This document shows, one piece after another, positions 1-64,000 of a stretch of DNA of 64,000 nt. The stretch spans positions 69,873 through 133,872 of the forward strand of contig PCWN01000008.1 in NCBI GenBank assembly GCA_002787355.1, written 5' to 3'. The notes beneath the pieces were generated by a model. The model worked only from the letters and a program-made list of their open reading frames with translations. It did not search any database and was not told where the DNA came from. Every line of letters begins with the position of its first letter. Position 1 is the first letter of the stretch. Source of the stretch: Candidatus Magasanikbacteria bacterium CG11_big_fil_rev_8_21_14_0_20_39_34. Its GTDB lineage: Bacteria; Patescibacteriota; Patescibacteriia; Magasanikbacterales; UBA922. The translations under genes were made by a program, and so were the position numbers.

Positions 1-379
1 CCAAAATACAGATACAACATCATCTTGAATCTGCGCAGTGGTTTATACAAATACGGATGCACCGGAAGTTGCAAAAATCCAAGATAAAAAGTAAAAAGAA
101 TAAAAACAAAAAATGCAATAAGAACATAACGAAAAATATCTTTATCAAGAACACTCAACAGAGCCCCTGTGCTTAAAAATGAACAAAAAACAATTAAAAA
201 TTCTTCCAAGTGAAATTTTTCAAAAAAGAAAATGTGAAAACTTAAAAGCAGTAAGGCAAAAATAATAAGGAGAAGCACACTTAACCACCAAATGGGGAAA
301 AAACAAAAGAGAAGGAGCGCACCTCCTGCGGTACATGAAACCAATAGAGAAAGCCATTTAGAAAAAAGATTCATAACAT

Positions 380-754
380 TTAGAGATTGATAAGTCTATC
401 AAGAATTTCCTGAATTTGAGATGCTTGAACTTCTTGACCGGATTTTTGCAACTGCACCAATTTTTGCAAAGCAAAAAATGCATTTAAATGATTTTCTTTA
501 TATTGATACGGAACAACCATCTGCAAAAAGTTACTCATGAATGGTTCTGGAAATTTTTTGCTAAGATCTGCACTTTGCAATGAACTTTGAAGTTTGTGCA
601 AATCTAACTTATACGCATCTGTAATTTCTTGTGGAGAAACCTGTATCTTTTTGTGAGAAGTATTTTTTATCAGAAAAAAACCACCGAAAAAAAGAAAAAT
701 GATAAATACTATACTGGCAAAAAGGATAATTTGATTTTTTGCTAAATGTTGCAT
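380..754 (-). CDS. hypothetical protein with N-terminal transmembrane anchor
   Basis: 124-aa ORF with a hydrophobic N-terminal segment (IILFASIVFIIFLFFGGFFLI). Divergent from smpB. No recognisable domain. Confidence 0.4.
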   Translation of the reverse strand: MQHLAKNQIILFASIVFIIFLFFGGFFLIKNTSHKKIQVSPQEITDAYKLDLHKLQSSLQSADLSKKFPEPFMSNFLQMVVPYQYKENHLNAFFALQKLVQLQKSGQEVQASQIQEILDRLINL

Positions 755-860
755 AAATATTGAAAAAAAACTGATTCTAGTATATAGTATTTATACTTTT
801 TTGTAAAAAAAGCCTTGGACCCAAAAAGTCCTCATCCACCCTATTATACACCATATTGCT

Positions 861-1313
861 ATGCCTACATACGCCGTGAATAAAAAAGCACGATTTGACT
901 ATGAAATTCAGGAGAAACTTGAGGCTGGTTTAATGCTCCTTGGATCTGAGGCAAAGGCAGTCCGAACAGGAAATGTGAAACTTTCCGGAAGTTATGTCAC
1001 CTTCCATAAAAATGAACCTATGATAACCGGGCTCCATATTCCCAAATACAAATACAGTGGCCATCTCAAAGAATATGATCCAGAAAGAAGCCGAAAGCTC
1101 CTTTTGTCCCAGAAACAAATTGCCTATATTCAGGGAAAATCGCAGGAAAAAGGCTTGACAATCATACCCCTTTCCATATATACTAAAGGTCGCTATATCA
1201 AGGTAGAAATTGGTGTTTGCCGTGGAAAGAAAACCCATGATAAACGCAGGGTTATCAAAAAACGTGAGCTTGACCGAGAAACCCGAAGAGCTATTAAGGG
1301 AGACTACCGATAG
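861..1313 (+). CDS. smpB: SsrA-binding protein SmpB
   Basis: 150-aa protein with typical SmpB motifs (KKARFDYEI, GSEAKAVRTG, basic C-terminal tail). The tmRNA gene lies immediately downstream. Confidence 0.9.
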   Translation: MPTYAVNKKARFDYEIQEKLEAGLMLLGSEAKAVRTGNVKLSGSYVTFHKNEPMITGLHIPKYKYSGHLKEYDPERSRKLLLSQKQIAYIQGKSQEKGLTIIPLSIYTKGRYIKVEIGVCRGKKTHDKRRVIKKRELDRETRRAIKGDYR

Positions 1314-1379
1314 CCTCAGTATCCAAACTTCATATTACAAACAAGTAGTTTGAGGTTTGTCTATTGAAATTTTTGCAAA

Positions 1380-1775
1380 GGGGATGACAGGACTCGATAG
1401 ACGGACCAAGTTGCTTATATGTGCATATCAAGGTGCTCCACTTGTAAAACAGGGCACATTCTACGTGCAAACGTAACTAGTCGAGTGAAGAATGCACTTG
1501 CTCGCGCATTTGCTTTCGGAACACTCGCACCTGTTGTAGCGTAATACACGCCGCAACCATCACCTCCGTGATACTCAATAGCGGTCAGGTGGTGTCAACC
1601 TTATTGAGTGTAGGATTGTATTCGTAGTCAGTTGATGCAGTCTGAAAGTATAATTACTGGCAACCTTTTACCTTTTTGCCGTTTTTGGAGGTAGAAGGAT
1701 AACAAAACGGCTACGTATGTAGAACATATTTGTAACCCGATCTAGACCCGGGTTCAAATCCCGGCATCTCCACCA
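1380..1775 (+). ncRNA. ssrA: tmRNA (transfer-messenger RNA)
   Basis: The 5' GGGGATGACAGGACTCGATAGACGG resembles the canonical tmRNA 5' end. The 3' end is tRNA-like with T-arm GGGTTCAAATCCCGG and acceptor ...GCATCTCCACCA pairing with the 5' GGGGATG. An internal Ala-rich reading frame (…ALARAFAFGTLAPVVA) ends at TAA 1542-1544. It sits directly after smpB. Confidence 0.8.
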
Positions 1776-1846
1776 ATTAATCCTAGACCCAAAACCCAAA
1801 CTCTGATTTGTTTGGATTTATGGTTTATGATTTATAATTTTTACAC

Positions 1847-2395
1847 ATGAGAATCTCTCGAAAAAAGAAAAGCATTCAGCCCCTTATCCCCCATTTTAGG
1901 ATCAATGATAAAATCCGTGCTGAGGAAGTTCGAGTTCTCTCCGATCAAGGAGACAATCTTGGTGTTTTTTCTATTACCGAGGCACTCCGAATGGCAGAAG
2001 AACAAGGTATTGATCTCGTAGAAATTAACCCAAAAGCAGATCCACCAATTGTAAAAATTGTAGATTTTAGCCACTTCAAATACCAAAAAGAAAAAGAAGC
2101 CCGAAAACAAAAGGCCAATACCCACGTGACCGATATTAAAGGCATCCGTCTTTCTATCCGCATCGGTGTTGGAGACCTTACCATACGCCAGAAACAGACC
2201 GAAAAGTTCCTCAAACGTGGGGATAAAGTAAAAGTAGAGGTTATTTTGCGGGGTCGTGAAAAAGGAAATGCAGCACTGGCTTTTGATGTAATTCGGAAGT
2301 TTTTTGCCTTAATTGAGGAAAATACTAACATTAAATTCGAGCAAGAGCCTACCAAACAAGGGAACAAAGTAACAGCTATTATCATCAACAAGTAA
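1847..2395 (+). CDS. infC: translation initiation factor IF-3
   Basis: Conserved IF-3 sequence (INDKIRAEEVRVLSDQGDNLGV…, IDLVEI, PPIVKIVDF…KYQKEK, C-terminal domain). The true start may be a non-AUG codon (ATT/ATC), as usual for infC, so the 5' end is uncertain. First gene of the infC-rpmI-rplT operon. Confidence 0.9.
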   Translation: MRISRKKKSIQPLIPHFRINDKIRAEEVRVLSDQGDNLGVFSITEALRMAEEQGIDLVEINPKADPPIVKIVDFSHFKYQKEKEARKQKANTHVTDIKGIRLSIRIGVGDLTIRQKQTEKFLKRGDKVKVEVILRGREKGNAALAFDVIRKFFALIEENTNIKFEQEPTKQGNKVTAIIINK

Positions 2396-2456
2396 GCTTG
2401 ACAAAGAAACTAAAAACCTCTATAATGAGGGCCAATCTGATATTTATCACAATCTT

Positions 2457-2675
2457 ATGCCAAAAATGAAAACACGAAAATCAGTATCGGGAAGACTGAA
2501 GCTTAAAATAAAGCGAAAAAACGGGAAAAAAACCGTAAGCATTATTAAAAAGCAAGATGGTCAGGATCACTTCAATGCACGTGAATCTGGTAAAGTGAGA
2601 CGCAACAAACGAACAGACAACACCATGTCTGACGCTCACAAGAAAACCATTATGCGTTCCATGCCCTACGCATAG
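2457..2675 (+). CDS. rpmI: 50S ribosomal protein L35
   Basis: 72-aa highly basic protein starting MPKMKTRK, typical of L35. Lies between infC and rplT. Confidence 0.85.
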   Translation: MPKMKTRKSVSGRLKLKIKRKNGKKTVSIIKKQDGQDHFNARESGKVRRNKRTDNTMSDAHKKTIMRSMPYA

Positions 2676-2734
2676 ATCGTATCCCAATATTTACACTATT
2701 TAGGAAACATAATTTACGACTTAGGATTAACAGT

Positions 2735-3079
2735 ATGCCTCGAGTAAAACGTGGAAAATCACATTTGAAAAAAAGAAAAAACCTACTCAAAAGAGTAAAA
2801 GGTTTCTTGTTGGGACGAAAAAGTCTCATCAAACTTGCAAAGACTGCTGATACAAAAGCAGGAGCATATGCTTACCGTGACAGACGTAACAAAAAAAGAG
2901 AAATGCGTCGTCTCTGGCAGATTAAAATCAATGCTGCTGTACGCGGACTTGGTACAACTTACAGCCAGTTCATGGGAAGCCTCGGAAAAAAGAACATCGC
3001 TTTGGACCGCAAAGTTCTCTCTGAACTTGCTGCCAACCAGCCACAAATCTTCGAAAAAATTGTTGAACAGGCCAAATAA
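2735..3079 (+). CDS. rplT: 50S ribosomal protein L20
   Basis: MPRVKRG…KRVKGF…YAYRDRRNKKR…RRLWQIKINAA is a canonical L20 sequence. Confidence 0.9.
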   Translation: MPRVKRGKSHLKKRKNLLKRVKGFLLGRKSLIKLAKTADTKAGAYAYRDRRNKKREMRRLWQIKINAAVRGLGTTYSQFMGSLGKKNIALDRKVLSELAANQPQIFEKIVEQAK

Positions 3080-3182
3080 AAGTACAACTGTTTGGGTGTA
3101 CTAAGTTATCCACACAATTAGGTTGACACTCAATTGTGAACTATAGTACCATACAGTTAAGAAGTACCAATCTTGGGCCTTT

Positions 3183-3260
3183 AAAGCGTTTGATGACAAG
3201 GTGAGGCACCCCCTCCTTTGCCTCAATACCTTTCATCAAACGCTTTGAGGGTCCTTTTGT
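3183..3260 (+). terminator. long imperfect stem-loop with nested hairpin and T-run after rplT, probably the operon terminator
   Basis: AAAGCGTTTGATGA (3183-3196) pairs with TCATCAAACGCTTT (3233-3246). An inner TGAGGCA/TGCCTCA hairpin sits inside, followed by TTTTGTTTTT. Confidence 0.4.
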
Positions 3261-3343
3261 TTTTCAGGATTTCAAAATAAGATATTGACAATTTGTAGAA
3301 ACTCATATAAAATAGCCGCACATAACTTTTGAGAAATACACGT

Positions 3344-3469
3344 ATGGGAATGCGTAAAAAAAACAACCAAAAGATGAAGATCGAGCGCGCAGCCGCAAAG
3401 ATCAGACGAGACAAGAAAAAGCAGAAAAGGCTTAAAAAGCAAGAAGCTGCTTCAACAGGAAAAAAATAA
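3344..3469 (+). CDS. candidate small highly basic protein (41 aa)
   Basis: ATG 3344 to TAA 3467-3469 encodes MGMRKKNNQKMKIERAAAKIRRDKKKQKRLKKQEAASTGKK. It is below the ORF-track length cutoff. It is followed directly by a strong intrinsic terminator, which suggests a real transcription unit. Confidence 0.3.
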   Translation: MGMRKKNNQKMKIERAAAKIRRDKKKQKRLKKQEAASTGKK

Positions 3470-3473
3470 GCGT

Positions 3474-3517
3474 GTGTGGAGGAGAATATCCCCTCCACAC
3501 CCTTGCTTTTCTTCTTG
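3474..3517 (+). terminator. rho-independent terminator
   Basis: A 9-bp GC-rich stem GTGTGGAGG / CCTCCACAC with a 9-nt loop, followed by CCTTGCTTTTCTTCTTG. Confidence 0.55.
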
Positions 3518-3563
3518 AAAATTGGTATACTGTCTCCACAGAAAAAAGATATACCTATCAAAC

Positions 3564-3637
3564 GGATCGGTAGTTCAACTGGTTAGAGCACCGCCCTGTC
3601 ACGGCGGAAGTTGCGGGTTCGAGTCCCGTCCGATCCG
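3564..3637 (+). tRNA. tRNA-Asp (anticodon GTC)
   Basis: Cloverleaf with acceptor GGATCGG/CCGATCC and discriminator G. The anticodon stem CCGCC/GGCGG carries the loop CTGTCAC (GTC). The T-arm is GGGTTCGAGTCCC. Near-identical in layout to bacterial tRNA-Asp. CCA is not encoded. Confidence 0.9.
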
Positions 3638-3707
3638 CTCCAAAAACATCGTTTTACCTCACGATGTTTTTTGTTACCATACCCATACATACAATATAAT
3701 AACCCAT

Positions 3708-4204
3708 ATGACATTTGAAAAAAAACACAGGCGAGCCCTTGAGCTGATACAAAAAAATATAAAAGAAGAAGCAAACAAGAATAAGCCTCTCCTGCCTCAT
3801 CTTCTGCGAGTTGGAAAATATCTTTATGATAATAGGTATTCAGAGACGATTGTAAATGCAGGATTACTCCATGACGTATTGGAGTGGACCAACAACCCAA
3901 AGGAAGTGATTGTAAATATATTTGGTCAGGAAGTGTTTGATATTGTTATATTGTTCTTGCAAATACAAAGGATAGAAGCATTACAGATGTACACAAAAGG
4001 AGACAGGACTATGTGGATCGTTGTGTTGCCGTTGGGAAAAATGCTCTTATAGTAAAATCGGCTGATACCCTTGATAGTTTTTATTACTATAAAGAAGCTC
4101 AAAATGAAATAGAAATGGAAAGAAGTAGGCATATTGCCCGCCTTATTTTGCAACATGTAGATGTAAGTACCGATCCAATTTTTGAAAAGCTAAAACAAAT
4201 ATAA
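3708..4204 (+). pseudogene. HD-domain (RelA/SpoT-hydrolase-like) protein interrupted by a +2 frameshift near 4000-4015
   Basis: Frame A (3708..4052) encodes …HLLRVG…AGLLHDVLEWTNNPKEVIVNIFGQEVFDIV, matching the HD motif and the following helix of ppGpp hydrolases. That frame then ends in a short nonsense tail. The motif continuation (…DYVDRCVAVGKNALIVKSADTLDSFYY, cf. IKLADRLHNMRTL) is in another frame (ORF 4013..4204). A terminator follows at 4212-4243. Confidence 0.55.
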
Positions 4205-4211
4205 ATAAAAA

Positions 4212-4243
4212 AATCGCATTAAATGCGATTACCCCCTTTTTTT
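4212..4243 (+). terminator. rho-independent terminator
   Basis: AATCGCAT / ATGCGATT 8-bp stem with a 3-nt loop, followed by ACCCCCTTTTTTT. Confidence 0.6.
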
Positions 4244-4382
4244 GAACTTTCCCGTCCGTCTTATTCTCCTACATATCTTATCAATTGTCCCTCCAAAATT
4301 CTCAAGACATGGAGAGTGAGATCGGGTGACGATCTCGACGGGCGGGTGCCGAATGGCAAGAGGGAGGAAGAACAGATGATGA

Positions 4383-4478
4383 TCAGTGGAAGAACGCTCC
4401 GCACAGGAGCGCGCCGACGATCAGTGCCTCGATGACGAGCAGGGAGTACCCTGCAACCTTTGCCTTGTCAATCTTCAT
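4383..4478 (-). CDS. candidate 31-aa hydrophobic peptide inside a GC-rich patch
   Basis: Minus-strand ATG (4478) to TGA (4383) encodes MKIDKAKVAGYSLLVIEALIVGALLCGAFFH. A GAGGGA Shine-Dalgarno sits 5 nt upstream. It is embedded in a roughly 170-bp segment (about 4310-4480) that is visibly far more GC-rich than its flanks. Confidence 0.25.
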   Translation of the reverse strand: MKIDKAKVAGYSLLVIEALIVGALLCGAFFH

Positions 4479-4667
4479 CAGATCCCTCGTATAAAAAGGT
4501 GAAAAAACTACCACGGCATTCACATTCTAAGAGAAAATTCTTTTTTCGTCAATATGGAGTTGTGTATAATTTTTCCCCTTGACAGATATGTCGTTTGATA
4601 TAAAATAAACACACCATTGTATTCAAAAGGAGTAGCTTACTCAAAGCTCCCAATAGCGCTATTTTCT

Positions 4668-5300
4668 ATGAAAAAAACCCTCCTTTTTCTGTTCTCGCTT
4701 ATTCTTTTAACCGGATGTCAAATGAATACTTCATCTCAAAAACCAGAAGAACCCATCATTCCAAGTAAACCAGCAGAAACACCACAAACCGTAGAAGTAG
4801 ATGATTTGCGTGGTCTCTACTCTGGTGCAATTCTACAAACCAACTATGGAAATATAGAAGTGGCATTCTACAGTGAAGAGTCCCCTATGACCGTAAATAA
4901 CTTTCTTACCCTTGCAAGTAAAGGGTTTTATGATGGAACCAGGTTACACAGAGTTATTAAAGACTTTATGATCCAAGGAGGAGATCCACTGTCAAAGGAT
5001 GACGACCGAGATAATGATGGTACCGGTGGTCCAAGCTATACCTTTAAAGATGAAATAAATGATCACAAACTGGTAGCCGGAAGCCTCGCAATGGCAAATC
5101 GTGGACCCAATACCAATGGTTCTCAGTTTTTTATTGTCACCGCTACCTCTACACCTTGGCTGGACGGAAAACATACCAACTTTGGCTACGTCACAAAAGG
5201 GATGGATGTGGTAAAAAAGATAGAGGAAACCAAAACCGATCTTATGGATAGACCAGAAAAGTCGGTCATCCTAGAAAAAGTTATTCTCAAAGAAAAATAA
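4668..5300 (+). CDS. cyclophilin-type peptidyl-prolyl cis-trans isomerase, probable lipoprotein
   Basis: Lipoprotein-like signal MKKTLLFLFSLILLTGC. The cyclophilin core is present (GFYDGTRLHRVIKDFMIQGGDP…GSLAMANRGPNTNGSQFFIV…WLDGKHTNFG). The ORF-track start at 4617 is probably an upstream in-frame extension. Confidence 0.85.
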   Translation: MKKTLLFLFSLILLTGCQMNTSSQKPEEPIIPSKPAETPQTVEVDDLRGLYSGAILQTNYGNIEVAFYSEESPMTVNNFLTLASKGFYDGTRLHRVIKDFMIQGGDPLSKDDDRDNDGTGGPSYTFKDEINDHKLVAGSLAMANRGPNTNGSQFFIVTATSTPWLDGKHTNFGYVTKGMDVVKKIEETKTDLMDRPEKSVILEKVILKEK

Positions 5301-5316
5301 AGAAAACAAATAAAAA

Positions 5317-5346
5317 AGCTCCCTCAACAAGAGGGAGCTTTTTTAT
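5317..5346. terminator. bidirectional rho-independent terminator between the convergent PPIase and the 5355..5816 gene
   Basis: AGCTCCCTC aacaa GAGGGAGCT with an A-run upstream and a T-run downstream. Confidence 0.7.
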
Positions 5347-5354
5347 TTGAAAAT

Positions 5355-5816
5355 TTAGAGTGAAAAATATCCCAATTTTTCCTTTAAATCACGCAATCGT
5401 GCATAAAATCCGGAAGTATGCACGGAATTGAGTCGAAGTCGTTTGTGATCATAGTGGTGCATCCATTCATGCAAAACAGTATCTAAAAACGTCTTGGCCG
5501 CAAGTATCTGCCCTCGTACCGCTGTTCTATTATGTATAAAAATAGCATTTGAAGATACCCGGTAATAGCCATATTGCTTGAATACCACCTTCCCTTTGCT
5601 TTTTTTATGGTACTGATTCTTCTCAGAAATTTTTAAATGAGCTACATCAATTTGCGCTAAATCACATAACTCATCCAAAAGCTGCTCCCCTATTTGCATC
5701 CTATCTTCCTCTGATTTGGCCTTTGAGAGTGCAAAAAATAGACTCCGTGCGGGGAGTGAAACCCTAAAATGGATCTCCTCTATACTTTTACTTTTCTGAT
5801 AGTTTGACTGAAACAT
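5355..5816 (-). CDS. putative HExxH metal-dependent hydrolase (DUF45/YgjP/SprT-like motif)
   Basis: 153-aa ORF containing LHEWMHHYDH followed by …NSVHTSGFYARL, reminiscent of HExxH…NHS..FW metallohydrolases. The family assignment is tentative. Confidence 0.4.
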   Translation of the reverse strand: MFQSNYQKSKSIEEIHFRVSLPARSLFFALSKAKSEEDRMQIGEQLLDELCDLAQIDVAHLKISEKNQYHKKSKGKVVFKQYGYYRVSSNAIFIHNRTAVRGQILAAKTFLDTVLHEWMHHYDHKRLRLNSVHTSGFYARLRDLKEKLGYFSL

Positions 5817-5823
5817 ATTGAGA

Positions 5824-5851
5824 AAAAATCCCGACCAAGTCGGGATTTTTT
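5824..5851. terminator. rho-independent terminator downstream of the minus-strand gene at 5873..6244
   Basis: ATCCCGAC caagt GTCGGGAT flanked by an A-run and a T-run. Confidence 0.6.
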
Positions 5852-5872
5852 ATATCATCTAGGAAAAAAACT

Positions 5873-6244
5873 TTACCGCTTCGAAGACTTTGACTTTGTT
5901 TTTTTTGTAGGTGCCTTTTTCTTTTCTTTCCTTTTTGCAACCTTCTCACCTAACTTTTCTGACAACCTCCCCACAATAAAACGCTCCACAAAGCCAGCCA
6001 TGGTTTTACTCACAAAACCCATGTTGGTAGAAACGGAATCAATTTTATTGCGCATGAACTGCACAGCTTCATTGATCAGTTCAAGTTTTTCTGCAACAAC
6101 TTCTATAACCTTATTTGCATTACGCAACACACGCGCCGCTTGATACAAAAGCCAACACAGAAAAATAGTAAGCCAAACAATACATATGGCCAAAATCATG
6201 TATAAAAGGTCTTGATAGCCATCAAAAGGCATATATTCCCCCAT
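5873..6244 (-). CDS. hypothetical membrane protein with Lys-rich C-terminal tail
   Basis: N-terminal TM helix (LLYMILAICIVWLTIFLCWLL), a coiled-coil-like middle and a C-terminal KRKEKKKAPTKKTKSKSSKR tail. The start was chosen at MGEYMPF (CAT 6242-6244). A start at 6232 is also possible. The ORF-track N-terminal extension to 6382 is unlikely to be translated. Confidence 0.5.
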   Translation of the reverse strand: MGEYMPFDGYQDLLYMILAICIVWLTIFLCWLLYQAARVLRNANKVIEVVAEKLELINEAVQFMRNKIDSVSTNMGFVSKTMAGFVERFIVGRLSEKLGEKVAKRKEKKKAPTKKTKSKSSKR

Positions 6245-6385
6245 TCTCACCCGACCAGGTGCCCACGAGTAAGAGTAATAATTAGACAGGCATACCCTTA
6301 GTATAGCACAATTTTTAAAAAAAATCATGAAAAAAGAGAAGTCAATACAAAAATATGTGGATAAAATAAAATTTGAGTGCAAATA

Positions 6386-6420
6386 TAAAAAAATTCCGAA
6401 GGTATTTCGGAATTTTTTTT
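6386..6420. terminator. strong rho-independent terminator ending the minus-strand rseP-pheS-pheT operon
   Basis: AATTCCGAA ggtat TTCGGAATT followed by 8 T. On the minus strand the hairpin is also followed by a T-run. Confidence 0.7.
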
Positions 6421-6434
6421 GATAAAGTGTATTC

Positions 6435-8867
6435 TTACTTTCTTATTTCCGCTTTACAGTTTTTCTCCAAAATATCTAAAACCTTTGCATGCTCTTTTTC
6501 CACTTCTTCACTGGTAAGAGTTTTTTCTTTTGAGCGATACACAATCTTGTATGCCATACTCTTGCTCCCCTGACCCACATGCTCACCGCTATAGACATCA
6601 AAAAGTTCAACAGATTCAATAAGATCACTTGCCTCCCCTATGAGTTTTACAACGGTATCATGTTCAATTTCCTTTTTGACCACAAAAGCAATGTCACGAG
6701 TAATACTTGGGAATTCTGGAATAGGCATATAGTGTATACTGTCTCCTGCTTTTGCGACAATCTTGTCAAGGACAAGCTCTGCAATACAGACACGGTAATC
6801 AATATCAAGTCGTTTGAGTGCAATCGGATGGAACTCTGTAATAATACCTACCTGCTCTCCATCAAGGAGAATTTGTGCACATCTTCCATTGTGTACATAA
6901 TCAACGGGCAAAGAAAATTTTTCGATGGTAAATTCATCCACTCCAATACTTTTGAGTACCTCTCTTGCTGCATCTGCTACCATAAAAAATGGGGTATTTT
7001 CCTTCTTGCTAGCGTACGCAATTCCCAAAAATGTATCCTGACGTGGTAATAAATCTGAAGAGTTGGGATGGATTCTTTCACCTGGATCTTCATGGTGGAA
7101 TACCTTTCCAATTTCAAAAAGTTTTACCGTATCAACGCGGTGTAAATTTCCAGCCACATTGGCAAGTAGATTGGGATACAAATGTCTTCGGACCAGTGGC
7201 CGATCTTTTGCAACCGGATTTTCCAGACGGATATATTCCAAGAGATCTTCACCAATTCGTTCAAGCCACTCTGGCGCCTCAAAAGAATAATTATATGTCT
7301 CGGTAAACCCATTTTCATATGCCAGGACACGACGCGCAATCCTTTGTGCTACTTTGTGTGGACACTTTACTGCAGGCGCTCCACTATAGTTGGGAAGAAT
7401 CGCATCAATATTGCCATAACCATACATACGGGCGATTTCTTCAATCAAATCATCAGCAATAGAAACATCTTTGGTTGCGCGCCAAGTTGGAATGATAACA
7501 TGGAGCACATCCTTTTTTGTTTTAACCTCAAAGCCAAGCCGTTCGAGAATATCTGTTGCTTGTTTTTCAGAAATTTCAACGCCCATTTTCTTTTGAAGAA
7601 ATGAAAGAGAAAGCTCCACAGGACCTTGATGAAGTTGAAAACTCTTTGCATCGGCAACATTACTGACCACCTTTGCATTAGGACACAATGTATGGATCAT
7701 CTCCACAGCTTTTCTCAAAGCAAGTTCACAATTGTTTGGATCCAGTGCTTTTTCAAAACGAGCAGATGAGTCACTTCGCACACCAAGACGCATTGAACTT
7801 CGACGAATATTGGTAGCTGCAAAATTTGCAGCTTCAAGAATAATAGAAGTCGTCTCCTCCATTACACTGCTATTTTGACCTCCCATAATTCCGGCAAGCG
7901 CGATTGGCTCATTACTGTCTGCAATAACCAAGTTTTCTTTTCCTAAAATGTGTTTATTCCCATCGAGTGTTTCAATTTCTTCATCTTCTTCTGCCATTCT
8001 CACAATAATTTCAACTTTTCCATCTTGAGTACTTCCCAGCTGTTCCGTATCAAAAGCATGTATAGGCTGGCCCAAGTCATACATAACATAGTTGGTCACG
8101 TCCACGATGTTATTAATAGGGCGAAGTCCTACTGCAATAAGTCGTGCCTGAAGCCATGCGGGTGAGGGTTCAATCGTAATACCACTCATAACCACCCCCA
8201 TATACCGACTACAATACTCCGGTTTTTGGATATCAACCTCAAGTCGAATATCCTTCCCTTCTCTTATGGCAGGAGGATCATACTTTTCAAGCTTCTTTCG
8301 ATAAATTGCTGAAAGCTCTCGCGCCATTCCATAGTGCCCCCATAAATCAGGACGATGCGTCATGGACTTGTTATCGATATCAATGATCACATCGTCAAGT
8401 CCCAAAGCCTGTGTCACGGGTGTTCCAAGCTTTACCTCTTTATCAAATTCAGGGGCCTCGAGCGGTTCATCTTCGCTACGCAAACCGAGTTCTTGGTAAA
8501 GACATAACATTCCTTCTGAAACCTGTCCTGCAATTTTGATTTTGTGAATTTCTTTTCCTTGCAATATCGTAGGCGCGAGCGCGACAGCAGTTCTTCTGCC
8601 AACATGCATTTCTGCTAACGTACCAAATAAAATCTGACGCGGCTTTTCTTCTCCAACATCCACTTGGGCAATACTCAGCTTTGTTGATTCTGGATGCTTT
8701 TCAATGCTGAGAATTTTTCCAACCACTACCCCATCGAGCCCCTCTGATTGCTTTTTGACTTCTTCCACTTCAACCGTATGAATGGTTAAATCATTTGCAA
8801 GATCAGCTGAATCGAGTGAATCAGGTAAAAAAACATAATCTTGTAGCCATTTTCTTGAAACCAACAT
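6435..8867 (-). CDS. pheT: phenylalanine--tRNA ligase beta subunit
   Basis: 810-aa protein with the canonical PheT N-terminus (MLVSRKWLQDYV), a tRNA-binding domain, B3/B4, B5 and an FDX-ACB C-terminal domain. Confidence 0.95.
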   Translation of the reverse strand: MLVSRKWLQDYVFLPDSLDSADLANDLTIHTVEVEEVKKQSEGLDGVVVGKILSIEKHPESTKLSIAQVDVGEEKPRQILFGTLAEMHVGRRTAVALAPTILQGKEIHKIKIAGQVSEGMLCLYQELGLRSEDEPLEAPEFDKEVKLGTPVTQALGLDDVIIDIDNKSMTHRPDLWGHYGMARELSAIYRKKLEKYDPPAIREGKDIRLEVDIQKPEYCSRYMGVVMSGITIEPSPAWLQARLIAVGLRPINNIVDVTNYVMYDLGQPIHAFDTEQLGSTQDGKVEIIVRMAEEDEEIETLDGNKHILGKENLVIADSNEPIALAGIMGGQNSSVMEETTSIILEAANFAATNIRRSSMRLGVRSDSSARFEKALDPNNCELALRKAVEMIHTLCPNAKVVSNVADAKSFQLHQGPVELSLSFLQKKMGVEISEKQATDILERLGFEVKTKKDVLHVIIPTWRATKDVSIADDLIEEIARMYGYGNIDAILPNYSGAPAVKCPHKVAQRIARRVLAYENGFTETYNYSFEAPEWLERIGEDLLEYIRLENPVAKDRPLVRRHLYPNLLANVAGNLHRVDTVKLFEIGKVFHHEDPGERIHPNSSDLLPRQDTFLGIAYASKKENTPFFMVADAAREVLKSIGVDEFTIEKFSLPVDYVHNGRCAQILLDGEQVGIITEFHPIALKRLDIDYRVCIAELVLDKIVAKAGDSIHYMPIPEFPSITRDIAFVVKKEIEHDTVVKLIGEASDLIESVELFDVYSGEHVGQGSKSMAYKIVYRSKEKTLTSEEVEKEHAKVLDILEKNCKAEIRK

Positions 8868-8870
8868 ACT

Positions 8871-9926
8871 TTAAAATTGTTCTAAAAATCTTAGATCACC
8901 GGACATGAAATGTCTAATATCCTCAATACTATAACGCATCATAGCAAGCCGTGTCAGTCCCATTCCAAAAGCCAAGCCACTCCACTCATTTGGATCATAT
9001 CCACCTTCCTTCAAAACATTGGGATGCATTAATCCACAACCAAGCATCTCCACCCACCCTATGTTTTTACATACACGACATCCTTTTCCCATACAAAATA
9101 GACACTTCATATCCATTTCAAATCCTGGTTCTACGAATGGGAAGTATCCTGGTCTCAAACGCACTTCTACATCTCTGTTGTATAGCCCCTTGAGCAGTTG
9201 CTTGATAACAGCAACAAGATTGCCAATATTGATGGTTTTATCAACAACGAAAGCCTCAAACTGATGAAACGTATGCTCATGAGTAGCATCGAGCGCTTCA
9301 TTTCTGTACACCTTTCCTGGATAGGCAGCGCGAACGGCTTTGGTACCACCTTCGTTATATTTACGCATCAAACGTACCTGCATGTTTGAAACATGTGCAC
9401 GCATGCACCAGTCTTCATTTTCTAAAACATAAAACGTATCCATACTCTCACGTGCAGGATGATCATCCGGAAAGTTCAGTGCCCCAAACACATAATAATC
9501 GCTCTCAAGCTCAGGACCATCTTCAATAATAAATCCCATATTTGCCGCAACATCTTCCATCTTCTCTTGAGCGAGCGTAATTGGGTGCAAATGTCCTCTT
9601 TCTTTTTTGGGCAAAAGTGGTTGTGTTACATCAATGGCTTCACGTTCAGTGAGATTCGCCATTTCTTTCGCCTGAATTTCTTCTCTTTTACTTTCAAACA
9701 AACCTTCCAAATCTTTTTTGACTTCATTGGCTTTTTGCCCCATTTCTTTCTTCACATCATCGGTAAGCTGCCGGAGTCCTTTCATGATATTGGTAAACTC
9801 ACCAGATTTTCTGCTAAAAAATTTTTGCTCCAAATCAGAGAGTCCTGCAAAATCAGCAACTTCTTTGAGTTGCTTTTTGAATTCTTCTTGAATTTTTTTC
9901 AATTCGTCTTTCATTGTATGTACCAA
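8871..9926 (-). CDS. pheS: phenylalanine--tRNA ligase alpha subunit
   Basis: Class II aaRS core motifs (FPFVEPGFEMD, GWVEMLGCGLMHPNVL). Lies immediately upstream of pheT. Confidence 0.95.
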   Translation of the reverse strand: MVHTMKDELKKIQEEFKKQLKEVADFAGLSDLEQKFFSRKSGEFTNIMKGLRQLTDDVKKEMGQKANEVKKDLEGLFESKREEIQAKEMANLTEREAIDVTQPLLPKKERGHLHPITLAQEKMEDVAANMGFIIEDGPELESDYYVFGALNFPDDHPARESMDTFYVLENEDWCMRAHVSNMQVRLMRKYNEGGTKAVRAAYPGKVYRNEALDATHEHTFHQFEAFVVDKTINIGNLVAVIKQLLKGLYNRDVEVRLRPGYFPFVEPGFEMDMKCLFCMGKGCRVCKNIGWVEMLGCGLMHPNVLKEGGYDPNEWSGLAFGMGLTRLAMMRYSIEDIRHFMSGDLRFLEQF

Positions 9927-9941
9927 ATTAGTTCTTTTCTT

Positions 9942-11117
9942 TTAAAAAAGCCCTATGATATCTCTTGCAGATACAACCACAATGAGTATCATAAGAAGGA
10001 CAAACCCGATAGTATGAGCAAGCTGTTCATACTTCATAGGGACAGGACGGCCAGAAACCTTCTCTATAACCACAAATAGGGCTCTTCCTCCGTCTAATGC
10101 TGGTATGGGAAGAATGTTAATAACAGCCAAGGACAATGATATCATGGCTGTGATATTAAGCAAGTAATTTATCCCAAGCTTAGCGGATTCCCCTACCAAT
10201 ACAGCAATCCCAACTGGTCCTGAAACATCAAACAAAAGCCCCTGCCCCGTTATAATTCCCTTTAATAAGAAGAAAAATCCAATCAGGATATTGATAAACC
10301 CAAGAGCAGCCGCCCAAAAACCCTTGTAGACGCTTATATACCAAGGAAAACGTACCATAGCAGCATCCGCTAGGTATACTCCAAGATGTGGTTCCGTAGT
10401 CTCCCCTACTATCTGAGGCTTTACAGTAAGCTTCTTTACTTCCCCAGCTCGGTTATAAACCAAATCTATATCTTGTTCACCTTTGGTATTCACATATTCA
10501 ATAACATTTTTTATACTACTCGCTTCAGTTCCATCCATTGAGAGGATTTTATCACCCATCTTGAGCCCAGCGTGTTCTGCTGCAGAGTCTTTTTCTACCT
10601 GTTGGATAACAACATGTTGCTCTCCTACAAGCTCTGCTCCTTTAGGAATACCATCGGAGATATCCATTGGAAGCCCTATCATAAAACCAATCCCCAAAAC
10701 TACCGCTGCAAAAATAAAATTCATAGTCACACCAGCAACTAAAACCACCAACTTTTTCCAAGTCTTTTGGTATCCAAAACTATCCGGTTCACTCTCAAGC
10801 TCACCATTTTCTCCTTTGATTTTACAATATCCTCCCAGCGGAAGCAGGTTTAATGAGTAAAGCGTGGCAGGATATTCTTCTTCAAATGCTTCCCCACCCC
10901 CAACTTTTGCCAATTTATCTTTGGACTTACTTCCCCTTTTTACCCAAACAATTTTCCCAGATTTTGGATCTTTGTAAAATCCTATGAGCAGTGGTGGAAA
11001 ACCCAATGCAAATTCATAAACTTTCATCCCAGACTTTCGGGCAGCCAAAAAATGCCCAAATTCATGCACGAATACGAGAATTCCCAATACAATAATAAAA
11101 ACAACAAGTGTACCCAT
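9942..11117 (-). CDS. rseP: RIP (site-2) zinc metalloprotease RseP with PDZ domain
   Basis: HEFGHFLAARKSGMKV is the HExxH motif in the first TM segment. PDZ-like central region. C-terminal LDGG motif (ILPIPALDGG). The start was chosen at MGTLVVF (CAT 11115-11117). Confidence 0.85.
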   Translation of the reverse strand: MGTLVVFIIVLGILVFVHEFGHFLAARKSGMKVYEFALGFPPLLIGFYKDPKSGKIVWVKRGSKSKDKLAKVGGGEAFEEEYPATLYSLNLLPLGGYCKIKGENGELESEPDSFGYQKTWKKLVVLVAGVTMNFIFAAVVLGIGFMIGLPMDISDGIPKGAELVGEQHVVIQQVEKDSAAEHAGLKMGDKILSMDGTEASSIKNVIEYVNTKGEQDIDLVYNRAGEVKKLTVKPQIVGETTEPHLGVYLADAAMVRFPWYISVYKGFWAAALGFINILIGFFFLLKGIITGQGLLFDVSGPVGIAVLVGESAKLGINYLLNITAMISLSLAVINILPIPALDGGRALFVVIEKVSGRPVPMKYEQLAHTIGFVLLMILIVVVSARDIIGLF

Positions 11118-11265
11118 AATTTGACGACATACAAGTAAAATTGGTATTATTATGACACAAAGACACCTTGATTGCAAATGCTTGAAGGGGGTCCGTAGTT
11201 TATCTAATTTAGCTTATTTTTCAAAATTCTGTCACAGAAAAATAAGAAAATTTTAATATATTTTT

Positions 11266-11832
11266 ATGTCAACAGTTGGATATATTATTCTTGCCATAGT
11301 TGTAGTGCTCATTCTCTGGCTCATTGGTGCATTTAACAAATTTGTAAAAATGCGAAACCGTACGGACGAATCATGGAGTGATATTGACGTACAACTCAAA
11401 CGCCGACATGACCTTATCCCAAACCTGATCAATTCAGTAAAGGGATACATGAAACATGAACGCGAATTGTTGGAAAATATTACCAAGGCCCGTGCACAGG
11501 CAATGCAGGCACAAGAAGCTGGAGACACCAAAGCCATGGCGTCAGCAGAAGGAAGCCTTGGTGGAATGCTTGGAAAACTTCAAATTGCAGTAGAAGCATA
11601 CCCAGATCTCAAAGCAAACCAGAATGTTGCCCAACTTATGGATGAGCTTTCAGATACTGAAAACAAAATTCAAGCATCACGTCGCTTTTACAATGGTATG
11701 GTACGTGACTTCAATACAGGAATCCAACAGTTCCCAAGTAATCTCATTGCTGGAGTATTTGGATTCAAAAAGTATGATTTCTTTGAAATAGAAGATGAGC
11801 AAGAACGAAAGAACGTTGAAGTAAAACTTTAA
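11266..11832 (+). CDS. lemA: LemA family protein
   Basis: N-terminal TM helix plus a conserved LemA core (NKFVKMRNRTDESWSDIDVQLKRRHDLIPNL). Paired with htpX as in many bacteria. Confidence 0.85.
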   Translation: MSTVGYIILAIVVVLILWLIGAFNKFVKMRNRTDESWSDIDVQLKRRHDLIPNLINSVKGYMKHERELLENITKARAQAMQAQEAGDTKAMASAEGSLGGMLGKLQIAVEAYPDLKANQNVAQLMDELSDTENKIQASRRFYNGMVRDFNTGIQQFPSNLIAGVFGFKKYDFFEIEDEQERKNVEVKL

Positions 11833-11911
11833 GTATCTCCCAAAAAAAAATAAAAATCTTTGCCTTTGAAATAGGAAAAGACTTTTTTTCCTGTCAGAAA
11901 TGTAAGAAAGT

Positions 11912-12790
11912 ATGTATAACCAAATAGATGCCAACAAACGAAAAACACGTCTCTTGATTGCTATTTTTTGTGCTTTTGTTATTGGAGTTGGATATCTTTT
12001 CAACTTCTACGGCGGAATGGGTACACAAGCAGTTGTTATTGCCATTCTCATTTCTTTTTTTATGAGTTGGTTTTCCTACTATCATTCCGATACAATCGCA
12101 CTTCGCACCAGTGGGGCACGAGAGATTACCAAAGAAGAAAATCCTTATGTCTATAGAATGGTTGAAAATCTTTGTATTACCGCCGGACTACCTATCCCAA
12201 AGGTACATATCATAGAATCAGATGCTCTCAATGCATTTGCAACAGGACGTGATCCGGAACACGCCTCTATTGCCATCACAACCGGTATTATTGCAGCACT
12301 TGAGAATGAAGAACTTGAGGGAGTTATTGCACATGAACTCTCCCATATTAAAAACTATGATATTCGTGTTATGACACTGGTGGTGGTCCTCGTTGGAGCG
12401 GTAGCACTCCTTGGAGATCTTGCATGGAGAGGGGGCCTTCTTGGTGGAAGACGCAGTGATAATAACCGATCCAACAACAATATTCTTGCCATTGTAGGAC
12501 TTGTCCTCATTATCCTCTCCCCCGTTATTGCAGAACTCATAAAATTTGCCGTATCAAGAAAACGAGAATATCTTGCCGATGCATCCGGTTCACTCCTTAC
12601 CCGATATCCTGAAGGACTTGCACGCGCACTCGAAAAAATTTCTCAATCAGATATTCCTTTTACGCGAGCAAATAAAGCAACAGCGCATCTCTTTATATCC
12701 AATCCATTCAAAGGAAAAAGTTTTCAAAAGCTTTTTTCTACACACCCTCCCATCGAAGATCGAGTCCAAAAACTTCGTTCAATGACATAG
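11912..12790 (+). CDS. htpX: M48 family zinc metalloprotease HtpX
   Basis: Four TM segments and HELSHIKNYD (HExxH), with a C-terminal region typical of HtpX. Confidence 0.85.
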   Translation: MYNQIDANKRKTRLLIAIFCAFVIGVGYLFNFYGGMGTQAVVIAILISFFMSWFSYYHSDTIALRTSGAREITKEENPYVYRMVENLCITAGLPIPKVHIIESDALNAFATGRDPEHASIAITTGIIAALENEELEGVIAHELSHIKNYDIRVMTLVVVLVGAVALLGDLAWRGGLLGGRRSDNNRSNNNILAIVGLVLIILSPVIAELIKFAVSRKREYLADASGSLLTRYPEGLARALEKISQSDIPFTRANKATAHLFISNPFKGKSFQKLFSTHPPIEDRVQKLRSMT

Positions 12791-12873
12791 TGTCTTTGAT
12801 ATTCTTAAAATTCTTTTGCTGATTCTTCAGACGATGAAGTATACTTTATTATTGTTTAGCACAATATATTTAT

Positions 12874-13344
12874 ATGGGACACATACATGAAAAAGTAGAC
12901 TTTACCTCCGAAGTGTTTGTATTCTTTGAAGATAAAGTTCTCTTGCGAAAACACGATAAGTATCATCTTTGGCTTGGAGCGGGTGGCCACATAGAACTCC
13001 ACGAAGATCCCAATCAAGCAGCCATTCGTGAAGTAAAGGAAGAAGTTGGATTAGATATCATACTGGTCAATCCAACACACACACCACTACTCTCTTTAGA
13101 GTATTCACAGGATCTTGTTCCTCCTTTTTTTATGAACCGACACAAGATTAACGATACGCACGAGCATGTTTGTCTTATATATGCAGGTATTACACATGAT
13201 GATACACTTACACTTTCTGAAACGGAAAAAAGTGAATCCTGTCAGTGGCTTACACGACAAGACGTTATAGAAAATACTGAAATTCAACCTCATATAAAAA
13301 AATATGTCCTCTACATGTTTGAGAAGCTATCACAGGCTCATTAG
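12874..13344 (+). CDS. NUDIX hydrolase
   Basis: Nudix box GGHIELHEDPNQAAIREVKEEVGL (GX5EX7REUXEEXGU). Confidence 0.8.
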   Translation: MGHIHEKVDFTSEVFVFFEDKVLLRKHDKYHLWLGAGGHIELHEDPNQAAIREVKEEVGLDIILVNPTHTPLLSLEYSQDLVPPFFMNRHKINDTHEHVCLIYAGITHDDTLTLSETEKSESCQWLTRQDVIENTEIQPHIKKYVLYMFEKLSQAH

Positions 13345-13383
13345 GACATCTTTTCATCCTGGTTTCCACATACAAAAACCGGT

Positions 13384-16300
13384 TTGAAACAAAAAAGGAT
13401 TCCTGTTACTATACTGATACTTCTCAAAACTATGGTGGACGAATACGCACAAAATCTTCTTCTGGATACCGATAGATCTCTCATTGAGATCTATATGGAT
13501 CTCCAAACCCATTTTGAAAAAAAATATGGGGAGAATACGGTCGTTCTTATTGAAATTGGCTCTTTTTTTGAGGTGTATGGAGTAGACAATGATACTGAAA
13601 AACTTGGAAAACCCAAAGAAATAGCAGAAATTTTAAACTTACAGCTCACCAGAAAAAACAAATCCATTGCACAAAACGATACCAAAAATCCTCTTCTGGC
13701 CGGATTTCCTGTTGCTACATTTGAGAGGTATATAAGCCGCCTCACACAAGAGAACAAATATACTATTGTTATCGTAAGACAGAAAGGAACTCCCCCACAT
13801 GTCTCACGATACATTGATAGAATCCTTTCACCAGGAATCAACTTCGATTATAATTTTGATCATAAGGATAATTTTTTAGTTTCCCTTTTAATTGAAAAAA
13901 GCAGCGATGTCTACTCCATTGGATATGCCGCCATTGATGTCACCACGGGAAAAACCTATCTTCAAGAACTTTACGGAAATAGAGAAGACAAAACCCTTGC
14001 ACTTGATGGAGTATTCCGTCTTCTCCAAGCAAATAGAACTTCAGAAATTCTCCTCACGAGGGCATCCGAAAATATAGATCTTCAAGCTGTTATTGAATAT
14101 TTAGAAATTTCTGAAAATAATATCAAGACTCCACAAAGAAGACTGGATAACGCATACCAAAATGAACTCTTCAAGAAAACATATATTATCAATACATTCC
14201 TTTCACCAGTAGAATTTTTAGATCTTGAAAAAAGCCCTCTAACCAGCGAAGCACTTGCCATTCTTCTTGAATTTATCATTGAACATGACTTTTCCATCAT
14301 TGAAAAATTGAAAAAACCTACACATCTCTCCAACAGTAACTATCTTTTTTTAGGAAACAACCCTTTGGAACAGCTCAATGTGATTAGTCGTGATGCCCAT
14401 GAGATGACACTCCTGAAACTTTTAGATCATACCACGACCAGTATTGGAAAACGCATGTTCCGCGAAAGACTTCTCAATCCTATTCTCCAAAAGGATGAGT
14501 TGGAACAAAGGTATGAACTCAGTGAGAGCTTCCGTGATATATATCCAAAAATTGAAAAAGAACTCCAGAGTGTTTATGATCTTGAACGTATTCTCCGAAG
14601 AATACATCTCAAAAGACTTCATCCTTTTGAAATCAACTTTTTGTATGATTCCCTTCTTGCAACTCATACTATTTATAACCATATAGAAAACACAAAAATT
14701 TCTGATTTATTGAGTTGTTCAACAAATGAAAAAAATAATCTACAAAATTTCATCCATATCCTGGAAAAGAATTTTGTATTTGAAAATTGTTCAAAAGTAA
14801 ATTTTCATCAAATTGAAGGATCACTTTTTCACGAAGGATATGATAAAGAATTAGATTTTCTCAACGAAGAAAAAAGAAAACGAGAAGAAAAAATGGAAGC
14901 CATTCGGGAAAAAATTCTTGAGGTTTTAGAAAAACAAACAGGTAAATATGAAGGCGACTTTGTAAGCATAAAACAGCTGGATAAAGAAGGTCACCATATT
15001 ACTCTTACCAAAAGTCGCTACGCCCTCATAGAAGAACCTCTCAAAGAAACATACCTTTCTTTGAATGGGAAAGTCTATGCTTTTTCTGATTTCAACCTAA
15101 AAATTCAAACCACAAATGTAAAAATGACCGCCCCAATTATTGATGAAATTTCTGAAGGTATTGTACTGCTCCAGACAAAGATAAATGCTCTCACGAAAGA
15201 ACTTTTTTTGAAAGAATTGGAAAAAATTTCTGAAACACACACAGAACTTTTAGAAAATATTATTGAGTTTCTGTCAAAAATTGATGTCGCCGTGAGTAAT
15301 ATTCGGGCTTCTATCAAGTTTCGTCTTACTCGACCGGAGATTTTAGACATAGAAGAAGATGAAACATTTTTAGAGATACAGGCACTTCGACATCCTCTTG
15401 TCCAAGAAAGAGAGGAAAACGGCATCTATGTACCCAATGATATTATCCTTGGAGAAAAGAAATATCAAAAACACCAATCTCTTTTGAGTGAGATATCTGA
15501 TTCAAATGTTTTTGGCGTTCTTCTTTATGGAATCAACTCAAGTGGGAAGTCATCCCTTATGAAAAGTATTGGAATTGCCATTTTACTTGCACAATCCGGT
15601 ATGTTTGTTCCAGCAGAATCCATGCGTTTTGGAATTTTTAGAGAAATTTTTACTCGAATTGTCTCTCGTGATAATTTTGAAAAAGGTCTTTCTTCGTTTG
15701 CTGTCGAAATCATGGAACTCAAAAACATATTTAATAGATGCACTCCCAAAAGCCTTATTTTAGGAGATGAAATTAGTCATGGAACGGAGACCCTTTCTGC
15801 AATATCTATTATATGTGCTACCATTTTAAAGCTCCTAGAAAAAAAATCTCTTTTCATTTTCACTACCCATTTGCACCAATTAGGCAATATTCAACACATA
15901 CAGAAACTTAATTCCGTTGTTTCTGTGCATCTTTCCGTAAATTACGACGAGAAAGAAGACAAACTTATATTTGATAGAACACTTCAAGCTGGAAGTGGAA
16001 GCAGCATATACGGGTTGGAATTTGCACAATCACTTCATATAGATCCCCTCTTTTTGCAAAAAGCCCTCCAACTCAGGAAAGAACTTGCCGGACAAGCCGA
16101 TGAGCTTCAACTTTTGACCCAACAAAAAACCAGTAAATACCATAAAAATCTTTTTATCACCTCCTGTGCCGTCTGCCAAAATCCCGTTGACGAGACCCAT
16201 CACATAAAACCACAAAAACTTTCTGATAAAGACGGAAATATAGAACATTTTCATAAAGATCATAAATATAATCTCCTCCCATTATGTGAAGGTTGCCATA

Positions 16301-16389
16301 ATAGAGCTCATAATGGTAGACTTATTATTAAAGGATTTATCATGACAAGCAATGGACTTGAGCTACAGTTTGAGGAAGTAAAATCCTGA
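13384..16389 (+). CDS. mutS: MutS-family DNA mismatch repair protein with C-terminal HNH endonuclease domain (MutS7-like architecture)
   Basis: N-terminal mismatch-binding domain with GSFFEVYG (cf. GDFYELF) and …PLLAGFPVATFERYISRL…IVRQKG…RILSPG. ABC ATPase with Walker A GINSSGKSSLMKS, signature SSFAVEIME and DEISHGTET. The C-terminus CAVCQNPVDETHHIKPQ…NLLPLCEGCHNRAHNG is an HNH motif. The start may be 13432 (MVDEY). Confidence 0.8.
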   Translation: MKQKRIPVTILILLKTMVDEYAQNLLLDTDRSLIEIYMDLQTHFEKKYGENTVVLIEIGSFFEVYGVDNDTEKLGKPKEIAEILNLQLTRKNKSIAQNDTKNPLLAGFPVATFERYISRLTQENKYTIVIVRQKGTPPHVSRYIDRILSPGINFDYNFDHKDNFLVSLLIEKSSDVYSIGYAAIDVTTGKTYLQELYGNREDKTLALDGVFRLLQANRTSEILLTRASENIDLQAVIEYLEISENNIKTPQRRLDNAYQNELFKKTYIINTFLSPVEFLDLEKSPLTSEALAILLEFIIEHDFSIIEKLKKPTHLSNSNYLFLGNNPLEQLNVISRDAHEMTLLKLLDHTTTSIGKRMFRERLLNPILQKDELEQRYELSESFRDIYPKIEKELQSVYDLERILRRIHLKRLHPFEINFLYDSLLATHTIYNHIENTKISDLLSCSTNEKNNLQNFIHILEKNFVFENCSKVNFHQIEGSLFHEGYDKELDFLNEEKRKREEKMEAIREKILEVLEKQTGKYEGDFVSIKQLDKEGHHITLTKSRYALIEEPLKETYLSLNGKVYAFSDFNLKIQTTNVKMTAPIIDEISEGIVLLQTKINALTKELFLKELEKISETHTELLENIIEFLSKIDVAVSNIRASIKFRLTRPEILDIEEDETFLEIQALRHPLVQEREENGIYVPNDIILGEKKYQKHQSLLSEISDSNVFGVLLYGINSSGKSSLMKSIGIAILLAQSGMFVPAESMRFGIFREIFTRIVSRDNFEKGLSSFAVEIMELKNIFNRCTPKSLILGDEISHGTETLSAISIICATILKLLEKKSLFIFTTHLHQLGNIQHIQKLNSVVSVHLSVNYDEKEDKLIFDRTLQAGSGSSIYGLEFAQSLHIDPLFLQKALQLRKELAGQADELQLLTQQKTSKYHKNLFITSCAVCQNPVDETHHIKPQKLSDKDGNIEHFHKDHKYNLLPLCEGCHNRAHNGRLIIKGFIMTSNGLELQFEEVKS

Positions 16390-16404
16390 CATCAAACCTC
16401 CTTA

Positions 16405-16734
16405 TTGGTATACCAAAAAAGGCACTCTCCCAATGTAAAGTCTATGAAAAAAAGTTCTCTTCAAAAATACTGGAAAATATTTATCCATACTTATGTATTT
16501 TTTTTAGTACTCTTCTTTTTCTATAACTTAGTTACAGACTCCGGAGCGATACATTGGATTTATGCATTTCAACAAAAACATTTTCATGTAATTTCTATCA
16601 AAATAACCATTACCTTTGCACTTTTCAGTTATATACTCATACCGATCCTTCCATTTATACTCATTAGATTTTTTTTAGAAAAAAAATTTGATGTCTATCT
16701 TGGTCCTAAAAAGAAAGTATATGCAACCAAATAA
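16405..16734 (+). CDS. hypothetical small membrane protein
   Basis: Two predicted hydrophobic helices. Overlaps the cfa start by 14 nt. No recognisable domain. Confidence 0.35.
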   Translation: MVYQKRHSPNVKSMKKSSLQKYWKIFIHTYVFFLVLFFFYNLVTDSGAIHWIYAFQQKHFHVISIKITITFALFSYILIPILPFILIRFFLEKKFDVYLGPKKKVYATK

Positions 16735-17845
16735 ACAAAAAAAAGTTATTGAAGAACTTCTTCACCATGCAGACATAAAAATCAATGGTGACAGACCATT
16801 TGATATCCAAGTACACAATGACGCACTTTATGGCCGTGTCCTTTCACAAGGATCCCTTGGCTTTGGAGAAGCCTATATGGACGGATGGTGGGATTGTGAA
16901 TCCATTGATGAAATGATTGCACATATTTTACGAGCAGAAATACAAAAAAAAGTTGGGAAGGGAAAACTCGCCCTTCATATACTCAAAGCAATGTTTTTTA
17001 ATGCCCAAAATTTTACAAAAGCATGGAAAGTTGGTCAAGTACACTATGATGTGGGAAACGATCTATACAAAAAGATGCTTGATGATAGGATGGTTTATAC
17101 CTGTGGATATTGGGATAAAACACAAAACTTAAATGAAGCGCAAGAAGCAAAACTTGATTTAGTATGTAAAAAAATTGGGCTTAAAAAAGATGATACGATT
17201 CTTGATATTGGGTGTGGCTGGGGAAGTTTTGTAAAATTTGCAGCTGAACGTTACGGTGCAAAAGCCGTTGGAGTGAATAATTCTAAAGAACAATGTAAAT
17301 TGGGAAAAGAAAAATGTGCCGGACTTTCTGTAGAAATTCGACTACAAGATTACCGAAAAATCCCTGAAAGCGAAAAATTTGATCATATAGTGTCGCTCGG
17401 AATGTTTGAACATGTAGGCTATAAAAATTACCGACAATATATGGAGATAGCAGAAAGACATCTCAAAGATGATGGACTCTTTCTCCTTCATACCATAGGT
17501 GGAAATACCTCAGTAAAAGCAACCGATCCCTGGATAGACAAATACATTTTCCCCAATTCTATGCTCCCCTCTCCAAAACAAGTCACAACGGCAATAGAAG
17601 GTTTGTTTGTCATGGAAGATTGGCATAACTTTGGTGCAGACTATGATAAAACGCTTATGGCATGGTATGACAATTTTTTGCACTCTTGGGATTCTCTTAA
17701 AAGTCAATATGATGAGCGATTTTTTAGAATGTGGAAATTTTATCTTCTCTCCTGTGCTGGAAGTTTTCGTTCAAGGCAAAATCAACTTTGGCAAATTGTC
17801 CTTTCAAAAAAAGGAGTAAAGAATGGATACAAACGGCTTAGCTAA
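16721..17845 (+). CDS. cfa: cyclopropane-fatty-acyl-phospholipid synthase
   Basis: Near-colinear with E. coli Cfa (GSLGFGEAYMDGWW, HYDVGNDLYKKMLD, DIGCGWGSF SAM motif, GMFEHVG, DWHNFGADYDKTLMAWY). The start was chosen at ATG 16721. Confidence 0.9.
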   Translation: MQPNKQKKVIEELLHHADIKINGDRPFDIQVHNDALYGRVLSQGSLGFGEAYMDGWWDCESIDEMIAHILRAEIQKKVGKGKLALHILKAMFFNAQNFTKAWKVGQVHYDVGNDLYKKMLDDRMVYTCGYWDKTQNLNEAQEAKLDLVCKKIGLKKDDTILDIGCGWGSFVKFAAERYGAKAVGVNNSKEQCKLGKEKCAGLSVEIRLQDYRKIPESEKFDHIVSLGMFEHVGYKNYRQYMEIAERHLKDDGLFLLHTIGGNTSVKATDPWIDKYIFPNSMLPSPKQVTTAIEGLFVMEDWHNFGADYDKTLMAWYDNFLHSWDSLKSQYDERFFRMWKFYLLSCAGSFRSRQNQLWQIVLSKKGVKNGYKRLS

Positions 17846-17865
17846 CCTACAACTTTAGATCTTTT

Positions 17866-17896
17866 CAAAACCCCCTCTGGCGGGTTTTTATTTTTT
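17866..17896 (+). terminator. rho-independent terminator after cfa
   Basis: AAAACCC cctctggc GGGTTTT followed by a T-run. Confidence 0.55.
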
Positions 17897-17914
17897 TCTC
17901 TATACTATCCCCAT

Positions 17915-18748
17915 ATGAATTATGAACTTCAACTTACCCTTGCATTGGGTGCAGGAATGTTGCTTGAATCAAAAATTCTCCTGCAAGAGAGAGAAAATAT
18001 GTGGAAACCATACCTTGGTGTTCTTTGTTTAACTATCCTTATGGGAGGATTTATGTCCATTGGAAATGGCCCCTTCAGTCCTATAAAATACTTGTTTTCT
18101 TGTTACTTTGCATTTATAATTGTCTATTCAATGTCTTTTCGAAAACAACTTCTCTCGCGTATATCACGTTATACTATTCTTTCCTACACAACCCTTTTCT
18201 GGATTGGCTTTTATATCTTTATTGGAAATATTTATAACCGAACCTTTTTTTCCCTTGCTATTCTTTTCTCTGTTCTTGCAGCATATACAATACTCAAAAA
18301 AACATACCTTTCTGTTTTTTCACAAGCCCTTCTTTACTGTTGGTTTCTTATCACAAATATTGGTCTTATTTTCTTCCAACTCTATTCTCGTGGAGTCTTT
18401 ACCAATCTATCCTTAAAATTACACAATTTAGAATTTGGTCTTTTTGAGACATTTCTTTTGGGGATGCTTTTGATGTATGTATCCATGCTCATAACGTATC
18501 TTATTTTTTCTATTCCTAATGCACGAGACACAGGACTTATCGAGTGGAAACACCATATAAAAATACTTGCAGGAAAATTTGATAACCAAAAAATGAATGT
18601 TTTTTATTGTCTAATCCTCATTTTTTTTCTTCTTGGACTTTTTTATATTCAACAAAAAAGTGAACTCATTTCACCAACTCTACTTATGTACGTACTCATG
18701 CTTACTATAGGCCCACTTCTTCATATATTATCCCGAACTCGTGAATAA
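17915..18748 (+). CDS. hypothetical polytopic membrane protein
   Basis: 277 aa with about 8 hydrophobic segments. No recognisable motif. Confidence 0.5.
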   Translation: MNYELQLTLALGAGMLLESKILLQERENMWKPYLGVLCLTILMGGFMSIGNGPFSPIKYLFSCYFAFIIVYSMSFRKQLLSRISRYTILSYTTLFWIGFYIFIGNIYNRTFFSLAILFSVLAAYTILKKTYLSVFSQALLYCWFLITNIGLIFFQLYSRGVFTNLSLKLHNLEFGLFETFLLGMLLMYVSMLITYLIFSIPNARDTGLIEWKHHIKILAGKFDNQKMNVFYCLILIFFLLGLFYIQQKSELISPTLLMYVLMLTIGPLLHILSRTRE

Positions 18749-18821
18749 AATGCAATAAATATTTTTATTTACTTCATTATTTATCTTTATTTTCTTATCT
18801 ATCAGATTTCTTACACACGAT

Positions 18822-19898
18822 ATGATTGAAGCAGCATCACTTTTTATCCTCAGTGGAATTACATTTCTTGTTCCACAGCTTCGTGCTCTTTATTTTAGAA
18901 AAGATCTAGATGAAAAAAGTCAGCCAAATACTTTATCAAACATACCCTACTTTGATTTTTTAAGAGGAATTTCTATAATTGCTGTTATTATTATTCATGT
19001 CATTTATTTTTATAAAGATTCACTTTTACTTCCAAATTTGAATACTCTTCTCGTATTTTCTCTCAACAACATACTACGATTTGCTATTCCTTTTTTTCTT
19101 ATTACTTCTGGAATTTTACTTACCCCTTTTCCCTACACAAGAAAAAATTACAAACATTTTCTTTTGAAAAAATCATTAAAGCTCCTTCCCCCCTACCTTC
19201 TTTGTTGTATCTTTATTGCATTTTATCATCATTACCCACTGGTTAAATCAATTCAACTCACCCTCACCGGTTTTATGGCTGTCCCCTACTATTTTATTTG
19301 TATTCTTTTTCAGGCATATTTTTTTTACCCCCTTCTCCTAAAATATGTAGAAAAAAAATACTTTTTGCAATTCATGTTCCTCTTGTCCATTCTTTGCTAC
19401 TGCATACCCCAAACTTGGCTTATTTGGGGATTCCCCTTTGTAGGAAGATACCTCTTCTTTTTTGCCTACGGGATAAAAATGCGAAATTATTTCCTTTTTA
19501 AAAAATTAGAAAAAAAAGAAAGCCCTTTCTGGCTTTCTTTAATACTTTTTTATTTGACACTTGCCATTGCCTTCCCCGCTTACTACTACAATGTACGTCT
19601 CATCTACGGAATTGCCCTTTTTAACATCTGTATGATATTGCAACCCTACATTAATTTGAAACATAAGCTGAACAAAATTCTTATTGCCTTTGGTAAGAAT
19701 AGTCTTTTTATTTTTCTCACCCACTTTGGACTGATCAGCTTTCTTTTTACTCTTTTAAAAAATGTTTCTCATCTTCCTCTTATCCATGCGGTCCTTATCA
19801 TCGTTCTATGTATTCCCGGAAGTTTTCTCCTGGCAATCATTTTTAAAAAGACATATCAAAAATTCTTTTTTCTTTTTACTCCAAAGAATCTTCCTTAG
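18822..19898 (+). CDS. acyltransferase family 3 (OatA-like) integral membrane protein
   Basis: About 10 TM segments. FDFLRGISIIAVIIIHV matches the conserved acyltransferase_3 N-terminal motif (LDGLRGIAAL..V..H). Confidence 0.7.
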   Translation: MIEAASLFILSGITFLVPQLRALYFRKDLDEKSQPNTLSNIPYFDFLRGISIIAVIIIHVIYFYKDSLLLPNLNTLLVFSLNNILRFAIPFFLITSGILLTPFPYTRKNYKHFLLKKSLKLLPPYLLCCIFIAFYHHYPLVKSIQLTLTGFMAVPYYFICILFQAYFFYPLLLKYVEKKYFLQFMFLLSILCYCIPQTWLIWGFPFVGRYLFFFAYGIKMRNYFLFKKLEKKESPFWLSLILFYLTLAIAFPAYYYNVRLIYGIALFNICMILQPYINLKHKLNKILIAFGKNSLFIFLTHFGLISFLFTLLKNVSHLPLIHAVLIIVLCIPGSFLLAIIFKKTYQKFFFLFTPKNLP

Positions 19899-20253
19899 CA
19901 GACGCTGAAGGTTCAATTTTGTTTTTCCCCCTTGATATTTTCAGTGCAGCATAAACAGAAAAATCCGGATAGGGTGCCCCTTCTACACGAATAACTCCCC
20001 TTTCTGGGTGAATCCCTGTAATTTTAAAGGTTCCAAGTTCTGTCTTTACAAAATATACTACCCCCTGTTCAATATTTTTGAGTAAGGTTGAAAATCTTAC
20101 TCCTGAAAGAGCCTCAAATTTTTTAAAAACGGCATTTTCATGTTCTTCACGTATTCTCTTCCCCCTTTCTGCTCTGTTTCTCATCCGAGCATCCTCTACT
20201 TCACGTGAAAGATGATCAAGCCCCTCCCCAATATTTCTTCTTTCTATAGTCAT
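19876..20253 (-). CDS. hypothetical protein
   Basis: The ORF is convergent with and slightly overlaps the acyltransferase gene. The start was chosen at MTIERR (CAT 20251-20253) to avoid overlap with the upstream phosphoglucomutase/phosphomannomutase gene. No domain recognised. Confidence 0.4.
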   Translation of the reverse strand: MTIERRNIGEGLDHLSREVEDARMRNRAERGKRIREEHENAVFKKFEALSGVRFSTLLKNIEQGVVYFVKTELGTFKITGIHPERGVIRVEGAPYPDFSVYAALKISRGKNKIEPSASAKEDSLE

Positions 20254-20260
20254 ACGATAA

Positions 20261-21679
20261 TTATAGTAGTGCTTCAACATTGACCCCATAGGTAAAATCA
20301 ATTTCCTCAATAGAGTGAAGAATATCTGAAGCCTGTTTTTTTAAGTCATTATATTGTTCTTCTGTTTTTGCTTCAAATTTTATGGTCATATACGGACCAT
20401 TTTGTGATGCACGAAAGATAAGCATCTCATTTTCTGTATCCATTCGTATCCCATCAATTTCAGTATATTTTGCATTTGGATAGAGATCCTTTACCTTTTT
20501 TGCTATTTGTTCTTTTACTACCTGAAATTTTATATCATCAGGACAACCAACTTTTATCTCTGGACTAGAAATATATTGTGGAAGCTCAGCAACAACTTCC
20601 TTCAACGTCATTTCTTTTCTCCCCAAGTATTCAAGAAGCCTCAACGCACCAATAGCGGTATCATCATGTCCAAAAAAATTATCAACAAAGAAAAAATGTC
20701 CACTTAACTCTCCACCAAAAATAGCACCAATCTCTTTTATTTTTGCTTTTATAAACGAGTGCCCAGTCATCCACATAACAGACTGTCCACCAGAAGCCTG
20801 TATGACATCTCCTACTTGTTTTGAGCATAACACATTATAAACAATTTTTGCTCCCGGAAGATACTCTAAAATATCCTTTGCATAAATAGATACTAATGTA
20901 TCATTCCACATGAGATTCCCCTCATGATCCACTACCCCCAGTCTATCTCCATCGCAGTCAAAAGAAAATCCAAGGTCAGCTCCTTCCTGTTTTACACGTG
21001 CCGCCAAACGCTCCTGAACTTCACGCTCCGTAGGATCTGGAGTACCAACCGGGAAGTTTCCATCCGGAGTAGTATTTTGTTCTATTACCTCACAGCCAAG
21101 TCTTCGAAGAATCTCTGGAATAATGGGTCCAGCATTCCCCGCAGAAGCATCCACCACAACCTTCATGGGTTTAATATTTTTAGCTTTTTTTATTACATCT
21201 TCTGCATACATCTCAAATACATCCTTTTCAATTACTTTCCCCTTTTCCTTCAAAGACATATACTCACCACTCCAAACCAGTTGTTTAAACTCATGAATCT
21301 CCTCTGTGACCATAGTCTCAGAATACCCGGTCCCAAATTTAAACCCATTATACTCTTTTGGATTGTGTGAAGCTGTAATCATGACCATTCCACGAGTTCG
21401 AAAATAATATTGGGCAAAATAGGCAACTTGACTCATCGTCATTCCTATATCATAGACAGTAATTCCTGAATCAGTGAGCCCATTTACAAATGCATCTCGA
21501 AAAGCAGGACTGGACAATCTACAGTCTCGTCCTACAACACAGTCATAGATACGTCTCCTCAACAACCAAGTAGCATATGCCCGAGCTAAAATCTCTACAT
21601 TTTCCTCCGTAAAGTCCTCTCCCACAACACCACGCATGTCATATCCTCGAAATGCATGCTCCGGTATGATTTTTTTCAT
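20261..21679 (-). CDS. phosphoglucomutase/phosphomannomutase family protein
   Basis: Active-site Ser motif ITASHNPKEYNGFKF, metal-binding DCDGDR and the C-terminal domain. Confidence 0.9.
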   Translation of the reverse strand: MKKIIPEHAFRGYDMRGVVGEDFTEENVEILARAYATWLLRRRIYDCVVGRDCRLSSPAFRDAFVNGLTDSGITVYDIGMTMSQVAYFAQYYFRTRGMVMITASHNPKEYNGFKFGTGYSETMVTEEIHEFKQLVWSGEYMSLKEKGKVIEKDVFEMYAEDVIKKAKNIKPMKVVVDASAGNAGPIIPEILRRLGCEVIEQNTTPDGNFPVGTPDPTEREVQERLAARVKQEGADLGFSFDCDGDRLGVVDHEGNLMWNDTLVSIYAKDILEYLPGAKIVYNVLCSKQVGDVIQASGGQSVMWMTGHSFIKAKIKEIGAIFGGELSGHFFFVDNFFGHDDTAIGALRLLEYLGRKEMTLKEVVAELPQYISSPEIKVGCPDDIKFQVVKEQIAKKVKDLYPNAKYTEIDGIRMDTENEMLIFRASQNGPYMTIKFEAKTEEQYNDLKKQASDILHSIEEIDFTYGVNVEALL

Positions 21680-21719
21680 AAAAGTGGTTAAATTAAACTA
21701 ATTTAATGAAAATTTTTCT

Positions 21720-21749
21720 TTGACAAAAAGCCTGCGCGTAGTATATAAT
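21720..21749 (+). promoter_or_regulatory. sigma-70-type promoter upstream of clpC
   Basis: TTGACA (21720-21725), an 18-nt spacer, then TATAAT (21744-21749). Alternatively a 16-nt spacer to TATATA. Confidence 0.5.
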
Positions 21750-21806
21750 AGACTCGTAAAAAAAACAATTTGTGCAAAAAATTTGTCCAAAAATAGCTGA
21801 AAAATT

Positions 21807-24323
21807 ATGTCAGAGCACAACAAACTATTAGACAATTTCTCCGCCCATCTCAAAAATACCATTGCTCGCGCTATCACCATAGCAGAACAGATGAATCATG
21901 CCTGTGTTGAGCCATCTCACTTGCTCCTCTCACTTTCCCAAGAAAAAGGATCTATTGGGTATGAAATTCTTGCAAAATTTCAGATAGACTCGGACAAACT
22001 CATTGATATTTTTTCATCTAAACTTGATTTCCCCATTACCCCACAAAATCTCTCAACAGACCAAAAAACAACCACACTTCCCAACCTTGATGAAAAATCA
22101 AAGGAAGTCCTTGAAAAAGCCATGGTCCTCTCCTACCGCGAATCGCACACCTACGTAGGGACTGAACACCTTCTTTTTGGGATCATATCCATCCAAGAAC
22201 CAAAGCTTCAAGCAATTTTTAAAGACCTCAAGATAACAAAAAAAACACTTAAAGACCAAGTGAATTTTATTATCCAAAGTACTAGTGCCTTTCCCACAAT
22301 AGATGATATTCATGGAATTATGGATGATATCCAAGAACTGAACCAAAATGGAGCACAAGGTCATCACTTGTTTGAACGCCCCACACAAAAATCTTCTTCC
22401 TCTGCCATAAATCAATACAGTACAATTCTGACCAACAAGGATCACCAAAAGGATATAGATCCAGTTATTGGTCGTGATAAAGAAATTGAACGTATTATTA
22501 GTATCCTGTGCAGAAGAAATAAAAACAACCCCATACTCCTTGGTGAGGCTGGTGTTGGAAAAACCGCAATAGTGGAAGGACTTTCAAAGAAAATTGCAGA
22601 AGGGAGTGTACCCGATATCCTTAAAAATAAAAAAGTTCTCTCTCTTGACCTTACCCTTTTGATTGCAGGAACTATCTACCGAGGAGAGTTTGAAGATAGA
22701 CTCAAACAAATTATCCAAGAAGTATCAGAAAACTCAAACTATATACTTTTTATTGATGAAATTCATAATATAATTGGTGCGGGATCAAATCAAGGAACCA
22801 TGGATGCCGCCAATATACTCAAGCCAGCACTTGCACGTGGAAAACTCCGATGCATTGGTGCAACAACCTTTGATGAATATGAAAAATATATTGCGTCTGA
22901 CCCAGCACTCGATAGACGTTTTCAAGCAATTCATGTAAAAGAGCCTTCTGCTGAAGAAACAAAGTCTATACTCAATGGTGTAAAAAGATATTACGAAAAT
23001 TTTCATGAGTGCCATATTGATACAGATGCTATCAATGCCGCCGTGGATCTCAGTATCCGTTATGTACACGATAATTATCTTCCAGATAAGGCCATAGATC
23101 TATTAGATGAAGCCTGTGCTTATAGAAGATCACAAAAAAAACTTTCTAAAATACAAAGAAGACAATGGGATTTACTACAAAAAGAAGAATCTCTTGAAAG
23201 AGAAAAAGAAAGAGCCATACTCAAAGAAAACTTCAAGAAAGCCACAGAAATAAAAAATGAAATTGAAAAAATAAAAAATGAAATGAAGAAGCTATCAAAA
23301 CAAAAAAAGCTTGGTCCCAAAATTCAAATTTCAAAAAATGACATAGCCTACGTTCTATCACAAAAGACAAAGATAGACATAAATGTACTTCTCCAGTCAC
23401 AGTGGGAGAATCTTCAACGGCTCAAGAAAGAACTCTCCAAACATATCCTGGGACAAAACCAAGTAATCGAAAATATTGTTGAAACACTTATCCAATCAAA
23501 TTTGGGGATGAAAAATCCAGAAAAACCACAAGCGTCTCTCCTTTTTGCCGGCCCAAGTGGCGTTGGAAAAACATACCTTTCCCAACTCCTTGCAGAACAC
23601 CTCTATCACGATCGTTCCGCCCTTATTCGCTTGAATATGAGTGAGTTTTCTGAATCGCATGGAGTATCAAAACTTCTTGGTTCACCTGCTGGATATGTGG
23701 GATTTAAAGGACGAAATCATTTTCTCGAACAAGTGAAACGGAGGCCCCATTCTATTCTTTTATTTGATGAATTTGATAAAGCCCATGCGGATGTCCGCAA
23801 ACTTCTGCTACAAATTCTTGACGAAGGAACATTGACCGATGCGCAAGGGAAAAAAATCACTTTTAAAAATGCGATTATAATTATTACAACGAGTGTCGGT
23901 GCACAACTTTTTGAAACTTCCAGTATTGGTTTTGATAACAAAGAACTAGGAACAAAACAATACTCATCAAAAATTCAATCGGAAACCAATGATAAATTAA
24001 AAGAATTTTTTGGTGCTGAGCTTTTGGGACGCATTGATAAGATCTGCTTGTTTCATCCACTCGATGCACAAACGATAAAAGGCATTGTTGAGATAAAACT
24101 TGCTGAAATCAACAAAAGACTTCAGGAAAAATTCAAATCAAAAGTAAAAGCAGACAAGCAAGCACTTTCAGCTATTGTTCATGATGCCTACAACAAACAT
24201 ATGGGGGCAAGAAATATTGATAATGTATTACAAAATATTCTTGCACAGACTTTAAAATTTCCACTCGATCAAGAAAAAATTCTTACCCTCACAAAAAAAT
24301 CGGACCACTATGAGCTTATCTGA
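21807..24323 (+). CDS. clpC: Clp/Hsp100 AAA+ chaperone (ATP-binding subunit ClpC-like)
   Basis: Clp N-domain repeats. Two AAA modules (GEAGVGKTAIVEGL; GPSGVGKTYLSQ). A short coiled-coil middle domain. Sensor and RxxR motifs present. Confidence 0.9.
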   Translation: MSEHNKLLDNFSAHLKNTIARAITIAEQMNHACVEPSHLLLSLSQEKGSIGYEILAKFQIDSDKLIDIFSSKLDFPITPQNLSTDQKTTTLPNLDEKSKEVLEKAMVLSYRESHTYVGTEHLLFGIISIQEPKLQAIFKDLKITKKTLKDQVNFIIQSTSAFPTIDDIHGIMDDIQELNQNGAQGHHLFERPTQKSSSSAINQYSTILTNKDHQKDIDPVIGRDKEIERIISILCRRNKNNPILLGEAGVGKTAIVEGLSKKIAEGSVPDILKNKKVLSLDLTLLIAGTIYRGEFEDRLKQIIQEVSENSNYILFIDEIHNIIGAGSNQGTMDAANILKPALARGKLRCIGATTFDEYEKYIASDPALDRRFQAIHVKEPSAEETKSILNGVKRYYENFHECHIDTDAINAAVDLSIRYVHDNYLPDKAIDLLDEACAYRRSQKKLSKIQRRQWDLLQKEESLEREKERAILKENFKKATEIKNEIEKIKNEMKKLSKQKKLGPKIQISKNDIAYVLSQKTKIDINVLLQSQWENLQRLKKELSKHILGQNQVIENIVETLIQSNLGMKNPEKPQASLLFAGPSGVGKTYLSQLLAEHLYHDRSALIRLNMSEFSESHGVSKLLGSPAGYVGFKGRNHFLEQVKRRPHSILLFDEFDKAHADVRKLLLQILDEGTLTDAQGKKITFKNAIIIITTSVGAQLFETSSIGFDNKELGTKQYSSKIQSETNDKLKEFFGAELLGRIDKICLFHPLDAQTIKGIVEIKLAEINKRLQEKFKSKVKADKQALSAIVHDAYNKHMGARNIDNVLQNILAQTLKFPLDQEKILTLTKKSDHYELI

Positions 24324-24663
24324 AAATGAAAAAAATAAAATAGTAGCTCTCCAAGTAGCAAAGACTCGAGCCATACAAAAGAATCGGGTTCTTGATACTG
24401 TACGTGAAAAACAAATAAAAAAAGAGCTTATCTATTACAAGCAAAAACTTTCTGAGTCTTGCAATCAAAATGATTCTTCAAAATCATTTGAAATTTTAGA
24501 AAAACTCATACAACTGCAGGGTGAACTTCTTGAGCTTATCTTACACAAAATCCAAAACAGATACGGCTATGTAAGTGACGCCATAACACAAAAACTTACA
24601 AAAATATTTATAAGGGACAGTCATGAACTTTCAAAAAATGTTCTGACACATTTTTATGGCTAA
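24310..24663 (+). CDS. hypothetical coiled-coil protein
   Basis: 117-aa ORF that overlaps the clpC stop by 14 nt and the next ORF start by 8 nt (translational coupling). Confidence 0.45.
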   Translation: MSLSENEKNKIVALQVAKTRAIQKNRVLDTVREKQIKKELIYYKQKLSESCNQNDSSKSFEILEKLIQLQGELLELILHKIQNRYGYVSDAITQKLTKIFIRDSHELSKNVLTHFYG

Positions 24664-25816
24664 CTCCACTCCAGCACTAAAAACGCAAACTTCCAAACAA
24701 ATTGCCGGTCTCATTAAACAGACGGCTCTTGATGCTATGGTTTCATCAAATGCAGTCCCCTCTTCACAGGCAAAACAAATGGCCGATAAAATAGAAAATG
24801 AAGTGATACAAAATGTTGAGGGTGCGGTTGAAAAAGCCATTGACCAAATAGTTGAAAATTTTGGAAAAGAATTGGATTCTGCAAATGAAAATATTGATGC
24901 TCATCCCGAGGATATTCCCCCTCTTGAAACTCAAGAAGAACTTGGTGATTCTGCTCCAAAAGAAAATATTGCTGGATCAGAAGAACAACCTCCATCAGAA
25001 GAACAAAAGACAGAAAGACCTAAAGGGTCCGCAGCCCTTGGTGGAGAAAAATATTGGCAACAAATGGCCGATTCGCTCAAAGATGAAGACGAAGCGGAAA
25101 AACCTTATGAACCTTTCTCCGAAGAATCCGGGGAAAATACAGAAGAACCCGAAGAACCAACTCCTGAAGAGGAAACAGAACAAATTGAAAGACCAAAGGG
25201 TTCTGCATCCACGGGAGGAGATGAGTATTGGCAACAAATGGCTGATGCCCTCGCACAAGAAGAAGAAAATCAACAAAATGAAAATGAGGAAAAACCATCT
25301 TCTGAGAATGAGGATGGTACTGCCGACGAAGAAGATGCACAAAAAAAAGCAAAAGAGATAAAAGATGCCGCATCTGAAAAAATAAATCAAAAAGAACAGG
25401 AAAAAAGAGCCCTTGTAAAAGACAGAAATGATATTGAAGCCAAAATCACCCCAACCAAGAGAAAAATACGTTGGGAACTTGCTTTGATTACCGCACGTGG
25501 CATTGTCATATTTGTGGCTGTAATTGGAATTCTTATTGGACTCGTACTTCTTATCTTTGGAATTGGAATGGCTATTTTAGGTTTCTGTGGAGAGTATATT
25601 GCAAGAATGTCTGTAAACATTGGCCTAAGTTTGCAAAAAATAGTAGAATATAAAGGAGAAATAGCTAAATTTGAAAAAGACATAGAAACTCTAGATCAAC
25701 GTATTAAAAACATAGATCGAATGATTCAACTGATCCAAAGAAATGCCCAACGAGAAAGTAAACAAGTTTTTCAACGTTACCTTTTAACACAAAAAAACGC
25801 ATATGGACGAAAATAA
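24656..25816 (+). CDS. acidic Glu/Pro-rich repeat protein with C-terminal TM hairpin and coiled coil
   Basis: Two copies of ERPKGSA..GG.(K/E)YWQQMAD(S/A)L spaced 58 aa apart. Their DNA repeats start near 25010 and 25184. Followed by the hydrophobic stretch GIVIFVAVIGILIGLVLLIFGIGMAILGF and a heptad-like C-terminus. Confidence 0.6.
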   Translation: MANSTPALKTQTSKQIAGLIKQTALDAMVSSNAVPSSQAKQMADKIENEVIQNVEGAVEKAIDQIVENFGKELDSANENIDAHPEDIPPLETQEELGDSAPKENIAGSEEQPPSEEQKTERPKGSAALGGEKYWQQMADSLKDEDEAEKPYEPFSEESGENTEEPEEPTPEEETEQIERPKGSASTGGDEYWQQMADALAQEEENQQNENEEKPSSENEDGTADEEDAQKKAKEIKDAASEKINQKEQEKRALVKDRNDIEAKITPTKRKIRWELALITARGIVIFVAVIGILIGLVLLIFGIGMAILGFCGEYIARMSVNIGLSLQKIVEYKGEIAKFEKDIETLDQRIKNIDRMIQLIQRNAQRESKQVFQRYLLTQKNAYGRK

Positions 25817-27038
25817 AAAACGCATCATTTTCATAATAGGTTTTGTGTTCATGACTTTGGTTTTAGGTTATGCCCTTTATAAAGTATTTTTTCAAAAGGG
25901 AACACAAGAAGAACCACCTGTTAATCTTGGACTCATAGAACAAGGGGCCTTTCCTTCTTCAGGACAAACAACCACAACAAATGGACGTGTCGTACCTGGA
26001 ACCGGTGTTCTTCCCTCTTCACAAGAATCCGTATCTACTAATATCCTTACTCAAAAAGACAGACTCCTCCAAGAAAGTCCTACACTTCAAGTAACTGAAG
26101 AACGAATCAACAATGTAGCCCTCGGAGCAAATGGGAATGTAAGTTTTTATAGCCCTCAAGATGGAAAATTTTATAGACTTCAGGATGATGGCACTATACA
26201 AAGTATCTCAGACAAAATTTTTTATAATGTTGACAAAGTTACCTGGGCTAAAAAAGATGATGAAGCAATACTCCAATATCCCGATGGATCCAACATTTAC
26301 TATAATTTTGATACCCAAGAACAAGCAACCCTTCCCAAATATTGGGATGACTTTTCTTTCTCCGCAAAAGGTGATCAAATCGCCGCGAAAAGTTTAGGGT
26401 TTTCTCCAGAAAACAGATGGCTCGTGGCATCAAGCCCAAATGGGAAAAATACCAAATTTATTGAACCGTTGGGAGATAATGCGGATGAAGTCATCGTAAA
26501 TTGGTCCCCCAATGAACAAGTACTAGCGTTTTCCAAAACGGGTCAAGACTTAGGCTCAGACCGGCAAGAAATCCTCTTTGTAGGCGCAAATCAAGAAAAT
26601 TTTAACTCCACAGTAGTTGAGGGACGAGGATTTGAACCTCTTTGGTCTCCAAGTGGAGAAAAACTTTTATATAGTGTTTATAGCGCAAACAGCCAATTTA
26701 AACCAGAACTCTGGATTGTAAATGGAGCCCCGGGGTCTATCGGGAGTGGAAGAAAAGCATTAAAAATTAACACCTGGGCAAACAAATGTGCATTTGAAAA
26801 TGAACGCTTTATTTATTGTGCAGTACCAGTATCTCTTGATCAAGGTGCTGGCTTTGAACCAAGTATTGCAGATAATATTTCTGATCAGGTTTTCAAAATA
26901 GATACACAAACCGGTGTAAAAACGGAGATACCCATTGATGGTTATCACACCATTGATACTCTTATCATAGATAAACAACACAAACAAATTTTCTTTACTG
27001 ATAAAGTAAACTCAGGATTATTCAAAATACCTCTATGA
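25803..27038 (+). CDS. membrane-anchored protein with TolB/PD40-like beta-propeller repeats
   Basis: N-terminal TM (IIFIIGFVFMTLVLGYALY). Repeated W-S-P-(D/N/S)-G blades (VNWSPNEQVLAFS, PLWSPSGEKLLYSV, WLVASSPNGKN). Confidence 0.55.
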   Translation: MDENKKRIIFIIGFVFMTLVLGYALYKVFFQKGTQEEPPVNLGLIEQGAFPSSGQTTTTNGRVVPGTGVLPSSQESVSTNILTQKDRLLQESPTLQVTEERINNVALGANGNVSFYSPQDGKFYRLQDDGTIQSISDKIFYNVDKVTWAKKDDEAILQYPDGSNIYYNFDTQEQATLPKYWDDFSFSAKGDQIAAKSLGFSPENRWLVASSPNGKNTKFIEPLGDNADEVIVNWSPNEQVLAFSKTGQDLGSDRQEILFVGANQENFNSTVVEGRGFEPLWSPSGEKLLYSVYSANSQFKPELWIVNGAPGSIGSGRKALKINTWANKCAFENERFIYCAVPVSLDQGAGFEPSIADNISDQVFKIDTQTGVKTEIPIDGYHTIDTLIIDKQHKQIFFTDKVNSGLFKIPL

Positions 27039-27679
27039 TAAAACCAAGACACCTTGTTGTAATATTTATACCAGCCATTATTCTCATTATTTGGATACTG
27101 TATGGTTTTCTTTCTAAAAATTACCAAGACGCAGTTAAATTAAAAGAAATTTATGATCGGGATAATAGCCTTGATCTCATCCCTATTCTTCCCGGTGATC
27201 CACTCATTGGAAACCCAAGAGCGGCCACCAATATCATTGTATTTGAAGATTTTGGCTGTGATGGTTGTGCAGCTCAAACGGCACTTCTGGACCAGCTTTT
27301 GGAAAAGTACCCCGATAAATTTAATATTATTTGGAAAGGACTTCCAGTAACACATTTTCCCGATTCATCAGAAGAAGTTCACTCTTACGCGTATTGTGCC
27401 AATAAACAAGGAAGATTCTCAGCATTCAAAGATATAGCATTTGCAAATAATAAAAATTTATCAACTGAGAATCTAAAAATAATTAGTGATACTATTCATC
27501 TTGATCCAAAAGAACTTGATGATTGTCTTCATTCTGAATTTCCAAAAGAAAAAATTAAACAAGTACAAGACTTAGCCTACACACTCAATATTGCATCCGT
27601 TCCAACAATTTTTATAGACAATAAAGAGGTCCTTCCTCAAGATTCTCTTGAAGGTTGGGAAGCCTATTTTGAATTGTAA
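27035..27679 (+). CDS. DsbA-like thioredoxin-fold thiol:disulfide oxidoreductase, membrane-anchored
   Basis: N-terminal TM. The CxxC motif FGCDGCAAQ is in a thioredoxin-like context and the gene is DsbA-sized. It overlaps both neighbours by a few nt. Confidence 0.7.
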   Translation: MIKPRHLVVIFIPAIILIIWILYGFLSKNYQDAVKLKEIYDRDNSLDLIPILPGDPLIGNPRAATNIIVFEDFGCDGCAAQTALLDQLLEKYPDKFNIIWKGLPVTHFPDSSEEVHSYAYCANKQGRFSAFKDIAFANNKNLSTENLKIISDTIHLDPKELDDCLHSEFPKEKIKQVQDLAYTLNIASVPTIFIDNKEVLPQDSLEGWEAYFEL

Positions 27680-27681
27680 TT

Positions 27682-29571
27682 ATGACAAAAAAATTATTTT
27701 TTTTCTTATCCATCCTTGGTATTACCATAATGCCAAGTTTTGTATTTGCACAAGATTCCATACAAAAAATTATTGATGCGGCACAAGATACTACAAGCGA
27801 TCTTACCAATCAGTATGGGGAGAGTGTCCACCAAGAAACCATAGATGTTATACGGACACCCCAACTTCGCATCACTATACCTGGATTAAATTTTGCCAAT
27901 GTTGACGATATCAACAAACTGGTCAAAAGCCAAAACGGCGAAGCCGGAGAAAAATATATTGTCATCCCCTTTCTCGGTGATTACATGGTAGTGATGTACC
28001 GCTATGCAATCATAGCCATTGGGATCCTTGCCGTGGTATCTATTATTTATTCTGGAGTTCAATGGATGATTCCTGGAAATATTATTACCAAAGATGACTC
28101 TTCAGTAAATCAGGCAAAAGAACGAATTGCACGAACGCTCATTGGTCTGGGGCTTGCTGTGGGATCCTATACCATTCTCTATGCTATAAATCCAGCACTA
28201 ACTCAATTCAAAAATTTAAAACTTCTCTACGTTCCAGCACAAGATGTGAACCTCATTGTTATGGACAAAGGAACTCCAGGTGATTTTTCATCGGTGTCCT
28301 ATGCTTCTGGAGTTGGAAAAAATAGAAAAATAGACAATACAGAGTTTGATGACATGTTCAAAGCTTTTGCAAACTGTTTTAATCTTGACTGGAGAGTACT
28401 CAAGGGTATTGCATATCAAGAATCACGCTTGAATGAAGGAAGCACCAACAAATATGGTTTTAAAGGGCTTTTTCAGACCCGTGAAGACTTTTGTCCAAGC
28501 TATCTCTCTGGCTACCCTGCTTGGTCTGCCTATTGTAAAACAGGACTTCATAATGCATGGATTAATACAGCAGCGGGGGTAAACTCTATTTATCAAGCAC
28601 TGGAAAAAGTTCGCGCTGAATGCTCAGATAAATTAAATACATTTGATACATTTACCGCAGTATACATTGCACATAACTCCGGAAATTTTGGGCTTGCAAA
28701 AACATTGGAAAATAGTAATTGCCAAGGATGGCCCGCTATGCGTGATGGTCTAGAAAAATTTTGGAAGGAATATAAAAAGCGACCAAAAAATTGGAGTCCC
28801 GGTTTTGGTACAAGACGTGCTGATTATGCGCGTAAAACCGCACAGGTATTTATTGACATTGGAGTTGTAGATCCAAAAAATACAAGCCAAAATGGAAATG
28901 CCCAGTGTCCCCTCAACTTTTCTCCGGAACAAGTAGTGCCAGAACTTTCTGGAAAAGTACCTGAAAATATAAATGCAAGTTTTACCTGTTCACCTACCTT
29001 TGACGGAAAATCCATTATTGCCATTGGAGACTCTATTACCTACAATGCAGAATCGTTTGCCAAGCAAATACGATCGAACTGTCCTAAAATTAATGTCACT
29101 ATTAATGCACGTCCAGGACGACCAACTTCAGAAATGCTCCAAGAAGCAAATAAAATTGATTTTTCCACCTATGATTATTTGATCATTCTGGGTGGTGTAA
29201 ATGACATTGGAAATGCAACAGGCGTACGAAATAACCTTACTGCCATTTACCAAAAAGCAAAAGAAGGCAATACAAAAGTCATAGCACTTACCATTACCCC
29301 TTGGAAGGGATACAGTACCTATAGTGATAAAAATGGAACCAACACAAATGATATCAATAGATGGATACGTCAAAAGGCCCCTACTTCGGATGGAAACCTT
29401 ATTGACTATGCCATCGATTCATATGCACTCTTGGAAGATCCAAGTAACCCTGGCGCTATGCGTACCCTCTTTTGGAGCCATGGAGATCCACTTCACCCCA
29501 ACGCCACAGCACACAAACTCATAGCACAAACTATTGCACAACAAGTATTTGGTGGTAAGTTAATTAAGTAA
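27682..29571 (+). CDS. secreted, Cys-rich lytic-transglycosylase-like + SGNH/GDSL hydrolase fusion with internal two-helix membrane module
   Basis: Signal peptide. Residues about 100-180 form a hydrophobic hairpin (IIAIGILAVVSIIYSGVQWM…LIGLGLAVGSYTILYAINP). The SLT-like motif is …IAYQESRLNEG…GLFQ. The C-terminal SGNH blocks are IAIGDSITYN, ILGGVNDIGN and GDPLHPN (DxxH). Confidence 0.7.
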   Translation: MTKKLFFFLSILGITIMPSFVFAQDSIQKIIDAAQDTTSDLTNQYGESVHQETIDVIRTPQLRITIPGLNFANVDDINKLVKSQNGEAGEKYIVIPFLGDYMVVMYRYAIIAIGILAVVSIIYSGVQWMIPGNIITKDDSSVNQAKERIARTLIGLGLAVGSYTILYAINPALTQFKNLKLLYVPAQDVNLIVMDKGTPGDFSSVSYASGVGKNRKIDNTEFDDMFKAFANCFNLDWRVLKGIAYQESRLNEGSTNKYGFKGLFQTREDFCPSYLSGYPAWSAYCKTGLHNAWINTAAGVNSIYQALEKVRAECSDKLNTFDTFTAVYIAHNSGNFGLAKTLENSNCQGWPAMRDGLEKFWKEYKKRPKNWSPGFGTRRADYARKTAQVFIDIGVVDPKNTSQNGNAQCPLNFSPEQVVPELSGKVPENINASFTCSPTFDGKSIIAIGDSITYNAESFAKQIRSNCPKINVTINARPGRPTSEMLQEANKIDFSTYDYLIILGGVNDIGNATGVRNNLTAIYQKAKEGNTKVIALTITPWKGYSTYSDKNGTNTNDINRWIRQKAPTSDGNLIDYAIDSYALLEDPSNPGAMRTLFWSHGDPLHPNATAHKLIAQTIAQQVFGGKLIK

Positions 29572-29572
29572 A

Positions 29573-32290
29573 ATGTTTTTTCTTCAAAAAAAATATACCT
29601 GGAAATTTGCAATTGGATTCCTCATGGTTTTTTCCTTTACTTTTTTTTATCCCCCACATCCAGTTTTTGCTCTGGTTAAAGAGAGCAGCCCCATTGCAGG
29701 AGTAGATCTCTATTCGTTTAAATCTGATTATGGCTGCAGCAGTAAAAATCCAAAAGAACAATCAGAACACTTCATCATTGTTCCCTCCGGAAGTAGCAAA
29801 ATCAATAGAACCTATATTTATTTTCATGGTTTATCCAACCCTCCCGAACATACCACAAAAGAGTTAATGTGCCATGGGTATCTTAACCTCTGTGATTCTG
29901 CTGCACAATTGCAAACACTTGGCCTCAATGTTGCCATTATTGGCGCACGACTCAATAAGGCCGGATCAACACGTGAATTTAGAGATTTTAATACTGCGGA
30001 ACTCAATTGTTTCCTCAATAAGGCATCTCAGGAACTCACATCCTTGGGAAGAGGTTATGGGTCAGACTTAATTCTTGTAGGTCATAGCGCTGGTGGACGC
30101 TCGATAAAAGAAGCTCTCAACAGTGACATACATTTCAATGGCTTGACCCCAAGCATGTGTATTTTCCTTGATCCCTGTTATGGTGACTGGTGTGATGTTG
30201 CCGTCAAATCAAATAAATGTGGTAGCTATGTTTTTTATGGTGCAGGTGGTCCGGGTGAGACCATAGATGCTACCAATAAAGCAATCAAACTGGCTGCAAA
30301 CCCGCAATCCATTCGCCTGGTGCAGATGCCCAATGGTTTCCACTCAAAAATACCAAGACTTTGTTTTACTGAACACGTGGATGAAAAAGCATGCCAAGGA
30401 AATGGAACTGTCATTCAAGAAGGAATCCTCAGTTCCGTTATACCTATCGTAGCTGGCGATTCAGATAAAATCATTCCTCAGGCTACCAGTGATAGCTATG
30501 AAAAACTCGTTGAAAATATTCTTTCGAAAACCAAACTAGAAACGGAAACACCAGGCTATAACCCAAATGTAAATATAGAAGATAAAGTTACCGTAAATCA
30601 AACGAATGGAAAACTTTACTTAAATATAAATACACTTTCAGAATATATTGGATGGCTCTATCAATATAGTCTTATTGCAATAACTATAATTGCTGTAGTT
30701 ATTGTCATCTATTCTGGAGTCCAGTGGATGGTTTCTGGTGGAAATAGTGCCACTATTAGTGAAGCCAAAAAAAGAATCGGTCAAACATTTGTAGCCTTGC
30801 TCTTGGCACTTGGATCCTATACCATTCTCTATGCAATTAATCCAAAAACAACAAAATTTGGTCAGCTTAATATTCTCGTTTTTCAGGCAGAAAATACTCC
30901 AATGGAAAATGAATCATTAAATGCAGACGCCTATAATTCCGTTAACTTTAACGCAAACGATCTCCTTGGGAATATCAAAAAACCAAACTGGGATGCTAAA
31001 ACCTTTGATTGTTCAAAGAAAGATTCTTACTCTCCTGCAGGTGTTCTCCCCAGCAATCAAACAATTACTTATACCTGTGATGGAATGGAAGGAAATGTTA
31101 CCAGCATTCCACAAATGAAAGTTCCACTTTGTAGAGCAGCAGAAATTGCAAAGAAAAATGGATATACCCTTCAGGTAAGAAGTTCCTATCGACCATTTGA
31201 AATACAGGTAAAATTATGGTGTGAAGACACACGACCTCCTGAGATACGAAGAAAGTTTATCGCAACACCTGGATTTTCCAATCATGGTCATGGTGTGGCA
31301 ATAGATGTTTTCCTCTATAAAAATGGAAAACAACTCACTCTTTATGGAAGTTCAGGACAATGTAAGACAAGTCCCCGTTTTGTAAAAGAAATTGCAGATA
31401 TATTTTACCTTGCAGACCCAAACTTTGTTCGACTGGAAACGGAAATTTGGCACTTTGAATATGGGACCATGGGTACCTCTGCAAGAAATCGCTATGATAC
31501 CCTTCCACAGACCTGTACGGGAAAGCCTTCTGGAGTAAGTAATGTTAAAGCAGAAGGAGGAACTTCCCCCATCTCCAATGTTGGTGCAGCCAGTAATGCA
31601 AATATTATTGCTCCAGCCCAAAGTGGACAAAGCCCGGCAGCACAATCAAACCAATGTACATTTACCGAAAAACGTTGGAATACCAATACTCGCACAACCG
31701 CACTTTTCAGAAAAGAGACCAATGCCCCATATAATACCATTATCAGCCAGGATAAAAGCTACGTCAGCAAATCTGACCCAAGATGTAGTGTCTGTGAACA
31801 AGATCAGGTTTTGTTTGATCCAAGCAGCGTTGGAATCCGCGGCGTATCAAGCGTTCGTGTCTGTTGGGCATATGTTGATCAAATCAAACAAATGTTGAAA
31901 ACAATAGTACAAAATAACCAACTGGAGATAACCAGTCTCGTAGGATACCGACCAAACCGGACGGTTGGAGCAGTCAATGCAGATGGATTTCGAACCGGCG
32001 CTGGCGGACACTTTTATGGTATGGCCATAGACATCAATGCAGAGTATAATGGCCTCTACAGTGGATGTTCTGGTTTTGATCCAATAGCTCATCCTCTTGG
32101 ACCTATAACGTGTTCAGGACCTTCAAATGGGGGTCCCTGGAATCCTCCAGCAAATCCAAATAAAACTATTTACTACAATAGCCCCGTGTACCGCCTATTC
32201 ACCTCCAATGGATGGAAGTGGGGTGCAACTAATATTTCCGGAAGGACACGAGACTTTATGCACTTCTCCATTCATGATGACAGTCAGTAA
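29573..32290 (+). CDS. secreted, Cys-rich alpha/beta-hydrolase + two M15 (VanY/LAS-type) peptidase domains with the same internal two-helix membrane module
   Basis: Signal peptide. GxSxG esterase motif LILVGHSAGG. Residues about 355-435 are paralogous to the hairpin of the upstream gene (LIAITIIAVVIVIYSGVQWM…LLLALGSYTILYAINP), with near-identical nucleotides around 30706-30740 and 30810-30848. Two M15 motifs are present: SSYRPFEIQVKLW…GFSNHGHGVAIDV and VGYRPNRT…GGHFYGMAIDIN. Confidence 0.7.
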   Translation: MFFLQKKYTWKFAIGFLMVFSFTFFYPPHPVFALVKESSPIAGVDLYSFKSDYGCSSKNPKEQSEHFIIVPSGSSKINRTYIYFHGLSNPPEHTTKELMCHGYLNLCDSAAQLQTLGLNVAIIGARLNKAGSTREFRDFNTAELNCFLNKASQELTSLGRGYGSDLILVGHSAGGRSIKEALNSDIHFNGLTPSMCIFLDPCYGDWCDVAVKSNKCGSYVFYGAGGPGETIDATNKAIKLAANPQSIRLVQMPNGFHSKIPRLCFTEHVDEKACQGNGTVIQEGILSSVIPIVAGDSDKIIPQATSDSYEKLVENILSKTKLETETPGYNPNVNIEDKVTVNQTNGKLYLNINTLSEYIGWLYQYSLIAITIIAVVIVIYSGVQWMVSGGNSATISEAKKRIGQTFVALLLALGSYTILYAINPKTTKFGQLNILVFQAENTPMENESLNADAYNSVNFNANDLLGNIKKPNWDAKTFDCSKKDSYSPAGVLPSNQTITYTCDGMEGNVTSIPQMKVPLCRAAEIAKKNGYTLQVRSSYRPFEIQVKLWCEDTRPPEIRRKFIATPGFSNHGHGVAIDVFLYKNGKQLTLYGSSGQCKTSPRFVKEIADIFYLADPNFVRLETEIWHFEYGTMGTSARNRYDTLPQTCTGKPSGVSNVKAEGGTSPISNVGAASNANIIAPAQSGQSPAAQSNQCTFTEKRWNTNTRTTALFRKETNAPYNTIISQDKSYVSKSDPRCSVCEQDQVLFDPSSVGIRGVSSVRVCWAYVDQIKQMLKTIVQNNQLEITSLVGYRPNRTVGAVNADGFRTGAGGHFYGMAIDINAEYNGLYSGCSGFDPIAHPLGPITCSGPSNGGPWNPPANPNKTIYYNSPVYRLFTSNGWKWGATNISGRTRDFMHFSIHDDSQ

Positions 32291-32299
32291 CATTATTTT

Positions 32300-33640
32300 A
32301 TGAGTAAAATGGAAACTATTTTTTCTTGTACACACTGTGATGCACAATACAAAAAATGGGTTGGACGATGCCTTGAATGCGGTAAATGGGGAACCGTAGA
32401 AGAAAAACATCTTTCCAAAAAAGAAGAAGAAAAAAGTAAAACACCACGAGCCTCGGCAACTATGGAAGTTGCCTCTTCTGTCAAAATGAAAAATTTTGAG
32501 AGAATCCAAACCAATATCTCAGAGTTTGATAGAACGGTTGGATTTGGTATTGTTCCTGGAAGTTTTATTTTGTTGGGTGGTGAACCTGGAATAGGAAAAT
32601 CAACTCTTTGCGCACAAATAGCAAGTTCTGTACCAAACTCACTGTACTTCTCGGCAGAAGAGTCTATCCAGCAAGTGGGTATGCGCATACAACGCCTTAA
32701 CCTCAATGGAGATACATCCAAATTATCAAATGAAACCTGTGTAGAAATCATTGCAAGTACGATCCTCAATGAAAAACCTTCACTTGCCATTATTGACTCA
32801 ATACAAACAATTTATTCTGAGGAAGTTTCCGGTGAACCGGGATCTATTTCTCAAGTGCGTGCTTCTACGGTAAAACTTCTTGAAGTATGCAAGTCCTCGG
32901 GAACAAGTGTTATTATCATAGGACATGTTACCAAAGATGGTGCCGTTGCCGGTCCACGTACACTTGAACATCTTGTTGATACTGTTTTGTACCTTGAGGG
33001 TGACCGATACCACCAGATGAGAATACTTCGTACCGTCAAAAATCGTTTCGGCTCCACTGATGAAATTGGAATCTTTGAAATGGAAGAAAATGGATTACAA
33101 GGAGTGCAAAACCCATCACAAAATCTTCTTTTGGAACGAACCATGAATCTTTCAGGATCAGTTATTACCTGTCTTCTTGAAGGAACAAGGCCTCTTCTAG
33201 TAGAAGTGCAAGCACTTGTAAATAAAACAGCTTTTGGGTATCCATTACGGAAATCAAGTGGTTTTGATATAAATCGTCTCCATGTGCTTCTTGCTGTACT
33301 GCAAAAAAGAACCAACCTCCCGTTTGGTGGCTATGATGTTCATGTAAATATTGTTGGAGGAATCAAGGCAAATGAACCTGCCGTAGATCTTGCCGTTTGT
33401 CTTGCGCTTGCCAGTTCATTTAAAGATAAAGCTCTTGGTAACGATCTTGTTGTCTTTGGAGAAGTTGGTCTTGGCGGTGAAGTACGCAGTACCTCACATA
33501 TTCAAAAACGTCTAAAAGAGTGTGAACACCTCGGGATGAAGCGAATCATCACTCATCTTCCAGCAAAATTAAAAATAAAAGATACCGGTGTAAATATAAC
33601 CAATGTAGAAAATATTAATGAACTTATAAAACTTACATAG
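32300..33640 (+). CDS. radA: DNA repair protein RadA (Sms)
   Basis: N-terminal C4 zinc finger (CTHCDAQYKKWVGRCLECGKWG). RecA-like ATPase with GGEPGIGKSTL and KNRFG. Lon-like C-terminal domain. Confidence 0.9.
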   Translation: MSKMETIFSCTHCDAQYKKWVGRCLECGKWGTVEEKHLSKKEEEKSKTPRASATMEVASSVKMKNFERIQTNISEFDRTVGFGIVPGSFILLGGEPGIGKSTLCAQIASSVPNSLYFSAEESIQQVGMRIQRLNLNGDTSKLSNETCVEIIASTILNEKPSLAIIDSIQTIYSEEVSGEPGSISQVRASTVKLLEVCKSSGTSVIIIGHVTKDGAVAGPRTLEHLVDTVLYLEGDRYHQMRILRTVKNRFGSTDEIGIFEMEENGLQGVQNPSQNLLLERTMNLSGSVITCLLEGTRPLLVEVQALVNKTAFGYPLRKSSGFDINRLHVLLAVLQKRTNLPFGGYDVHVNIVGGIKANEPAVDLAVCLALASSFKDKALGNDLVVFGEVGLGGEVRSTSHIQKRLKECEHLGMKRIITHLPAKLKIKDTGVNITNVENINELIKLT

Positions 33641-33645
33641 TTAAT

Positions 33646-35076
33646 TTATTCAGAAAGCTTTTCTCCTCTACTTCCACTTTCGATATATCCACTCTGTGTC
33701 ATTTGAACAAATTCAGCATTTTCGTGCATCTCGTCCATATTTTTTGCCCCACAGTAACTCATAGCACTCTGCAAACCTTTTGCGAGAGACTTTACAATAT
33801 CTTCTACAGAGCCGGAGTAATCCACCAATGTAGAAACACCTTCTACAAAGACATCGAGGCGCTCTTTAAGATGCCTTCCACGTTTTAACTCCTGACGACT
33901 ATGATTACTTTCATAGGAAGCACTTCCATAGTATTTTTTGTATCGTTTTCCATTTTTTAAAATAATCATTCCGGGGGATTCATCACAACCCACAAAAAGT
34001 CTTCCGGAATATATACTTGAAGCTCCGGCGGCAATTGCCTTGGCAATATCTCCTGGAAACTTCATTCCCCCATCGGCAATAACTGGTACACCGTAATCTT
34101 TAGCTACACTTGCTACATTCATTATGGCTGTTAACTGAGGCACTCCAGCCCCCGAGATAATACGAGTGGTACACACCGGTGAGGGTCCAATTCCAACCTT
34201 CAGTCCATCTGCTCCTGCCTCGATAAGATCATGTGCGGCTGCTTTTGTGGCAATATTCCCCACCATAAGGTCAATAGATGGAAAAAAAGATTTTAGTTCT
34301 CTTACTCTTTGAATAACAAAATCGGAATGCGCATGTGCAACATCAAGCACTAATGTATCACACCCAACTCGAATAAGTGCTTCTGCACGTTCATGCGTAT
34401 CTTTTACCCCAAGTGCTGCCCCAACGAGTAATCTTCCTTTCTTATCTCTACTTGCTCTTGGCCAGTATTCAAGTTTTTGGATATCCTGTGTTGTCACCAA
34501 CCCACGAACAATTCCATCTTCTAAAAGTGGAAGTTTTTCAATTCTGTGTTTGTGGAGTATCCCCTTTGCCGTGTCCAAACTAATACCATATTCAGCAGTT
34601 ACTAAACGTTCTCTTGGAGTCATGACCTCTACAATGCTTTTTTTATAGTCCTTTTCAAACAAATAATCCCGAGAAGTAAATATACCCTCCAGATGATCCC
34701 CCGACATTACCAATAAACTTGTAACCCCCTCCTTTTGCATGATATCAATAGCTTGTCCTATAGAAATATTGCTGCTTACCGAAACGGGTTCCTCGATTAC
34801 GTAACTCGTACTCTTCTTCACTGACTTAAGTTCCTGAACTTGTTCTTCAATAGTTCCAAACTGATGAATGACGCCTATACCCCCCTCTCGTGCCATAGCA
34901 ATGGCCATTTTGTGTTCCGTCACAGATGCCATGTTTGCAGACACAAACGGTGTGTGCAACATTATGTTTTTCGTCCACATTCCGGATATATCAGCTTCAC
35001 TGCGTGACTGAAGTGGCGTTCTTTTAGGAACTAAAAGTACATCAGAAAAGGTGAGTGCCAAAGGGATATCTTGCAT
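33646..35076 (-). CDS. guaB: inosine-5'-monophosphate dehydrogenase
   Basis: TIM-barrel motifs (GVIHQ, catalytic-loop [28 protein letters not shown]). An inserted CBS pair is present. Confidence 0.9.
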
Positions 35077-35140
35077 AGGCTCTATTTAATGATGAATTCC
35101 GGGTAGAATTATAGCACCTCCTTTCAAATTCGCAAATGTG

Positions 35141-37231
35141 TTACTCAAGATGAACTTTTTTCTCCCAAATATGAATTTTTTCACGTAATTGAGGGTACTT
35201 TTGAAAATCTATATTTTTTGCAATTTCTCTTGCTAATTTTATGATCTCAACATCTCTCATAGTTGCTATTTTAAACTGCATCATTCCACTTTGTTGTTTT
35301 CCATACACTTCACCAGGGCCTCTTAACTGCAAATCATATTCGGCAAGTGCAAATCCATCAGAAGTTCTTTCAAAAAATTGTAATCTTTCATTTACATTTT
35401 CACTTTCAACTGTACTCAAGACAAAACAATATGACTGATGATCAGATCGGCCTACACGACCTCTAAATTGATGAAGCTGTGCCAATCCAAACCTCTCAGC
35501 ACCTTCTATCATCATTACACTTGCGTTTTTTATATCAACTCCAACCTCCACTACAGAGGTAGAGACCAAAATATCTGTTTTTCCGTCTGTAAAATCCTTC
35601 ATAGTCCTATCCTTTTCCTCTCCCTTGAGTTTTCCATGAAGATACCCAATGCGTAAATGAGGAAAAATGTGCTTAGAAAGTTTTTCATATTCCTCCAAAA
35701 CCGTTTTTTTCTCATCTTGAAGTGAAGAAGATTCTATATTTTGATCACCAATTTGTGGACAAATAACAAAAACTTGGCGACCGCGTTTCACTTCTTCATT
35801 AATAAAATCATATGCTTTTTGTCTATGGTGTGGTGCTACAAATCGTGTTTTTATAGGTTTTCTCCCAGAAGGTTTTGTCTTTATGAGTGATAAATCAAGA
35901 TCTCCATACAAGGTAAGTGCAAATGAACGAGGAATGGGCGTAGCGGTCATAGATAAAAAATGTGGCGTTGTCTTTTGATGAACCGCCTTGTCTTTTAACA
36001 TTTTTCTTTGCTCCACACCAAACCTATGCTGTTCATCTACAATAACCAATCCAAGATTATGAAAATTTACTGAGTCAGAAAGAATTGCATGGGTACCCAC
36101 AATAATGTCGAGTGAGCCGTCTTGAATCATTTTTAATATCTCACGCTTCTGTTTTGTCTTAGAATTTTTTTCTCCCTCCAATTTTTCAGTATTTACTTCT
36201 GTTCTGGTAAGGATACCTACCTTTATTTCTTTGGGGAAAAGACTCCGTAATGATGCATAGTGCTGTTTTGCGAGTATCTCTGTAGGAGCCATGATAAGTG
36301 CCTGAAGTCGTGATACCGCAGTATTATACATAACCAAGGCTGCCACAACTGTCTTCCCAGAACCAACATCCCCTTCTATGAGACGATTCATAGGAGTTTC
36401 TTTTTCCAGATCCTGAAGGATCTCCCAAGAGGCTATCTTTTGATCCTTTGTCAGTTCAAAAGGAAGTTTTTTTACAAATTGTTGTACTTCTTTTTCATGA
36501 AAAGGAATTTGTGGTGCAGTTAAGGTATGCAGTGATTGCCTCAAAAGTTCAGCACGAAGTTGTAATATGAAAAGTTCATCAAACTTAAGCCTTCTTTGTG
36601 CATGTTCTATTTCATCAAATGAATTGGGAAAATGAATAAGCGTAAGTGCTTCAGAAAGTGTCATGATATCTGCACGATCACGAATATCCTCCGGTATCCA
36701 CTCCTCCACTTTTTTTGCAAGACCAATGATTTGCGATAAAAGATGCCGTAATTGTTTTTGCGTAATTCCGGATGTGAGTGGATAGACAGGCAAAATTCTT
36801 CCTGCCTGAATTAATTCATCCTTTTCTTTTACTTTCTCATATACAGGAGAAACCAATTGTAACCCAAACATATCTTCCTTTATTTTTCCAGAAAATTTTA
36901 CTTTATCCCCCACCTTTAAATTTTTTGTTATGAAGGCCTGACCAAACCAAACAATACGCACTTGCCCCGTAAAATCAGAAACAATAGCCTCTGTGATTAT
37001 CTTTCGTTTTCGAGATGTTCGCTTATTATGTATAAGCTCAATGATAGCTTCTATAGTAATTTCCTGACCGGCTTGTAAACCTGAAATACTCGATACCTGA
37101 CTAAAATCTTCATATCGAAATGGAAAATGGAATAAAAGATCTGAAACCGTTTGGATACCTAAAATAGACAACCGTCCTTCCAGTGTCTTTCCAACCCCTT
37201 TGAGTGCTCCAATGGATGTATGTAGTAGCAT
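35141..37231 (-). CDS. recG: ATP-dependent DNA helicase RecG
   Basis: Wedge/OB N-terminal domain. Helicase motifs DVGSGKTVVA, DEQHRFG, TATPIPR and the QxxGRVGR C-terminal motif. Confidence 0.9.
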   Translation of the reverse strand: MLLHTSIGALKGVGKTLEGRLSILGIQTVSDLLFHFPFRYEDFSQVSSISGLQAGQEITIEAIIELIHNKRTSRKRKIITEAIVSDFTGQVRIVWFGQAFITKNLKVGDKVKFSGKIKEDMFGLQLVSPVYEKVKEKDELIQAGRILPVYPLTSGITQKQLRHLLSQIIGLAKKVEEWIPEDIRDRADIMTLSEALTLIHFPNSFDEIEHAQRRLKFDELFILQLRAELLRQSLHTLTAPQIPFHEKEVQQFVKKLPFELTKDQKIASWEILQDLEKETPMNRLIEGDVGSGKTVVAALVMYNTAVSRLQALIMAPTEILAKQHYASLRSLFPKEIKVGILTRTEVNTEKLEGEKNSKTKQKREILKMIQDGSLDIIVGTHAILSDSVNFHNLGLVIVDEQHRFGVEQRKMLKDKAVHQKTTPHFLSMTATPIPRSFALTLYGDLDLSLIKTKPSGRKPIKTRFVAPHHRQKAYDFINEEVKRGRQVFVICPQIGDQNIESSSLQDEKKTVLEEYEKLSKHIFPHLRIGYLHGKLKGEEKDRTMKDFTDGKTDILVSTSVVEVGVDIKNASVMMIEGAERFGLAQLHQFRGRVGRSDHQSYCFVLSTVESENVNERLQFFERTSDGFALAEYDLQLRGPGEVYGKQQSGMMQFKIATMRDVEIIKLAREIAKNIDFQKYPQLREKIHIWEKKVHLE

Positions 37232-37335
37232 AAAATAGTCTTATCCTCTCTAATATAACGTTTTCCGAACTTTGAGTAAAGCCCTTTTCTGCTTTTATTT
37301 TCAACAAAAAAACAGCCTTTCGGCTGCTAAAAATA

Positions 37336-37410
37336 TGGTGCTCTCGCTAAGAATCGAACTTAGATCGTCGGTTCCGCAAACCGATGTTCTATCCATTGAA
37401 CTACGAGAGC
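37336..37410 (-). tRNA. tRNA-Arg-like (anticodon read as GCG), CCA encoded
   Basis: Reverse complement GCTCTCGTAGTTCAATGGATAGAACATCGGTTTGCGGAACCGACGATCTAAGTTCGATTCTTAGCGAGAGCACCA. The acceptor is a 7-bp stem GCTCTCG/CGAGAGC. The D-loop AATGGATAG is Arg-like. The anticodon stem TCGGT/ACCGA carries the loop TTGCGGA. The T-arm is CTAAG-TTCGATT-CTTAG. Confidence 0.8.
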
Positions 37411-37439
37411 ATACGCAAAAGTAGAGAAACTGTACCTCA

Positions 37440-37474
37440 AAAAAAAGAATTTGTCAATACAAATTCTCTTCTTT
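37440..37474. terminator. bidirectional rho-independent terminator downstream of the minus-strand gene at 37499..38005
   Basis: AGAATTTG tcaata CAAATTCT with an A-run upstream and a T-run downstream. Confidence 0.6.
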
Positions 37475-37498
37475 TGGAACACAAAGAATGGGAATGCC

Positions 37499-38005
37499 TT
37501 AGTGAAGCTTCCATCTTCTTACAAGCTTATCAGAAAGTGGCTCATCTTCTCTTTCTAAATTTTCTGGCAAAAAAGCACGAAGGGCATGTCGTACATCCAT
37601 AGGATCTACCTCAGAATCAATAGGAATACGAATTTTTGGTCGATACAGATCCTTGGTTTCTACAAAAAGAATCTTCACTTCCGGTGGCTGATACACAATG
37701 AAAAACTCATCCAACTCATTGTAGGAGTAAATTTTGTTTCCGACAACTATTCCGGAATCTGTAATTGCAAATTGATATTTGGGAGCAATCTGCTTAGTTT
37801 GCAAAAAAACAATAATGGCAGTAAGCACAACAATAAGAGCAAACAAAAAATTCTGTGTCTTTAAACCATAAAAAATAAACAAAAGAGAAAACAAAAAGAC
37901 CATGATATACCACCACTTTCCTCTTTGATGCTGAGTATATTCTTCCACATCCCAGATATGATAGACATCGCCAACCGGCGTATCCTCAGTAATGTATTTT
38001 GGCAT
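37499..38005 (-). CDS. hypothetical membrane protein (TM hairpin followed by a small soluble domain)
   Basis: Two adjacent TM helices (WWYIMVFLFSLLFIFYGL / FLFALIVVLTAIIVFL). The start was chosen at MPKYITEDT (CAT 38003-38005) to leave room for the divergent promoter with the LCP gene. Confidence 0.45.
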   Translation of the reverse strand: MPKYITEDTPVGDVYHIWDVEEYTQHQRGKWWYIMVFLFSLLFIFYGLKTQNFLFALIVVLTAIIVFLQTKQIAPKYQFAITDSGIVVGNKIYSYNELDEFFIVYQPPEVKILFVETKDLYRPKIRIPIDSEVDPMDVRHALRAFLPENLEREDEPLSDKLVRRWKLH

Positions 38006-38088
38006 AAAATATTTCTTTACAAGACAATTATACCATATATTCCTCATATTGCCAAAAGGGCTATTTTCCGCTATACTACACACAGACT

Positions 38089-39552
38089 ATGGAGCAAAGA
38101 AAGGTAAACTTTCTTCCAAATGACTCTGAGGGTCAAAGTTGGAAGATACAGAAATCACAGCATAGAAAAAATCGATTTTGGATTATTTCCATAATCGTTG
38201 TTTTTTTGTTGGGAGGATGTCTTACTTACGGCCTCATGCCGGCCTCAAACCCCGGGGATACACCTGAGAGTTATGATCCTATCACTCTAGAACCTGTAGA
38301 ACCTCAAGGGTTCTTCCAAAGACTAAAACATCTGGTATTTAACAAAGAAGCAAAGCTTGCTGGAGAAAAAAAGGACCGCATTAATATTCTGTTGCTTGGT
38401 ATGGGAGGGCTTGGACATGACGGGCCATATCTCACCGATACCCTTATGGTGGCCAGTATCAAACCTTCTACCAACGAAGTTGCTCTTATCTCCATTCCAC
38501 GGGATCTTGCAGTTAATATACCTGGGTATGGTATTCGAAAAATCAATAATGTAAATGCTTTTGGAGAAACAAAAAAGAAAAATTTTGGACCGGCATTTGT
38601 AAGTGATGTTTTCAAAAAGACCTTTGATCTGGATATTCACTATTATCTTCGTGTTGATTTTAAAGCATTCACTCAAATCATAGATGATATTGGAGGTGTA
38701 AAAGTAGATGTAGAAAAATCATTCGTAGATCAACAATACCCGGCACCAAATGATGCCTACCAAGTTATAAAATTTGATAAAGGCATTCAAACTATGGATG
38801 GTGATACCGCCCTCAAATTTGCACGATCTAGACATGGAAATAATGGAGAAGGTTCAGACTTTGCACGAGCAAGAAGACAACAAAAAGTTCTTCTTGCAGT
38901 AAAAGAAAAACTTATTTCCTTCAAAACCCTTATTAATCCAATTCGCATAAATAATATTCTCAATACACTTCAAGAAAATATAAGTACCAACATGTCTTTC
39001 TCTGATATCATTGGCTTCCTCAAAATGTCAAAAGATTTTGATTCTAATAACATCAGTACACTTGTACTTGACAATGGCGTGAATGGATATCTCAAAAATA
39101 CTTTTTCGGAAAATGGAGCCTACCTTCTCGAACCGGTTTCTGGAAACTATGATGATATTAAAGATGCCATGAAAAATATTTTTGATAAGGATTTTCAATC
39201 ACAGATACGAAACTTCTCTATTGGAGAAACCGTTCCAGCACAGGATAAACCGGATGTAGATACGGCAAAAATAGAAATTCAAAATGGGACTTGGCGAGCA
39301 GGACTCGCTGCACGAGTAAAAAAGACACTCAACGATAAAAACATTGATGTAACTATTCTTGGAAATACTCAAGAACGTCCCTATATGCAAAGTGGAATAT
39401 ATGATCTCAGTTCTGGAGAATTTTCCTCGACAGTAGAAGATATAGCCGATACACTCCACATTCCTATCAAAAAAAGTCCTCCTGAAAACGAAACCTATGA
39501 TTCCAAAACCCAAATTTATATTATCCTTGGTGAGGACTTTCAGGAAACCTAA
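38089..39552 (+). CDS. LytR-CpsA-Psr (LCP) family cell-envelope glycopolymer transferase with LytR_C domain
   Basis: N-terminal TM. LCP core INILLLGMGGLGHDGPYLTDTLMVASI…ISIPRDL…KINNVNAFG…DDIGGV. C-terminal LytR_C-like region. Confidence 0.85.
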   Translation: MEQRKVNFLPNDSEGQSWKIQKSQHRKNRFWIISIIVVFLLGGCLTYGLMPASNPGDTPESYDPITLEPVEPQGFFQRLKHLVFNKEAKLAGEKKDRINILLLGMGGLGHDGPYLTDTLMVASIKPSTNEVALISIPRDLAVNIPGYGIRKINNVNAFGETKKKNFGPAFVSDVFKKTFDLDIHYYLRVDFKAFTQIIDDIGGVKVDVEKSFVDQQYPAPNDAYQVIKFDKGIQTMDGDTALKFARSRHGNNGEGSDFARARRQQKVLLAVKEKLISFKTLINPIRINNILNTLQENISTNMSFSDIIGFLKMSKDFDSNNISTLVLDNGVNGYLKNTFSENGAYLLEPVSGNYDDIKDAMKNIFDKDFQSQIRNFSIGETVPAQDKPDVDTAKIEIQNGTWRAGLAARVKKTLNDKNIDVTILGNTQERPYMQSGIYDLSSGEFSSTVEDIADTLHIPIKKSPPENETYDSKTQIYIILGEDFQET

Positions 39553-39589
39553 TTGAATTTACATTTATTATTCGTTTTAAGATCATTTT

Positions 39590-40981
39590 ATGGCAACACC
39601 GGGACATATCGAAAATACAGAACTTCCAGTAATAGCACTTGTTGGTCGTGTCAATGTTGGAAAATCAACACTTTTTAATACGCTTATTGAACAGGCCAAG
39701 GCTATCGTGTCCGCAATTCCAGGAACCACCCGTACCAATAATGAAGGGTACGTCATCTGGCAAGGAAAACATGCAAAGGTCATAGATACCGGTGGGCTTA
39801 CTTTTGATATGAATATTCCTCTTGAAGACGATATCATAAAGCAGAGTGAAGCCGCAGTAAAACTTGCTGATGTTATTTTATTTGTAACGGATTCACAAAC
39901 AGGAATATTGCCACAAGAGTTGGAGCTTGCAAAACGACTCCGAAAAATAAAAGATAAAACAATTTTTGTTTTAGCCAACAAAGCAGACAGTGTAAAAAAA
40001 GAAGCAAACATTTATACGGGAGGTTGGGAAAAGCTTGGCTTGGGTGAGGTCATTCCTGTTTCTGCCGCCAGTGGACGCAATACCGGTGATCTTCTTGATC
40101 TGATATTTGAAACTCTTGAAAAGCAAGGCATAAAAACAAAAGTTCCCCCAATGGAAAAAGAAATTCAAATCGCTCTCATTGGAAAACCAAACGTAGGAAA
40201 ATCATCCCTCTTCAACAAAATAATTGGTGAAGACAAAGTGATTGTAAGTGATATGGCTCATACAACACGCGAACCCTATGACACTCTCATAAAATACCCC
40301 TACACAGATGGTGACTCAACAAAAGAAGTCCTGATCAATTTTGTAGATACAGCAGGTATTCGAAGAAAATCTCGCGTTGGGGGTTCACTTGAAAAAGTTG
40401 GCATCCACAAAAGTATTGATTCCATTGAAAAATCTGACATTATTCTCTTTGTCATTGATGGAACAGAAGTTATCTCCGCACAAGATATGCAACTTGGTGG
40501 ACTCCTTGAACGTAGATCGAAAAGTGCCATAATTCTCGTAAACAAGTGGGATCTTGCAGATGATTCGAGCGATCATGCACGAAATCAAATAACTAAAAAA
40601 GTGTACTCATATTTCCCTCATCTTAATTTTGCTCCTATACTTTTTGTAAGCGGAAAAACGGGTCTAAAAGTACACCAAGTATTCCCCATGATTATGAAGG
40701 TTTGGAAAAGTAGACATACAAAAATAGCAAATCGTGGTTTGGAAAAATTTTTGGAAGGAGTTCTCAAACAACACCAACCAGCGCGTGGAAAAGGAACCCG
40801 CCAACCAAAGGTTTTGGGATTTCACCAAATTGCCACAGCTCCACCAATTTTTGAGCTTTTCATAAAGTACAGAACATCGCTCCATAGATCTTATCTTAAC
40901 TTCTTGGAAAATAGACTTCGTGAACAATTTGATTTTATTGGAACTCCTATTGTGATAAAATTAAAGAAGGTAAAAAGATAA
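39590..40981 (+). CDS. der: ribosome-associated GTPase Der (EngA)
   Basis: Two tandem G domains (GRVNVGKSTLFN / DTGG; GKPNVGKSSLFN / DTAG / NKWD) followed by a KH-like C-terminal domain. Confidence 0.9.
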   Translation: MATPGHIENTELPVIALVGRVNVGKSTLFNTLIEQAKAIVSAIPGTTRTNNEGYVIWQGKHAKVIDTGGLTFDMNIPLEDDIIKQSEAAVKLADVILFVTDSQTGILPQELELAKRLRKIKDKTIFVLANKADSVKKEANIYTGGWEKLGLGEVIPVSAASGRNTGDLLDLIFETLEKQGIKTKVPPMEKEIQIALIGKPNVGKSSLFNKIIGEDKVIVSDMAHTTREPYDTLIKYPYTDGDSTKEVLINFVDTAGIRRKSRVGGSLEKVGIHKSIDSIEKSDIILFVIDGTEVISAQDMQLGGLLERRSKSAIILVNKWDLADDSSDHARNQITKKVYSYFPHLNFAPILFVSGKTGLKVHQVFPMIMKVWKSRHTKIANRGLEKFLEGVLKQHQPARGKGTRQPKVLGFHQIATAPPIFELFIKYRTSLHRSYLNFLENRLREQFDFIGTPIVIKLKKVKR

Positions 40982-40997
40982 GTTCGCTTTCTTCTTA

Positions 40998-41543
40998 TTG
41001 AAAATTATGAAACTCGTAGTTGGGTTGGGAAACCCAGGAAAAAAATATGAAAAAACACGTCACAACGTGGGTTTTATGATTCTTGATAAACTAAAGGAAA
41101 AACTTCCCGATACAGACAACTGGTCTTTAAGCAAAAAATTTAATGCGAGTATCTGTGGTTATACCAAAAATGGAGAAAAAATTATTCTTGCCAAACCAAT
41201 GACATATATGAATGCATCGGGTCAATCCGTTGCAATTATTGCACATTTTTATAAAATAACAGAACGTGATCTTATTGTTGTTCACGATGAAAAAGATCTT
41301 GAACTTGGACAAATAAAGGTACAAACAAATAGAGGCCACGCTGGACACAATGGGATCAAATCCATAATGGAAAATATAGGAACAAAAGAGTTTACTCGTA
41401 TACGTGTAGGCATTGCCAGCACAAACAAAAAAAAGATGGATGATACCGCTAATTTTGTTCTTGGTAAGTTTGGCATAATGGAAAAAAAGGCACTGCGTAT
41501 TACTATTGATACCGCAGTTGAAGAAATTCTTAGGCTTCTTTGA
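40998..41543 (+). CDS. pth: peptidyl-tRNA hydrolase
   Basis: MKLVVGLGNPGKKYEKTRHNVGF… with the catalytic His and GHNG motifs. Confidence 0.9.
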   Translation: MKIMKLVVGLGNPGKKYEKTRHNVGFMILDKLKEKLPDTDNWSLSKKFNASICGYTKNGEKIILAKPMTYMNASGQSVAIIAHFYKITERDLIVVHDEKDLELGQIKVQTNRGHAGHNGIKSIMENIGTKEFTRIRVGIASTNKKKMDDTANFVLGKFGIMEKKALRITIDTAVEEILRLL

Positions 41544-41579
41544 TACAAAATATCTTTTGCAAATATACATAAGGAGGGT

Positions 41580-42668
41580 ATGCAAAAAGAAATTCTTTTT
41601 AACTATTTTTCAAAATATTCTTTCAAACGCTATCTCACACTTCTCAAAGTTTTTCATACTTTGGAAAATGCTTGGAATGCTAATGCCTCGGAACTCCAAC
41701 AAACGGGATGGCAGCCTGAAATTATTCAGGCCTTTTTAGATTTTAAAAAAAGCATTGACGAAGAACACATTCAAAAGACACTTGAAAAAGAAAATATAAA
41801 AGTTATCACAAAAGAAAGTCCACTCTATCCTGAACTTCTTAAATATATTTTTGATCCTCCCCTCTGTCTTTTTTTCCGAGGGAATCTCAAAAATACTGCT
41901 CCATCCCTTGCTGTAGTAGGAACACGAAAGTACACATCCTACGGAAGAAGAGTAACTGAAGATATGGTAAAACAGCTTACTCGATACGGAATAAGCATCA
42001 TAAGTGGGCTTGCTCTTGGAATTGATGGTATTGCACATAAAGCAGCCCTTGAAGAAAATGGATATACCCTTGCTGTCTTGGGAAGTGGTGTAGATGACAA
42101 AAGTATTACCCCAACCATACATATTTCGCTTGCAAGAAGGATACTCGACTCTGACGGATGTATTCTCAGTGAATATCCACCAGGCACTCAAGCTACCCGA
42201 TATTCCTTCCCCATGAGAAATAGACTTATTGCGGGTATGACGCTTGGAACGCTTGTTATAGAAGCACCCGAAAAATCGGGTTCTCTTATCACCGCCCAAT
42301 GTGCTCTGGAAAGCGGTCGTGAAGTCTTTGCTATACCCCAAAATATTTATGCCCCCACGGCAGACGGCCCCAACAAGCTCATACAATTGGGCGCAAACTG
42401 TATTACCAATGCAGAAGATATTCTCAATACTCTCAATATTTCCCTTCCCCAAACAGAAAGGCTTTCTCCTTCTGTAAATATGCCTGAATCTTCTCTTGAG
42501 ACTGAAATTCTTGCTTGTCTTTCTTTACAGCCCCACCATGTAGATGAAATTACAAAAAAAATTTCTCATTCCAACAAAGATATTCTTGCTACCTTGACAA
42601 TTATGGAAATGAAGGGTATGGTGAGGAACCTTGGGGGTATGACCTATAGTATTTTGGGCAAGATTTGA
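41580..42668 (+). CDS. dprA: DNA-processing protein DprA (Smf)
   Basis: Rossmann-like DprA core (LAVVGTRKYTSYGRRV…ISGLALGIDGIAHKAAL…LGSGVD…EYPPGT) plus a C-terminal winged-helix region. Confidence 0.85.
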   Translation: MQKEILFNYFSKYSFKRYLTLLKVFHTLENAWNANASELQQTGWQPEIIQAFLDFKKSIDEEHIQKTLEKENIKVITKESPLYPELLKYIFDPPLCLFFRGNLKNTAPSLAVVGTRKYTSYGRRVTEDMVKQLTRYGISIISGLALGIDGIAHKAALEENGYTLAVLGSGVDDKSITPTIHISLARRILDSDGCILSEYPPGTQATRYSFPMRNRLIAGMTLGTLVIEAPEKSGSLITAQCALESGREVFAIPQNIYAPTADGPNKLIQLGANCITNAEDILNTLNISLPQTERLSPSVNMPESSLETEILACLSLQPHHVDEITKKISHSNKDILATLTIMEMKGMVRNLGGMTYSILGKI

Positions 42669-42737
42669 CAGTATAGCCAAATTTGACTATAGTAAATAGA
42701 AAAAATCCCCTTTATTGAGACAAAAAACCTCTAAACT

Positions 42738-45047
42738 ATGGGAAAAACCCTTGTTATCGTAGAATCCCCCACAAAAGCGAAAACCATCTCGAAATTCCTT
42801 GGTTCTTCCTATTTTGTGGAATCTTCTTTTGGTCATATTCGTGATCTGCCCAAAAGCAAAATGGGAATAGATATTGAAGGAGGAACCTTTGAACCAACCT
42901 ATACCATTCCTCGTGATAAAAGCAAGCAAGTCAAAAAACTCAAAGACCTCGCAGCAAAATGTGATGACATCATATTTGCAACGGATGAGGACCGCGAAGG
43001 AGAAGCCATTTCTTGGCATCTTGCACATGTTCTGGACGTAAAACCAGAAAACTCAAAAAGAATTGTTTTTCACGAAATTACCAAATCTGCAATAGAAGAA
43101 GCGCTCAAACATCCAAGAAATATTGATAAAAAGTTGGTAGACGCACAACAAGCCAGACGGGTACTAGACCGCCTCGTAGGATATGAGCTCTCCCCTTTCC
43201 TTTGGAAAAAGGTCGCTCGTGGCCTTTCCGCCGGCCGTGTACAATCTGTTGCGGTAGCCCTTATTGTGGAAAGAGAAAAAGAAATTCGGGCCTTTAACCC
43301 AGAAGAATATTGGAGCCTTGGTGCAAAGTTTCAAAAACAACAAAGCGAACACATTATAGAGTCCAAACTCTACAGTATTGATGGGAAAAAAGTAGCAAAA
43401 TTAGACCTGAAAAATAAAGAGCAGGTTGATAGTATTCTTGCAGATCTCAATGGTGTTTCCTATTCCATAGAAAAAATTGAAAAGAAACAAACAAAACGAA
43501 ATCCTCCTCCCCCGTTTCAAACATCTACTCTTCAGCAAACAGCAAACAATAAGTTTGGATATTCTTCTAAACAAACCATGCGTATTGCACAACAACTCTA
43601 TGAAGGTATTTCTATTGGTGCTGAGGGTTCTGTGGGTTTAATTACCTACATGAGAACAGATTCTCTTAATCTTTCTGAAAAATTTCTTCAAGAAGCAAAA
43701 ACATTTGTTGGCTCAAAGTACGGAGAAAAATATAGTCTTGAAAAACCAAGATTTTATAAAACAAAATCCAAAAGTGCCCAAGAAGCTCATGAAGCAATTC
43801 GTCCAACGGATCCAGCCAAAACTCCAGAAAGCCTTAAAGATTACCTCGATCCAAGTCAATTAAAAGTATACAGCCTTATCTGGAAACGTGCTCTTGCCAC
43901 ACAGATGGCACAGGCGGTTCTTGACAAGACAAATGTAGATATTAAAGAAAACAAAGAAAAATATCTCTTTCGAGCAAATGGGCAGACCATTCAGTTTGAT
44001 GGATGGCTCAAACTTTATCCAGAAGCAACCAAACAAGAAATGCTTCCGGAACTATCCGAAAAGGAAGCGCTTAATCTCATAGACCTCCAATCTGAACAAC
44101 ACTTCACCCAACCACCAGCTCGATATTCTGATGCTACTCTGGTAAAAGCACTTGAAGAACATGGTATTGGGAGACCGTCTACGTATGCTCCAACCATTGG
44201 AACGATAGAAGCAAGAAGCTATGTAGAAAGAGATGAAAATAAAAGACTCAAACCTCTTGATGTTGCCTTTATTGTCACTGAACTTTTGCAAACACACTTT
44301 AAACTCATTGTAGATTTAGGTTTCACAGCACAAATGGAAGAAAATCTGGATGAAATTGCCGAAGGAAAAAAAGATTGGCAGCCAATTATTTCTACTTTCT
44401 ATCATCCATTTCATGAAAACCTTGAAGAAAAGCTTGAAAATATTTCTCGTGATGATATTTCAAAAACACGAGAGCTTGGGATAGACCCAAAAACACAAAA
44501 ACCCGTTTCTGCACGTATTGGAAGATTTGGTCCCTATGTACAACTTGGAGCAAAAGAAGATGAAGAAAAACCACGCTTTGCCTCCATTCCAAAAGGAAAA
44601 GAGCTCTCTACCATTACTCTTGAAGAGGCGCTTCACTTGCTCTCTCTTCCAAGAACACTGGGGCAAACAAATGAAGGAAAAGATATTATTGCCAATGTAG
44701 GAAGATTTGGTCCATATATCCAGGTAGAAAAAAATTATTACTCCCTCAAAAAGTATGAAAAGGATCCTTTCACCATTACGTTTGAAGAAGCAGAAGAAAT
44801 CATAAAACTTTCAGAAGAAGAACAAAAAAATAAAATCATAAAAACATTTGATGGAACTGATATTCAAATTCTGCGTGGCCCCTATGGACCCTATATTACC
44901 AATGGAGAAAAAAATGCTCGTATTCCCAAGGATCAAAAGGAAAACCCAGAAAAGATAACCCAAGCAGAATGTGAAGCACTCCTTGAAAAGGCAAAACCAA
45001 AAAGAAAACGAAAAGCACCAGCCAAAAAGAAGAAAAACTCCGGATAA
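42738..45047 (+). CDS. topA: DNA topoisomerase I
   Basis: TOPRIM N-terminus MGKTLVIVESPTKAKTISKFLG. Active-site region …ITYMRTDS. C-terminal repeats and a Lys-rich tail. Confidence 0.95.
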   Translation: MGKTLVIVESPTKAKTISKFLGSSYFVESSFGHIRDLPKSKMGIDIEGGTFEPTYTIPRDKSKQVKKLKDLAAKCDDIIFATDEDREGEAISWHLAHVLDVKPENSKRIVFHEITKSAIEEALKHPRNIDKKLVDAQQARRVLDRLVGYELSPFLWKKVARGLSAGRVQSVAVALIVEREKEIRAFNPEEYWSLGAKFQKQQSEHIIESKLYSIDGKKVAKLDLKNKEQVDSILADLNGVSYSIEKIEKKQTKRNPPPPFQTSTLQQTANNKFGYSSKQTMRIAQQLYEGISIGAEGSVGLITYMRTDSLNLSEKFLQEAKTFVGSKYGEKYSLEKPRFYKTKSKSAQEAHEAIRPTDPAKTPESLKDYLDPSQLKVYSLIWKRALATQMAQAVLDKTNVDIKENKEKYLFRANGQTIQFDGWLKLYPEATKQEMLPELSEKEALNLIDLQSEQHFTQPPARYSDATLVKALEEHGIGRPSTYAPTIGTIEARSYVERDENKRLKPLDVAFIVTELLQTHFKLIVDLGFTAQMEENLDEIAEGKKDWQPIISTFYHPFHENLEEKLENISRDDISKTRELGIDPKTQKPVSARIGRFGPYVQLGAKEDEEKPRFASIPKGKELSTITLEEALHLLSLPRTLGQTNEGKDIIANVGRFGPYIQVEKNYYSLKKYEKDPFTITFEEAEEIIKLSEEEQKNKIIKTFDGTDIQILRGPYGPYITNGEKNARIPKDQKENPEKITQAECEALLEKAKPKRKRKAPAKKKKNSG

Positions 45048-45127
45048 TCCCGGGGTTTTCTATAGGTATTTTCCTTTGATTTTTTTCAAAAAAATTCCTT
45101 GTCATTGGAAAAGAAAAATGGTATAAA

Positions 45128-46618
45128 TTGAGAAGGAATCATAGCACTTCTATGGAACAAACTATTGAAGGCCTCATAAAAAAAATTGAAAGCTACCGAA
45201 AAGAAGCGGATTTGGACATGATACGCCTGGCTTATGATTTTGCCAAAGCTGCACATGAGGGACAATTTAGGAAATCCGGTGAACCCTATATTATCCATCC
45301 CCTAGCAACAGCACATATCCTTGCAGATATGCGCATAGATCCCATTATTATCACCGCAGCACTCCTCCATGATGTTCCAGAAGATACCGATGTAACTATT
45401 GAGGAGGTTGAGGAAAATTTTGGGAGTGAGATAGCCGGACTTGTTCGTGGAATTACCAAACTCGGAAAGCTAAAATATCGAGGTGTTGAAAGATACTTAG
45501 AGAATCTTCGAAAAATGTTTGTGGCCATGGCAGAAGATGTCCGAGTCATGATTATTAAGTTTGCAGACAGAATACATAATCTTCAAACACTTCACGCACT
45601 CCCGGCAGAAAAAAGGTACCGCATTGCCTTGGAAAGCTTGGAAATTTATGCCCCTATTGCACATCGTCTTGGAATGGGAGAAATGAAAGGAGAACTGGAA
45701 GATCTTTCTTTTCGATATATCTATCCCAAGGAATTCCAACGTATTAAAAAAATGCGTGACGAAAAACTCAAAGAAAAAGAACGATACTTCGAACAAATGT
45801 GTGAAAAGGCAGCAGCAGAATTAAAAAAAGCAAATATTCCGGTTCTCTCCATCCAAGGAAGAAATAAAAGATTATACAGTTTTTACCAGAAACTTTTGCG
45901 AAAAGATAACCAAAGTACCAGCATCTATGATCTTGTAGCAATTAGAATTATTGTTCCAACCCTTGCTGACTGTTATGCAGCCCTTGGTATTCTTCACAAA
46001 GTTTGGAAACCCTTGAAAGGACGTATCAAAGACTATATTTCTCAAGCAAAACCCAATGGCTACCAGTCTCTTCATACCACGGTATTTGGAGATGGTGGAG
46101 AAATCTTGGAATTTCAAATCCGAACACAAGAAATGCACGAAGAGGCAGAATTTGGTGTTGCCGCACACTGGCATTATGATGAGAGAGGAAGACACATGCC
46201 CAAACAAGAAATTAAATGGGCACAAGAGCTTGCAGAGATACAAAAGGATATCCTTACCAAGTTAGCGGATCTAGACGAAATAAAAGTAGATTTTTTACAA
46301 TCAAGAATCTTTGTTTTTACCCCACAAGGAGACGTGATTGACCTGCCGGAAGGATCCTCTCCTGTAGATTTTGCCTATCACATCCACACCGAAATTGGTG
46401 ATAAATGTAGTGGTGCAATGGTGAACGAAAAATACGTTTCTCTCAATACAGAGCTTCAAAATGGTGATGTCGTTGAGATTATCATGGATAAAAATAGAAA
46501 AGCACCCAATCAAGAATGGTTGGACTTTGTGAAAACACACACCGCAAAATCTCATATAAAGGCCGCAAAAAATAAATCTCTCACTGACTGGATAAAATCA
46601 GTATTACCAAAAAAATAA
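45128..46618 (+). CDS. rel: bifunctional (p)ppGpp synthetase/hydrolase Rel (RelA/SpoT family, short form)
   Basis: HD hydrolase motifs (HPLATAHILA…LLHDVPEDT…KFADRIHNLQTL). Synthetase motifs (…IRIIV…NGYQSLHTTV…). TGS domain at the C-terminus. At 496 aa it apparently lacks a C-terminal ACT/RRM domain. Confidence 0.85.
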   Translation: MRRNHSTSMEQTIEGLIKKIESYRKEADLDMIRLAYDFAKAAHEGQFRKSGEPYIIHPLATAHILADMRIDPIIITAALLHDVPEDTDVTIEEVEENFGSEIAGLVRGITKLGKLKYRGVERYLENLRKMFVAMAEDVRVMIIKFADRIHNLQTLHALPAEKRYRIALESLEIYAPIAHRLGMGEMKGELEDLSFRYIYPKEFQRIKKMRDEKLKEKERYFEQMCEKAAAELKKANIPVLSIQGRNKRLYSFYQKLLRKDNQSTSIYDLVAIRIIVPTLADCYAALGILHKVWKPLKGRIKDYISQAKPNGYQSLHTTVFGDGGEILEFQIRTQEMHEEAEFGVAAHWHYDERGRHMPKQEIKWAQELAEIQKDILTKLADLDEIKVDFLQSRIFVFTPQGDVIDLPEGSSPVDFAYHIHTEIGDKCSGAMVNEKYVSLNTELQNGDVVEIIMDKNRKAPNQEWLDFVKTHTAKSHIKAAKNKSLTDWIKSVLPKK

Positions 46619-46652
46619 AAAGGACATTCAAAATTGAATGTCCTTTTTTTTG
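46619..46652. terminator. bidirectional rho-independent terminator between convergent rel and dnaJ
   Basis: AGGACATTCAA aa TTGAATGTCCT followed by TTTTTTTT. Confidence 0.65.
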
Positions 46653-46661
46653 TTTGTAAAA

Positions 46662-47768
46662 TTATTTTTCTAATTCATCTTGAAGTTCTTCCAAAAGTTT
46701 TTTCACTTTGCGAGAAACTTTTTTTGGAATATCTACAATGACTTGAACATAATGATCCCCTCGTCCACTTCCTTGCAAATGCGGGACACCAAGTCCTTTA
46801 AGACGCAACTGTTGATGTGATGCAGTTCCGGATGGAATGACCAACTTCTTTTCTCCATCCAAAGTAGGGATATCAATTTTATCTCCCAATACGGCCTGAG
46901 AGTAGCTTATCCTTGCCTTACTGTACACATCATATTCTTTCCGTACAAACTCTTTATGTGGCTTGATATGCACTACAACATACAAATCTCCAGCCTGTCC
47001 ACCCGCACCAGGATACTCACCATGAGAGGAAAGACGAATAGAGGCTCTATCATGAATCCCTGCAGGCACCTTTACCTTCAAAGTGCTGTCACTTCTTTTT
47101 ACCCCGTCCCCACCACAATGTTTACATTTTTTTTCAATAATCTGTCCGCTTCCTGCACAATTTGGACAATCTGAAACTGCTTGCATGGCGCCAAACATAG
47201 TTTGTTGCACTCTTCTCACTTGTCCTTTTCCACCACAACTCTCACAAGTTTTATGTGAGCTTCCCGGTTCTGCGCCAGATCCTGTACATACATCACAAGG
47301 ATTATTTTTTGCCAGTTTAATTTCCTTTTCTGTCCCAAAAGCAGCATCCTCAAAACTCACTTCAATATCTACCTGTATATCTCTTCCACGCCGTTGACCA
47401 CGTTGTCCCCCACGTCCACCACCAAACCCAAACATCTCACCAAAAATATCCCCAAGGTCAATTCCACCAAAATTCATGCCACCAAAGTCTCCTCCTTGTC
47501 CTCGTGAAGCACGCATAAAGTCATCCCAATTTGCTCCACCACCAAAACCACCTTGCTGGTCAAAGTCAGCACCAAACTGATCATATTGCTTTCTTTTTTG
47601 TGCATCACCCAATACCTGGTACGCTTCATTGACTTCCTTAAATTTTTCTTCATCTCCACCCTTTTTATCTGGATGATACTTGTGTGCCATCTTTCGAAAA
47701 GCTTTTTTTATTTCTTCTTCAGACGCCCCTTTCTCAACCCCGAGTGTTTTGTAGTAGTCTTTTGACAT
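46662..47768 (-). CDS. dnaJ: chaperone DnaJ
   Basis: J domain with HPD (KYHPDK). G/F-rich linker. Four CxxCxGxG zinc-finger repeats. C-terminal substrate-binding domains. The start was chosen at [10 protein letters not shown] (CAT 47766-47768). Confidence 0.9.
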
Positions 47769-47793
47769 GACAAAATGATTAACAATAAACAAA

Positions 47794-48891
47794 CTAAGTA
47801 CTTCTTCTTTTTTTCTCAAGGACTATCTCACTTGCAACCTCTCTTAGTGCCTGTTTGATTCCTTTCTCTGGAGCACCAAGGTAAATACCAGTCTCTGGAG
47901 TCTCTTCAGAATTTTGATTATTCCCCCAAAAGTCTAACGCTGTTTCTCGAATCTTTAAAATATTTCGGATCTCTTCATCTGCAAAATTGATACCACCACT
48001 TATCTGCGTAGGAAAGGGATTTTCTTCTTTACTTGAGATCTGCAAAATTTGATCAACCAATGCATCAAGAGATTCCTTTCTTTCTTGAGATGATTTTAAT
48101 GCTGCAATTTCTTCCAGTCTCCCAAAGTTTAAAAAGCTACTCAAAGAATACGCTTTCCATACCAACTTTTGGGTATTATCTACTTCTATTGGAACGCAAA
48201 TAGATATCCCCGTAGTTACTTGTACACCACATTCTCTTCGTAGATCCCCGGACCATTTTTCATCTACTGTCTTTGGTTCTTTTCGAAGCATATCCACCAA
48301 ATATTCCAACTCACTCTCAATCATAGTCCTTGGATCAACTTCATGCCAATTTTTATTTTCTTGAGAAAGGCTTTCTTTTGGTTTTGGTACAGCATCGCCT
48401 CTGTATTTTAGGATTCCATTGTCATCTCGAACCGCAAAATACGTAGGAAGAGTGTCTATCCCTATCAATACCTTGTCCATATGCTCTTTTAAGTCCCCAG
48501 ATACACCAATCAAAGATTCCAAAAGCAATGCAACTTTCCCAGTTGCCACTGCCTCTGCCATACGAGTCCTAAATGGATCCTGTACGCTTGCATGAGGATT
48601 CAATTTTTCGTACGATTCTTGAATCAATGCCTCATCCAAATCTTTTGTGCGAACTCCATCAACTTTTGAAAATCCAATCCCCTGCGTTTTACCATCTTCT
48701 CCTTGATACGTTCCAAACACTTTCTTTCGGTAATCTGAAGTTGTAGCAACCACTACAGTGCGCCCGAGAATTTCGTTGTAGACGGACTCAATCTCTGCTG
48801 AGGTAATTGTCTCCCGCTCTCGCAAAAAGTATTTTCTATGTCTTGATGGGTCTGAATCCATATTTTGATGAAGTGCCCCATTTTGGGGCAC
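47794..48891 (-). CDS. uncharacterised 365-aa protein encoded between dnaK and dnaJ
   Basis: Long ORF with a balanced, soluble-type composition and no motif I recognise. It is tightly packed between the dnaK stop (48919) and the dnaJ start (47768), on the same strand. Confidence 0.6.
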
Positions 48892-48918
48892 CTCTCATTA
48901 ATAGTTTTTTAAGAAAGT

Positions 48919-50862
48919 TTACTTTTGGTCGTCAACAACCTCACCTTCAACCGCATCGTCATCATTGTCCTTTTTATCAGTTTGAGCATCCTGTGTAGAT
49001 GCACCATCTTGAGGTTTTTGCTCCTTGGCCTGTTCTTGCTGGTACATCTTCATCCCAACGGCTTGTGCAGAGGTAGAAAGCTCTTCTGAGGCCTTTTTGA
49101 TAGCTTCCATATCTTCCCCGTCCTTTACTTCTTTGAGTTTTTTAAGACCTTCTTCTACTTTTGCTTTTTCTTCTTCGGTTACTTCAATTTTCTTTTCTTC
49201 TACTTCTTTCATCATTTTTTCTGTTGTGTACACCATTGTATCAGCTGTATTTTTTACGTCAATCAATTCCCGCTTTTGTTTGTCTTCTTGTGCATGTGCT
49301 TCTGCATCTTTTTTCATTTGTTCAATCTCTTCATCTGAAAGTCCACTTGAGGCTTCAATACGAATGGATTGTTCCTTTCCAGTTCCTTTATCTTTGGCAG
49401 AAACATTCAAAATTCCATTGGCATCAATATCAAACTTTACCTCAATTTGTGGAACTCCACGAGGAGCCGGTGGTACACCATCCAAAATAAATCTTCCCAA
49501 ATTTTTGTTGTCTACCGCCATTTGACGTTCTCCTTGCAAAACATTAATTTCTACACTTGGTTGATTATCTGCAGCTGTGGAAAATACCTGTGTTTTGCTC
49601 GTTGGGATAGTAGTATTTTTTTCAATTAATTTCGTCATTACTCCTCCCAAAGTTTCAAGCCCAAGAGAAAGTGGAGTTACATCCAAGAGAAGAATCTCCT
49701 TTCCAAGGTCACCTTGGAGCTGTCCTGCCTGAATAGCAGCACCTACCGCAACAACCTCATCAGGATTCACCGTCACATTTGGTTTTTTACCAAAGAATTC
49801 TTCTACCTTCTTTTGAATAAGAGGCATTCTGGTCATTCCACCCACCAAAATAATTTCATTAATGTCATCTTTTTCTACCCCCGCATCGGCAAGAGCTCGC
49901 TTCATTGGCTCCATTGTCTTATCTGCAAGTTCCATGACCAACTCTTCCATCTTTGCTCGAGTCAACTTTAGATTCAAGTGTTTTGGACCTTCAGCACCTG
50001 ATGTGATAAAAGGTTCATTTATCTCAGTTTCTGGGGTACTTGATAACTCAATTTTTGCTTTTTCTGCTGCATCTTTTACTCTCTGAAGTGAAAGAGGATC
50101 ATGAGAGAGGTCAATTCCTTCAACTTTCTTGAATTCCTCTAAAATCCATTCAATAATTTTTTTATCAAAGTCATCTCCACCAAGGTGAGTATCTCCATTG
50201 GTTGCCAACACCTCTACAGTAGAGTGTCCGTCCTCATGATCATGGGAAATATCTAATACAGAAACATCAAATGTCCCACCTCCCAAGTCATAAACCGCAA
50301 TCTTTTGATCATTCTTTTTATCAAATCCGTAAGCAAAAGCGGCTGCCGTTGGCTCATTGATCACACGCAAAACTTCCAAACCAGCAATTTCACCGGCATG
50401 CTTGGTAGCCTGTCTTTGTGAATCATCAAAATACGCAGGAACGGTAATTACCGCCTGAGTAATCTTTTCTCCTGTCTTTTCTTCTGCATCTGCTTTCAAC
50501 TTTTGCAATACCATTGCAGAAATTTCTGGTGCGGCATAATCATGATCACCCATTTTTACTTTAATTTTATCTCCATCTGCAATAATCTCATACGGAACAT
50601 GCTTTCTAATATCTGCAACCTCAGGATCCGTAGATTTTCTTCCAATAAGACGCTTGATAGAATGCAAAGTATTGGTTGGATTGGTGACGGCCTGTCGTTT
50701 TGCCAATTGTCCTACAAGACGTTCACCGGTTTTTGATACAGCAATAATTGAAGGTGTTGTTCTATTTCCTTCTTTATTCTCTAAAACTTTTGGCTGTCCA
50801 CCCTCTACAATTGCCATACATGAGTTGGTGGTACCAAGATCTATTCCTAAAATTTTTGACAT
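48919..50862 (-). CDS. dnaK: chaperone DnaK (Hsp70)
   Basis: Start at [14 protein letters not shown] (CAT 50860-50862). Hsp70 signatures [24 protein letters not shown] and an acidic C-terminal tail. The ORF-track N-terminal extension was ignored. Confidence 0.95.
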
Positions 50863-50916
50863 ATATATTTTTTTATTACGATAATTAAGATCTACGTTTT
50901 GTTCAACCCCTCTTTG

Positions 50917-50947
50917 CTTGGTACTAAAGAATTTCCATAGTACCAAG
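50917..50947 (-). other. intra-operon stem-loop between hsp20 and dnaK
   Basis: A perfect 9-bp inverted repeat CTTGGTACT (50917-50925) / AGTACCAAG (50939-50947) with a 13-nt loop. It is not followed by a T-run in the transcribed (minus) orientation. Confidence 0.35.
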
Positions 50948-50980
50948 AAACAAAAGTTAAACAAGAGAGGGATTCATCCT

Positions 50981-51433
50981 TTATTTTTTCTTTGTATTAT
51001 TTTTTACAACTTTTATATCTACCTTCTTTGTTTGTGCTGGACTTGCTTTTGGGCAAGTAATTTTTAAAACTCCATCACAAAATTCTGCATTAATTTTTTC
51101 TTCCTTTACGGATCCAGGGAGTGGCACCTTTCGAAAAAATGAACCACTTCGAATTTCTTTTCGATAATAATTTTTTTCTTCAATTTCATGTTCTGTTTTG
51201 GTTTCACCTCTTAATGTTACTACATTTTTTTCTACGGTGACCTCCACATCTTTTGGATCAAGACCAGCAAGATCCGCTTTTACAATTATATTATTTTTTT
51301 CTTCGTAGACGTCTACTGCTGGCGCAAAAGCGCTGTGTACAGATTGAAGTGCAGGGACACGCGGAAATGATGACATGATTTCCTCCATTTCGGAAAATGG
51401 ATCAAATCCTGGTGACCATTTAATCAAAGACAT
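50981..51433 (-). CDS. Hsp20/alpha-crystallin family small heat-shock protein
   Basis: 150-aa protein with an alpha-crystallin domain (PAVDVYEE…IVKADLAG…KDVEVTVE…LRGE…FFRKVPLP…AEFCDGVLKI). Confidence 0.85.
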   Translation of the reverse strand: MSLIKWSPGFDPFSEMEEIMSSFPRVPALQSVHSAFAPAVDVYEEKNNIIVKADLAGLDPKDVEVTVEKNVVTLRGETKTEHEIEEKNYYRKEIRSGSFFRKVPLPGSVKEEKINAEFCDGVLKITCPKASPAQTKKVDIKVVKNNTKKK

Positions 51434-51491
51434 ATGTTTGCCTCCTGTAACTTTGAAAGGAAAATATCAAAGTTACTTAATGAATTAAAAT

Positions 51492-52043
51492 TTATTTATT
51501 TTCTCTTCTACAAACTACAACCCGTGCCGCCTGGATTACCCCATTGCTGGTTTTATATCCACCACTTAACTCCTGTAAGACTATCCCATCTTCACACTCA
51601 TCATTATCCTCTTCCTTTACAGCCTCATGCATAGCTGGGTCAAATGGTTCACCCACCGTTTTTATTTCTTCAATTCCATGTGCGGAAAGAACGGTCCAAA
51701 ATTGCTTCATAATATATTCAATCCCCTTTTTCCAGTTTTCCCAACTTGCTTGACTACTATCTGCAGAATCTAAACCCTGTACTGAAAAAGCAAATGCTTT
51801 TTTAAAGTTCTCATATATGGGAATAAACTCTTCAAGAATTTGAACTTCACTCATCTTGGCCCAGGCACTGCGTTGTGTTGAAACTTCTTTTTGTAAATTT
51901 TGATAATCAGCCTGTGCACGAAGCCATCCTAACTTATACTGTGCACAGTTTTCACATTCTCCGTTTTCTTGTGATGTTTCTGTCACCAACGTCTCTTGAT
52001 CTTCTTGAATTTCATTTTCAATTTGTTTTTCTTTTTTACTCAT
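51492..52043 (-). CDS. grpE: nucleotide exchange factor GrpE
   Basis: Coiled-coil N-terminal part and a GrpE C-terminal domain with FDPAMHEAV. Confidence 0.85.
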   Translation of the reverse strand: MSKKEKQIENEIQEDQETLVTETSQENGECENCAQYKLGWLRAQADYQNLQKEVSTQRSAWAKMSEVQILEEFIPIYENFKKAFAFSVQGLDSADSSQASWENWKKGIEYIMKQFWTVLSAHGIEEIKTVGEPFDPAMHEAVKEEDNDECEDGIVLQELSGGYKTSNGVIQAARVVVCRRENK

Positions 52044-52048
52044 AGAAT

Positions 52049-52732
52049 CTAATGCATTAAATCATGAATTTTTGATATAAGCTTTATATTATTTTTGTAA
52101 CGCATACGCATAGGACCAAGGAGTATGAAAAGATGTTCATTTCCAAAACGAGTTACAATAGAACTACATTCTCCTCCAAAAGGATTCTCGGATCCAATAA
52201 ATACTTTAATCTCATTCTTTGCTATCTGTTCATATACCTCGGGTATTCTACTCTCACACTCATCAAACACAGAAGATACATTTAATGTATATGCATAATT
52301 TTGAAATTCGGGCTGAGAAAAAAGATTTGAAATACCCGTATAGTACAAACTATTTTTCCCAAATGAAACAATAACCGCATTCCCCGCAAATTCTGCAGAA
52401 AATTTTGCAAATGCCTTTATTTTTTCTTTTGGTTCTTGAGACACAACCAGTGAGGTATCAAATAAATTGTGTGTGTCTTTTGTAATTTCTTCCCCTAAAT
52501 CGAGATGCTCCACATAGTATTTATACCCCAACTCGGTAGGGATTCTTCCCGCAGAGGTATGCGGATGGGTTAAATATCCCATCTCCTCCAAGGCACGAAG
52601 CTCATTTCGTATAGTAGCCCCAGAAACGTCAAAATCGCTATTTTCAGACAAAAAACTTGACCCAATGGGCTCTACAGTATTTATATAGCTCTCAATCACA
52701 AACATGAGTATAGCCTCTTGTCTTTCAGTCAT
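52049..52732 (-). CDS. hrcA: heat-inducible transcription repressor HrcA (short form)
   Basis: The N-terminal winged helix LTERQEAILMFVIESYINTVEPIGS…ATIRNELRALEEMGYLTHPHTSAGRIPTELGYKYYVEHL matches HrcA. It is first in the operon and is preceded by a CIRCE element. Confidence 0.8.
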   Translation of the reverse strand: MTERQEAILMFVIESYINTVEPIGSSFLSENSDFDVSGATIRNELRALEEMGYLTHPHTSAGRIPTELGYKYYVEHLDLGEEITKDTHNLFDTSLVVSQEPKEKIKAFAKFSAEFAGNAVIVSFGKNSLYYTGISNLFSQPEFQNYAYTLNVSSVFDECESRIPEVYEQIAKNEIKVFIGSENPFGGECSSIVTRFGNEHLFILLGPMRMRYKNNIKLISKIHDLMH

Positions 52733-52733
52733 A

Positions 52734-52760
52734 TTATCACTCTTTATACATGAGTGATAA
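52734..52760. promoter_or_regulatory. CIRCE-like HrcA operator (TTATCACTC-N9-GAGTGATAA)
   Basis: A perfect 9-N9-9 inverted repeat. It differs from the consensus TTAGCACTC-N9-GAGTGCTAA at one position per arm. It lies immediately 5' of the hrcA ATG and overlaps the predicted -10. Confidence 0.75.
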
Positions 52761-52785
52761 TATCATAGCTTGAAATTTTGGTCAA
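52757..52785 (-). promoter_or_regulatory. sigma-70-type promoter of the hrcA-grpE-hsp20-dnaK-X-dnaJ operon
   Basis: On the minus strand: TTGACC (52785-52780), a 17-nt spacer, then TATTAT (52762-52757). The -10 overlaps the right CIRCE half-site. Confidence 0.5.
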
Positions 52786-52825
52786 AATAGAGTTATCCAC
52801 AAGAATACCCTCCTCAGCAGCAAAA

Positions 52826-52856
52826 TAAAAAACCGGCTTTTAGTCCGGTTTTTTTG
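52826..52856. terminator. bidirectional rho-independent terminator downstream of the SPFH gene
   Basis: ACCGG cttttagt CCGGT with an A-run upstream and a T-run downstream. Confidence 0.6.
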
Positions 52857-52874
52857 CTATTTTTTGAGAAAAAA

Positions 52875-53477
52875 TTATTCCTCAGCAGTAGTTTTTTTGT
52901 ATTCCTTTACATTGGCAATTTCAGAAAGAAGGACATTTTCTACAAAAATCCCACGAGAGTAAAAAATTCTTTCAAGTTCATTTTTTAACTGAACTTCTAC
53001 CTCATCTCGCTTCTGCCCCATGACAGCATCCTGGGTGAACCGACAAGCTACCATACGAATACGACTACGTACCGTAGGACGAATAATCTTAGATACAAAG
53101 TCTTCACCAATAGTTTGCCAGATATTTGGAATCTGTTGCATGTCCAACCGTAACAAAATAGTTCCCTCGACACCAATACGTTGATTATCTTCGGTAACGG
53201 CTGCAATGGGAATATCTCCCAATGCATTTTCATTTGCTAAGTTGAAATCACGTGAAATGCTATATTCTAACGTCTGTGTATTAAAAAGCTTTGCCTTTTG
53301 CCAAAAAGGGATTTTAAAATGTAGTCCCGGTTTCAAAACTTTTTTTATGACTCCTTTTCCAAGATCATAAACACAAGCAACGTATCCCGGTGGTACTTTA
53401 ATAAATATTCCCTTCAGCACATCCTCCATCACAAAGGAGTACATTAGTTTATCGAGTGATTCGCCACCTTGACTCAT
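52875..53477 (-). CDS. SPFH/band-7 (stomatin/prohibitin/HflK-C-like) domain protein
   Basis: 200-aa protein whose pattern (…GLHFKIPFWQKA…TQTLE…IPAAVTEDNQRIGVEGTILLRL…, C-terminal helical QLKNELERIF…GIFVENVLLSEI) fits the SPFH core. Confidence 0.7.
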   Translation of the reverse strand: MSQGGESLDKLMYSFVMEDVLKGIFIKVPPGYVACVYDLGKGVIKKVLKPGLHFKIPFWQKAKLFNTQTLEYSISRDFNLANENALGDIPIAAVTEDNQRIGVEGTILLRLDMQQIPNIWQTIGEDFVSKIIRPTVRSRIRMVACRFTQDAVMGQKRDEVEVQLKNELERIFYSRGIFVENVLLSEIANVKEYKKTTAEE

Positions 53478-53522
53478 ATGATAATTTATAAATTAACAAT
53501 GTTTAAGAAAATAAAGGAAAAA

Positions 53523-54230
53523 TTATGCTTTTTTCTTTTTTGGTCCCCGAAACAACAGCAAACTGACCCATCCAATCACTAAAGAAAAAATCATTGAAGC
53601 TAATATGAATAAAGATTTTACCATAGGCAACCACCATAATGCGAGAAAAACAGACAGAGGAAAAAGGAAAAAAAACATGAGATCCGACTTATACAGATTA
53701 TTCTTTCTTCCACGAAATTCAAAATAAATTTCCACAAGTAAAAATAACGTTATCAGTCCTGGCCAAAAAAGTGTATTCCTTTCTCCAAGTTCAAACCCAT
53801 AAAAAGTAGTATTGATAGCTCCGGGAAAATCCACGGAATCATAGAGAAGATTCACAACATTTTTTCCTACAATACCATGTGTAAAGACTTGATACAAAAG
53901 CACCAAAAACAAACCCTGTATTCCCAAACTCATTGCCTTTGCCCAAGGGCTAACCTTTCGTTTTTTGAGGACCTTTCGTATTTCTTCTTTCTTTTGAACC
54001 GGATCTTTTGCATAATCCTTTTCCAAACGTTTTACTTCATCTGAAAGTTCAATATTACTTATTTTGTTGCGCTCCATGATAAGAGTCAAAGGCAACAAAA
54101 ACATTCGCAAAAGGATTGTGACGTATATCACAGCCCACCCTAAATTTTGTTCTGTCCAATTATTATAGGCATAGAACAAAAAATTAAAGAGTGGCCGGAA
54201 CAAAAAATCATTCCAAATACTTGAGAACAT
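53523..54230 (-). CDS. yidC: YidC/Oxa1 family membrane protein insertase (short, monoderm-type)
   Basis: …VTILLRMFLLPLTL…SNIELSDEVKRLEKDYAKDPVQKKEEIRKVLKKRKVSPW… matches the conserved YidC TM1-loop region. There are 5 hydrophobic segments and a Lys-rich C-terminus. Confidence 0.7.
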   Translation of the reverse strand: MFSSIWNDFLFRPLFNFLFYAYNNWTEQNLGWAVIYVTILLRMFLLPLTLIMERNKISNIELSDEVKRLEKDYAKDPVQKKEEIRKVLKKRKVSPWAKAMSLGIQGLFLVLLYQVFTHGIVGKNVVNLLYDSVDFPGAINTTFYGFELGERNTLFWPGLITLFLLVEIYFEFRGRKNNLYKSDLMFFFLFPLSVFLALWWLPMVKSLFILASMIFSLVIGWVSLLLFRGPKKKKA

Positions 54231-54286
54231 ATACAGATATTATACCTAAAAAAGGTCAAAAAATCAAGTATCTTCCAAAAAAGTTT

Positions 54287-54862
54287 TTATGCCACAGATT
54301 TGTCTAGCTCAGATAGAAATTGACGAACCAGCTCTTCTGAGAGACCCAAAATAGCACTGTATTCTCCCTCATAGCCTTCAATCCAAGTGGCTGCTCTCCC
54401 CTGCAGAGCATAGGCCCCAGCCTTATCCATCCAGTCTGCTTGTGGGTCATCCAGGTAATCCTGAATCTGCTTATCATCCATCTGCTTAAAGAAAATAGAA
54501 GCTTCTTTATGTCCAACATATTGTTTTCCGGGAGCCAAGAGTGCAACACCCGTATAGACAAAACTCTTTTTCCCCTGAAGACTCTTTACCATACCAAAGG
54601 CATCATCTTTTGTTTTTGGTTTTCCCAAAAGTTTCCCCTCCGGATCCAATACAATAGTATCGGAACCAATGACAGCCGCATCTGTATATTTTTCAAAAAT
54701 ATCTGCTGCTTTTTGAATTGCAAAATCCTCTACTAAATCTATTGCGTTGGTATGCAAAGAATGGTTTTCTTCAAAATTGCTTGGAATTATTTCATAATCA
54801 AGACCCATTTTATCCATAACTTCTTTTCTCCTGGGGCTTGATGATGCAAGTATAAGGCGCAT
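54287..54862 (-). CDS. maf: Maf-like nucleoside-triphosphate pyrophosphatase
   Basis: MRLILASSSPRRKEVMDKMGL…, …VIGSDTIV… and a conserved C-terminus. Confidence 0.85.
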   Translation of the reverse strand: MRLILASSSPRRKEVMDKMGLDYEIIPSNFEENHSLHTNAIDLVEDFAIQKAADIFEKYTDAAVIGSDTIVLDPEGKLLGKPKTKDDAFGMVKSLQGKKSFVYTGVALLAPGKQYVGHKEASIFFKQMDDKQIQDYLDDPQADWMDKAGAYALQGRAATWIEGYEGEYSAILGLSEELVRQFLSELDKSVA

Positions 54863-54867
54863 ATTTT

Positions 54868-56331
54868 TTATTGTTTGTTATCAATAAACTCCCAATCTTT
54901 TGCTTTTTGTATGTACCGATCCTTCATTTTTTCAAAGTATTCCTTTGCTGCTTCATATTCATTGGGAATTTCACCATCTAAAATGGCTCTTTCTATTTCT
55001 TCTTTAATTTCTCCTACCGTTGGCCCTGGTTTCAAACCACAAATCTCCATTATCTCTTCTCCACGAACCGGTGATTGAAATGCTCTCAGTTTATCTTTTT
55101 CTAAAACTTCTGCAATTCTTTTCTCCAGTCTGTCATAATTGGTAAGACGTTTCTTTTTCTTACTTTGATTTCCTGTGGTTACGTCCGCACGACAAAGAAT
55201 CAAAAGATCGTCCAAATCTTCTTGTAGGTTCACAATAAGCCTGCGAACAGCAGAATCCGTAACACCTTCATCCATAAGAGCAATTGGCTGCAAATGCCAA
55301 CGCACCAGCTCTGCCACATATTGAATATCCTGCTTTTTCATTCTTAGTCTTTTACAAATTTCCCAAGTCATTTTTTTTCCAAGATGTTCGTGCATGTCAA
55401 AAGTCCATCCACGAGATGGATCAAATTTTTTTGTTTCAGGCTTTGCAATATCATGCATAAGACCAGCAAATCGAAGAAGTGGTTTTTTACTGTAGGTTGC
55501 AATATTATCTACCACAGCAAACGTATGGGACAAATTTTCTTTATGTTTGTATCCCTTTACCTCTTCTACTCCGGCAAGTGCCGCAACCTCTGGTAAAAAC
55601 TCATCTAACAACTTCGTTCCATGAAGAAGTTGCAATCCAACAGATGGAACATTGGTAGCCAAAAGCTTCATAAGCTCCTCTTGAATGCGTTCCTGGGATA
55701 TAATTTTTATTCGTTCTCTATTTTTATGAATAGACAACAAGACTTCTTCTTTGAGAGAAAAATTAAGCTGTGCAGCAAACCGTGCCGCGCGGAGCATACG
55801 CAAAGGATCCTCAAAAAATGTTTCATCCGGATCAAGAGGAGTTTGAAGAGTTTTATTTTTCAAATTTTGTTGACCATGAAAAGGATCTACAATTTTTGAA
55901 GACAGTCCGGAAGCAATTACCTTTCGTGCCATAGCATTCACTGTAAAGTCCCGACGCTTTAAGTCTTCCTCAAGTGAAGTTGCCATGACTTCAGGTTTTC
56001 TCGAGTTATCTTTATATTTTTCTGTACGTGCCCCTGCAAATTCCAACTCAAATACACTCTTTTCCCTTTTTTCATCCATAATGACAAAACGTGCCGTATC
56101 AAAATCCGGAAACTCCACCAGTGCACTCTCGCCTACATACATTTCATCAAATTTTCTTGCAAACTCAATGCCGGACCCCAGTACCACAAAGTCCAAATCT
56201 TTTTTATCGGGAATCCCCAAAAGCTCATCACGCACAAAACCACCTACTACATATACCTCGGTAGCACTTGCTTGAGAAGCCTTTGAAACGAATTGAAAAA
56301 TGTGCTGAATTGTCATATATTCGTACTTCAC
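54868..56331 (-). CDS. cca: CCA-adding tRNA nucleotidyltransferase with HD domain
   Basis: PolyA_pol head domain (VYVVGGFVRDELLG…DLDFVV). RNA-binding neck. C-terminal HD domain (HTFAV…GLMHDIAKP). Confidence 0.85.
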   Translation of the reverse strand: MKYEYMTIQHIFQFVSKASQASATEVYVVGGFVRDELLGIPDKKDLDFVVLGSGIEFARKFDEMYVGESALVEFPDFDTARFVIMDEKREKSVFELEFAGARTEKYKDNSRKPEVMATSLEEDLKRRDFTVNAMARKVIASGLSSKIVDPFHGQQNLKNKTLQTPLDPDETFFEDPLRMLRAARFAAQLNFSLKEEVLLSIHKNRERIKIISQERIQEELMKLLATNVPSVGLQLLHGTKLLDEFLPEVAALAGVEEVKGYKHKENLSHTFAVVDNIATYSKKPLLRFAGLMHDIAKPETKKFDPSRGWTFDMHEHLGKKMTWEICKRLRMKKQDIQYVAELVRWHLQPIALMDEGVTDSAVRRLIVNLQEDLDDLLILCRADVTTGNQSKKKKRLTNYDRLEKRIAEVLEKDKLRAFQSPVRGEEIMEICGLKPGPTVGEIKEEIERAILDGEIPNEYEAAKEYFEKMKDRYIQKAKDWEFIDNKQ

Positions 56332-56434
56332 TTGCTAGAATATCAAAAAAAAGCTAAAATTACAAGAGTTTATGCTAATCCATGCAATTTAAACTATTTT
56401 ATTCATATTTTCATCAATTATTATCCTCTCTCCT

Positions 56435-56701
56435 ATGAAACTTTTTCTTACCGGATTTATTACTATTTTTTTGGCCGAACTTGGCGATAAAACACAAATT
56501 GCCACCCTCCTTTTTGCTGCCAATAAAGATCATCCAAAACTTATTGTATTTTTAAGTGCCGCGGCAGCCCTTATTCTTACGAGTGCCATTGGAGTACTTC
56601 TTGGAAGTGCTCTCTCCGTATACCTAGATGAAAGAATGCTTAAACTTCTTGCTGGATTTGGCTTCATCATTGTTGGTGCTTGGACCCTTTTTGCAAAATA
56701 A
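56435..56701 (+). CDS. UPF0016 (GDT1/TMEM165) family membrane protein, single-repeat form
   Basis: 88 aa with 3 TM segments and the signature E-x-G-D-K-T (ELGDKTQIATLLFAA). Confidence 0.7.
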   Translation: MKLFLTGFITIFLAELGDKTQIATLLFAANKDHPKLIVFLSAAAALILTSAIGVLLGSALSVYLDERMLKLLAGFGFIIVGAWTLFAK

Positions 56702-56704
56702 AGA

Positions 56705-56998
56705 ATGAAAGAAAATGAAGGTATCATTGTACTCGTAGGTATGGGGAAAATAGCTCTCAATGACAAAACGGATGAAGAAATTGCCAAAATGGTACAGTTG
56801 GGCGATGTAGAATCGTTTGGAGTTTTGGTGGAAAGATATGAACCAAAAATGCTTCGTTACGCACAAAGATTTCTTTTTCATAAACAAGATACCGAAGATC
56901 AAGTTCAAGAGGTATTCTTAAAAGCCTATACCAATATTCAAGGTTTTGATACGAAAAGAAAATTTTCTCCTTGGATATATCTCGTATTGCTCATATAA
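56705..56998 (+). CDS. sigma-70 region-2-only protein (probable truncated ECF-type sigma factor)
   Basis: LVERYEPKMLRYAQRFLFHKQDTEDQVQEVFLKAYTNIQGFDTKRKFSPWIY fits sigma-70 region 2. The ORF stops right after it. No region-4 (HTH) coding sequence follows in any frame before gpsA on the opposite strand. Confidence 0.5.
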   Translation: MKENEGIIVLVGMGKIALNDKTDEEIAKMVQLGDVESFGVLVERYEPKMLRYAQRFLFHKQDTEDQVQEVFLKAYTNIQGFDTKRKFSPWIYLVLLI

Positions 56999-57044
56999 AA
57001 AAAGAAGATACCCATGTATCTCTTTTTTTTATTTGCAAAAAATT

Positions 57045-58028
57045 CTAAAAATGAGATTGCAGATATGTTTCCAGAGCACACCGGGCAGAAACTTCACCGG
57101 AAAGAATTGAGGAAACCATATTTGCCAATGGAACATTTTTATTTTTTTTCTTTGCAAAGGAAATTAAGGCAAATGTTGCACTCTTTCCCTCGACCACCTT
57201 CCCTACTTTTTTTAATGCCTTTTCCACAGAAAGTCCTCTTCCAAGATACTCACCAAAACATCTATTTCTACTATTATCGGAAAGTGCTGTCCCTATAAGA
57301 TCTCCAAAACCAGAAAGTCCATATACTGTTTTTCTCTTTCCTCCAAAGGCTTCTACCACACATGCCATTTCTTCCATAGCATGTGTCAAAAAGGCTGCCT
57401 TTGTATTGAGGCCATAGCCCAATCCATCACAGAGTCCCAGTGCTATTGCATACACATTCTTAAATGCACCCGCAAGTTCAACACCCACCACATCATCGCG
57501 CAAATCAAACCCCATGGTGGAAGAGGAAAATATTTCTTGTACTGTTTTTGCTGCCTTTCTTTTTTGAGAAGCCAAATCCATCTGAGTATAATATCCTTTC
57601 ATAATGTCCAAAGCTACCGCCGGACCAGACATAACGACTAGAGGATTTTTAGGAAAAACTTTTCCCATAATGGTTGTAATGGGACGTGAAGTTTTTCCAT
57701 CCAACCCTTTTGCCATATCCACGAGTATACTTTTTTTGTCTATGAAGGGTTTACAAGACGTAAAAATGGACGCTATAACCGCCGTGGGGACGGCAAAACA
57801 AACTACCTGCGCACCCATAAGCGTAGATTCTAAACTTTTTTCAGGGATGATGCCTTTATGTAACAGAAATCCAGGAAGATATTTTTTATTTTCTCGCCAC
57901 TTGTCAATTTGTCTTAGCGGTGTCAGATCACCTTCCCAATTCCAAAGAAAAACATTATGGTTGTTTCTTGCGGCTACCTCTGCCATGGTCGTCCCCATGG
58001 CACCAGCTCCCAAAATTGCTATCTTCAT
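57045..58028 (-). CDS. gpsA: NAD(P)H-dependent glycerol-3-phosphate dehydrogenase
   Basis: N-terminal Rossmann motif MKIAILGAGAMGT, conserved catalytic region and C-terminal domain. Confidence 0.9.
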   Translation of the reverse strand: MKIAILGAGAMGTTMAEVAARNNHNVFLWNWEGDLTPLRQIDKWRENKKYLPGFLLHKGIIPEKSLESTLMGAQVVCFAVPTAVIASIFTSCKPFIDKKSILVDMAKGLDGKTSRPITTIMGKVFPKNPLVVMSGPAVALDIMKGYYTQMDLASQKRKAAKTVQEIFSSSTMGFDLRDDVVGVELAGAFKNVYAIALGLCDGLGYGLNTKAAFLTHAMEEMACVVEAFGGKRKTVYGLSGFGDLIGTALSDNSRNRCFGEYLGRGLSVEKALKKVGKVVEGKSATFALISFAKKKNKNVPLANMVSSILSGEVSARCALETYLQSHF

Positions 58029-58834
58029 AAAAAAAGAAGAATAAGAATACCTATAAGTATACGATAGACGGCAAAGGGTTTAAAACTCCACTTTTGAATC
58101 ATTTTCAACAAAAAGCCTATAGCAAAAAATCCACTCACAGCAGAAGCAATAAAACCAATAAACATACTCATAAAGTTTAACTCCAAAGCATGAATGTTCT
58201 TAAAAAGTTCCAATATTTTTAATCCTCCCGCCAAAAATATAATTGGAACACTCATCAGAAAAGAGAATTCTGCTGCATCTTTTTTTGATAATTTACTCAA
58301 AAGCCCTGCAGTCATAGTAACTCCAGAACGAGAAGTCCCCGGTATAAGAGCAAGAGCCTGTGCACAAGCAATAGAAATAACTCTTTTCCAGGTAAGATCT
58401 GTATGATTTTTATTTCGTTCCGAAAATTCATCTGCAAACCACAGAACAATACCCCAAAAAATGAGAGAAAGAGCAACAAGATGCGTAGAACGTAAATGCT
58501 CCTCTACCATATCACCCAAAAGCAACCCTACCAACCCCGCAGGAATAATAGACAAAAACAAAAACCACCCCATCCGTCCGTCGTCGCTTTCCTTAAACTT
58601 TTGTTGCCAATTTTTTTTCTTTAAAAGTTCAATAATAATTGACCACAATTTTTTTCGAAAATAGACGACCACAGCGACCAACGTACCAAGGTGTAAAACA
58701 ACATCAAAGGTAATCCCCTGATCCCCCCAACCAAATAGGTGAGGAAAAAAAATAAGATGCCCCGAAGATGAAACGGGCAAAAATTCCGTAAGACCCTGAA
58801 CCACTCCAAGCGTAACTGCCTGTAAAATCCCCAT
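58025..58834 (-). CDS. uppP: undecaprenyl-diphosphatase
   Basis: MGILQAVTLGVVQGLTEFLPVSSSGHL…, eight TM segments and the …PGTSRSG… motif. Confidence 0.9.
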   Translation of the reverse strand: MGILQAVTLGVVQGLTEFLPVSSSGHLIFFPHLFGWGDQGITFDVVLHLGTLVAVVVYFRKKLWSIIIELLKKKNWQQKFKESDDGRMGWFLFLSIIPAGLVGLLLGDMVEEHLRSTHLVALSLIFWGIVLWFADEFSERNKNHTDLTWKRVISIACAQALALIPGTSRSGVTMTAGLLSKLSKKDAAEFSFLMSVPIIFLAGGLKILELFKNIHALELNFMSMFIGFIASAVSGFFAIGFLLKMIQKWSFKPFAVYRILIGILILLFL

Positions 58835-58905
58835 AAACGTTATTAAAAATAATATCTATTTCTTCCACTATTTTATCATAATAAAGCGAAATTTCAAGGA
58901 GATAC

Positions 58906-58934
58906 CTTGACTTATTCGACTATTCATGATAGAA
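58906..58934 (+). promoter_or_regulatory. near-consensus sigma-70 promoter driving the CheY-like receiver gene
   Basis: TTGACT (58906-58911), a 17-nt spacer, then TAGAAT (58929-58934). A short CGCTTC/GAAGCG hairpin and an AAGG ribosome-binding site precede the ATG at 58978. Confidence 0.5.
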
Positions 58935-58977
58935 TCCATCGCCGTGCCTTTCCGCTTCAGAAGCGAAGGGACAAGGT

Positions 58978-59349
58978 ATGAAGTCCATTCTTGTTATTGA
59001 TGACGAAGCGTTGGTGGCGCGAGCTGCCAGCCGCATCCTGAAGCTTTCGGGCTTCACGGTTATCTGCACCGACAACGGTGCAGATGGGGTGCGACTTGCG
59101 CAGGAGACGGCCTTCGGGCTCATCCTGTGTGACGTCCAGATGACCGGGATGAATGGCGTACAGGTGGTCTGCAACCTTCGGGAGGCAGGCAACAACACCC
59201 CCATCGCCTTCATCACGGGTGGCACCGGACCGCTTGCCGGCCAGGTTCATTCCTTGCTGGAGCAGGGCGCCGTGTGTGCCCTGTTGGATAAGCCGTTTGG
59301 CGTTGACTCCCTCACGGAGCTCGTCACTCGGCTTTTGTCGGAGAGATAG
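58978..59349 (+). CDS. stand-alone CheY-like response-regulator receiver domain (GC-rich, atypical codon usage)
   Basis: ILVIDDEALVARAASRILKLSGFTV…FGLILCDVQMTGMNGVQVV…PIAFITG… is the classic receiver fold (acidic pocket DD, phospho-acceptor Asp, T/S, K-like positions). The codons are GC3-rich (GCG, CTG, CGC), unlike the rest of the window. There is no output domain. Confidence 0.75.
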   Translation: MKSILVIDDEALVARAASRILKLSGFTVICTDNGADGVRLAQETAFGLILCDVQMTGMNGVQVVCNLREAGNNTPIAFITGGTGPLAGQVHSLLEQGAVCALLDKPFGVDSLTELVTRLLSER

Positions 59350-59629
59350 GAAAGACTTCACCTTTCACTCGAGCAATCGAGCAGTCCCGAGCTCTTGAGC
59401 CCGCGGTGAGCCAAACCCACGCATAGCAGATGACTAGGAAAAAGGCATTTTCCGTCAAAATAGACGTGTAGATGTCCACAGATCCCGGTCCTACGCTGTG
59501 GCTGAGGTAAAACTACCTGGAAACGGGTGACACTACCTTGGTGGTGAGGTTATCCGGCGCACCTGGAAACAGGAGTACGGACTCAAACCCACGAAGACTG
59601 GTCAGGCACGGCGCTTGACTCAATATCAA

Positions 59630-59657
59630 AATTCTCCTTTTTCTGGAGAATTTTTTT
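59630..59657. terminator. bidirectional rho-independent terminator at the distal end of the GC-rich island, abutting the deacetylase stop codon
   Basis: AATTCTCC tttttct GGAGAATT followed by 7 T. Confidence 0.5.
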
Positions 59658-60471
59658 ATTTAATAAAAAGTTTTTCAAGGTCAGTCCTGTTGGTGATGAC
59701 TATCCTTTTCATCTCCAAAAGCTTTTCCATATTCTGATCACTTCCCGATACCAAAGTCAGGCCAACCTTGTAACCGGCATCTTGTGCCATTTTTTCTATA
59801 TTTTCATTGTACAAACCAAATGGATATGCTATGGAATATACTTCTTTTCCAAGAAGTTTTTCAATCTTCTCTTTACTCTCTACAATTTCTTTTTTGGCTT
59901 CTTCATCTGAAATACGTGTGAGATAAGCATGATACTTTGTATGTGATCCAAACTCCACAAGTCCAGATGCATTCAATTCTAAAATTTGATCATCTGTAAG
60001 CCAATTTTTAGAATGGACATGAGATTGCAAATACATGACCGACTTCATGTTATATTTTTGTAAAAGAGGAAAGGCAATCTTATAAAAATCTTCTGCACCA
60101 TCATCAAAAGTAATAACAAAAGATTTTTGAGGTAAGACTCCCCTTTTTATATAATCCAAAAGTTCTTCAAAAACAAGAGGGTGATAATCTTGGTTGTTAA
60201 GAAGTTGTAATGCTTTTTCAAAATTTTCTGAAGATACATACCACGTTTTTGTATCCTCACCGACTCCATCCGGAGGATTCCCTATGTGGTGATAAAGCAA
60301 AATAGGAAAATGGAATTCACTTTCAATTTTTTCTTCCTTTACTTGGTCTGAAATATCTACTGGTACCGCTAAAGTGCTCGAGACAATATTATCTTCAGAT
60401 GTATATTCCGTACTTCCCCGGTGTAGACAACCACAAAAAAGTAAGCAAACCAAAAAAATTTTCTTTGTCAT
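59656..60471 (-). CDS. polysaccharide deacetylase (NodB-homology) family lipoprotein
   Basis: Lipoprotein signal MTKKIFLVCLLFCGC. NodB motifs FPILLYHHIG…, ITFDDG and HSxxH-like. Confidence 0.8.
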   Translation of the reverse strand: MTKKIFLVCLLFCGCLHRGSTEYTSEDNIVSSTLAVPVDISDQVKEEKIESEFHFPILLYHHIGNPPDGVGEDTKTWYVSSENFEKALQLLNNQDYHPLVFEELLDYIKRGVLPQKSFVITFDDGAEDFYKIAFPLLQKYNMKSVMYLQSHVHSKNWLTDDQILELNASGLVEFGSHTKYHAYLTRISDEEAKKEIVESKEKIEKLLGKEVYSIAYPFGLYNENIEKMAQDAGYKVGLTLVSGSDQNMEKLLEMKRIVITNRTDLEKLFIK

Positions 60472-60479
60472 AAAAAACT

Positions 60480-61667
60480 CTATATAACAAATGTATAAAG
60501 TGTATATGCAGAAGAAATGACCATCATCAAGGCAATAGCGCTCATGAGAAGAAAGCTATGTTTCAAACCAAATCTTTTTTGTGGGATGTCTCCCTTTTGT
60601 TTTGCTCTATAATAGATCAATAAAAGCAAAAATATTTCAAGACCAATAAATACTCCACCTATGATATCTATGACTGTAATAAAGCTCCGCATTCCTAAAA
60701 GAAAAATAATAAGCGGGATACATATTATAAGCGCTGTTGAAACAAAATAGTTTAATTTAAAATCCCAATTAAAGGAATCCCGCAAAGAAATACCACTCAT
60801 AATAAAATTGGTTGCCATAGCAAGAACCGCAAAAATATTTCCCACAATAAGTATTTTACTCCCCAGAGCAGCCCCCAAACCAATGGTGGCAATTTCTGTG
60901 GTAGACGGTCCTGTCACACCAACCACGATAAAAGAAAATATCACGTAAATAAGTATGTTAAAAATCCCCGCCAAAATAATTGCTTTTTGAAAAAGCCCCT
61001 TTTTCTTCAAGAGGATGCTATGTGCTTCTGGAACCGCGGTAGTTCCATGAAAGGCAAATAAAATTACTCCAAAAGGAAGAAAAAATTGAGACAGATTACT
61101 ATATTCCAAATGAGGAATACTCACATGAGGAGAACTCATCCATACTAAAAATAGCACCACCCCTAATATAAAAAGAGTGAAAAAAAGTTCAACGGTTTTC
61201 ACAGTTCTCATCCCAATAAAAATCAATAAACTTCCAATACAAAAAAATACTAAACTCCAAAAAAATGCATCCCCCGGAAGCAATACCGCAAGCGATTGCC
61301 CAACTCCAATTACATACACAAGCAGTGTTCCCAAAAGCGTAGAATACATTACCAACGCCATCGCCCACTCTCCTCCCTTTCCCAAATACTTATTGGCAAG
61401 ACCCACTAACTGAAATTTTTCTTTGGTACAAATACTCACTTGTCCAACCAAAACGTTGAGCCCCATCATGAGTGCTCCAATACAAACAATTAAAATTACT
61501 CCAATAAAAACCCCTACCTTAGAAATCACATATGGGAGACCCAAAATTCCAGCTCCAATGGTACCACTCATGATAAGAGATATTCCATATAAAAGAGAGG
61601 TGTCCTTAAAAAAAACTCCCTGGTGGACAGCAACTTCCTCATTATGAATTCTTCTATATTTTTTCAT
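60480..61667 (-). CDS. amino-acid permease (aromatic/hydroxy amino acid transporter-like, about 11 TM)
   Basis: 395-aa polytopic protein whose N-terminal region SLIMSGTIGAGILGLPYV resembles the Trp/Tyr permease family. Confidence 0.6.
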   Translation of the reverse strand: MKKYRRIHNEEVAVHQGVFFKDTSLLYGISLIMSGTIGAGILGLPYVISKVGVFIGVILIVCIGALMMGLNVLVGQVSICTKEKFQLVGLANKYLGKGGEWAMALVMYSTLLGTLLVYVIGVGQSLAVLLPGDAFFWSLVFFCIGSLLIFIGMRTVKTVELFFTLFILGVVLFLVWMSSPHVSIPHLEYSNLSQFFLPFGVILFAFHGTTAVPEAHSILLKKKGLFQKAIILAGIFNILIYVIFSFIVVGVTGPSTTEIATIGLGAALGSKILIVGNIFAVLAMATNFIMSGISLRDSFNWDFKLNYFVSTALIICIPLIIFLLGMRSFITVIDIIGGVFIGLEIFLLLLIYYRAKQKGDIPQKRFGLKHSFLLMSAIALMMVISSAYTLYTFVI

Positions 61668-61721
61668 AGAAAACAGTACAAACGGAACTTAATTCTTCCT
61701 TCCTCCAATTCATCATACATA

Positions 61722-63062
61722 TCATGAAGAAACCATATCTTTCCTGGAAGAGAATCGAGCAATGTAATACATTCCAAAAAGTAAAATAACAACATAAACG
61801 GCATCAGAAAATTCAGGGATGCCAGCAGTCGAACTATATGTAATGGTAGCATCCAAAAGAACTGGTGTATAACTCGAGTTGAGAGTGCTCAGAAATGCCT
61901 TATATTGAAAATAAGAATTATCTGAAACATTTGAAAGGGTTTTACTTGGAGTACCGTTTTCTGCAGAAGTCAACTCACTGTAGTAGGTAGAATTAGTCCC
62001 ATCTGGTCCAATAAAACTTTCTCCAGAACATGCCGAATCATCACAACTGCGTACCTGATATTTGAGAGTGAGTGCTCCACGTTTGTAGATATCAAGCGCC
62101 TCAGTAGCCGTAAGGGCATCTGAAAAAATAGCCAATTCATCTAAACTTCCTGAAAAATAGTTTAATACATGTCCACCATATCCCGTACCAATTCCTAACT
62201 GTGTTGCTGTATTACTATAAGAATATCCGGCCTGCCCCGTGACAGTACTCCCTTCAGCACCATTCACATAAATGTATACTTCATTTGTTGAAGTATACCC
62301 CGTAAAGACCGCAACTACGTGATACCACGTATTGGTAGAAAGGGTCACATTTGACTGTTCCGAACGTATGGTATTTCCATTGCTTGCCGAGTATGCTGCA
62401 CGAAATTTAGAATTATAAATATCCACAGTCCATTCAAAATTGGCGTCTGAAGCAATTCCACCCTTTTCAAGAATTTTTTGTAAACTGGTCACATTACTTC
62501 CCGTTTTCACCCAAAAAGCAACCGATAAATTCCCTGTGGTATTTAAAGAAAGGGCATCACTATCCGAGACGGTTATTTTATCATTCCCGTCAAAACTTAC
62601 CCCCGTATTCAAGATACCCGTGGCACCAAGTGTTGCACCAGTTACTGTTCCCGTATACCCATTGGAGGAGCTGTCCACGAGATCCCCTGATGAGTCATTC
62701 ATATGGTACAACAAAATATTGTCAGTCATATCTATGTTTCCAGCAGTGTATCCGCTATCTGCCCCCTTACTATCGGGAAGTTCCTTTAAGTAGGGCTGAT
62801 AAGGAGACCATGCAAGTGTGGACCAGGTCGCAGAAGATGCAGAGAGTATGCGGGAAGTAAAATTTCCTGAACCATTTGTTAAACCAGTGGAATCAAGTTG
62901 TACTTGTTCACTGGAACACTCGGTATCACTATTGGTTCCACTTCCAAACTCCCCAGTACAACTACTGTCTGTAAAAGTGGAAGCATATACACTTACTGGA
63001 TAGATAACCAAGATAAGTATTGCCAAAAATGAAACACACCTATCAAAAAATGTCTTTCTCAT
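61722..63062 (-). CDS. secreted LamG/concanavalin-A-like lectin-fold protein with hydrophobic C-terminal anchor
   Basis: Signal peptide. Ser/Thr/Gly-rich N-terminal half. LamG-like signature (…LSVAFWVKT…WYHVVAVFTG…VYIYVNGAEG…GSLDELAIFSDALTATEALDIY). The C-terminus is …GIPEFSDAVYVVILLFGMYYIARFSSRK. Confidence 0.6.
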   Translation of the reverse strand: MRKTFFDRCVSFLAILILVIYPVSVYASTFTDSSCTGEFGSGTNSDTECSSEQVQLDSTGLTNGSGNFTSRILSASSATWSTLAWSPYQPYLKELPDSKGADSGYTAGNIDMTDNILLYHMNDSSGDLVDSSSNGYTGTVTGATLGATGILNTGVSFDGNDKITVSDSDALSLNTTGNLSVAFWVKTGSNVTSLQKILEKGGIASDANFEWTVDIYNSKFRAAYSASNGNTIRSEQSNVTLSTNTWYHVVAVFTGYTSTNEVYIYVNGAEGSTVTGQAGYSYSNTATQLGIGTGYGGHVLNYFSGSLDELAIFSDALTATEALDIYKRGALTLKYQVRSCDDSACSGESFIGPDGTNSTYYSELTSAENGTPSKTLSNVSDNSYFQYKAFLSTLNSSYTPVLLDATITYSSTAGIPEFSDAVYVVILLFGMYYIARFSSRKDMVSS

Positions 63063-63106
63063 AGTAAGTAAAATCTATTTTTCTTCTCTATTATAACAAA
63101 TTTTTA

Positions 63107-63142
63107 AAAAGTACTCAAAGAAATCATCTTTGAGTACTTTTT
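63107..63142. terminator. strong bidirectional rho-independent terminator downstream of htrA
   Basis: A perfect 15-bp stem AAAAGTACTCAAAGA / TCTTTGAGTACTTTT with loop AATCA, flanked by an A-run and a T-run. Confidence 0.7.
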
Positions 63143-63163
63143 GTTTAATCTCAGTTAGAGTAC

Positions 63164-64000
63164 TTATTCTGGTATGGCTTCCAATTTTACATCCAGTTCC
63201 TTTTCAGAACCTTTGTGAAGTATTTTGAGTTTAAGAGTGTCGCCGACATTTTTCTTTCGTAGAAGAGTAGGAAGGGAACGTGTTTCATCCAACTTCTGCC
63301 CATCAGCTTCCAAAATAATATCATTTTCCTCAAGTCCTGCCTTATCTGCTGGAGATCCTGGGACAATAGGTAACTCCGTACGATTTTCACCACGAATAAT
63401 AAGTACACCATAATCTACCGAAAGTTTGTTGGCCTCCTTGAGTTCTTTGGTGACTGGCACAAATCGTACTCCCAAGAAGGGACGCACAATTTTCCCGTCT
63501 TTTTGCACGGATTCAATTACTCCTTTTAAAAGATTTACCGGCAGGGCAAAACCAATATTTTGTGAACCATTGGCAACGGCAACATTAACCCCAATGACTT
63601 TCCCCTGAAGATCTAATAATGGACCACCGGAATTCCCTGGATTAATGGCAGCATCAGTTTGCACTACCTCATCCAACTGTTCTGAGCCTCCACGACCATC
63701 CCCTGCAACAATGGAACGAGAAAGTCCAGATACCACCCCAACAGACACACTATTTCTAAACTCTCCCAAAGCATTCCCAATAGCAATAACTGATTGTCCC
63801 AATTCAAGATGATCAGAATCATCAAATTCTAAAAATGGAAAGTCTTCTGTTCCCTCTATTTTTAAAACCGCAATATCAAGCACAGGATCACGAGCTAATA
63901 CTTTTGCCTCATACTTATCTTCACTACCATTTCCTAAAAAGACCGTATATTCCGCATTCGGGTCTTCTACAACGTGTTTGTTTGTAATAATCAAACCATC
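63164..64000 (-). CDS. htrA: HtrA/DegP-type trypsin-like serine protease with PDZ domain (5' end beyond window)
   Basis: Catalytic triad context (…ITNKHVV…, DIAVLKI, GNSGGPLLDLQGKVIGVN) and a C-terminal PDZ (…GVLIIRGENRT…GSPADKAGLEENDIIL…). The ORF is open at the window edge. Confidence 0.85.
   Translation of the reverse strand, partial: DGLIITNKHVVEDPNAEYTVFLGNGSEDKYEAKVLARDPVLDIAVLKIEGTEDFPFLEFDDSDHLELGQSVIAIGNALGEFRNSVSVGVVSGLSRSIVAGDGRGGSEQLDEVVQTDAAINPGNSGGPLLDLQGKVIGVNVAVANGSQNIGFALPVNLLKGVIESVQKDGKIVRPFLGVRFVPVTKELKEANKLSVDYGVLIIRGENRTELPIVPGSPADKAGLEENDIILEADGQKLDETRSLPTLLRKKNVGDTLKLKILHKGSEKELDVKLEAIPE

Follow-up and report, generated by a model that had tools for sequence, protein, structure and literature searches.

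A MutS7 Family Gene Encoding a Predicted Mismatch-Recognition Protein with a C-Terminal HNH Domain in Candidatus Magasanikbacteria

Introduction

A gene from a metagenome-assembled genome of Candidatus Magasanikbacteria (CPR/Patescibacteria) in which a MutS body is joined to a C-terminal HNH domain raises the question of whether one polypeptide could both recognise a mismatch and cut the DNA near it. MutS and MutL are often missing from CPR bacteria (PMC6064768, PMC8406219), and such a one-polypeptide sensor-nuclease, if real, would be an economical means of replication fidelity for a reduced CPR genome. The gene was analysed within a stretch of 64 kb, hereafter the window. The reading favoured here is that of a chromosomal, vertically inherited CPR MutS7 gene whose product would act by a MutL-independent recognise-and-nick mechanism, and this statement, taken as a whole, is given a probability of about 0.6.

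Gene Structure and Start Site

The analysis showed an uninterrupted open reading frame on the + strand (13384..16389), of 1001 aa when counted from a TTG codon, in agreement with the preliminary description of this locus; an internal ATG was favoured as the start.

13432..16389, + strand: MutS7 gene, stop codon included (985 aa); start probably ATG 13432; longest open reading frame from TTG 13384

The ATG at 13432 is the start called in three independent assemblies (ENA, Logan, JGI), and the N-termini of most homologs align to the Met at this position, while the TTG at 13384 overlaps a -35-like hexamer. The true start is probably the ATG and not the TTG. The product is 100% identical to a 985-aa protein annotated in Candidatus Magasanikbacteria (P0001) and was recovered identically on 14 contigs (ENA, Logan, JGI, NCBI). 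Since, in addition, the HNH tail is present in 77 of the 77 bacterial relatives extracted, an assembly artefact was ruled out as the origin of the fusion.

Domain Composition of the MutS Body

The preliminary description had attributed to the protein a mismatch-binding domain, connector and clamp regions and an ABC ATPase. Each was recovered, and all the motif strings that it quoted, including LILGDEISHGTE and CAVCQNPVDETHHIKPQ...LCEGCHNRAHNG, were located at verified coordinates.

13519..13839, + strand: MutS domain I (mismatch binding); Pfam MutS_I 36.7 bits versus a cut-off of 20.6, 5e-9
13558-13581, + strand: GSFFEVYG, holding Phe-x-Glu, with Phe at 13564-13566 and Glu at 13570-13572
13870..14277, + strand: connector (domain II equivalent); Pfam MutS_II 22.9 bits, under the cut-off of 25; alpha/beta in the AF2 model
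14365..15297, + strand: core/lever (domain III); Pfam MutS_III ~93.1 bits, 4e-26
~14941-15132, + strand: clamp (domain IV equivalent), nested in domain III; in the model, a beta-rich insert between two long helices
15520..16086, + strand: ABC ATPase (domain V); Pfam MutS_V 138.7 bits, 3e-40
15529-15555, + strand: Walker A GINSSGKSS; coordinates verified, motif residues invariant
15754-15789, + strand: Walker B LILGDEISHGTE; coordinates verified, motif residues invariant
15862-15876, + strand: TTHLH of the ABC ATPase; coordinates verified, motif residues invariant

The matches to MutS_I, MutS_III and MutS_V were all above the Pfam cut-offs, that to MutS_III spanning 311 residues versus a profile of 194 positions, and no match to Pfam MutS_IV was found in the protein. 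Structural superposition placed the AF2 model on the whole of E. coli MutS, connector region included, with a TM score of 0.83 normalised to the target. Since both the connector and the clamp of the model superpose on E. coli MutS, the non-detection of domains II and IV by Pfam points to sequence divergence rather than to missing domains. The Phe-x-Glu motif aligns with F36/E38 in the GDFYE of E. coli MutS, and its Phe and Glu are invariant in 70 sequences. Taken together with the model, these results showed that no domain of the MutS body (I to V) is missing and that all residues for mismatch recognition and ATP hydrolysis are present.

Assignment to the MutS7 Family

The label "MutS1-type" given to the protein at first proved to be wrong. 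Its scores were below the cut-offs of both NCBIfam MutS1 equivalogs (NF003810, 366 versus 480 bits; TIGR01070, 285.8 versus 641.7 bits), it shares only 24% identity with E. coli MutS and it carries an HNH nuclease domain, and MutS1 identity was rejected on these grounds. Identity as MutS2 was also rejected, because domain I is present, no Smr domain is matched by Pfam in the protein, and the NCBIfam mutS2 model scored 115.5 versus 400 bits, matching residues 608-918 (the ATPase region) only.

The MutS7 family was defined by Ogata 2011. According to this definition, as summarised in PMC3166940, its members have a domain I with Phe-x-Glu, domains III and V and a C-terminal HNH, group with epsilonproteobacterial and giant-virus MutS and not with MutS1, and, in contrast to MutS1, have domains II and IV undetected. 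The present protein has domain I, domains III and V, the C-terminal HNH and a corresponding phylogenetic placement. It is 48-52% identical to Campylobacterota MutS7 over residues 1-982 and 33-36% identical, end to end, to giant-virus MutS7, and the top structural match among viral proteins bears the name MutS subfamily 7 (E 1e-58; TM 0.71 normalised to the query). The MutS7-like architecture that had been suggested was thus upheld by the Campylobacterota identity, by the neighbour-joining sister placement described below and by this structural match, and the gene almost certainly encodes a member of the MutS7 family.

Comparison with the Campylobacterota proteins of Sulfurospirillum arcachonense DSM 9755 (L129) and Hydrogenimonas thermophila (P0111) revealed a similar length (~980 aa), the same domain order (I-II-III/IV-V-linker-HNH-hairpin) and identical catalytic and mismatch-binding residues, although the HNH uses Cys as its fourth zinc ligand in CPR and His in Campylobacterota, the host phylum differs and the gene neighbourhoods are unrelated. 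The homology of Mimiviridae and giant-virus MutS7 (e.g., Tetraselmis virus 1, A0A2P0VN50) also includes the HNH tail. Giant-virus MutS7 and octocoral mtMutS share with the CPR protein a Pfam profile of I, III, V and HNH in which II and IV mostly escape detection (PMC8438181), but they are viral or organellar genes, some with large insertions, unlike the CPR gene. With MutS1 (E. coli and Thermus MutS, acting with MutL and MutH), the CPR protein shares the five-domain fold, Phe-x-Glu, Walker A and B and presumably the ATP-driven clamp cycle; in place of the MutS1 C-terminal region it has the linker and HNH, and its nuclease is in cis, whereas that of MutS1 is supplied by MutL or MutH. A C-terminal nuclease is likewise fused to a MutS ATPase in MutS2 (Smr) and in plant-type MSH1 (GIY-YIG), but both folds are unrelated to HNH, and MutS2 is without the domain I that the CPR protein has. 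MSH1 is a separate clade (bioRxiv 10.1101/2024.07.17.603841).

The C-Terminal HNH Domain

Downstream of the ATPase, three further features were delimited.

16087..16164, + strand: linker between ATPase and HNH; pLDDT 63-65 in the full-length model
16165..16329, + strand: HNH nuclease domain of the beta-beta-alpha-metal type; CxxC...CxxC zinc site; holds CAVCQNPVDETHHIKPQ...LCEGCHNRAHNG
16321..16386, + strand: conserved C-terminal beta-hairpin after the HNH core; two high-pLDDT strands in the tail model

The alignment with E. coli MutS stops just upstream of the linker, in which no beta-clamp-binding motif was seen, and no strand-discrimination device was evident in the protein. The tail had been described as a clear HNH nuclease motif. 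Structural comparison supported it as a genuine HNH domain, but the Pfam profile did not, since PF01844 scored 18.3 bits on this sequence, under the cut-off of 21.4. Such a comparison was needed because a profile-based search of PDB sequences with the tail returned only the IscB HNH and the Cap5 HNH-SAVED, at non-significant values (E ~1). The features of HNH/His-Me fingers are present, namely the beta-beta-alpha-metal fold, the catalytic His, the metal-binding Asn and His and the CxxC...CxxC zinc site (in TTG numbering, C928, C931, H939, H940, N963, C968, C971, H972, and H976); in the hairpin, G984 and G991 are invariant and M987 and T988 nearly so. As modelled, the HNH is flexibly tethered and zinc-stabilised, with its catalytic set intact, and is predicted to have nuclease activity.

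Predicted Function

Self-contained recognise-and-nick repair is the best hypothesis for the function of the MutS7 protein, and MutL-independent mismatch repair by nicking is, on balance, slightly favoured as a prediction. As in MutS1, the protein would dimerise via its ATPase domains and the dimer would clamp the DNA, with the conserved Phe wedged into the mismatch and the Glu of Phe-x-Glu contacting the mismatched base. ADP would then be swapped for ATP, and the ATP-bound protein would license its own HNH to nick one strand near the mismatch, with no recruitment of MutL (and MutH). A helicase and an exonuclease, or strand-displacement resynthesis, could start from this nick. No biochemistry of any MutS7, including nicking, is reported in the literature searched; the mechanism is experimentally tractable, since cultured Campylobacterota possess close orthologs. 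Mismatch recognition and cleavage without MutS or MutL are also combined in a single polypeptide by NucS/EndoMS, which has no ATPase and makes double-strand breaks, and which resembles the CPR protein by function only, its fold being unrelated.

Because a MutS7 dimer bears two HNH domains, the sequence is equally compatible with nicking and with the cutting of both strands. The two domains might cut both strands at or near the mismatch, like NucS/EndoMS, or destroy mismatched recombination intermediates, like MutS2-Smr in anti-recombination, followed by repair of the break through recombination or by rejection of foreign DNA; this is considered rather unlikely as the function of the protein. 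Double-strand cleavage or heteroduplex rejection would be consistent with two HNH domains held on a flexible linker (the pLDDT of the model drops at residues 880-900) and with McrA, TagI, VcaM4I, and Cap5, all double-strand cutters, as structural neighbours of the tail, but other close neighbours, Gme HNH and T5 SciA, are nickases. Either activity would also fit the presence of RecG in the window and the existence of MutS-nuclease fusions with roles other than mismatch repair, such as MutS2-Smr. However, anti-recombination proteins of the MutS2 type are without domain I, whereas here domain I is present with an invariant Phe-x-Glu, as in MutS proteins dedicated to mismatch repair, and the increase in transitions after natural loss in an octocoral (bioRxiv 10.1101/2021.09.08.459357) fits the correction of replication errors.

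Genomic Context

The absence of mutL from the window, already reported in the preliminary description, was confirmed both by a Pfam scan of the ten largest open reading frames and by a six-frame tblastn search with E. coli MutL. The search extended to ~9-10 kb of flank on each side of the window and again gave no mutL, which brings the stretch examined to ~83 kb; the contig measures at least 506 kb. In addition, no MutL-like sequence lies within 5 kb of ~80 bacterial MutS7 homologs. These results argue against an ordinary MutS partnered with a MutL encoded elsewhere, in which the HNH would be an accessory, MutH-like nicking activity within the canonical MutS-MutL pathway. The ~83 kb searched are a part of the contig, the CPR lineages Gracilibacteria and Absconditabacteria possess both MutS and MutL (PMC8406219), and the model retains the connector, the domain to which MutL binds in MutS1. 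Nevertheless, such a partnership is judged quite unlikely, as the protein failed the MutS1 equivalog cut-offs, the HNH sits where the MutS1 C-terminal region would be, and MutS7, for which MutL-free action has been proposed (PMC3166940), occurs in giant viruses and octocoral mitochondria.

A defence or selfish element, either an ABC-ATPase with HNH that attacks the DNA of phages or plasmids or an inserted HNH homing endonuclease that takes no part in repair, is very improbable, for although ATPase-nuclease pairs are common in defence and HNH is frequent in mobile elements (PMC5714182), a PADLOC scan gave sub-significant P-loop matches only, upon which the defence-system reading was rejected, the gene is single-copy and set among housekeeping genes (PheST, RseP, HtpX, ClpB), its phylogeny tracks taxonomy within CPR and Campylobacterota, and the HNH is at an identical position in all 77 bacterial members, not sporadic.

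The MutS7 gene is also adjacent to a NUDIX gene.

12874..13344: NUDIX gene; Pfam 9.5e-14

This gene is real, but the functional link once suggested for it was rejected on neighbourhood comparison, no homolog of this NUDIX being found within 5 kb of MutS7 in ~20 other CPR loci and ~63 Campylobacterota loci. RecG is likewise encoded within the 64-kb window.

Phylogeny and Distribution

The phylogenetic analysis was carried out by neighbour joining (a distance method) on the MutS core without the HNH, with a single MutS1 outgroup and with octocoral sequences left out. The CPR sequences formed one clade (bootstrap 100), sister to Campylobacterota (bootstrap 99), and the tree followed taxonomy inside both groups. 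The backbone bootstraps for the deep branching order were 6-54, and therefore no claim is made on the donor or the direction of transfer. A broader proposal is put forward tentatively and is, as a whole, rather doubtful: MutS7 might be the sole mismatch-repair system in Magasanikbacteria and related CPR (Uhrbacteria, Kerfeldbacteria, Nomurabacteria), as a one-gene substitute for MutS1-MutL-MutH fitting genomes of ~1 Mb; the close sister relationship to Campylobacterota, with its ~50% cross-phylum identity, might record an ancient inter-phylum transfer; and bacteria generally, not epsilonproteobacteria specifically, might have been the source for giant viruses and octocoral mitochondria.

The MutS7 family is already known, being cited as an oddity common to Mimiviridae, octocoral mitochondria and epsilonproteobacteria, and its occurrence in CPR extends it; literature searches for HNH-MutS in CPR/Patescibacteria turned up nothing relevant. 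In metagenomes, MutS7 serves as a giant-virus marker gene (PMC6163669). Given the well-supported CPR clade and further bacterial lineages (L170, L171), metagenomic calls of the kind "MutS7 = Mimiviridae" need a check against a bacterial outgroup, and where viruses and octocorals obtained the gene is due for re-examination with far wider bacterial sampling. The view that this architecture is limited to a few scattered lineages was an understatement, and MutS7 is far commoner among bacteria than the literature states. Relatives occur in at least 567 GTDB species genomes and on 351 viral contigs, full-length alignments were obtained for more than 150 clusters at 50% identity, and two of the representatives at 38-41% identity are bacterial by contig context.

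The MutS7 gene and its start codon

The open reading frame at 13384..16389 on the forward strand is present in the window as the preliminary description had claimed, and the protein it encodes matches, with 100% identity, a 985-amino-acid protein of a Candidatus Magasanikbacteria MAG that is annotated as "DNA mismatch repair protein" and lies on contigs of up to 506 kb. Its start, however, is more likely the ATG at 13432, which is used in that 985-amino-acid protein, in the ENA, Logan and JGI gene calls and in most homolog N-termini. The TTG at 13384 falls in a promoter-like site (13384-13412; TTGAAA, 17 nt, TG-TACTAT), where it opens the -35-like hexamer; the site ends 20 nt upstream of the ATG, and this overlap fits the shorter gene model. 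No clear Shine-Dalgarno sequence was found upstream of either start. The gene was taken as 13432..16389; residue numbers follow the 1,001-amino-acid frame from TTG unless stated.

Family assignment

The encoded protein is a MutS7. Its counterparts in Sulfurospirillum (including S. arcachonense DSM 9755), Sulfurimonas, Sulfuricurvum, Nitratiruptor, Hydrogenimonas, Sulfurovum and Thiovulum are 48-52% identical to it over residues 1-982; they make up the epsilonproteobacterial group with which MutS7 was defined and rooted (PMC3166940, PMC6163669). Proteins encoded on MAG contigs of giant viruses (351 viral loci) were 33-36% identical to it from end to end, tail included. The best viral matches of the structure model include the "MutS subfamily 7" protein of Tetraselmis virus 1 (E 1.4e-58; TM 0.71, query-normalised), compared with E 8.8e-12 and a TM of only 0.28 for the MutS8 of that virus.

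MutS1 identity was ruled out by scores below the cut-offs of the NCBIfam models (366 bits versus 480 for NF003810; 286 versus 642 for TIGR01070) and by 24% identity to E. coli MutS; that alignment runs to residue 885 of the 985-amino-acid protein, where it stops just short of the linker and HNH. MutS2 identity was likewise rejected, as domain I is present, no Smr domain was found and the mutS2 model matched the ATPase region only. The preliminary description was right in its MutS plus HNH architecture and MutS7 family, but wrong in the label "MutS1-type"; the repair function is putative.

Domain architecture and structure prediction

The Pfam scan matched the following MutS domains, one of them under its cut-off, and gave no match to MutS_IV:

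MutS_I, residues 46-152, above cut-off
MutS_II, residues 163-298, slightly under cut-off
MutS_III, residues 328-638, above cut-off
MutS_V, residues 713-901, above cut-off

The GSFFE motif aligned with E. coli GDFYE, F61 and E63 corresponding to E. coli F36 and E38. The Phe and Glu of Phe-x-Glu, Walker A (GINSSGKSS), Walker B (DE) and the TTHLH histidine were invariant in a 70-sequence alignment, and motif coordinates were verified against the window sequence.

A confident full-length AlphaFold2 model built on this alignment (pLDDT 86.2, pTM 0.78) superposed on nearly all of mismatch-bound E. coli MutS (1wb9_A; E 3.7e-50, about 900 columns), with a TM of 0.83 normalised to the 788-residue target. 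The near-complete fold is predicted to be shared with MutS1, and the C-terminal region of MutS1 is replaced by the linker (pLDDT 63-65 around model residues 880-900, lower confidence) and the HNH. Since the model superposes on almost the whole of E. coli MutS, the connector and clamp are predicted to be present, the clamp as a beta-rich segment that separates two long helices of the lever (approximately 14941-15132). The literature contrasts MutS7 with MutS1 by a "lack" of domains II and IV (PMC3166940, PMC8438181); judging from the model, this reported lack would be sequence divergence with the structure retained.

The HNH tail

The full-length Pfam scan gave HNH_2 at 16.8 bits (E 0.006) and no match to PF01844, so that the HNH identity, on which the reading had been said beforehand to stand or fall, had to be tested. 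Scanned alone, the 101-residue tail reached 21.6 bits for HNH_2 (cut-off 21) and 18.3 bits for PF01844, under its cut-off of 21.4. Among 27 diverse family tails, 23 matched HNH_2 (best 1e-6), 22 matched PF01844 (best 4e-6) and 26 matched DUF968 over the same Cys/His region. C928, C931, H939, H940, N963, C968, H972 and H976 were invariant in the 70-sequence alignment, and a separate model of the tail was confident (pLDDT 87.5). The HNH assignment holds, and the protein is a complete MutS machine with mismatch-recognition and ATPase residues intact, plus an intact HNH.

ETHHIKPQ resembles the catalytic strand of Cas9, DHIVPQ. By this comparison H940 would likely act as the general base, and N963 together with H972/H976 would bind the metal. 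As fourth zinc ligand (residue 971, 16294-16296), every CPR member of the family alignment has Cys (CxxCH) and every Campylobacterota member His (CxxHH), a clean lineage-specific substitution.

Proposed mechanism

A MutS7 dimer would bind the mismatch through Phe-x-Glu, ATP would drive a conformational switch, and the HNH would incise in cis, dispensing with MutL and MutH. Such a "self-contained" model was proposed for mtMutS (PMC3166940). Functional evidence in the family, all from octocorals, is indirect: low mtDNA substitution rates, and more transitions in the one octocoral that lacks the gene (bioRxiv 10.1101/2021.09.08.459357). Incision could be a nick or, since a dimer would carry two HNH domains, a cut through both strands; as a whole, the rival reading of mismatch-triggered double-strand cleavage or heteroduplex rejection is unlikely.

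Cooperation with an unseen MutL is less probable still. The window holds a single MutS gene, and tblastn with E. coli MutL found no mutL in the window, as previously described, in a further 9-10 kb or so on each side (together about 83 kb, on a contig that spans at least 506 kb) or in any of the other loci compared. Other CPR groups rarely have canonical mutS/mutL, which occur in 13 of 859 Microgenomates MAGs (PMC6064768) and in no Saccharibacteria (PMC8406219). That the gene is a defence or selfish element is very improbable, PADLOC having returned no meaningful defence-system match.

Genomic context

The window is an ordinary CPR chromosome, with G+C of 32-43% throughout and genes for tmRNA with SmpB, PheST, RseP, LemA, HtpX, ClpB, RecG, TopA, DnaK and the CCA-adding enzyme. 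The smpB gene (861-1313) lies immediately 5' of a full-length tmRNA gene (1380-1775, 117.9 bits), an ordinary trans-translation pair. The adjacent NUDIX gene (12874..13344) is real, but the functional link suggested for it is unsupported: among the loci compared it adjoins MutS7 in this genome only, and no other CPR or Campylobacterota locus compared has a homolog of it within 5 kb of MutS7. Four neighbourhoods viewed in detail were all different:

Neighbourhood 1, ribosomal operon
Neighbourhood 2, RecQ-MsrAB with TsaD and DnaE
Neighbourhood 3, surface protein
Neighbourhood 4, DoxX with helicase

Five or six further CPR loci, with Magasanikbacteria or Nomurabacteria labels, have homologs of phosphoglucomutase (PGM) and ClpB within 5 kb of MutS7, a synteny remnant that fits a stable chromosomal gene and argues for its vertical inheritance within the group; the recurrence was seen in loci L091, L095, L096, L098 and L099 against 20261-24323 of the window. 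Between MutS7 and a cyclopropane-fatty-acid-synthase gene, whose start it overlaps, lies a small hydrophobic ORF (16405-16734; 109 amino acids, 96 in assembly calls); no Pfam match is recorded for it, and the other loci compared have no homolog of it next to MutS7.

Distribution and phylogeny

As late as 2024, MutS7 was listed for octocorals, nucleocytoviruses and epsilonproteobacteria only (bioRxiv 10.1101/2024.07.17.603841; PMC6163669), and the preliminary description spoke of a few scattered lineages. This rarity proved wrong: an exhaustive HMMER search returned at least 150 clusters (50% identity level), with alignments that for nearly all of them run close to full length, and at least 567 GTDB species genomes encode a relative. 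About 17 of the best 80 of these genomes are CPR (Magasanikbacteria, Uhrbacteria, Nomurabacteria, Kerfeldbacteria and "Patescibacteria group"). The gene adds CPR to an already known family, known with its hypothesised mechanism since 2009-2011; in the literature searched, no link between MutS7 and CPR was found, nor any mention of the CPR clade, of the bacterial breadth or of domains II and IV being structurally present.

A neighbour-joining tree of the MutS core without the HNH (820 columns, 112 sequences, E. coli MutS1 root, 100 bootstraps) recovered the CPR sequences (bootstrap 100) and Campylobacterota (97) as clades and as sisters (99). Giant-virus and metagenomic sequences fell outside this pair with backbone bootstraps of 6-54, and for this reason no direction of transfer is claimed. 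Three loci from GTDB MAG records titled "uncultured Gammaproteobacteria bacterium" (L089, L092, L100), counted among the 17 or so CPR genomes above, encode MutS7 proteins that share 56-62% identity with the one from Magasanikbacteria. L089 and L100, which were placed in the tree, fall within the CPR clade (bootstrap 100), and the Gammaproteobacteria labels of all three look wrong.

Two relatives of 38-41% identity, for which Pfam MutS_I, III and V are recorded (L170, 8001-10970; L171, 8001-10895, GCA_022729735.1), lie on ordinary bacterial contigs, one beside RecA/SecA/LigA and the other beside SecG/RRF/futalosine-pathway genes, and thus at least one further bacterial lineage has the family. 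Six relative proteins of 1270-1411 amino acids (P0133, P0173, P0215, P0227, P0235, P0257) align with the query piecewise, in two or three blocks; their insertions may be inteins, which have been reported in nucleocytovirus MutS genes (bioRxiv 10.1101/2024.07.17.603841).

Follow-up and report, generated by a model that had tools for sequence, protein, structure and literature searches.

What holds together the genes that lie between clpC and radA in an uncultured bacterium? The window, by which we mean the whole 64,000-nucleotide stretch of DNA that was analysed, comes from Candidatus Magasanikbacteria bacterium CG11_big_fil_rev_8_21_14_0_20_39_34. Ca. Magasanikbacteria belong to class ABY1 of the Patescibacteria, and this one is uncultured, ultra-small and from groundwater. 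A first-pass annotation had described a run of tightly packed ORFs from clpC to radA and suggested that they may encode one envelope-spanning machine. The eight ORFs are all on the + strand and have the coordinates given at that time; they are listed here together with a promoter-like site.

21720..21749, + strand: promoter-like site TTGACA-18-TATAAT, 58 nt upstream of the clpC start (consensus match only)
21807..24323, + strand: clpC, Clp/Hsp100 AAA+ unfoldase (Pfam AAA_2 1e-51, Clp_N, UVR)
24310..24663, + strand: B117, small protein without signal peptide or TM segment
24656..25816, + strand: C386, acidic protein with a TM hairpin (sequence features)
25803..27038, + strand: D411, TM-anchored beta-propeller (AlphaFold2 pLDDT 86)
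27035..27679, + strand: E214, membrane-anchored DsbA-type thiol-disulfide oxidoreductase (Thioredoxin_4, DSBA)
27682..29571, + strand: F629, SLT and SGNH hydrolase on a pilin hairpin (Pfam SLT, Lipase_GDSL_2, T4SS_pilin)
29573..32290, + strand: G905, protein with an esterase, a hairpin and two M15 domains (Pfam, AlphaFold2, Foldseek, motifs)
32300..33640, + strand: radA (sms), DNA repair/recombination protein (TIGR00416 4e-157, above cut-off)

The unit comprises eight genes and 11.9 kb on one strand. The reported tight spacing also stands: the junctions measure -14 nt (clpC/B), -8 nt (B/C), -14 nt (C/D) and -4 nt (D/E, the overlap being ATGA), followed by +2 nt (E/F), +1 nt (F/G) and +9 nt (G/radA), and stop and start codons overlap from clpC to E. 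Same-strand junctions in the window (n=45) have a median of 52 nt, and 14 of the 45 are of 14 nt or less. Seven of these are the consecutive clpC-radA run, compared with 7 of 38 junctions elsewhere, and the run is the tightest in the 64-kb window. It ends with radA, beyond which an IMPDH gene converges at 5 nt.

The promoter-like site in front of clpC is the sole 12/12 match to the sigma-70 consensus within positions 20000-38000. A search for independent promoters and terminators inside the block gave, at the sequence level, no + strand terminator-like site at any clpC-radA junction and no enrichment of promoter-like sites (42 seen vs 52 expected). Inspection of the clpC leader by eye, which is not rigorous, gave no obvious CtsR box or CIRCE element, and Rfam and tRNA scans had no match inside the block. 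The eight genes would thus be co-transcribed, as far as can be predicted from sequence.

ClpC has Clp_N, two AAA modules, a UVR motif and the IGF tripeptide, and its NCBIfam matches of the ClpB/ClpA type fall short of the equivalog cut-offs. In seven Lachnospiraceae-type loci and one Dehalococcoidia locus clpC directly adjoins radA, so the six middle genes look like a lineage-specific insertion into an old pair. Judged from gene order, clpC and radA are ancient neighbours that have been parted in Magasanikbacteria/ABY1 by a six-gene envelope cassette. The locus is not a clpC operon of the Firmicute type, as six genes are inserted and the gene upstream of clpC is a divergent phosphoglucomutase. 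According to Pfam scans of 48 ORFs, by which gene content was checked, the rest of the window otherwise consists of housekeeping genes.

Gene order is kept in the related contigs. In about 15 of them we find clpC, a small protein, an acidic hairpin protein, a TM-propeller, a TM-DsbA-like protein, one to four Cys-rich exoproteins (the cargo) and radA; the order is full in loci L002-L009, L085 and L087 and partial in L010, L011, L017, L081, L083, L084 and L089. Some parts are missing from individual loci: L011 is without B and C, L010 is without the DsbA gene, and the DsbA-like copy of L009 has lost its CxxC. In the same relatives the collinear neighbourhood spans lemA-htpX, clpC, radA and recG and goes on further. 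As collinearity extends so far outside the block, conservation of its order may in part reflect inheritance and not selection.

The neighbourhood is not uniform. The interval between htpX and clpC holds eight genes here but is empty in L010 and L011, and only some of the related loci have IMPDH. Despite this turnover in the flanks, D, E and the cargo remain contiguous. The slot behind E is itself variable, with one to four genes of differing domains. One further contig (P0134) has an array of hairpin genes without D or E.

Where present, B and C always lie directly after clpC. B117 has a conserved motif, KKQIKEELxYFKQKL, and positional homologues of 107-120 aa in L002, L003, L006, L007, L008 and L085, the last being 36% identical. 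C386 had been described as an acidic repeat protein with a TM hairpin, and this is borne out by composition (31% D+E over aa 60-235), by two copies of the repeat ERPKGSAxxGGxxYWQQMADxL at aa 120 and 178, and by a hairpin at about aa 272-315 that is flanked by a Lys-rich helix on each side. Its N-terminal half is probably disordered, and since there is no signal peptide the protein should be mostly cytoplasmic. The architecture of C386 is conserved but its sequence is not: identity is 26% to the L085 copy and 14-20% over the C-terminal 170 aa in nine loci, and the C-terminal alignment of nine positional homologues contains zero invariant columns. Neither B117 nor C386 matches a Pfam/NCBIfam family at threshold, and the weak sub-threshold matches (DnaB and two others for B117; DUF2207_C, SseC and MakA for C386) were discarded.

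D411 had been called a TM-anchored PD40/TolB-like propeller with a scaffolding role. The anchor (aa 3-29, followed by a disordered linker at aa 41-79) and the propeller, with about seven blades in the AlphaFold2 model, are both found, and the propeller is predicted to sit outside the cell, anchored to the membrane. The PD40 match, however, stays below threshold (18.8 bits vs 20.9 in Pfam), and the best fold matches are S9-peptidase, WD40 and tricorn propellers. TolB has six blades, is absent from the top 60 fold matches and would have its N-terminal domain where D411 has a TM helix and a disordered linker, so the TolB-like scaffold has to be given up. The two cysteines of D411, Cys329 and Cys339, are its only ones; they lie on adjacent strands, look structural and are invariant. 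Any link of D411, B117 or C386 to the enzymes would be putative.

E214 scores 68.6 bits with Thioredoxin_4 (E=1e-18, cut-off 23.2) and 35.4 bits with DSBA (cut-off 25.6), and its closest solved structures are 4n30, 3gyk, 3f4s and BdbD 3eu3. The DsbA-like protein that had been proposed does have a redox-type CxxC within a thioredoxin fold: CDGC at aa 75-78 (nt 27257-27268) aligns with the active-site CPFC of 4n30 and CPYC of 3gyk, and the motif is retained in 10 of 11 loci, L009 being the exception. T-P-T of 4n30 is the aligned counterpart of the loop V-P-T, whose proline is predicted to be in the cis form and is kept in 11/11 loci; the same structure also has cysteines in register with a second Cys pair, 121/164. 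E214 and all its homologues begin with a basic N-terminus followed by one hydrophobic helix and are, by a hydropathy rule only, predicted to be extracytoplasmic. To go by these alignments, E214 is a predicted DsbA-type oxidase. Pfam scans of ORFs in the 64-kb window, and the 10-kb flanks of related loci, yielded no DsbB/VKOR partner, and a literature search on DsbA or disulfide formation in CPR bacteria gave nothing relevant. Respiratory quinones are generally absent in Patescibacteria, as stated for Saccharibacteria (PMC12857230).

F629 and G905 are, as described before, multi-domain hydrolases. Each begins with a signal peptide, and the following domains could be located by Pfam, profiles, motifs and structure.

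aa 50-190 of F629, nt 27829-28251, + strand: pilin-hairpin module (T4SS_pilin)
aa 225-345 of F629, nt 28354-28716, + strand: lytic transglycosylase SLT (24.9 bits, cut-off 21.3)
aa 445-616 of F629, nt 29014-29529, + strand: SGNH/GDSL esterase (Lipase_GDSL_2, 57 bits, cut-off 32.9)
aa 40-290 of G905, nt 29690-30442, + strand: cutinase/esterase-like alpha/beta hydrolase (GHSAG170, AlphaFold2, Foldseek)
aa 300-440 of G905, nt 30470-30892, + strand: pilin-hairpin module (profile, AlphaFold2)
aa 523-630 of G905, nt 31139-31462, + strand: VanY/M15B peptidase (VanY, 41.1 bits)
aa 813-899 of G905, nt 32009-32269, + strand: Peptidase_M15_4 (43.6 bits, cut-off 25)

The catalytic motifs of SLT family 1 (QES247, GLFQ262, AHNSG330) and of the SGNH domain (block I GDS449, block V DPLH602) are intact in F629, and so are the zinc-ligand motifs of both M15 domains in G905, of the form H-x-x-G-x-A-x-D plus a distal His (SNHGHGVAID569 with EIWH624; HFYGMAID813 with DFMH894). 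The N-terminal domain of G905 has no Pfam match, and a sequence search of the PDB returned noise only. In its AlphaFold2 model (pLDDT 85-95) GHSAG170 lies between a strand (165-171) and a helix (174-183), and the best Foldseek matches are cutinases, PETases and esterases (E ~2e-6); the esterase call rests on this GxSxG nucleophile elbow, the Asp and His of the triad not having been located. Both proteins would be active on peptidoglycan if their domains are read correctly.

In the public annotation F begins at Met17 and has 613 aa, which would widen the E/F gap to 50 nt. We prefer the ATG at 27682 because it supplies the signal peptide; the public start seems to lie 16 codons too far downstream, so that this peptide is lost. 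An exact look-up of F629 found nothing, since the public model has 613 aa. A word-indexed search with full-length G905 returned G905 itself and one 47% relative only, and proteins of the F/G type are currently annotated as hypothetical.

The feature that defines both hydrolases is a VirB2-like pilin hairpin module (PF18895), which the first-pass annotation missed. It covers about 140 aa, is 42% identical between F and G, and includes a conserved pre-hairpin element, IPGL...IPFLGEY, outside the 71-position Pfam model. Both proteins have the PF18895 signature of a signal peptide, two TM helices (353-387 and 392-422 in the AlphaFold2 model of G905) and a short basic loop between them (AKKRI / AKERI). 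Taken alone, F629 does not reach the PF18895 gathering score (21.4 bits vs 26.6), and G905 is also below it, with a weak DUF6112 match only. The family is found in 14 of 17 positional homologues, with 4 above threshold and scores up to 31.9 bits.

A word-indexed homologue search with the module gave zero matches; an exhaustive profile search finds 13,443 protein clusters at 50% identity. PF18895 is matched by 70 of the 91 best profile hits (best E=1.8e-25). The best hits are mostly fusions of 350-940 aa, and the fused domains are nearly all peptidoglycan hydrolases: SLT, VanY, Amidase_2, GDSL, M15, M23, NlpC/P60 and CHAP. Among the 150 best family members the median length is 506 aa and only 3 are below 250 aa. 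The module is further weakly homologous to TrbC/VirB2. F and G are not small stand-alone pilin subunits, at 629 and 905 aa, and they are not encoded beside T4SS genes: VirB4, VirD4, VirB6 and other T4SS genes were found neither in the 64-kb window nor in the inspected 10-kb flanks of relatives. Type IV pilus genes were likewise not found in the window by the Pfam scans.

A functional coupling between the oxidoreductase and the hydrolases had been suggested from Cys counts of more than 15 and more than 25, in CxxC-like pairs. These counts were overstated: F629 has 8 Cys and no CxxC, and G905 has 22 Cys and one CxxC (aa 738-741). Against a window background of 0.87%, Cys is enriched in G905 (2.43%, p=2.5e-5) but not in F629 (1.27%, p=0.19). 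The coupling as such is nevertheless supported, at the level of sequence, by close E-cargo junctions, by Cys-rich proteins in the slot and by paired cysteines in G. E and the gene after it are 1-19 nt apart in 10/10 loci measured. Proteins downstream of E have on average about 2.7% Cys, with 7-34 Cys each, and those of L081 have 98 and 92; the slot always holds unusually Cys-rich exoproteins, even where they are not hydrolases. The 150 best members of the hairpin family average 2.27% Cys vs the 0.87% background, with no significant bias towards even numbers (81 even vs 69 odd).

In the esterase domain of G the Cys pairs 55/146, 100/107, 202/207 and 196/216 have identical patterns of gain and loss across 16 homologues, and the pair 264/274 is kept in 15 of 16. 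These ten cysteines appear and disappear as pairs, which indicates disulfides. Compared with L085, at 39-50% identity, F keeps 8/8 and G 19/22 of its cysteines, against 3/6 in ClpC and 6/10 in RadA. Sequence change is faster in F and G than in D or RadA. The hydrolases of L009 and L010 retain 16-17 Cys despite the lost CxxC and the absent DsbA gene, so either E is not strictly required locally or another oxidase exists. E214 may act on F, G and D.

We consider it moderately probable that the eight-gene unit is an ancient clpC/radA pair split by an envelope cassette with D, E and cargo as its core, and the cassette is a new arrangement of known parts. The core would consist of the D propeller, the E oxidase and a variable slot of one to four secreted Cys-rich proteins. 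F and G would be exported via Sec, with the hairpin remaining in the membrane and its basic loop towards the cytoplasm; given such a topology, the catalytic domains on both sides would lie outside the cell. There E would oxidise the paired cysteines of F and G; the invariant Cys pair of D is a further probable substrate. Tethered F would then cut the wall by its lytic transglycosylase together with its SGNH esterase (lytic transglycosylases need MurNAc de-O-acetylation). Tethered G would cut the wall with its cutinase-like esterase and two M15 zinc peptidases, which would act on stem peptides by trimming or cleavage. F and G come without an immunity gene. We lean slightly towards remodelling of the own wall or of a surface organelle over attack on a host wall, because of the fixed housekeeping locus and the missing immunity gene.

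An unlikely alternative is that the genes are neighbours by descent, through compact genome packing and regional collinearity. E would then be a general, perhaps the only, DsbA for every exported protein, type IV pilins and the competence machinery included, and F and G would be ordinary autolysins. The synteny from lemA-htpX to recG and beyond in the same loci fits this, as do a clpC-radA adjacency older than the cassette, an otherwise housekeeping window, the losable parts (B/C in L011, E in L010, CxxC in L009) and the fact that BdbD, structurally near E214, serves competence proteins in B. subtilis. It does not account as easily for flanks that gain and lose genes around a contiguous D, E and cargo, for E-cargo junctions consistently of 19 nt or less, for a slot always filled by Cys-rich exoproteins, hydrolases or not, or for seven consecutive junctions of 14 nt or less vs 7/38 elsewhere in the window. 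The machine proposed in the first-pass annotation, with ClpC as motor, B and C as membrane couplers, D as scaffold, E, F and G as outer parts and RadA handling incoming DNA, we regard as very improbable. Stop/start overlaps from clpC through E, the constant position of B and C behind clpC and the large cytoplasmic parts of the C hairpin protein speak for it. But ClpC has standard housekeeping features including IGF and adjoins radA without a cassette in other phyla, B and C show little conservation (26-36% identity) and L011 does without them, a channel-forming or secretin-like component is absent, and C has essentially no extracytoplasmic part able to contact D to G. With the clpC-radA adjacency in Firmicutes/Chloroflexi, the long collinearity, the variable slot and the losable parts, a single machine including ClpC and RadA is not upheld, and neither is the TolB-like scaffold, whereas the coupling of DsbA and cargo is. 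The underlying observation was right on ORFs, junctions and most architectures, but not on Cys counts and the PD40 match.

It is also doubtful that F and G are displayed on a conjugative-type pilus to breach the host wall, with D and E as assembly factors like TrbB/TraF. The module is homologous to PF18895 and weakly to TrbC/VirB2, and its basic inter-helix loop resembles that of VirB2-type pilins, as known from pilus structures. The family is very large, with varied cargo domains as host-interaction proteins would show, and the faster evolution of F and G agrees with this. Arrays of VirB2-like pilins occur widely in Patescibacteria and are essential in Southlakia (PMC12102498, PMC10633639, PMC12857230), T4SS loci of class ABY1 commonly include recG and radA (PMC12102498), and TrbB is the disulfide isomerase of the F T4SS (PMC11315126). 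Against a pilus stand the lack of VirB4, VirD4, VirB6 or any other T4SS gene in the window and in the relatives' 10-kb flanks, the hydrolases without an accompanying immunity gene, and size: pilins are small, while in F and G 300-500 aa flank the hairpin on one side or on both, and polymerisation of such proteins would be hypothetical.

Returning to the cassette around D, E and cargo, a very large wall-hydrolase fusion family (13,443 clusters) has the hairpin as its backbone, and in one major lineage the gene immediately before such hydrolases, at a constant place in the chromosome, encodes a DsbA-type oxidase. Patescibacteria, which account for much of bacterial diversity, live attached to other cells, and proteins of the F/G type are concrete candidates for enzymes that act at the surface of an epibiont. 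The locus further raises a redox question, namely how an extracytoplasmic DsbA is kept oxidised in an organism without a respiratory chain. As a speculation, and one that we think improbable, the VirB2-type hairpin could be a general carrier of disulfide-stabilised wall-degrading enzymes in Patescibacteria; D, E and cargo would be an assembly line for enzyme-decorated conjugative-type filaments or tethered arrays that open host walls, with E re-oxidised independently of quinones, possibly via D.

How does the locus compare with known systems? In the clpC operon of Bacillus subtilis, with the order ctsR-mcsA-mcsB-clpC-radA-disA, clpC likewise precedes radA on one strand. At our locus the two are 8 kb apart, with six envelope genes in between, and ctsR, mcsA and mcsB are not found upstream. 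The structures 4n30, 3f4s and 3eu3 are P. aeruginosa DsbA2, Wolbachia alpha-DsbA1 and B. subtilis BdbD; the first two have another disulfide, with a structural role, besides that of the active site. E214 shares with them the thioredoxin fold with helical insert, the CxxC and the cis-Pro loop, but it keeps an uncleaved N-terminal TM anchor, has C-D-G-C as active site and has no DsbB/VKOR partner visible within the window.

In DsbI of Campylobacter/Helicobacter a beta-propeller is fused to a DsbB-like membrane domain (PMC4597128). By analogy with DsbI, D411 would be a membrane-anchored extracytoplasmic propeller genetically tied to a Dsb oxidoreductase; unlike it, D411 has one TM helix and neither the DsbB-like four-helix domain nor a CxxC. 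With TrbB/TraF the locus has in common a thioredoxin-fold protein encoded with pilin-related envelope proteins (PMC11315126). A T4SS context is absent here, and the likeness is known only as a shared fold. The CxxC-less copy in L009 parallels the CxxC-less TraF of the F plasmid.

With VirB2/TrbC pilins and the PF18895 arrays, the latter from the same phylum, F and G share a signal peptide, two hydrophobic helices and a short basic loop (PMC12102498; Wang et al. 2023, PMC10633639). In contrast to pilins of about 100-150 aa they have enzyme domains joined to the hairpin at one end or at both, and in contrast to the T4SS_pilin arrays of Patescibacteria they have no T4SS genes nearby. PrgK (pCF10) and TraG (pIP501) are VirB1-like multi-domain wall hydrolases of Gram-positive conjugation, as summarised in PMC12102498. 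They have a single N-terminal helix as anchor and CHAP/LytM as partner domains; here the anchor is a pilin-type hairpin, the partners are an SGNH esterase, or M15 peptidases with a cutinase-like esterase, and the genes lie in a chromosomal housekeeping locus and not beside virB4. What they share with our locus is membrane anchoring and an SLT lytic transglycosylase combined with a second wall-hydrolase domain, and the proposed role of PrgK and TraG is to make a local opening in the wall for a surface machine (PMC12102498).

The stretch belongs to Candidatus Magasanikbacteria (Patescibacteria/CPR, class ABY1). Two of its proteins, D411 and G905, are 100% identical to COV59_04215 and COV59_04230 of the Crystal Geyser 'CG11_big_fil_rev' genome bin, and the proteins closest to its RadA are Magasanikbacteria sequences (61-65% identity). 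All eight ORFs from clpC to radA named in the first-pass annotation are present on the + strand where it had placed them; this part of its observation is real, but its cysteine counts are not. The six ORFs between clpC and radA are here called B117, C386, D411, E214, F629 and G905 (B to G), the numbers giving the length in amino acids.

The successive junctions from clpC to radA are -14, -8, -14, -4, +2, +1 and +9 nt, while the median gap over the 45 same-strand junctions in the window is 52 nt. Junctions of 14 nt or less occur at 14 of the 45, and seven of those 14 form the unbroken clpC-radA run: a spacing that is unusual even by the standards of a compact genome. One promoter-like site stands out:

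21720-21749: sigma-70 consensus TTGACA-18-TATAAT, 58 nt upstream of clpC, the sole perfect match in 20-38 kb.

There are no terminator-like sites on the + strand at any junction of the block, promoter-like sites are not enriched (42 found vs 52 expected), and the gene downstream of radA is convergent with it. Given these features, the sequence appears compatible with a single 11.9-kb transcription unit.

To compare loci we used RadA as an unbiased anchor, with one genome per species. The proposed gene order is conserved in L002-L009, where clpC is followed by genes for a protein of ~110 aa, an acidic hairpin protein, a propeller with a TM anchor, a TM-anchored DsbA-like protein and one to four hairpin proteins, and then by radA. 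The exceptions are L004, which begins at the propeller, and L005 and L009, which lack the ~110-aa protein. L001 is too short for the block to be visible, L010 (Falkowbacteria) lacks the DsbA gene, and B and C are missing from L011. In the truncated L017 the propeller gene D, the DsbA-type gene E, the cargo genes behind it and radA can be seen. Six contigs reached via protein look-ups have this order too, L085 and L087 like L002-L009, and L081, L083, L084 and L089 in part. The closest full relative, L085, has all eight genes as in the window, with junctions of +2, -11, +2, -4, +2, -4 and +16 nt. Identities to the window proteins are 50% for ClpC, 36% for B, 26% for C, 54% for D, 42.5% for E, 39% for F, 50% for G and 68% for RadA.

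The slot behind E holds one to four genes with variable domains; in each of the ten loci measured, the gene that follows E starts 1-19 nt after it. In L081, a 1.17-Mb Magasanikbacteria scaffold, the slot is occupied by two giants:

12078-16952: secreted protein of 1624 aa, 98 Cys.
17118-20900: secreted protein of 1260 aa, 92 Cys.

These giants are 6.0 and 7.3% Cys and carry DUF4215/LVIVD repeats; a hairpin-SLT protein comes next.

Seven loci of Lachnospiraceae type and one from Dehalococcoidia have clpC 250-1260 nt upstream of radA and nothing comparable in between. This agrees with the clpC-radA operon of B. subtilis. Since clpC is found near radA without the cassette, ClpC and RadA are an ancestral frame, outside the cassette proper. 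The protein itself has the usual make-up of a ClpC-type unfoldase: Clp_N, a pair of AAA modules, a UVR motif and an IGF tripeptide. RadA is described above only by its relatives.

The small B117 has neither signal peptide nor TM segment, and a family search gave no match; its positional homologues (107-120 aa) have the motif KKQIKEELxYFKQKL in common. C386, also without a signal peptide, has an acidic N-terminal half (31% D+E, two 20-aa repeats) followed by a TM hairpin with a Lys-rich helix on either side. In relatives this architecture is kept but not the sequence (14-26% identity, zero invariant columns), and by the positive-inside rule nearly the whole protein is predicted to be cytoplasmic. 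D411 is the best-conserved cassette protein, with ~50% identity and more than 100 homologues among the matches listed, every one of them annotated 'hypothetical'. In its AlphaFold2 model (pLDDT 86) aa 3-29 form a TM helix and aa 41-79 a disordered linker, ahead of a propeller of about seven blades; the invariant pair Cys329/Cys339 lies on adjacent strands. The earlier TolB-like reading is wrong, as the PD40 match is under the Pfam threshold and the blades number about seven. Because D is conserved, extracytoplasmic and adjacent, a role as scaffold or regulator is plausible.

E214 is a membrane-anchored DsbA-type protein, for which the Thioredoxin_4 and DSBA matches both exceed threshold. Its nearest solved structures are P. 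aeruginosa DsbA2 (4n30), 3gyk, Wolbachia alpha-DsbA1 (3f4s) and BdbD (3eu3). The CDGC motif aligns with the CxxC of these relatives, VPT with the cis-Pro loop, and Cys121/Cys164 with cysteines of 4n30. Of 11 loci, 10 retain the CxxC, and all 11 have the Pro and both cysteines of the second pair. The exception is:

L009, 7398-8060: DsbA-like gene, CxxC lost (NNRD), second Cys pair and Pro loop kept.

This copy is reminiscent of the CxxC-less thioredoxin-fold chaperones.

The two hydrolases had been described as strikingly Cys-rich, with more than 15 Cys in F and more than 25, in CxxC-like pairs, in G. In fact F629 has eight Cys and no CxxC, and G905 has 22 and a single CxxC. Against a window background of 0.87%, G is enriched (2.43%, p=2.5e-5) and F is not (1.27%, p=0.19). 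All cysteines of both proteins fall within predicted extracytoplasmic domains, none in signal peptides or hairpins. In an alignment of G with 24 homologues, its esterase-domain cysteines, ten in all, act as five pairs:

C55/C146: lost together in three sequences, the same ones for both.
C100/C107: lost together in two sequences, the same ones for both.
C202/C207: lost together in three sequences, the same ones for both.
C196/C216: found in the window protein alone.
C264/C274: kept jointly in 15 of 16 homologues, the remaining one having Ala at C274.

In the comparison with L085 the cysteines of F (8/8), G (19/22), D (2/2) and E (4/4) are conserved, and fewer in the cytoplasmic ClpC (3/6) and RadA (6/10). 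Such a pattern is that expected of structural disulfides in exported proteins. The suggested coupling of DsbA and cargo is supported, the paired changes in G and the conservation relative to L085 being the best evidence available for it.

In F629 a signal peptide and a hairpin module precede an SLT lytic transglycosylase (QES, GLFQ, AHNSG) and an SGNH esterase (GDS, DPLH). The start deserves attention:

27682-27730: F start; the public model P0123 (613 aa) begins at Met17, without a signal peptide.

From the ATG at 27682 the protein reads MTKKLFFFLSILGITIMPSFVFA/QDS, with a 2-nt junction to the DsbA-like gene. In G905 a signal peptide, an unannotated N-terminal domain and the hairpin module are followed by two M15 domains, VanY/M15B and Peptidase_M15_4, whose zinc-ligand motifs are intact. 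Sequence searches with the N-terminal domain gave no match; its predicted structure (pLDDT 85-95) is an alpha/beta hydrolase with GHSAG170 in a classical nucleophile elbow, and in structure it comes closest to cutinases, PETases and esterases. Both F and G join an esterase to a domain that cleaves glycans or peptides, an architecture which suggests that ester substituents may be removed before cleavage. MurNAc O-acetyl groups block lytic transglycosylases, as established for Ape1-type SGNH esterases. A membrane gene of the O-acyltransferase family is found near clpC, two genes upstream:

18822-19898 (+): Acyl_transf_3 membrane protein; likewise two genes upstream of clpC in L085 (1-827).

It could be a partner, in wall O-acylation, for the esterase domains.

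Other features of the surroundings are:

861-1313 (+): smpB.
1380-1775 (+): tmRNA gene directly after smpB (Rfam RF00023, 117.9 bits, full length), not reported by ARAGORN.
3522-4052: HD_4-domain ORF with a TTG start.
3564-3638 (+): tRNA-Asp, overlapping the 5' end of this ORF, so the true HD_4 start must be farther downstream.
9942-12790 and 46662-53477: proteostasis and membrane quality-control genes, unusually frequent around the block (rseP, lemA and htpX before clpC; dnaJ, dnaK, hsp20, grpE, hrcA and an SPFH protein downstream).
5355-5816 (-), 17915-18748 (+), 37499-38083 (-) and 47794-48891 (-): ORFs of 153-365 aa with no Pfam family.

The 194-aa ORF among these four adjoins recG and has homologues in the equivalent position in L003, L006, L011 and L017.

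We lean towards reading the block as a lineage-specific envelope cassette driven from the clpC promoter. Its core would be the DsbA-type oxidase E and a variable complement of exoproteins, exported by Sec and stabilised by disulfides, which in the window would be two hairpin-tethered wall hydrolases with their catalytic domains outward. Ester substituents such as MurNAc O-acetyl would be taken off ahead of wall cleavage. The cell's own wall is favoured as target by the fixed housekeeping locus and the lack of an immunity gene, and the purpose may then be growth, or passage for pili or secretion systems. Host interaction is favoured by the pilin scaffold, by how large and variable the family is, and by the faster evolution of F.

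That the genes are merely neighbours by descent, with E a general DsbA, is rather unlikely. Collinearity reaches past the block in the same relatives, with lemA-htpX upstream and recG and further genes downstream, and the conserved order is therefore in part inheritance. A 16-Cys hydrolase persists behind the CxxC-less E of L009, a 17-Cys one in L010 without E, and neither DsbB nor VKOR is seen in the window, which argues against strict local dependency on E. Yet htpX and clpC, with eight genes between them in the window, are direct neighbours in L010 and L011, and an IMPDH gene is present in some loci and absent in others. That D, E and cargo stay contiguous while the flanks gain and lose genes argues against pure inheritance. 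The single envelope-spanning machine proposed earlier, from ClpC to RadA, is unsupported and highly improbable: the tight spacing is real, but ClpC and RadA are frame, not cassette parts. Enzymes borne on a T4SS-assembled pilus would accord with the pilin-like hairpin, but not with the length of the proteins that carry it, and we regard this as quite improbable.

The hairpin module, which the first-pass annotation did not notice, is ~140 aa long; the copies at aa 50-190 of F and aa 300-440 of G are 42% identical. At the core of the module, a short basic loop (AKERI in F, AKKRI in G) links two long hydrophobic helices (353-387 and 392-422 in G). PF18895 is Pfam's 'T4SS_pilin', the VirB2-like family of Patescibacteria. 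F scores 21.4 bits against it, under the 26.6-bit cut-off; PF18895 matches 14 of 17 positional homologues from related loci, four above threshold. When a profile of the F and G modules was searched exhaustively, 13,443 cluster representatives came up at E<=1e-3, 2,920 of them at E<=1e-10, and 70 of the best 91 matches hit PF18895 (lowest E=1.8e-25). Judged from these profiles, homology holds at the family level. In the best 91 scanned, nearly all fused domains are peptidoglycan hydrolases:

SLT 18, VanY 14, Amidase_2 9, GDSL 8, M15_4 7.
Peptidase_C39_2 6, M23 6, M15 5, NlpC/P60 2, CHAP 2.

Among the best 150 matches the mean Cys content is 2.27%. The module has a different setting in L088 (1-3669): one copy opens a protein of 554 aa, a 461-aa protein has three in tandem, and the contig carries neither a propeller nor a DsbA gene.

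The available parts of three papers on Patescibacteria (PMC12102498, PMC10633639, PMC12857230) describe arrays of small VirB2-like pilins, essential in Southlakia, and treat VirB1-like hydrolases separately; these parts contain no description of the hairpin/hydrolase fusion, which may be described elsewhere. Unlike VirB2-like pilins, the proteins in the family of F and G are not small: the best 150 of the 13,443 matches have a median of 506 aa, and just three are below 250 aa. Every part of the block is of a known kind, while the D-E-cargo cassette and the huge pilin-hairpin/hydrolase family are, as far as checked, new arrangements of such parts.

Follow-up and report, generated by a model that had tools for sequence, protein, structure and literature searches.

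The clpC-radA operon and genes A and B

The DNA analysed here (the window) is a 64-kb stretch from a member of Candidatus Magasanikbacteria (Patescibacteria). On its forward strand, to which all coordinates below refer, lies an operon reaching from clpC to radA, in which adjoining genes either overlap or are 1–14 nt apart. A candidate operon promoter (21720–21749), TTGACA-18-TATAAT, is located upstream of clpC and is recognised by consensus match only, with 12 of 12 positions of the sigma-70 type. The first gene, clpC (21807–24323), encodes a ClpC/ClpB-type AAA+ chaperone as judged from its sequence and from orthologues with Clp_N, AAA and AAA_2, and is 37–51% identical in those related loci that hold clpC. 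Three further genes follow: g117 (24310–24663), which overlaps clpC by 14 nt and encodes a 117-aa helical protein of no family; g386 (24656–25816), encoding 386 aa with acidic repeats, a coiled coil and a TM hairpin; and g411 (25803–27038), encoding 411 aa with an N-terminal TM helix and a probable beta-propeller. An orthologue of g117 was detectable by sequence in the related locus L001 and a similar-sized gene occupies the same position in L003, L028 and L029, while g386 has weak orthologues in L001 and L004. The best conserved of the uncharacterised cassette partners is g411, with orthologues 35–84% identical that directly precede the DsbA-like gene in all loci with enough flanking sequence; its Pfam match to PD40 is weak (E = 1.6e-3) and under the cutoff. 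Searches of g117, g386 and g411 against Pfam, NCBIfam, PHROGs and PDB sequences returned sub-threshold or spurious matches only.

The DsbA-like thiol-disulfide oxidoreductase (27035–27679) has an N-terminal TM helix and matches Thioredoxin_4 (9.6e-19) and DSBA (1.2e-8). Its gene lies directly upstream of the module proteins described below in related cassettes with sufficient flank, except L016 and L012, and is also present in a second locus type, L011. The last operon gene, radA (RadA/Sms, 32300–33640), starts 9 nt after gene B, and its orthologues, 47–68% identical, are located directly downstream of the module proteins.

Between the DsbA-like gene and radA are gene A (27682–29571, 629 aa) and gene B (29573–32290, 905 aa), separated by 1 nt; the coordinates given in a preliminary description of this DNA were exact. 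The former comprises a signal peptide, a pilin-like module, a lytic transglycosylase (SLT) domain and an SGNH domain, and the latter a signal peptide, an alpha/beta hydrolase, a pilin-like module and two peptidase domains, M15 (VanY) and M15_4. The signal peptides, claimed earlier, are supported by inspection, both proteins starting with an n-region rich in K, followed by a hydrophobic core and a cleavage-type motif, VFA. In gene A the predicted peptide covers aa 1–23 (27682–27750; VFA before and QD after the cleavage site, hydropathy peak at aa 4–24) and in gene B aa 1–33. The two proteins had also been called Cys-rich, which is true of B (22 Cys, 2.4%, the top of 32 tabulated genes) but not of A (8 Cys, 1.3%), the window mean being 0.9%. 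A link to a surface appendage, likewise suggested, found no counterpart: a Pfam scan of 42 ORFs detected no type IV secretion system (T4SS) genes in the window, and nothing there ties A and B to an appendage or secretion locus.

Catalytic domains

SLT, SGNH and M15 domains had been assigned to the two proteins from motifs. In profile searches all of the Pfam matches concerned exceeded their own gathering scores, and the motifs were located in gene A (YQES at aa 245, GLFQ at 262, GDSIT at 449, GGVND at 504, DPLHP at 602) and in gene B (GHSAGG at 170, and two H-x6-D...H sets at 571–578/627 and 813–820/897). The SLT domain of gene A (28354–28716; PF01464, E = 1.6e-5, 24.9 bits against a cutoff of 21.3) carries the catalytic E247-S248, GLFQ at 262–265 and HNSG at 331–334. 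All of 12 homologues have E247, S248, G262, F264 and Q265, and nearly all have H331. The AlphaFold2 model of the domain has a pLDDT of about 90 and matches MltF in Foldseek. The Pfam match, the glutamate of the E-S motif and the G-L-x-Q and A/H-x-N-x-G motifs are those of a family-1 lytic transglycosylase.

The SGNH/GDSL esterase domain of gene A (29020–29520; PF13472, Lipase_GDSL_2, E = 4.5e-15, 57 bits against a cutoff of 32.9) has block I (GDS, in GDSIT 449), block III (GxND, in GGVND 504) and block V (DxxH, in DPLHP 602) as well as the fold, the model (pLDDT about 90) giving TM scores of 0.6–0.8 to GDSL structures. Its best Foldseek matches are carbohydrate acetyl-esterases (7toh, E = 1e-6), followed by sialate O-acetylesterase and PatB, and an acetyl-xylan esterase is among the fold neighbours. 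A specific sequence match to Ape1 was not obtained; the fold neighbours and the fusion to an SLT domain point to a possible peptidoglycan O-acetylesterase (Ape1-type) function. Lytic transglycosylases require a free MurNAc C6-OH, which de-O-acetylation provides, and by analogy with the Ape1/lytic transglycosylase paradigm the SGNH domain may plausibly license the transglycosylase by de-O-acetylation.

The alpha/beta hydrolase previously claimed for gene B (29675–30427, aa 35–285) was corroborated by a conserved HG/GHSxGG/D/H pattern and by an AlphaFold2 model compared with Foldseek. An oxyanion HG (in FHG 84–86), a GxSxG elbow (GHSAGG 170–175), the triad residues D200 and H257 and the fold are all present; all of 11 homologues share G86, G170-H-S172-x-G174 and D200, and nearly all of them H257. 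No Pfam family matched this domain, and its weak matches to PDB profiles were all alpha/beta hydrolases. The model (pLDDT 70–90) retrieved esterase/cutinase structures with E about 1e-5 and TM about 0.5. Of the two zinc peptidase domains, both with Pfam matches and H-x6-D...H ligands of the LAS/M15 type, the first is VanY-type (31139–31462; SNHGHGVAID 569–578, EIWH 624–627; PF02557, E = 1.9e-10, 41.1 bits against a cutoff of 25), is modelled with a pLDDT above 90 and has YodJ/LdcB-type carboxypeptidases as its closest solved relatives in the PDB. The second (32009–32269; GGHFYGMAID 811–820, DFMHF 894–898) belongs to Peptidase_M15_4 (PF13539, E = 4.7e-11, 43.6 bits against a cutoff of 25), and the confidence of its model is low because a single homologue covers the domain.

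The pilin-like module and its distribution

The internal module that A and B were said to share was borne out by alignment (A aa 21–191 against B aa 292–444, 36% identity, BLASTP E = 1e-20). Two near-identical nucleotide patches reported within it were also recovered, at 28045–28068/30707–30730 and 28162–28194/30812–30844, the latter with 31 of 33 nt identical. The two proteins had been described as paralogous, and this applies to the module of about 130 aa, which is the sole similar region; elsewhere A and B are not alike. Two hydrophobic helices dominate the shared region, as would be expected had a generic TM segment become alike by composition only. That explanation is refuted and retains next to no probability: the Smith-Waterman score of the modules was 246 against 30.9±5.2 in 2000 composition-preserving shuffles (z = 41), the hairpin alone reached z = 31, and the BLASTP significance was obtained despite composition correction. 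An unrelated TM hairpin from the adjoining gene scored z = 0.9, so the similarity is not one of generic TM composition, and the module profile matches 492 clusters at E<=1e-30.

In gene A the extended module (27853–28251, aa 58–190; A/B-family alignment, module HMM 1.8e-51) comprises two helices, preceded by the motifs RITIPGLNF and IPFLGDY and followed by a strand, the two-helix hairpin itself being located at 27973–28191 (aa 98–170; AlphaFold2 helices 98–129 and 139–169). In gene B the module (30509–30907, aa 313–445; alignment, HMM 9.6e-47) has a degenerate pre-hairpin motif, and the pre-hairpin by itself lacks significant similarity to that of A; its hairpin (30629–30841, aa 353–423; AlphaFold2 helices 353–386 and 392–422) is preceded in the model by a beta-hairpin at 339–352. 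The signature of the extended module is a pre-hairpin P-x3-I-x-IPGL-x-F ... IPFLGEY together with the post-hairpin strand. Across proteins with unrelated enzymes the hairpin alignment has 46% mean column identity and 8 invariant positions.

The preliminary description saw no named family for the hairpin and guessed at a VirB2/TrbC-like fold. Such a family exists, Pfam PF18895 (T4SS_pilin, VirB2/TrbC-like), and Pfam, family and profile matches support the guess. Gene A scores 21.4 bits (aa 111–167, 28012–28182, E = 2.6e-4), under the 26.6-bit gathering threshold of Pfam, and gene B does not match PF18895, its sole Pfam match there being a weak one to DUF6112 (aa 352–409, E = 5.9e-3). The syntenic slot proteins in loci L005, L006, L007 and L009 exceed the PF18895 cutoff with 29.0–36.4 bits, and among the 142 best family members 118 have a PF18895 match at E<=1e-3. 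The module profile retrieves stand-alone pilins annotated as PF18895 (107–246 aa, E = 5e-24 to 3e-4), a 135-aa hairpin-only pilin downstream of a VirB4-like ATPase, and a protein with 11 hairpins in tandem, for which TrbC (PF04956) is a further match (1e-42). A tblastn bridge from a TrbC-positive hairpin to plasmid TrbC gave no match. Neither did the module profile meaningfully match PDB sequences, solved pilins being too distant by sequence, and Foldseek searches with the whole A and B models were dominated by the large enzyme domains. As in VirB2/TrbC, sequence, hydropathy and AlphaFold2 models indicate a signal peptide followed by two hydrophobic helices with a short basic loop. Mature VirB2/TrbC proteins are essentially a hairpin of about 70–120 aa with virB3/virB4/virB6 as neighbours, whereas A and B are 629 and 905 aa long with flanking catalytic domains and lie in a locus without these neighbours. 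Judged by sequence, the module hairpin is best placed as an extended member of the VirB2/TrbC-like family PF18895; against this counts that A and B themselves stay under its gathering score.

The pair is not the isolated oddity it had been taken for, but belongs to a large family of Patescibacteria proteins encoded in a conserved operon of housekeeping character. The module profile found at least 492 protein clusters (50% identity) at E<=1e-30, and the best 142 of the 492 are mostly fusions of 350–1150 aa with amidase, SLT, M15, M23, NlpC/P60, CHAP, C39-like, GH18 and SGNH partners. Related loci were collected from genomes and metagenomes with a single narrow peptide pattern, SY[TV]IL[YF][AS]IN, which skews the set towards proteins akin to A and B. 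Counting only those with a full-length module and readable flanks, 16 distinct related loci were obtained, and these and the window all have g411/DsbA upstream and/or RadA downstream. The cassette order is clpC, g117, g386, the membrane beta-propeller (g411), the dsbA-like gene, one to three module proteins and radA. The clpC-radA operon looks vertically inherited. Enzyme domains in the orthologous slot differ between genomes in which the neighbouring genes are 35–50% identical, the anchor module being kept while the enzyme domains are exchanged, and in some relatives the order of domains is reversed. Association with the clpC-radA operon is a trait of the full-length module; relatives that have the hairpin only are found at other sites, in one case next to a VirB4-like ATPase. 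The five related loci with precomputed Pfam annotation had no T4SS genes closer than 10 kb to the cassette. A non-exhaustive literature search on PF18895/T4SS_pilin, Patescibacteria VirB2 and pilin-hydrolase fusions returned pilin surveys only, with no description of pilin-hydrolase fusions or of the clpC-radA cassette.

Phage or prophage lysis genes and tape-measure fragments with lysin domains were considered as a source of A and B, since PHROGs matches exist for two of the domains: a tail-fibre family for SGNH (6e-8), and for M15 an endolysin family as well as a tape-measure family (2e-4). These matches are limited to single enzyme domains, no phage genes lie nearby, and the clpC-radA operon is a chromosomal one conserved across many genomes. 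The module was not found in 2.9 million viral contigs (IMG/VR), and GC content is uniform over the region. With domain-only matches in such a chromosomal context, a phage origin is rejected as effectively refuted, only a minimal chance being left to it.

Proposed function and relation to known systems

A large part of bacterial diversity is accounted for by Patescibacteria, of which the cultivated ones live attached to other microbes. To our knowledge, little is known of how they remodel their own wall or pass through that of a host. We give a little better than an even chance to A and B being hairpin-anchored peptidoglycan-remodelling enzymes that act at the producer's own envelope; their topology, their substrate and their site of action, on the outer side of the producing cell's membrane, we infer as follows. 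A and B would be multi-domain enzymes that are exported by Sec and modify peptidoglycan, each tethered to the cytoplasmic membrane through the internal two-helix hairpin in an out-in-out arrangement, with the short basic loop cytoplasmic and both flanking regions outside. A tethered topology with the enzymes outside had been proposed earlier, and it fits the sequence, in which all 8 Cys of A and all 22 of B reside in the flanking domains, in even numbers, next to a DsbA-like neighbour. The loop is net basic (4 basic/3 acidic residues in A, 3/1 in B; family consensus AKKRI). The predicted heads are a lytic transglycosylase and an SGNH carbohydrate esterase in A, and in B an alpha/beta-hydrolase esterase N-terminal of the hairpin and two LAS/M15 zinc peptidases C-terminal of it. 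The co-encoded DsbA-like protein probably forms the disulfides of both, and the two would fill a 'hydrolase slot' of the Patescibacteria operon. Given a housekeeping locus and a membrane hairpin that limits how far the enzymes can reach, the likeliest target would be the producer's own sacculus, in turnover, space-making or daughter-cell separation; the own wall is preferred over a host wall by inference only. Against an own-wall role, exchange of heads in an orthologous slot is a pattern less typical of housekeeping autolysins than of effectors or endolysins that adapt to a variety of targets. The hairpin is also conserved far beyond the need of a lipid anchor, which suggests a specific protein partner and counts against a simple anchor.

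Homology of the module to T4SS-locus pilins allows A and B to be viewed as enzyme-bearing minor pilins, in which the VirB2-like module is an assembly handle and the heads cut the host wall at epibiotic contact. VirB4/VirB6 would extract the proteins from the membrane pool to the tip or length of a T4SS pilus, and the swappable heads would be carried through the producer's wall to the host. Canonical VirB2/TraA pilins expose their two termini on the filament exterior, so fusions on either side, including those of the reversed-order relatives, are topologically compatible. A strongly conserved hairpin with enzymes exchanged between genomes is in keeping with such a handle, as are the essentiality of the T4SS and pilin array for epibiotic growth of a saccharibacterium (PMC10633639) and the fact that most Patescibacteria with VirB2 homologues have no recognisable VirB1 (PMC12102498). 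However, no T4SS gene occurs in the window or within 10 kb in the five annotated cassettes, the full-length module belongs to a housekeeping operon with hairpin-only relatives elsewhere, globular domains of 250–480 aa beside the pilin would clash in a packed filament save in rare or terminal subunits, and a pilus is so far unshown for any Patescibacteria T4SS (PMC12857230). We regard minor pilins as rather unlikely. It is unlikely, too, that the module is a loading handle by which the T4SS mounts the proteins on its pilus, giving a filament armed with interchangeable wall-cutting heads that breaches the host wall, while the clpC-radA slot swaps heads to track host wall chemistry; the heads may then include transglycosylase, esterase, amidase and several kinds of peptidase. 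If true, the pilin system of these epibionts, essential yet enigmatic, would gain a defined task.

A VirB1-type role, modelled on TraG (pIP501), PrgK (pCF10) and CwlT in monoderm conjugation, would have the hairpin dock the hydrolases to a T4SS or type IV pilus and open the producer's peptidoglycan locally. In its favour, conservation of the hairpin points to a protein partner, Patescibacteria seldom have a recognisable VirB1 (PMC12102498), and in monoderm T4SS membrane-anchored multi-domain hydrolases (SLT plus peptidase) are the rule according to papers cited in PMC12102498. VirB1-type proteins are encoded within the T4SS, whereas A and B are not, association with a T4SS locus being absent in the window and in the annotated related cassettes, and up to five catalytic domains per locus, with turnover, exceed the need of a local gap-maker. 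This role seems to us quite improbable. In ABY1 genomes virB4 neighbourhoods often contain radA and recG (PMC12102498), so a wider neighbourhood link between cassette and T4SS may exist in other genomes; this, like the reported essentiality and T4SS linkage of related stand-alone pilins in Saccharibacteria, counts against the own-envelope reading.

For remodelling of the own envelope, as for attack on a host wall, the cassette defines a testable gene set in these CPR bacteria. An extended, unusually conserved form of the hairpin anchors a broad peptidoglycan-hydrolase repertoire (at least 492 clusters), and its proteins occupy a fixed slot of the clpC-to-radA operon alongside the DsbA-like protein and the uncharacterised membrane beta-propeller. 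Between lineages, the heads carried in that slot are exchanged. This suggests that 'T4SS pilin' matches in Patescibacteria genomes are not automatically pilus subunits, and pilin-like hairpins may possibly serve as a general module for membrane display or delivery.

The VirB2-like pilins of Patescibacteria have been catalogued as small stand-alone proteins beside virB4, essential in one species, and pilin arrays are known from Ca. Southlakia epibionticum and Ca. Nanosynbacter lyticus; stand-alone relatives of the hairpin are reported as essential and T4SS-linked in Saccharibacteria (PMC10633639, PMC12102498). These PF18895 pilins resemble the A/B module in the two hydrophobic helices, the short basic loop, the preceding signal peptide and the restriction to Patescibacteria. 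They are small (about 100–250 aa), whereas the A/B hairpin is internal to enzymes of 600–900 aa; their arrays adjoin virB4, whereas A and B lie in a clpC-radA operon without T4SS genes; and they average 25% identity within an array, the A/B-type hairpin being much better conserved and distinguished by its conserved pre-hairpin extension. TraG (pIP501), PrgK (pCF10) and CwlT (ICEBs1) combine, like A and B, membrane-tethered glycan-cleaving (SLT/muramidase) and peptidase activities, but they are anchored by a single N-terminal TM segment instead of a pilin-like hairpin, have CHAP/NlpC-P60/LytM partner domains where A and B have SGNH, alpha/beta hydrolase and M15, and are encoded inside conjugation loci. 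With VanY, LdcB/YodJ and phage M15 endolysins gene B shares the H-x6-D...H zinc motifs and the Pfam VanY/M15_4 families, yet it carries a tandem pair of M15 domains, C-terminal of both an esterase and a pilin-like hairpin. The Ape1 and lytic transglycosylase systems of Neisseria and other bacteria pair an SGNH esterase with a family-1 lytic transglycosylase as gene A does; unlike them, gene A fuses both predicted activities in one membrane-anchored polypeptide.

Gene content and the shared module

Two plus-strand genes separated by a single nucleotide, gene A (27682-29571, 629 aa) and gene B (29573-32290, 905 aa), were found with the positions and lengths given in the preliminary description. 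The product of gene B is identical to the GenBank entry 'hypothetical protein COV59_04230' of Candidatus Magasanikbacteria bacterium CG11_big_fil_rev, located on a 506-kb contig, so the window is part of the chromosome of a patescibacterium (CPR). The GC content is uniform (32-43% across the window and 36-40% from clpC to radA). By inspection both N-termini are typical Sec signals, in which a basic stretch leads into a hydrophobic core and VFA stands ahead of the predicted cleavage site, and the hydropathy peak of A also fits a signal sequence, in agreement with the signal peptides proposed for both. The description of the pair as Cys-rich holds for B, whose 22 Cys (2.4%) are the highest share among 32 tabulated genes, but hardly for A (8 Cys, 1.3%, against a mean of 0.9%). 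None of the Cys in either protein falls within the signal peptide or the hairpin.

The SLT (aa 225-345) and Lipase_GDSL_2 (aa 447-613) domains of gene A both scored above the Pfam gathering score, with intact catalytic motifs. E247, S248, G262, F264 and Q265 of SLT were invariant across 12 aligned homologues. Both domains were modelled by AlphaFold2 with pLDDT of about 90, and Foldseek matched them to MltF and to carbohydrate O-acetyl esterases, sialate O-acetylesterase and PatB, in support of the lytic transglycosylase and SGNH esterase first read from motifs. In gene B, VanY (aa 523-630) and Peptidase_M15_4 (aa 813-899) were likewise above the gathering scores and each contained H-x6-D...H, as expected for the two M15 peptidases claimed; A is thereby a member of the SLT and SGNH families and B of the M15 family. 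With a single homologue covering it, the second M15 domain gave a poor model. The N-terminal domain of B gave no match in the Pfam scan; the oxyanion HG, GHSxGG, Asp and His were conserved in 11 homologues, the PDB profile matches were weak and all to alpha/beta hydrolases, and the model (pLDDT 70-90) resembled esterases, cutinases and PETases in Foldseek (E about 1e-5, TM about 0.5). The GxSxG alpha/beta hydrolase assignment is thus upheld.

BLASTP aligned A and B in one region only, A 21-191 with B 292-444 (36% identity, E = 1e-20 with composition correction). Over 2000 composition-preserving shuffles z was 41 for this module and 31 for its two-helix hairpin taken separately, whereas an unrelated TM hairpin of a neighbouring gene gave z = 0.9 in the same test; the common module is significant and chance similarity was rejected with near certainty. 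Beyond the module A and B are unrelated in sequence, so that the term paralogous, used earlier of the whole genes, applies to the module only. The near-identical nucleotide patches noticed earlier were recovered and encode IYSGVQWM and GSYTILYAINP. The second patch (28162-28194 and 30812-30844) is identical in 31/33 nt, against 17-26/33 for any other two module genes compared, among them pairs from the same genome in three related loci, and the nucleotide identity of the whole second helix is unremarkable. Gene conversion over a short tract of the two neighbours could account for the difference, as could a chance coincidence of codons.

Relation of the hairpin to VirB2-like pilins

The hairpin was originally thought to lack a named family, with a VirB2/TrbC-pilin-like fold offered as a guess. 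The guess proved right at the profile level: judged by its sequence relatives, the hairpin belongs with the VirB2-like pilins of Patescibacteria. In gene A it matched Pfam T4SS_pilin (PF18895) with E 2.6e-4, just under the cutoff, and in gene B only the related DUF6112 was reported. Profile A1 of the module, built from 11 proteins, retrieved stand-alone PF18895-annotated proteins of 107-246 aa, and module proteins in syntenic loci of other genomes were above the PF18895 cutoff; PF18895 was matched by 118/142 of the best module-family members. Membership thus holds for the profile, with A and B themselves sub-threshold. Three proteins matched by the profile (P0083, P0030 and P0037) carry 3-11 tandem pilin hairpins per polypeptide; the 11 in P0083 (1147 aa) match T4SS_pilin (7e-80) and TrbC/VirB2 PF04956 (1e-42), and P0030 combines several with an SLT domain. 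Concatenation of this kind does not readily fit pilins that act simply as pilus subunits. The related locus L027 encodes a VirB4-like ATPase (6340-8208; P-loop_TraG 2e-23, AAA_10, TraC_F_IV) and, about 1.6 kb downstream after one 333-aa ORF, a stand-alone hairpin-only pilin matching the module profile (9833-10240). This is a genuine type IV secretion system (T4SS) context for the short hairpin-only relatives, unlike that of the fusion proteins.

The published VirB2-like pilins of Patescibacteria are small and often encoded in arrays close to virB4, and the family is reported to be essential in one saccharibacterium (PMC12102498, PMC10633639, PMC12857230). A and B lack two tested defining features of a strict VirB2 pilin, the small size and the T4SS locus. 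The AlphaFold2 helices span residues 98-129 and 139-169 in A and 353-386 and 392-422 in B, where a beta-hairpin precedes them. The subfamily is marked by a conserved pre-helix extension (P-x3-I-x-IPGL-x-F and IPFLGEY), degenerate in gene B, and by a conserved strand after the two helices. Since the loop is net basic (4 basic and 3 acidic residues in A, 3 and 1 in B; family consensus AKKRI), the positive-inside rule would place it in the cytoplasm and both flanks on the outer side, the arrangement of membrane-inserted VirB2.

Run exhaustively with HMMER against 1.84 billion cluster representatives, the module profile gave 57,669 matches at E<=1e-3, 13,683 at E<=1e-10 and 492 at E<=1e-30. The best 150 were mostly proteins of 350-1150 aa with one full-length module near the N-terminus or mid-protein. 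In the 142 of these covered by Pfam, SLT (n = 21), Amidase_2 (n = 18), Peptidase_C39_2 (n = 13), VanY, Peptidase_M15_4 and Lipase_GDSL_2 (n = 10 each), NlpC/P60 and Peptidase_M23 (n = 7 each), CHAP (n = 3), GH18 (n = 2) and Glucosaminidase (n = 1) were detected. Local BLAST displayed domain shuffling around the module, with SGNH N-terminal of it in some proteins and C-terminal in others, and the alpha/beta-hydrolase domain of B recurred with varied C-terminal partners.

The clpC-radA cassette

From clpC (21807) to radA (33640), eight genes lie on one strand, overlapping or with gaps of at most 9 nt. They encode, in order, ClpC, the helical protein g117 (117 aa), the acidic coiled-coil protein g386 (386 aa), which contains a TM hairpin, g411 (411 aa), which has a TM helix plus a probable beta-propeller, a DsbA-like oxidoreductase, A, B and RadA; RecG follows on the opposite strand. 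A perfect -35/-10 consensus, TTGACA-18-TATAAT (21720-21749), is located 58 nt upstream of clpC, and no site of comparable strength was present from there to radA, which fits a single eight-gene transcript. The genes g117, g386 and g411 (24310-27038) travel with the hydrolases and are candidate partners or regulators.

The arrangement recurs in Magasanikbacteria, Paceibacter, other Patescibacteria MAGs and metagenomic contigs, with identities of 37-51% for ClpC and 35-84% for g411. In the window, and in 16/16 distinct related loci where the module is full-length and the flanks could be used, g411/DsbA lies upstream and/or RadA downstream. One to three module proteins occupy the slot between them, and their enzyme domains vary from locus to locus. 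The window pairs SLT+SGNH with alpha/beta-hydrolase+M15+M15, and L003 has the same two gene types in reversed order; SGNH-module-SLT was found in L028, module-VanY in L006 and, in L009, a mid-protein module with VanY on its C-terminal side, while the C-terminal domains of several slot proteins in related loci had no Pfam match. A second locus type in L011 (4826-7157), from the same MAG as L004, contains MutS, a DsbA-like protein, a 510-aa module protein and UvrA, so the pairing of DsbA-like and module proteins also occurs outside the cassette. In L016 (7576-9804) a 742-aa protein of DUF4215 Cys-rich repeats replaces the DsbA-like gene.

Synteny with L028, from another sample, extends beyond the cassette, with the same order at 9942-12790 and 38089-40981 of the window; an M50 protease, a 188-aa ORF where L028 has LemA and an M48 protease lie upstream, and LytR-CpsA-Psr and Der GTPase downstream. 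L007, L010 and L012 come from MAGs labelled 'uncultured Gammaproteobacteria', yet carry module proteins, L007 and L012 in a Patescibacteria-type clpC/propeller/module cassette (ClpC and g411 35-41% identical); these labels are probably wrong. No T4SS family was found by Pfam among 42 window ORFs scanned, or in five related cassettes with precomputed Pfam annotation. The +-20 genes around virB4 in class ABY1 often include radA and recG (PMC12102498), and a looser link to T4SS in other genomes is therefore possible.

The domain families and the pilin family are individually known. A description of pilin-hydrolase fusions was not found in the literature searched, the coverage of which is incomplete. 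Three features appear to be undescribed: the general use of the extended pilin module to anchor peptidoglycan hydrolases, its fixed slot in a clpC-radA operon that also encodes a DsbA-like and a membrane beta-propeller protein, and the exchange of enzyme domains within that slot.

Possible function and known systems

A and B combine predicted glycan cleavage, ester hydrolysis and peptide cleavage domains, their catalytic motifs intact, with a VirB2-family hairpin. An out-in-out hairpin would leave all enzyme domains extracytoplasmic, where the co-encoded DsbA-like protein may form their disulfides and peptidoglycan would be the substrate. By analogy with Ape1, the SGNH esterase may strip O-acetyl groups that would otherwise obstruct the lytic transglycosylase to which it is fused. 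An Acyl_transf_3 membrane acyltransferase is encoded at 18822-19898, just upstream of a divergent phosphoglucomutase gene, and is also kept as the first gene of L001. This family includes the acyltransferase domain of the peptidoglycan O-acetyltransferase OatA; should the protein O-acetylate the cell's own glycan, the esterase of gene A would have a self substrate.

We lean slightly towards A and B working at the membrane surface on the wall of the cell that produces them, because the hairpin limits their reach, the locus is a housekeeping operon, apparently vertically inherited, and wall maturation and turnover are where VanY/LdcB-type M15 enzymes and esterase/transglycosylase pairs typically act. 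Two observations fit a plain anchor poorly: the hairpin is conserved far beyond the needs of lipid anchoring, and enzyme heads are swapped within a slot that is otherwise stable. Both keep alive the rather unlikely alternative that the proteins are mounted on a T4SS pilus and directed at a host wall, and the still less probable one that they are VirB1-like space-makers docked to a trans-envelope machine. A phage origin of the pair was rejected as highly improbable.

TraG, PrgK and CwlT of monoderm conjugation come closest as functional analogues, being likewise membrane-anchored multi-domain hydrolases. Their anchor differs from the pilin-like hairpin, and they are encoded in conjugation loci, whereas the cassette is without T4SS genes in the window. 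Ape1 and lytic transglycosylases offer a model for the predicted cooperation of SGNH and SLT in A. The membrane-inserted form of VirB2 shares the predicted cytoplasmic loop and external flanks with the hairpin, but the VirB2-like pilins of Patescibacteria are small, whereas A and B, of 629 and 905 aa, carry enzyme domains and lie outside a T4SS locus.
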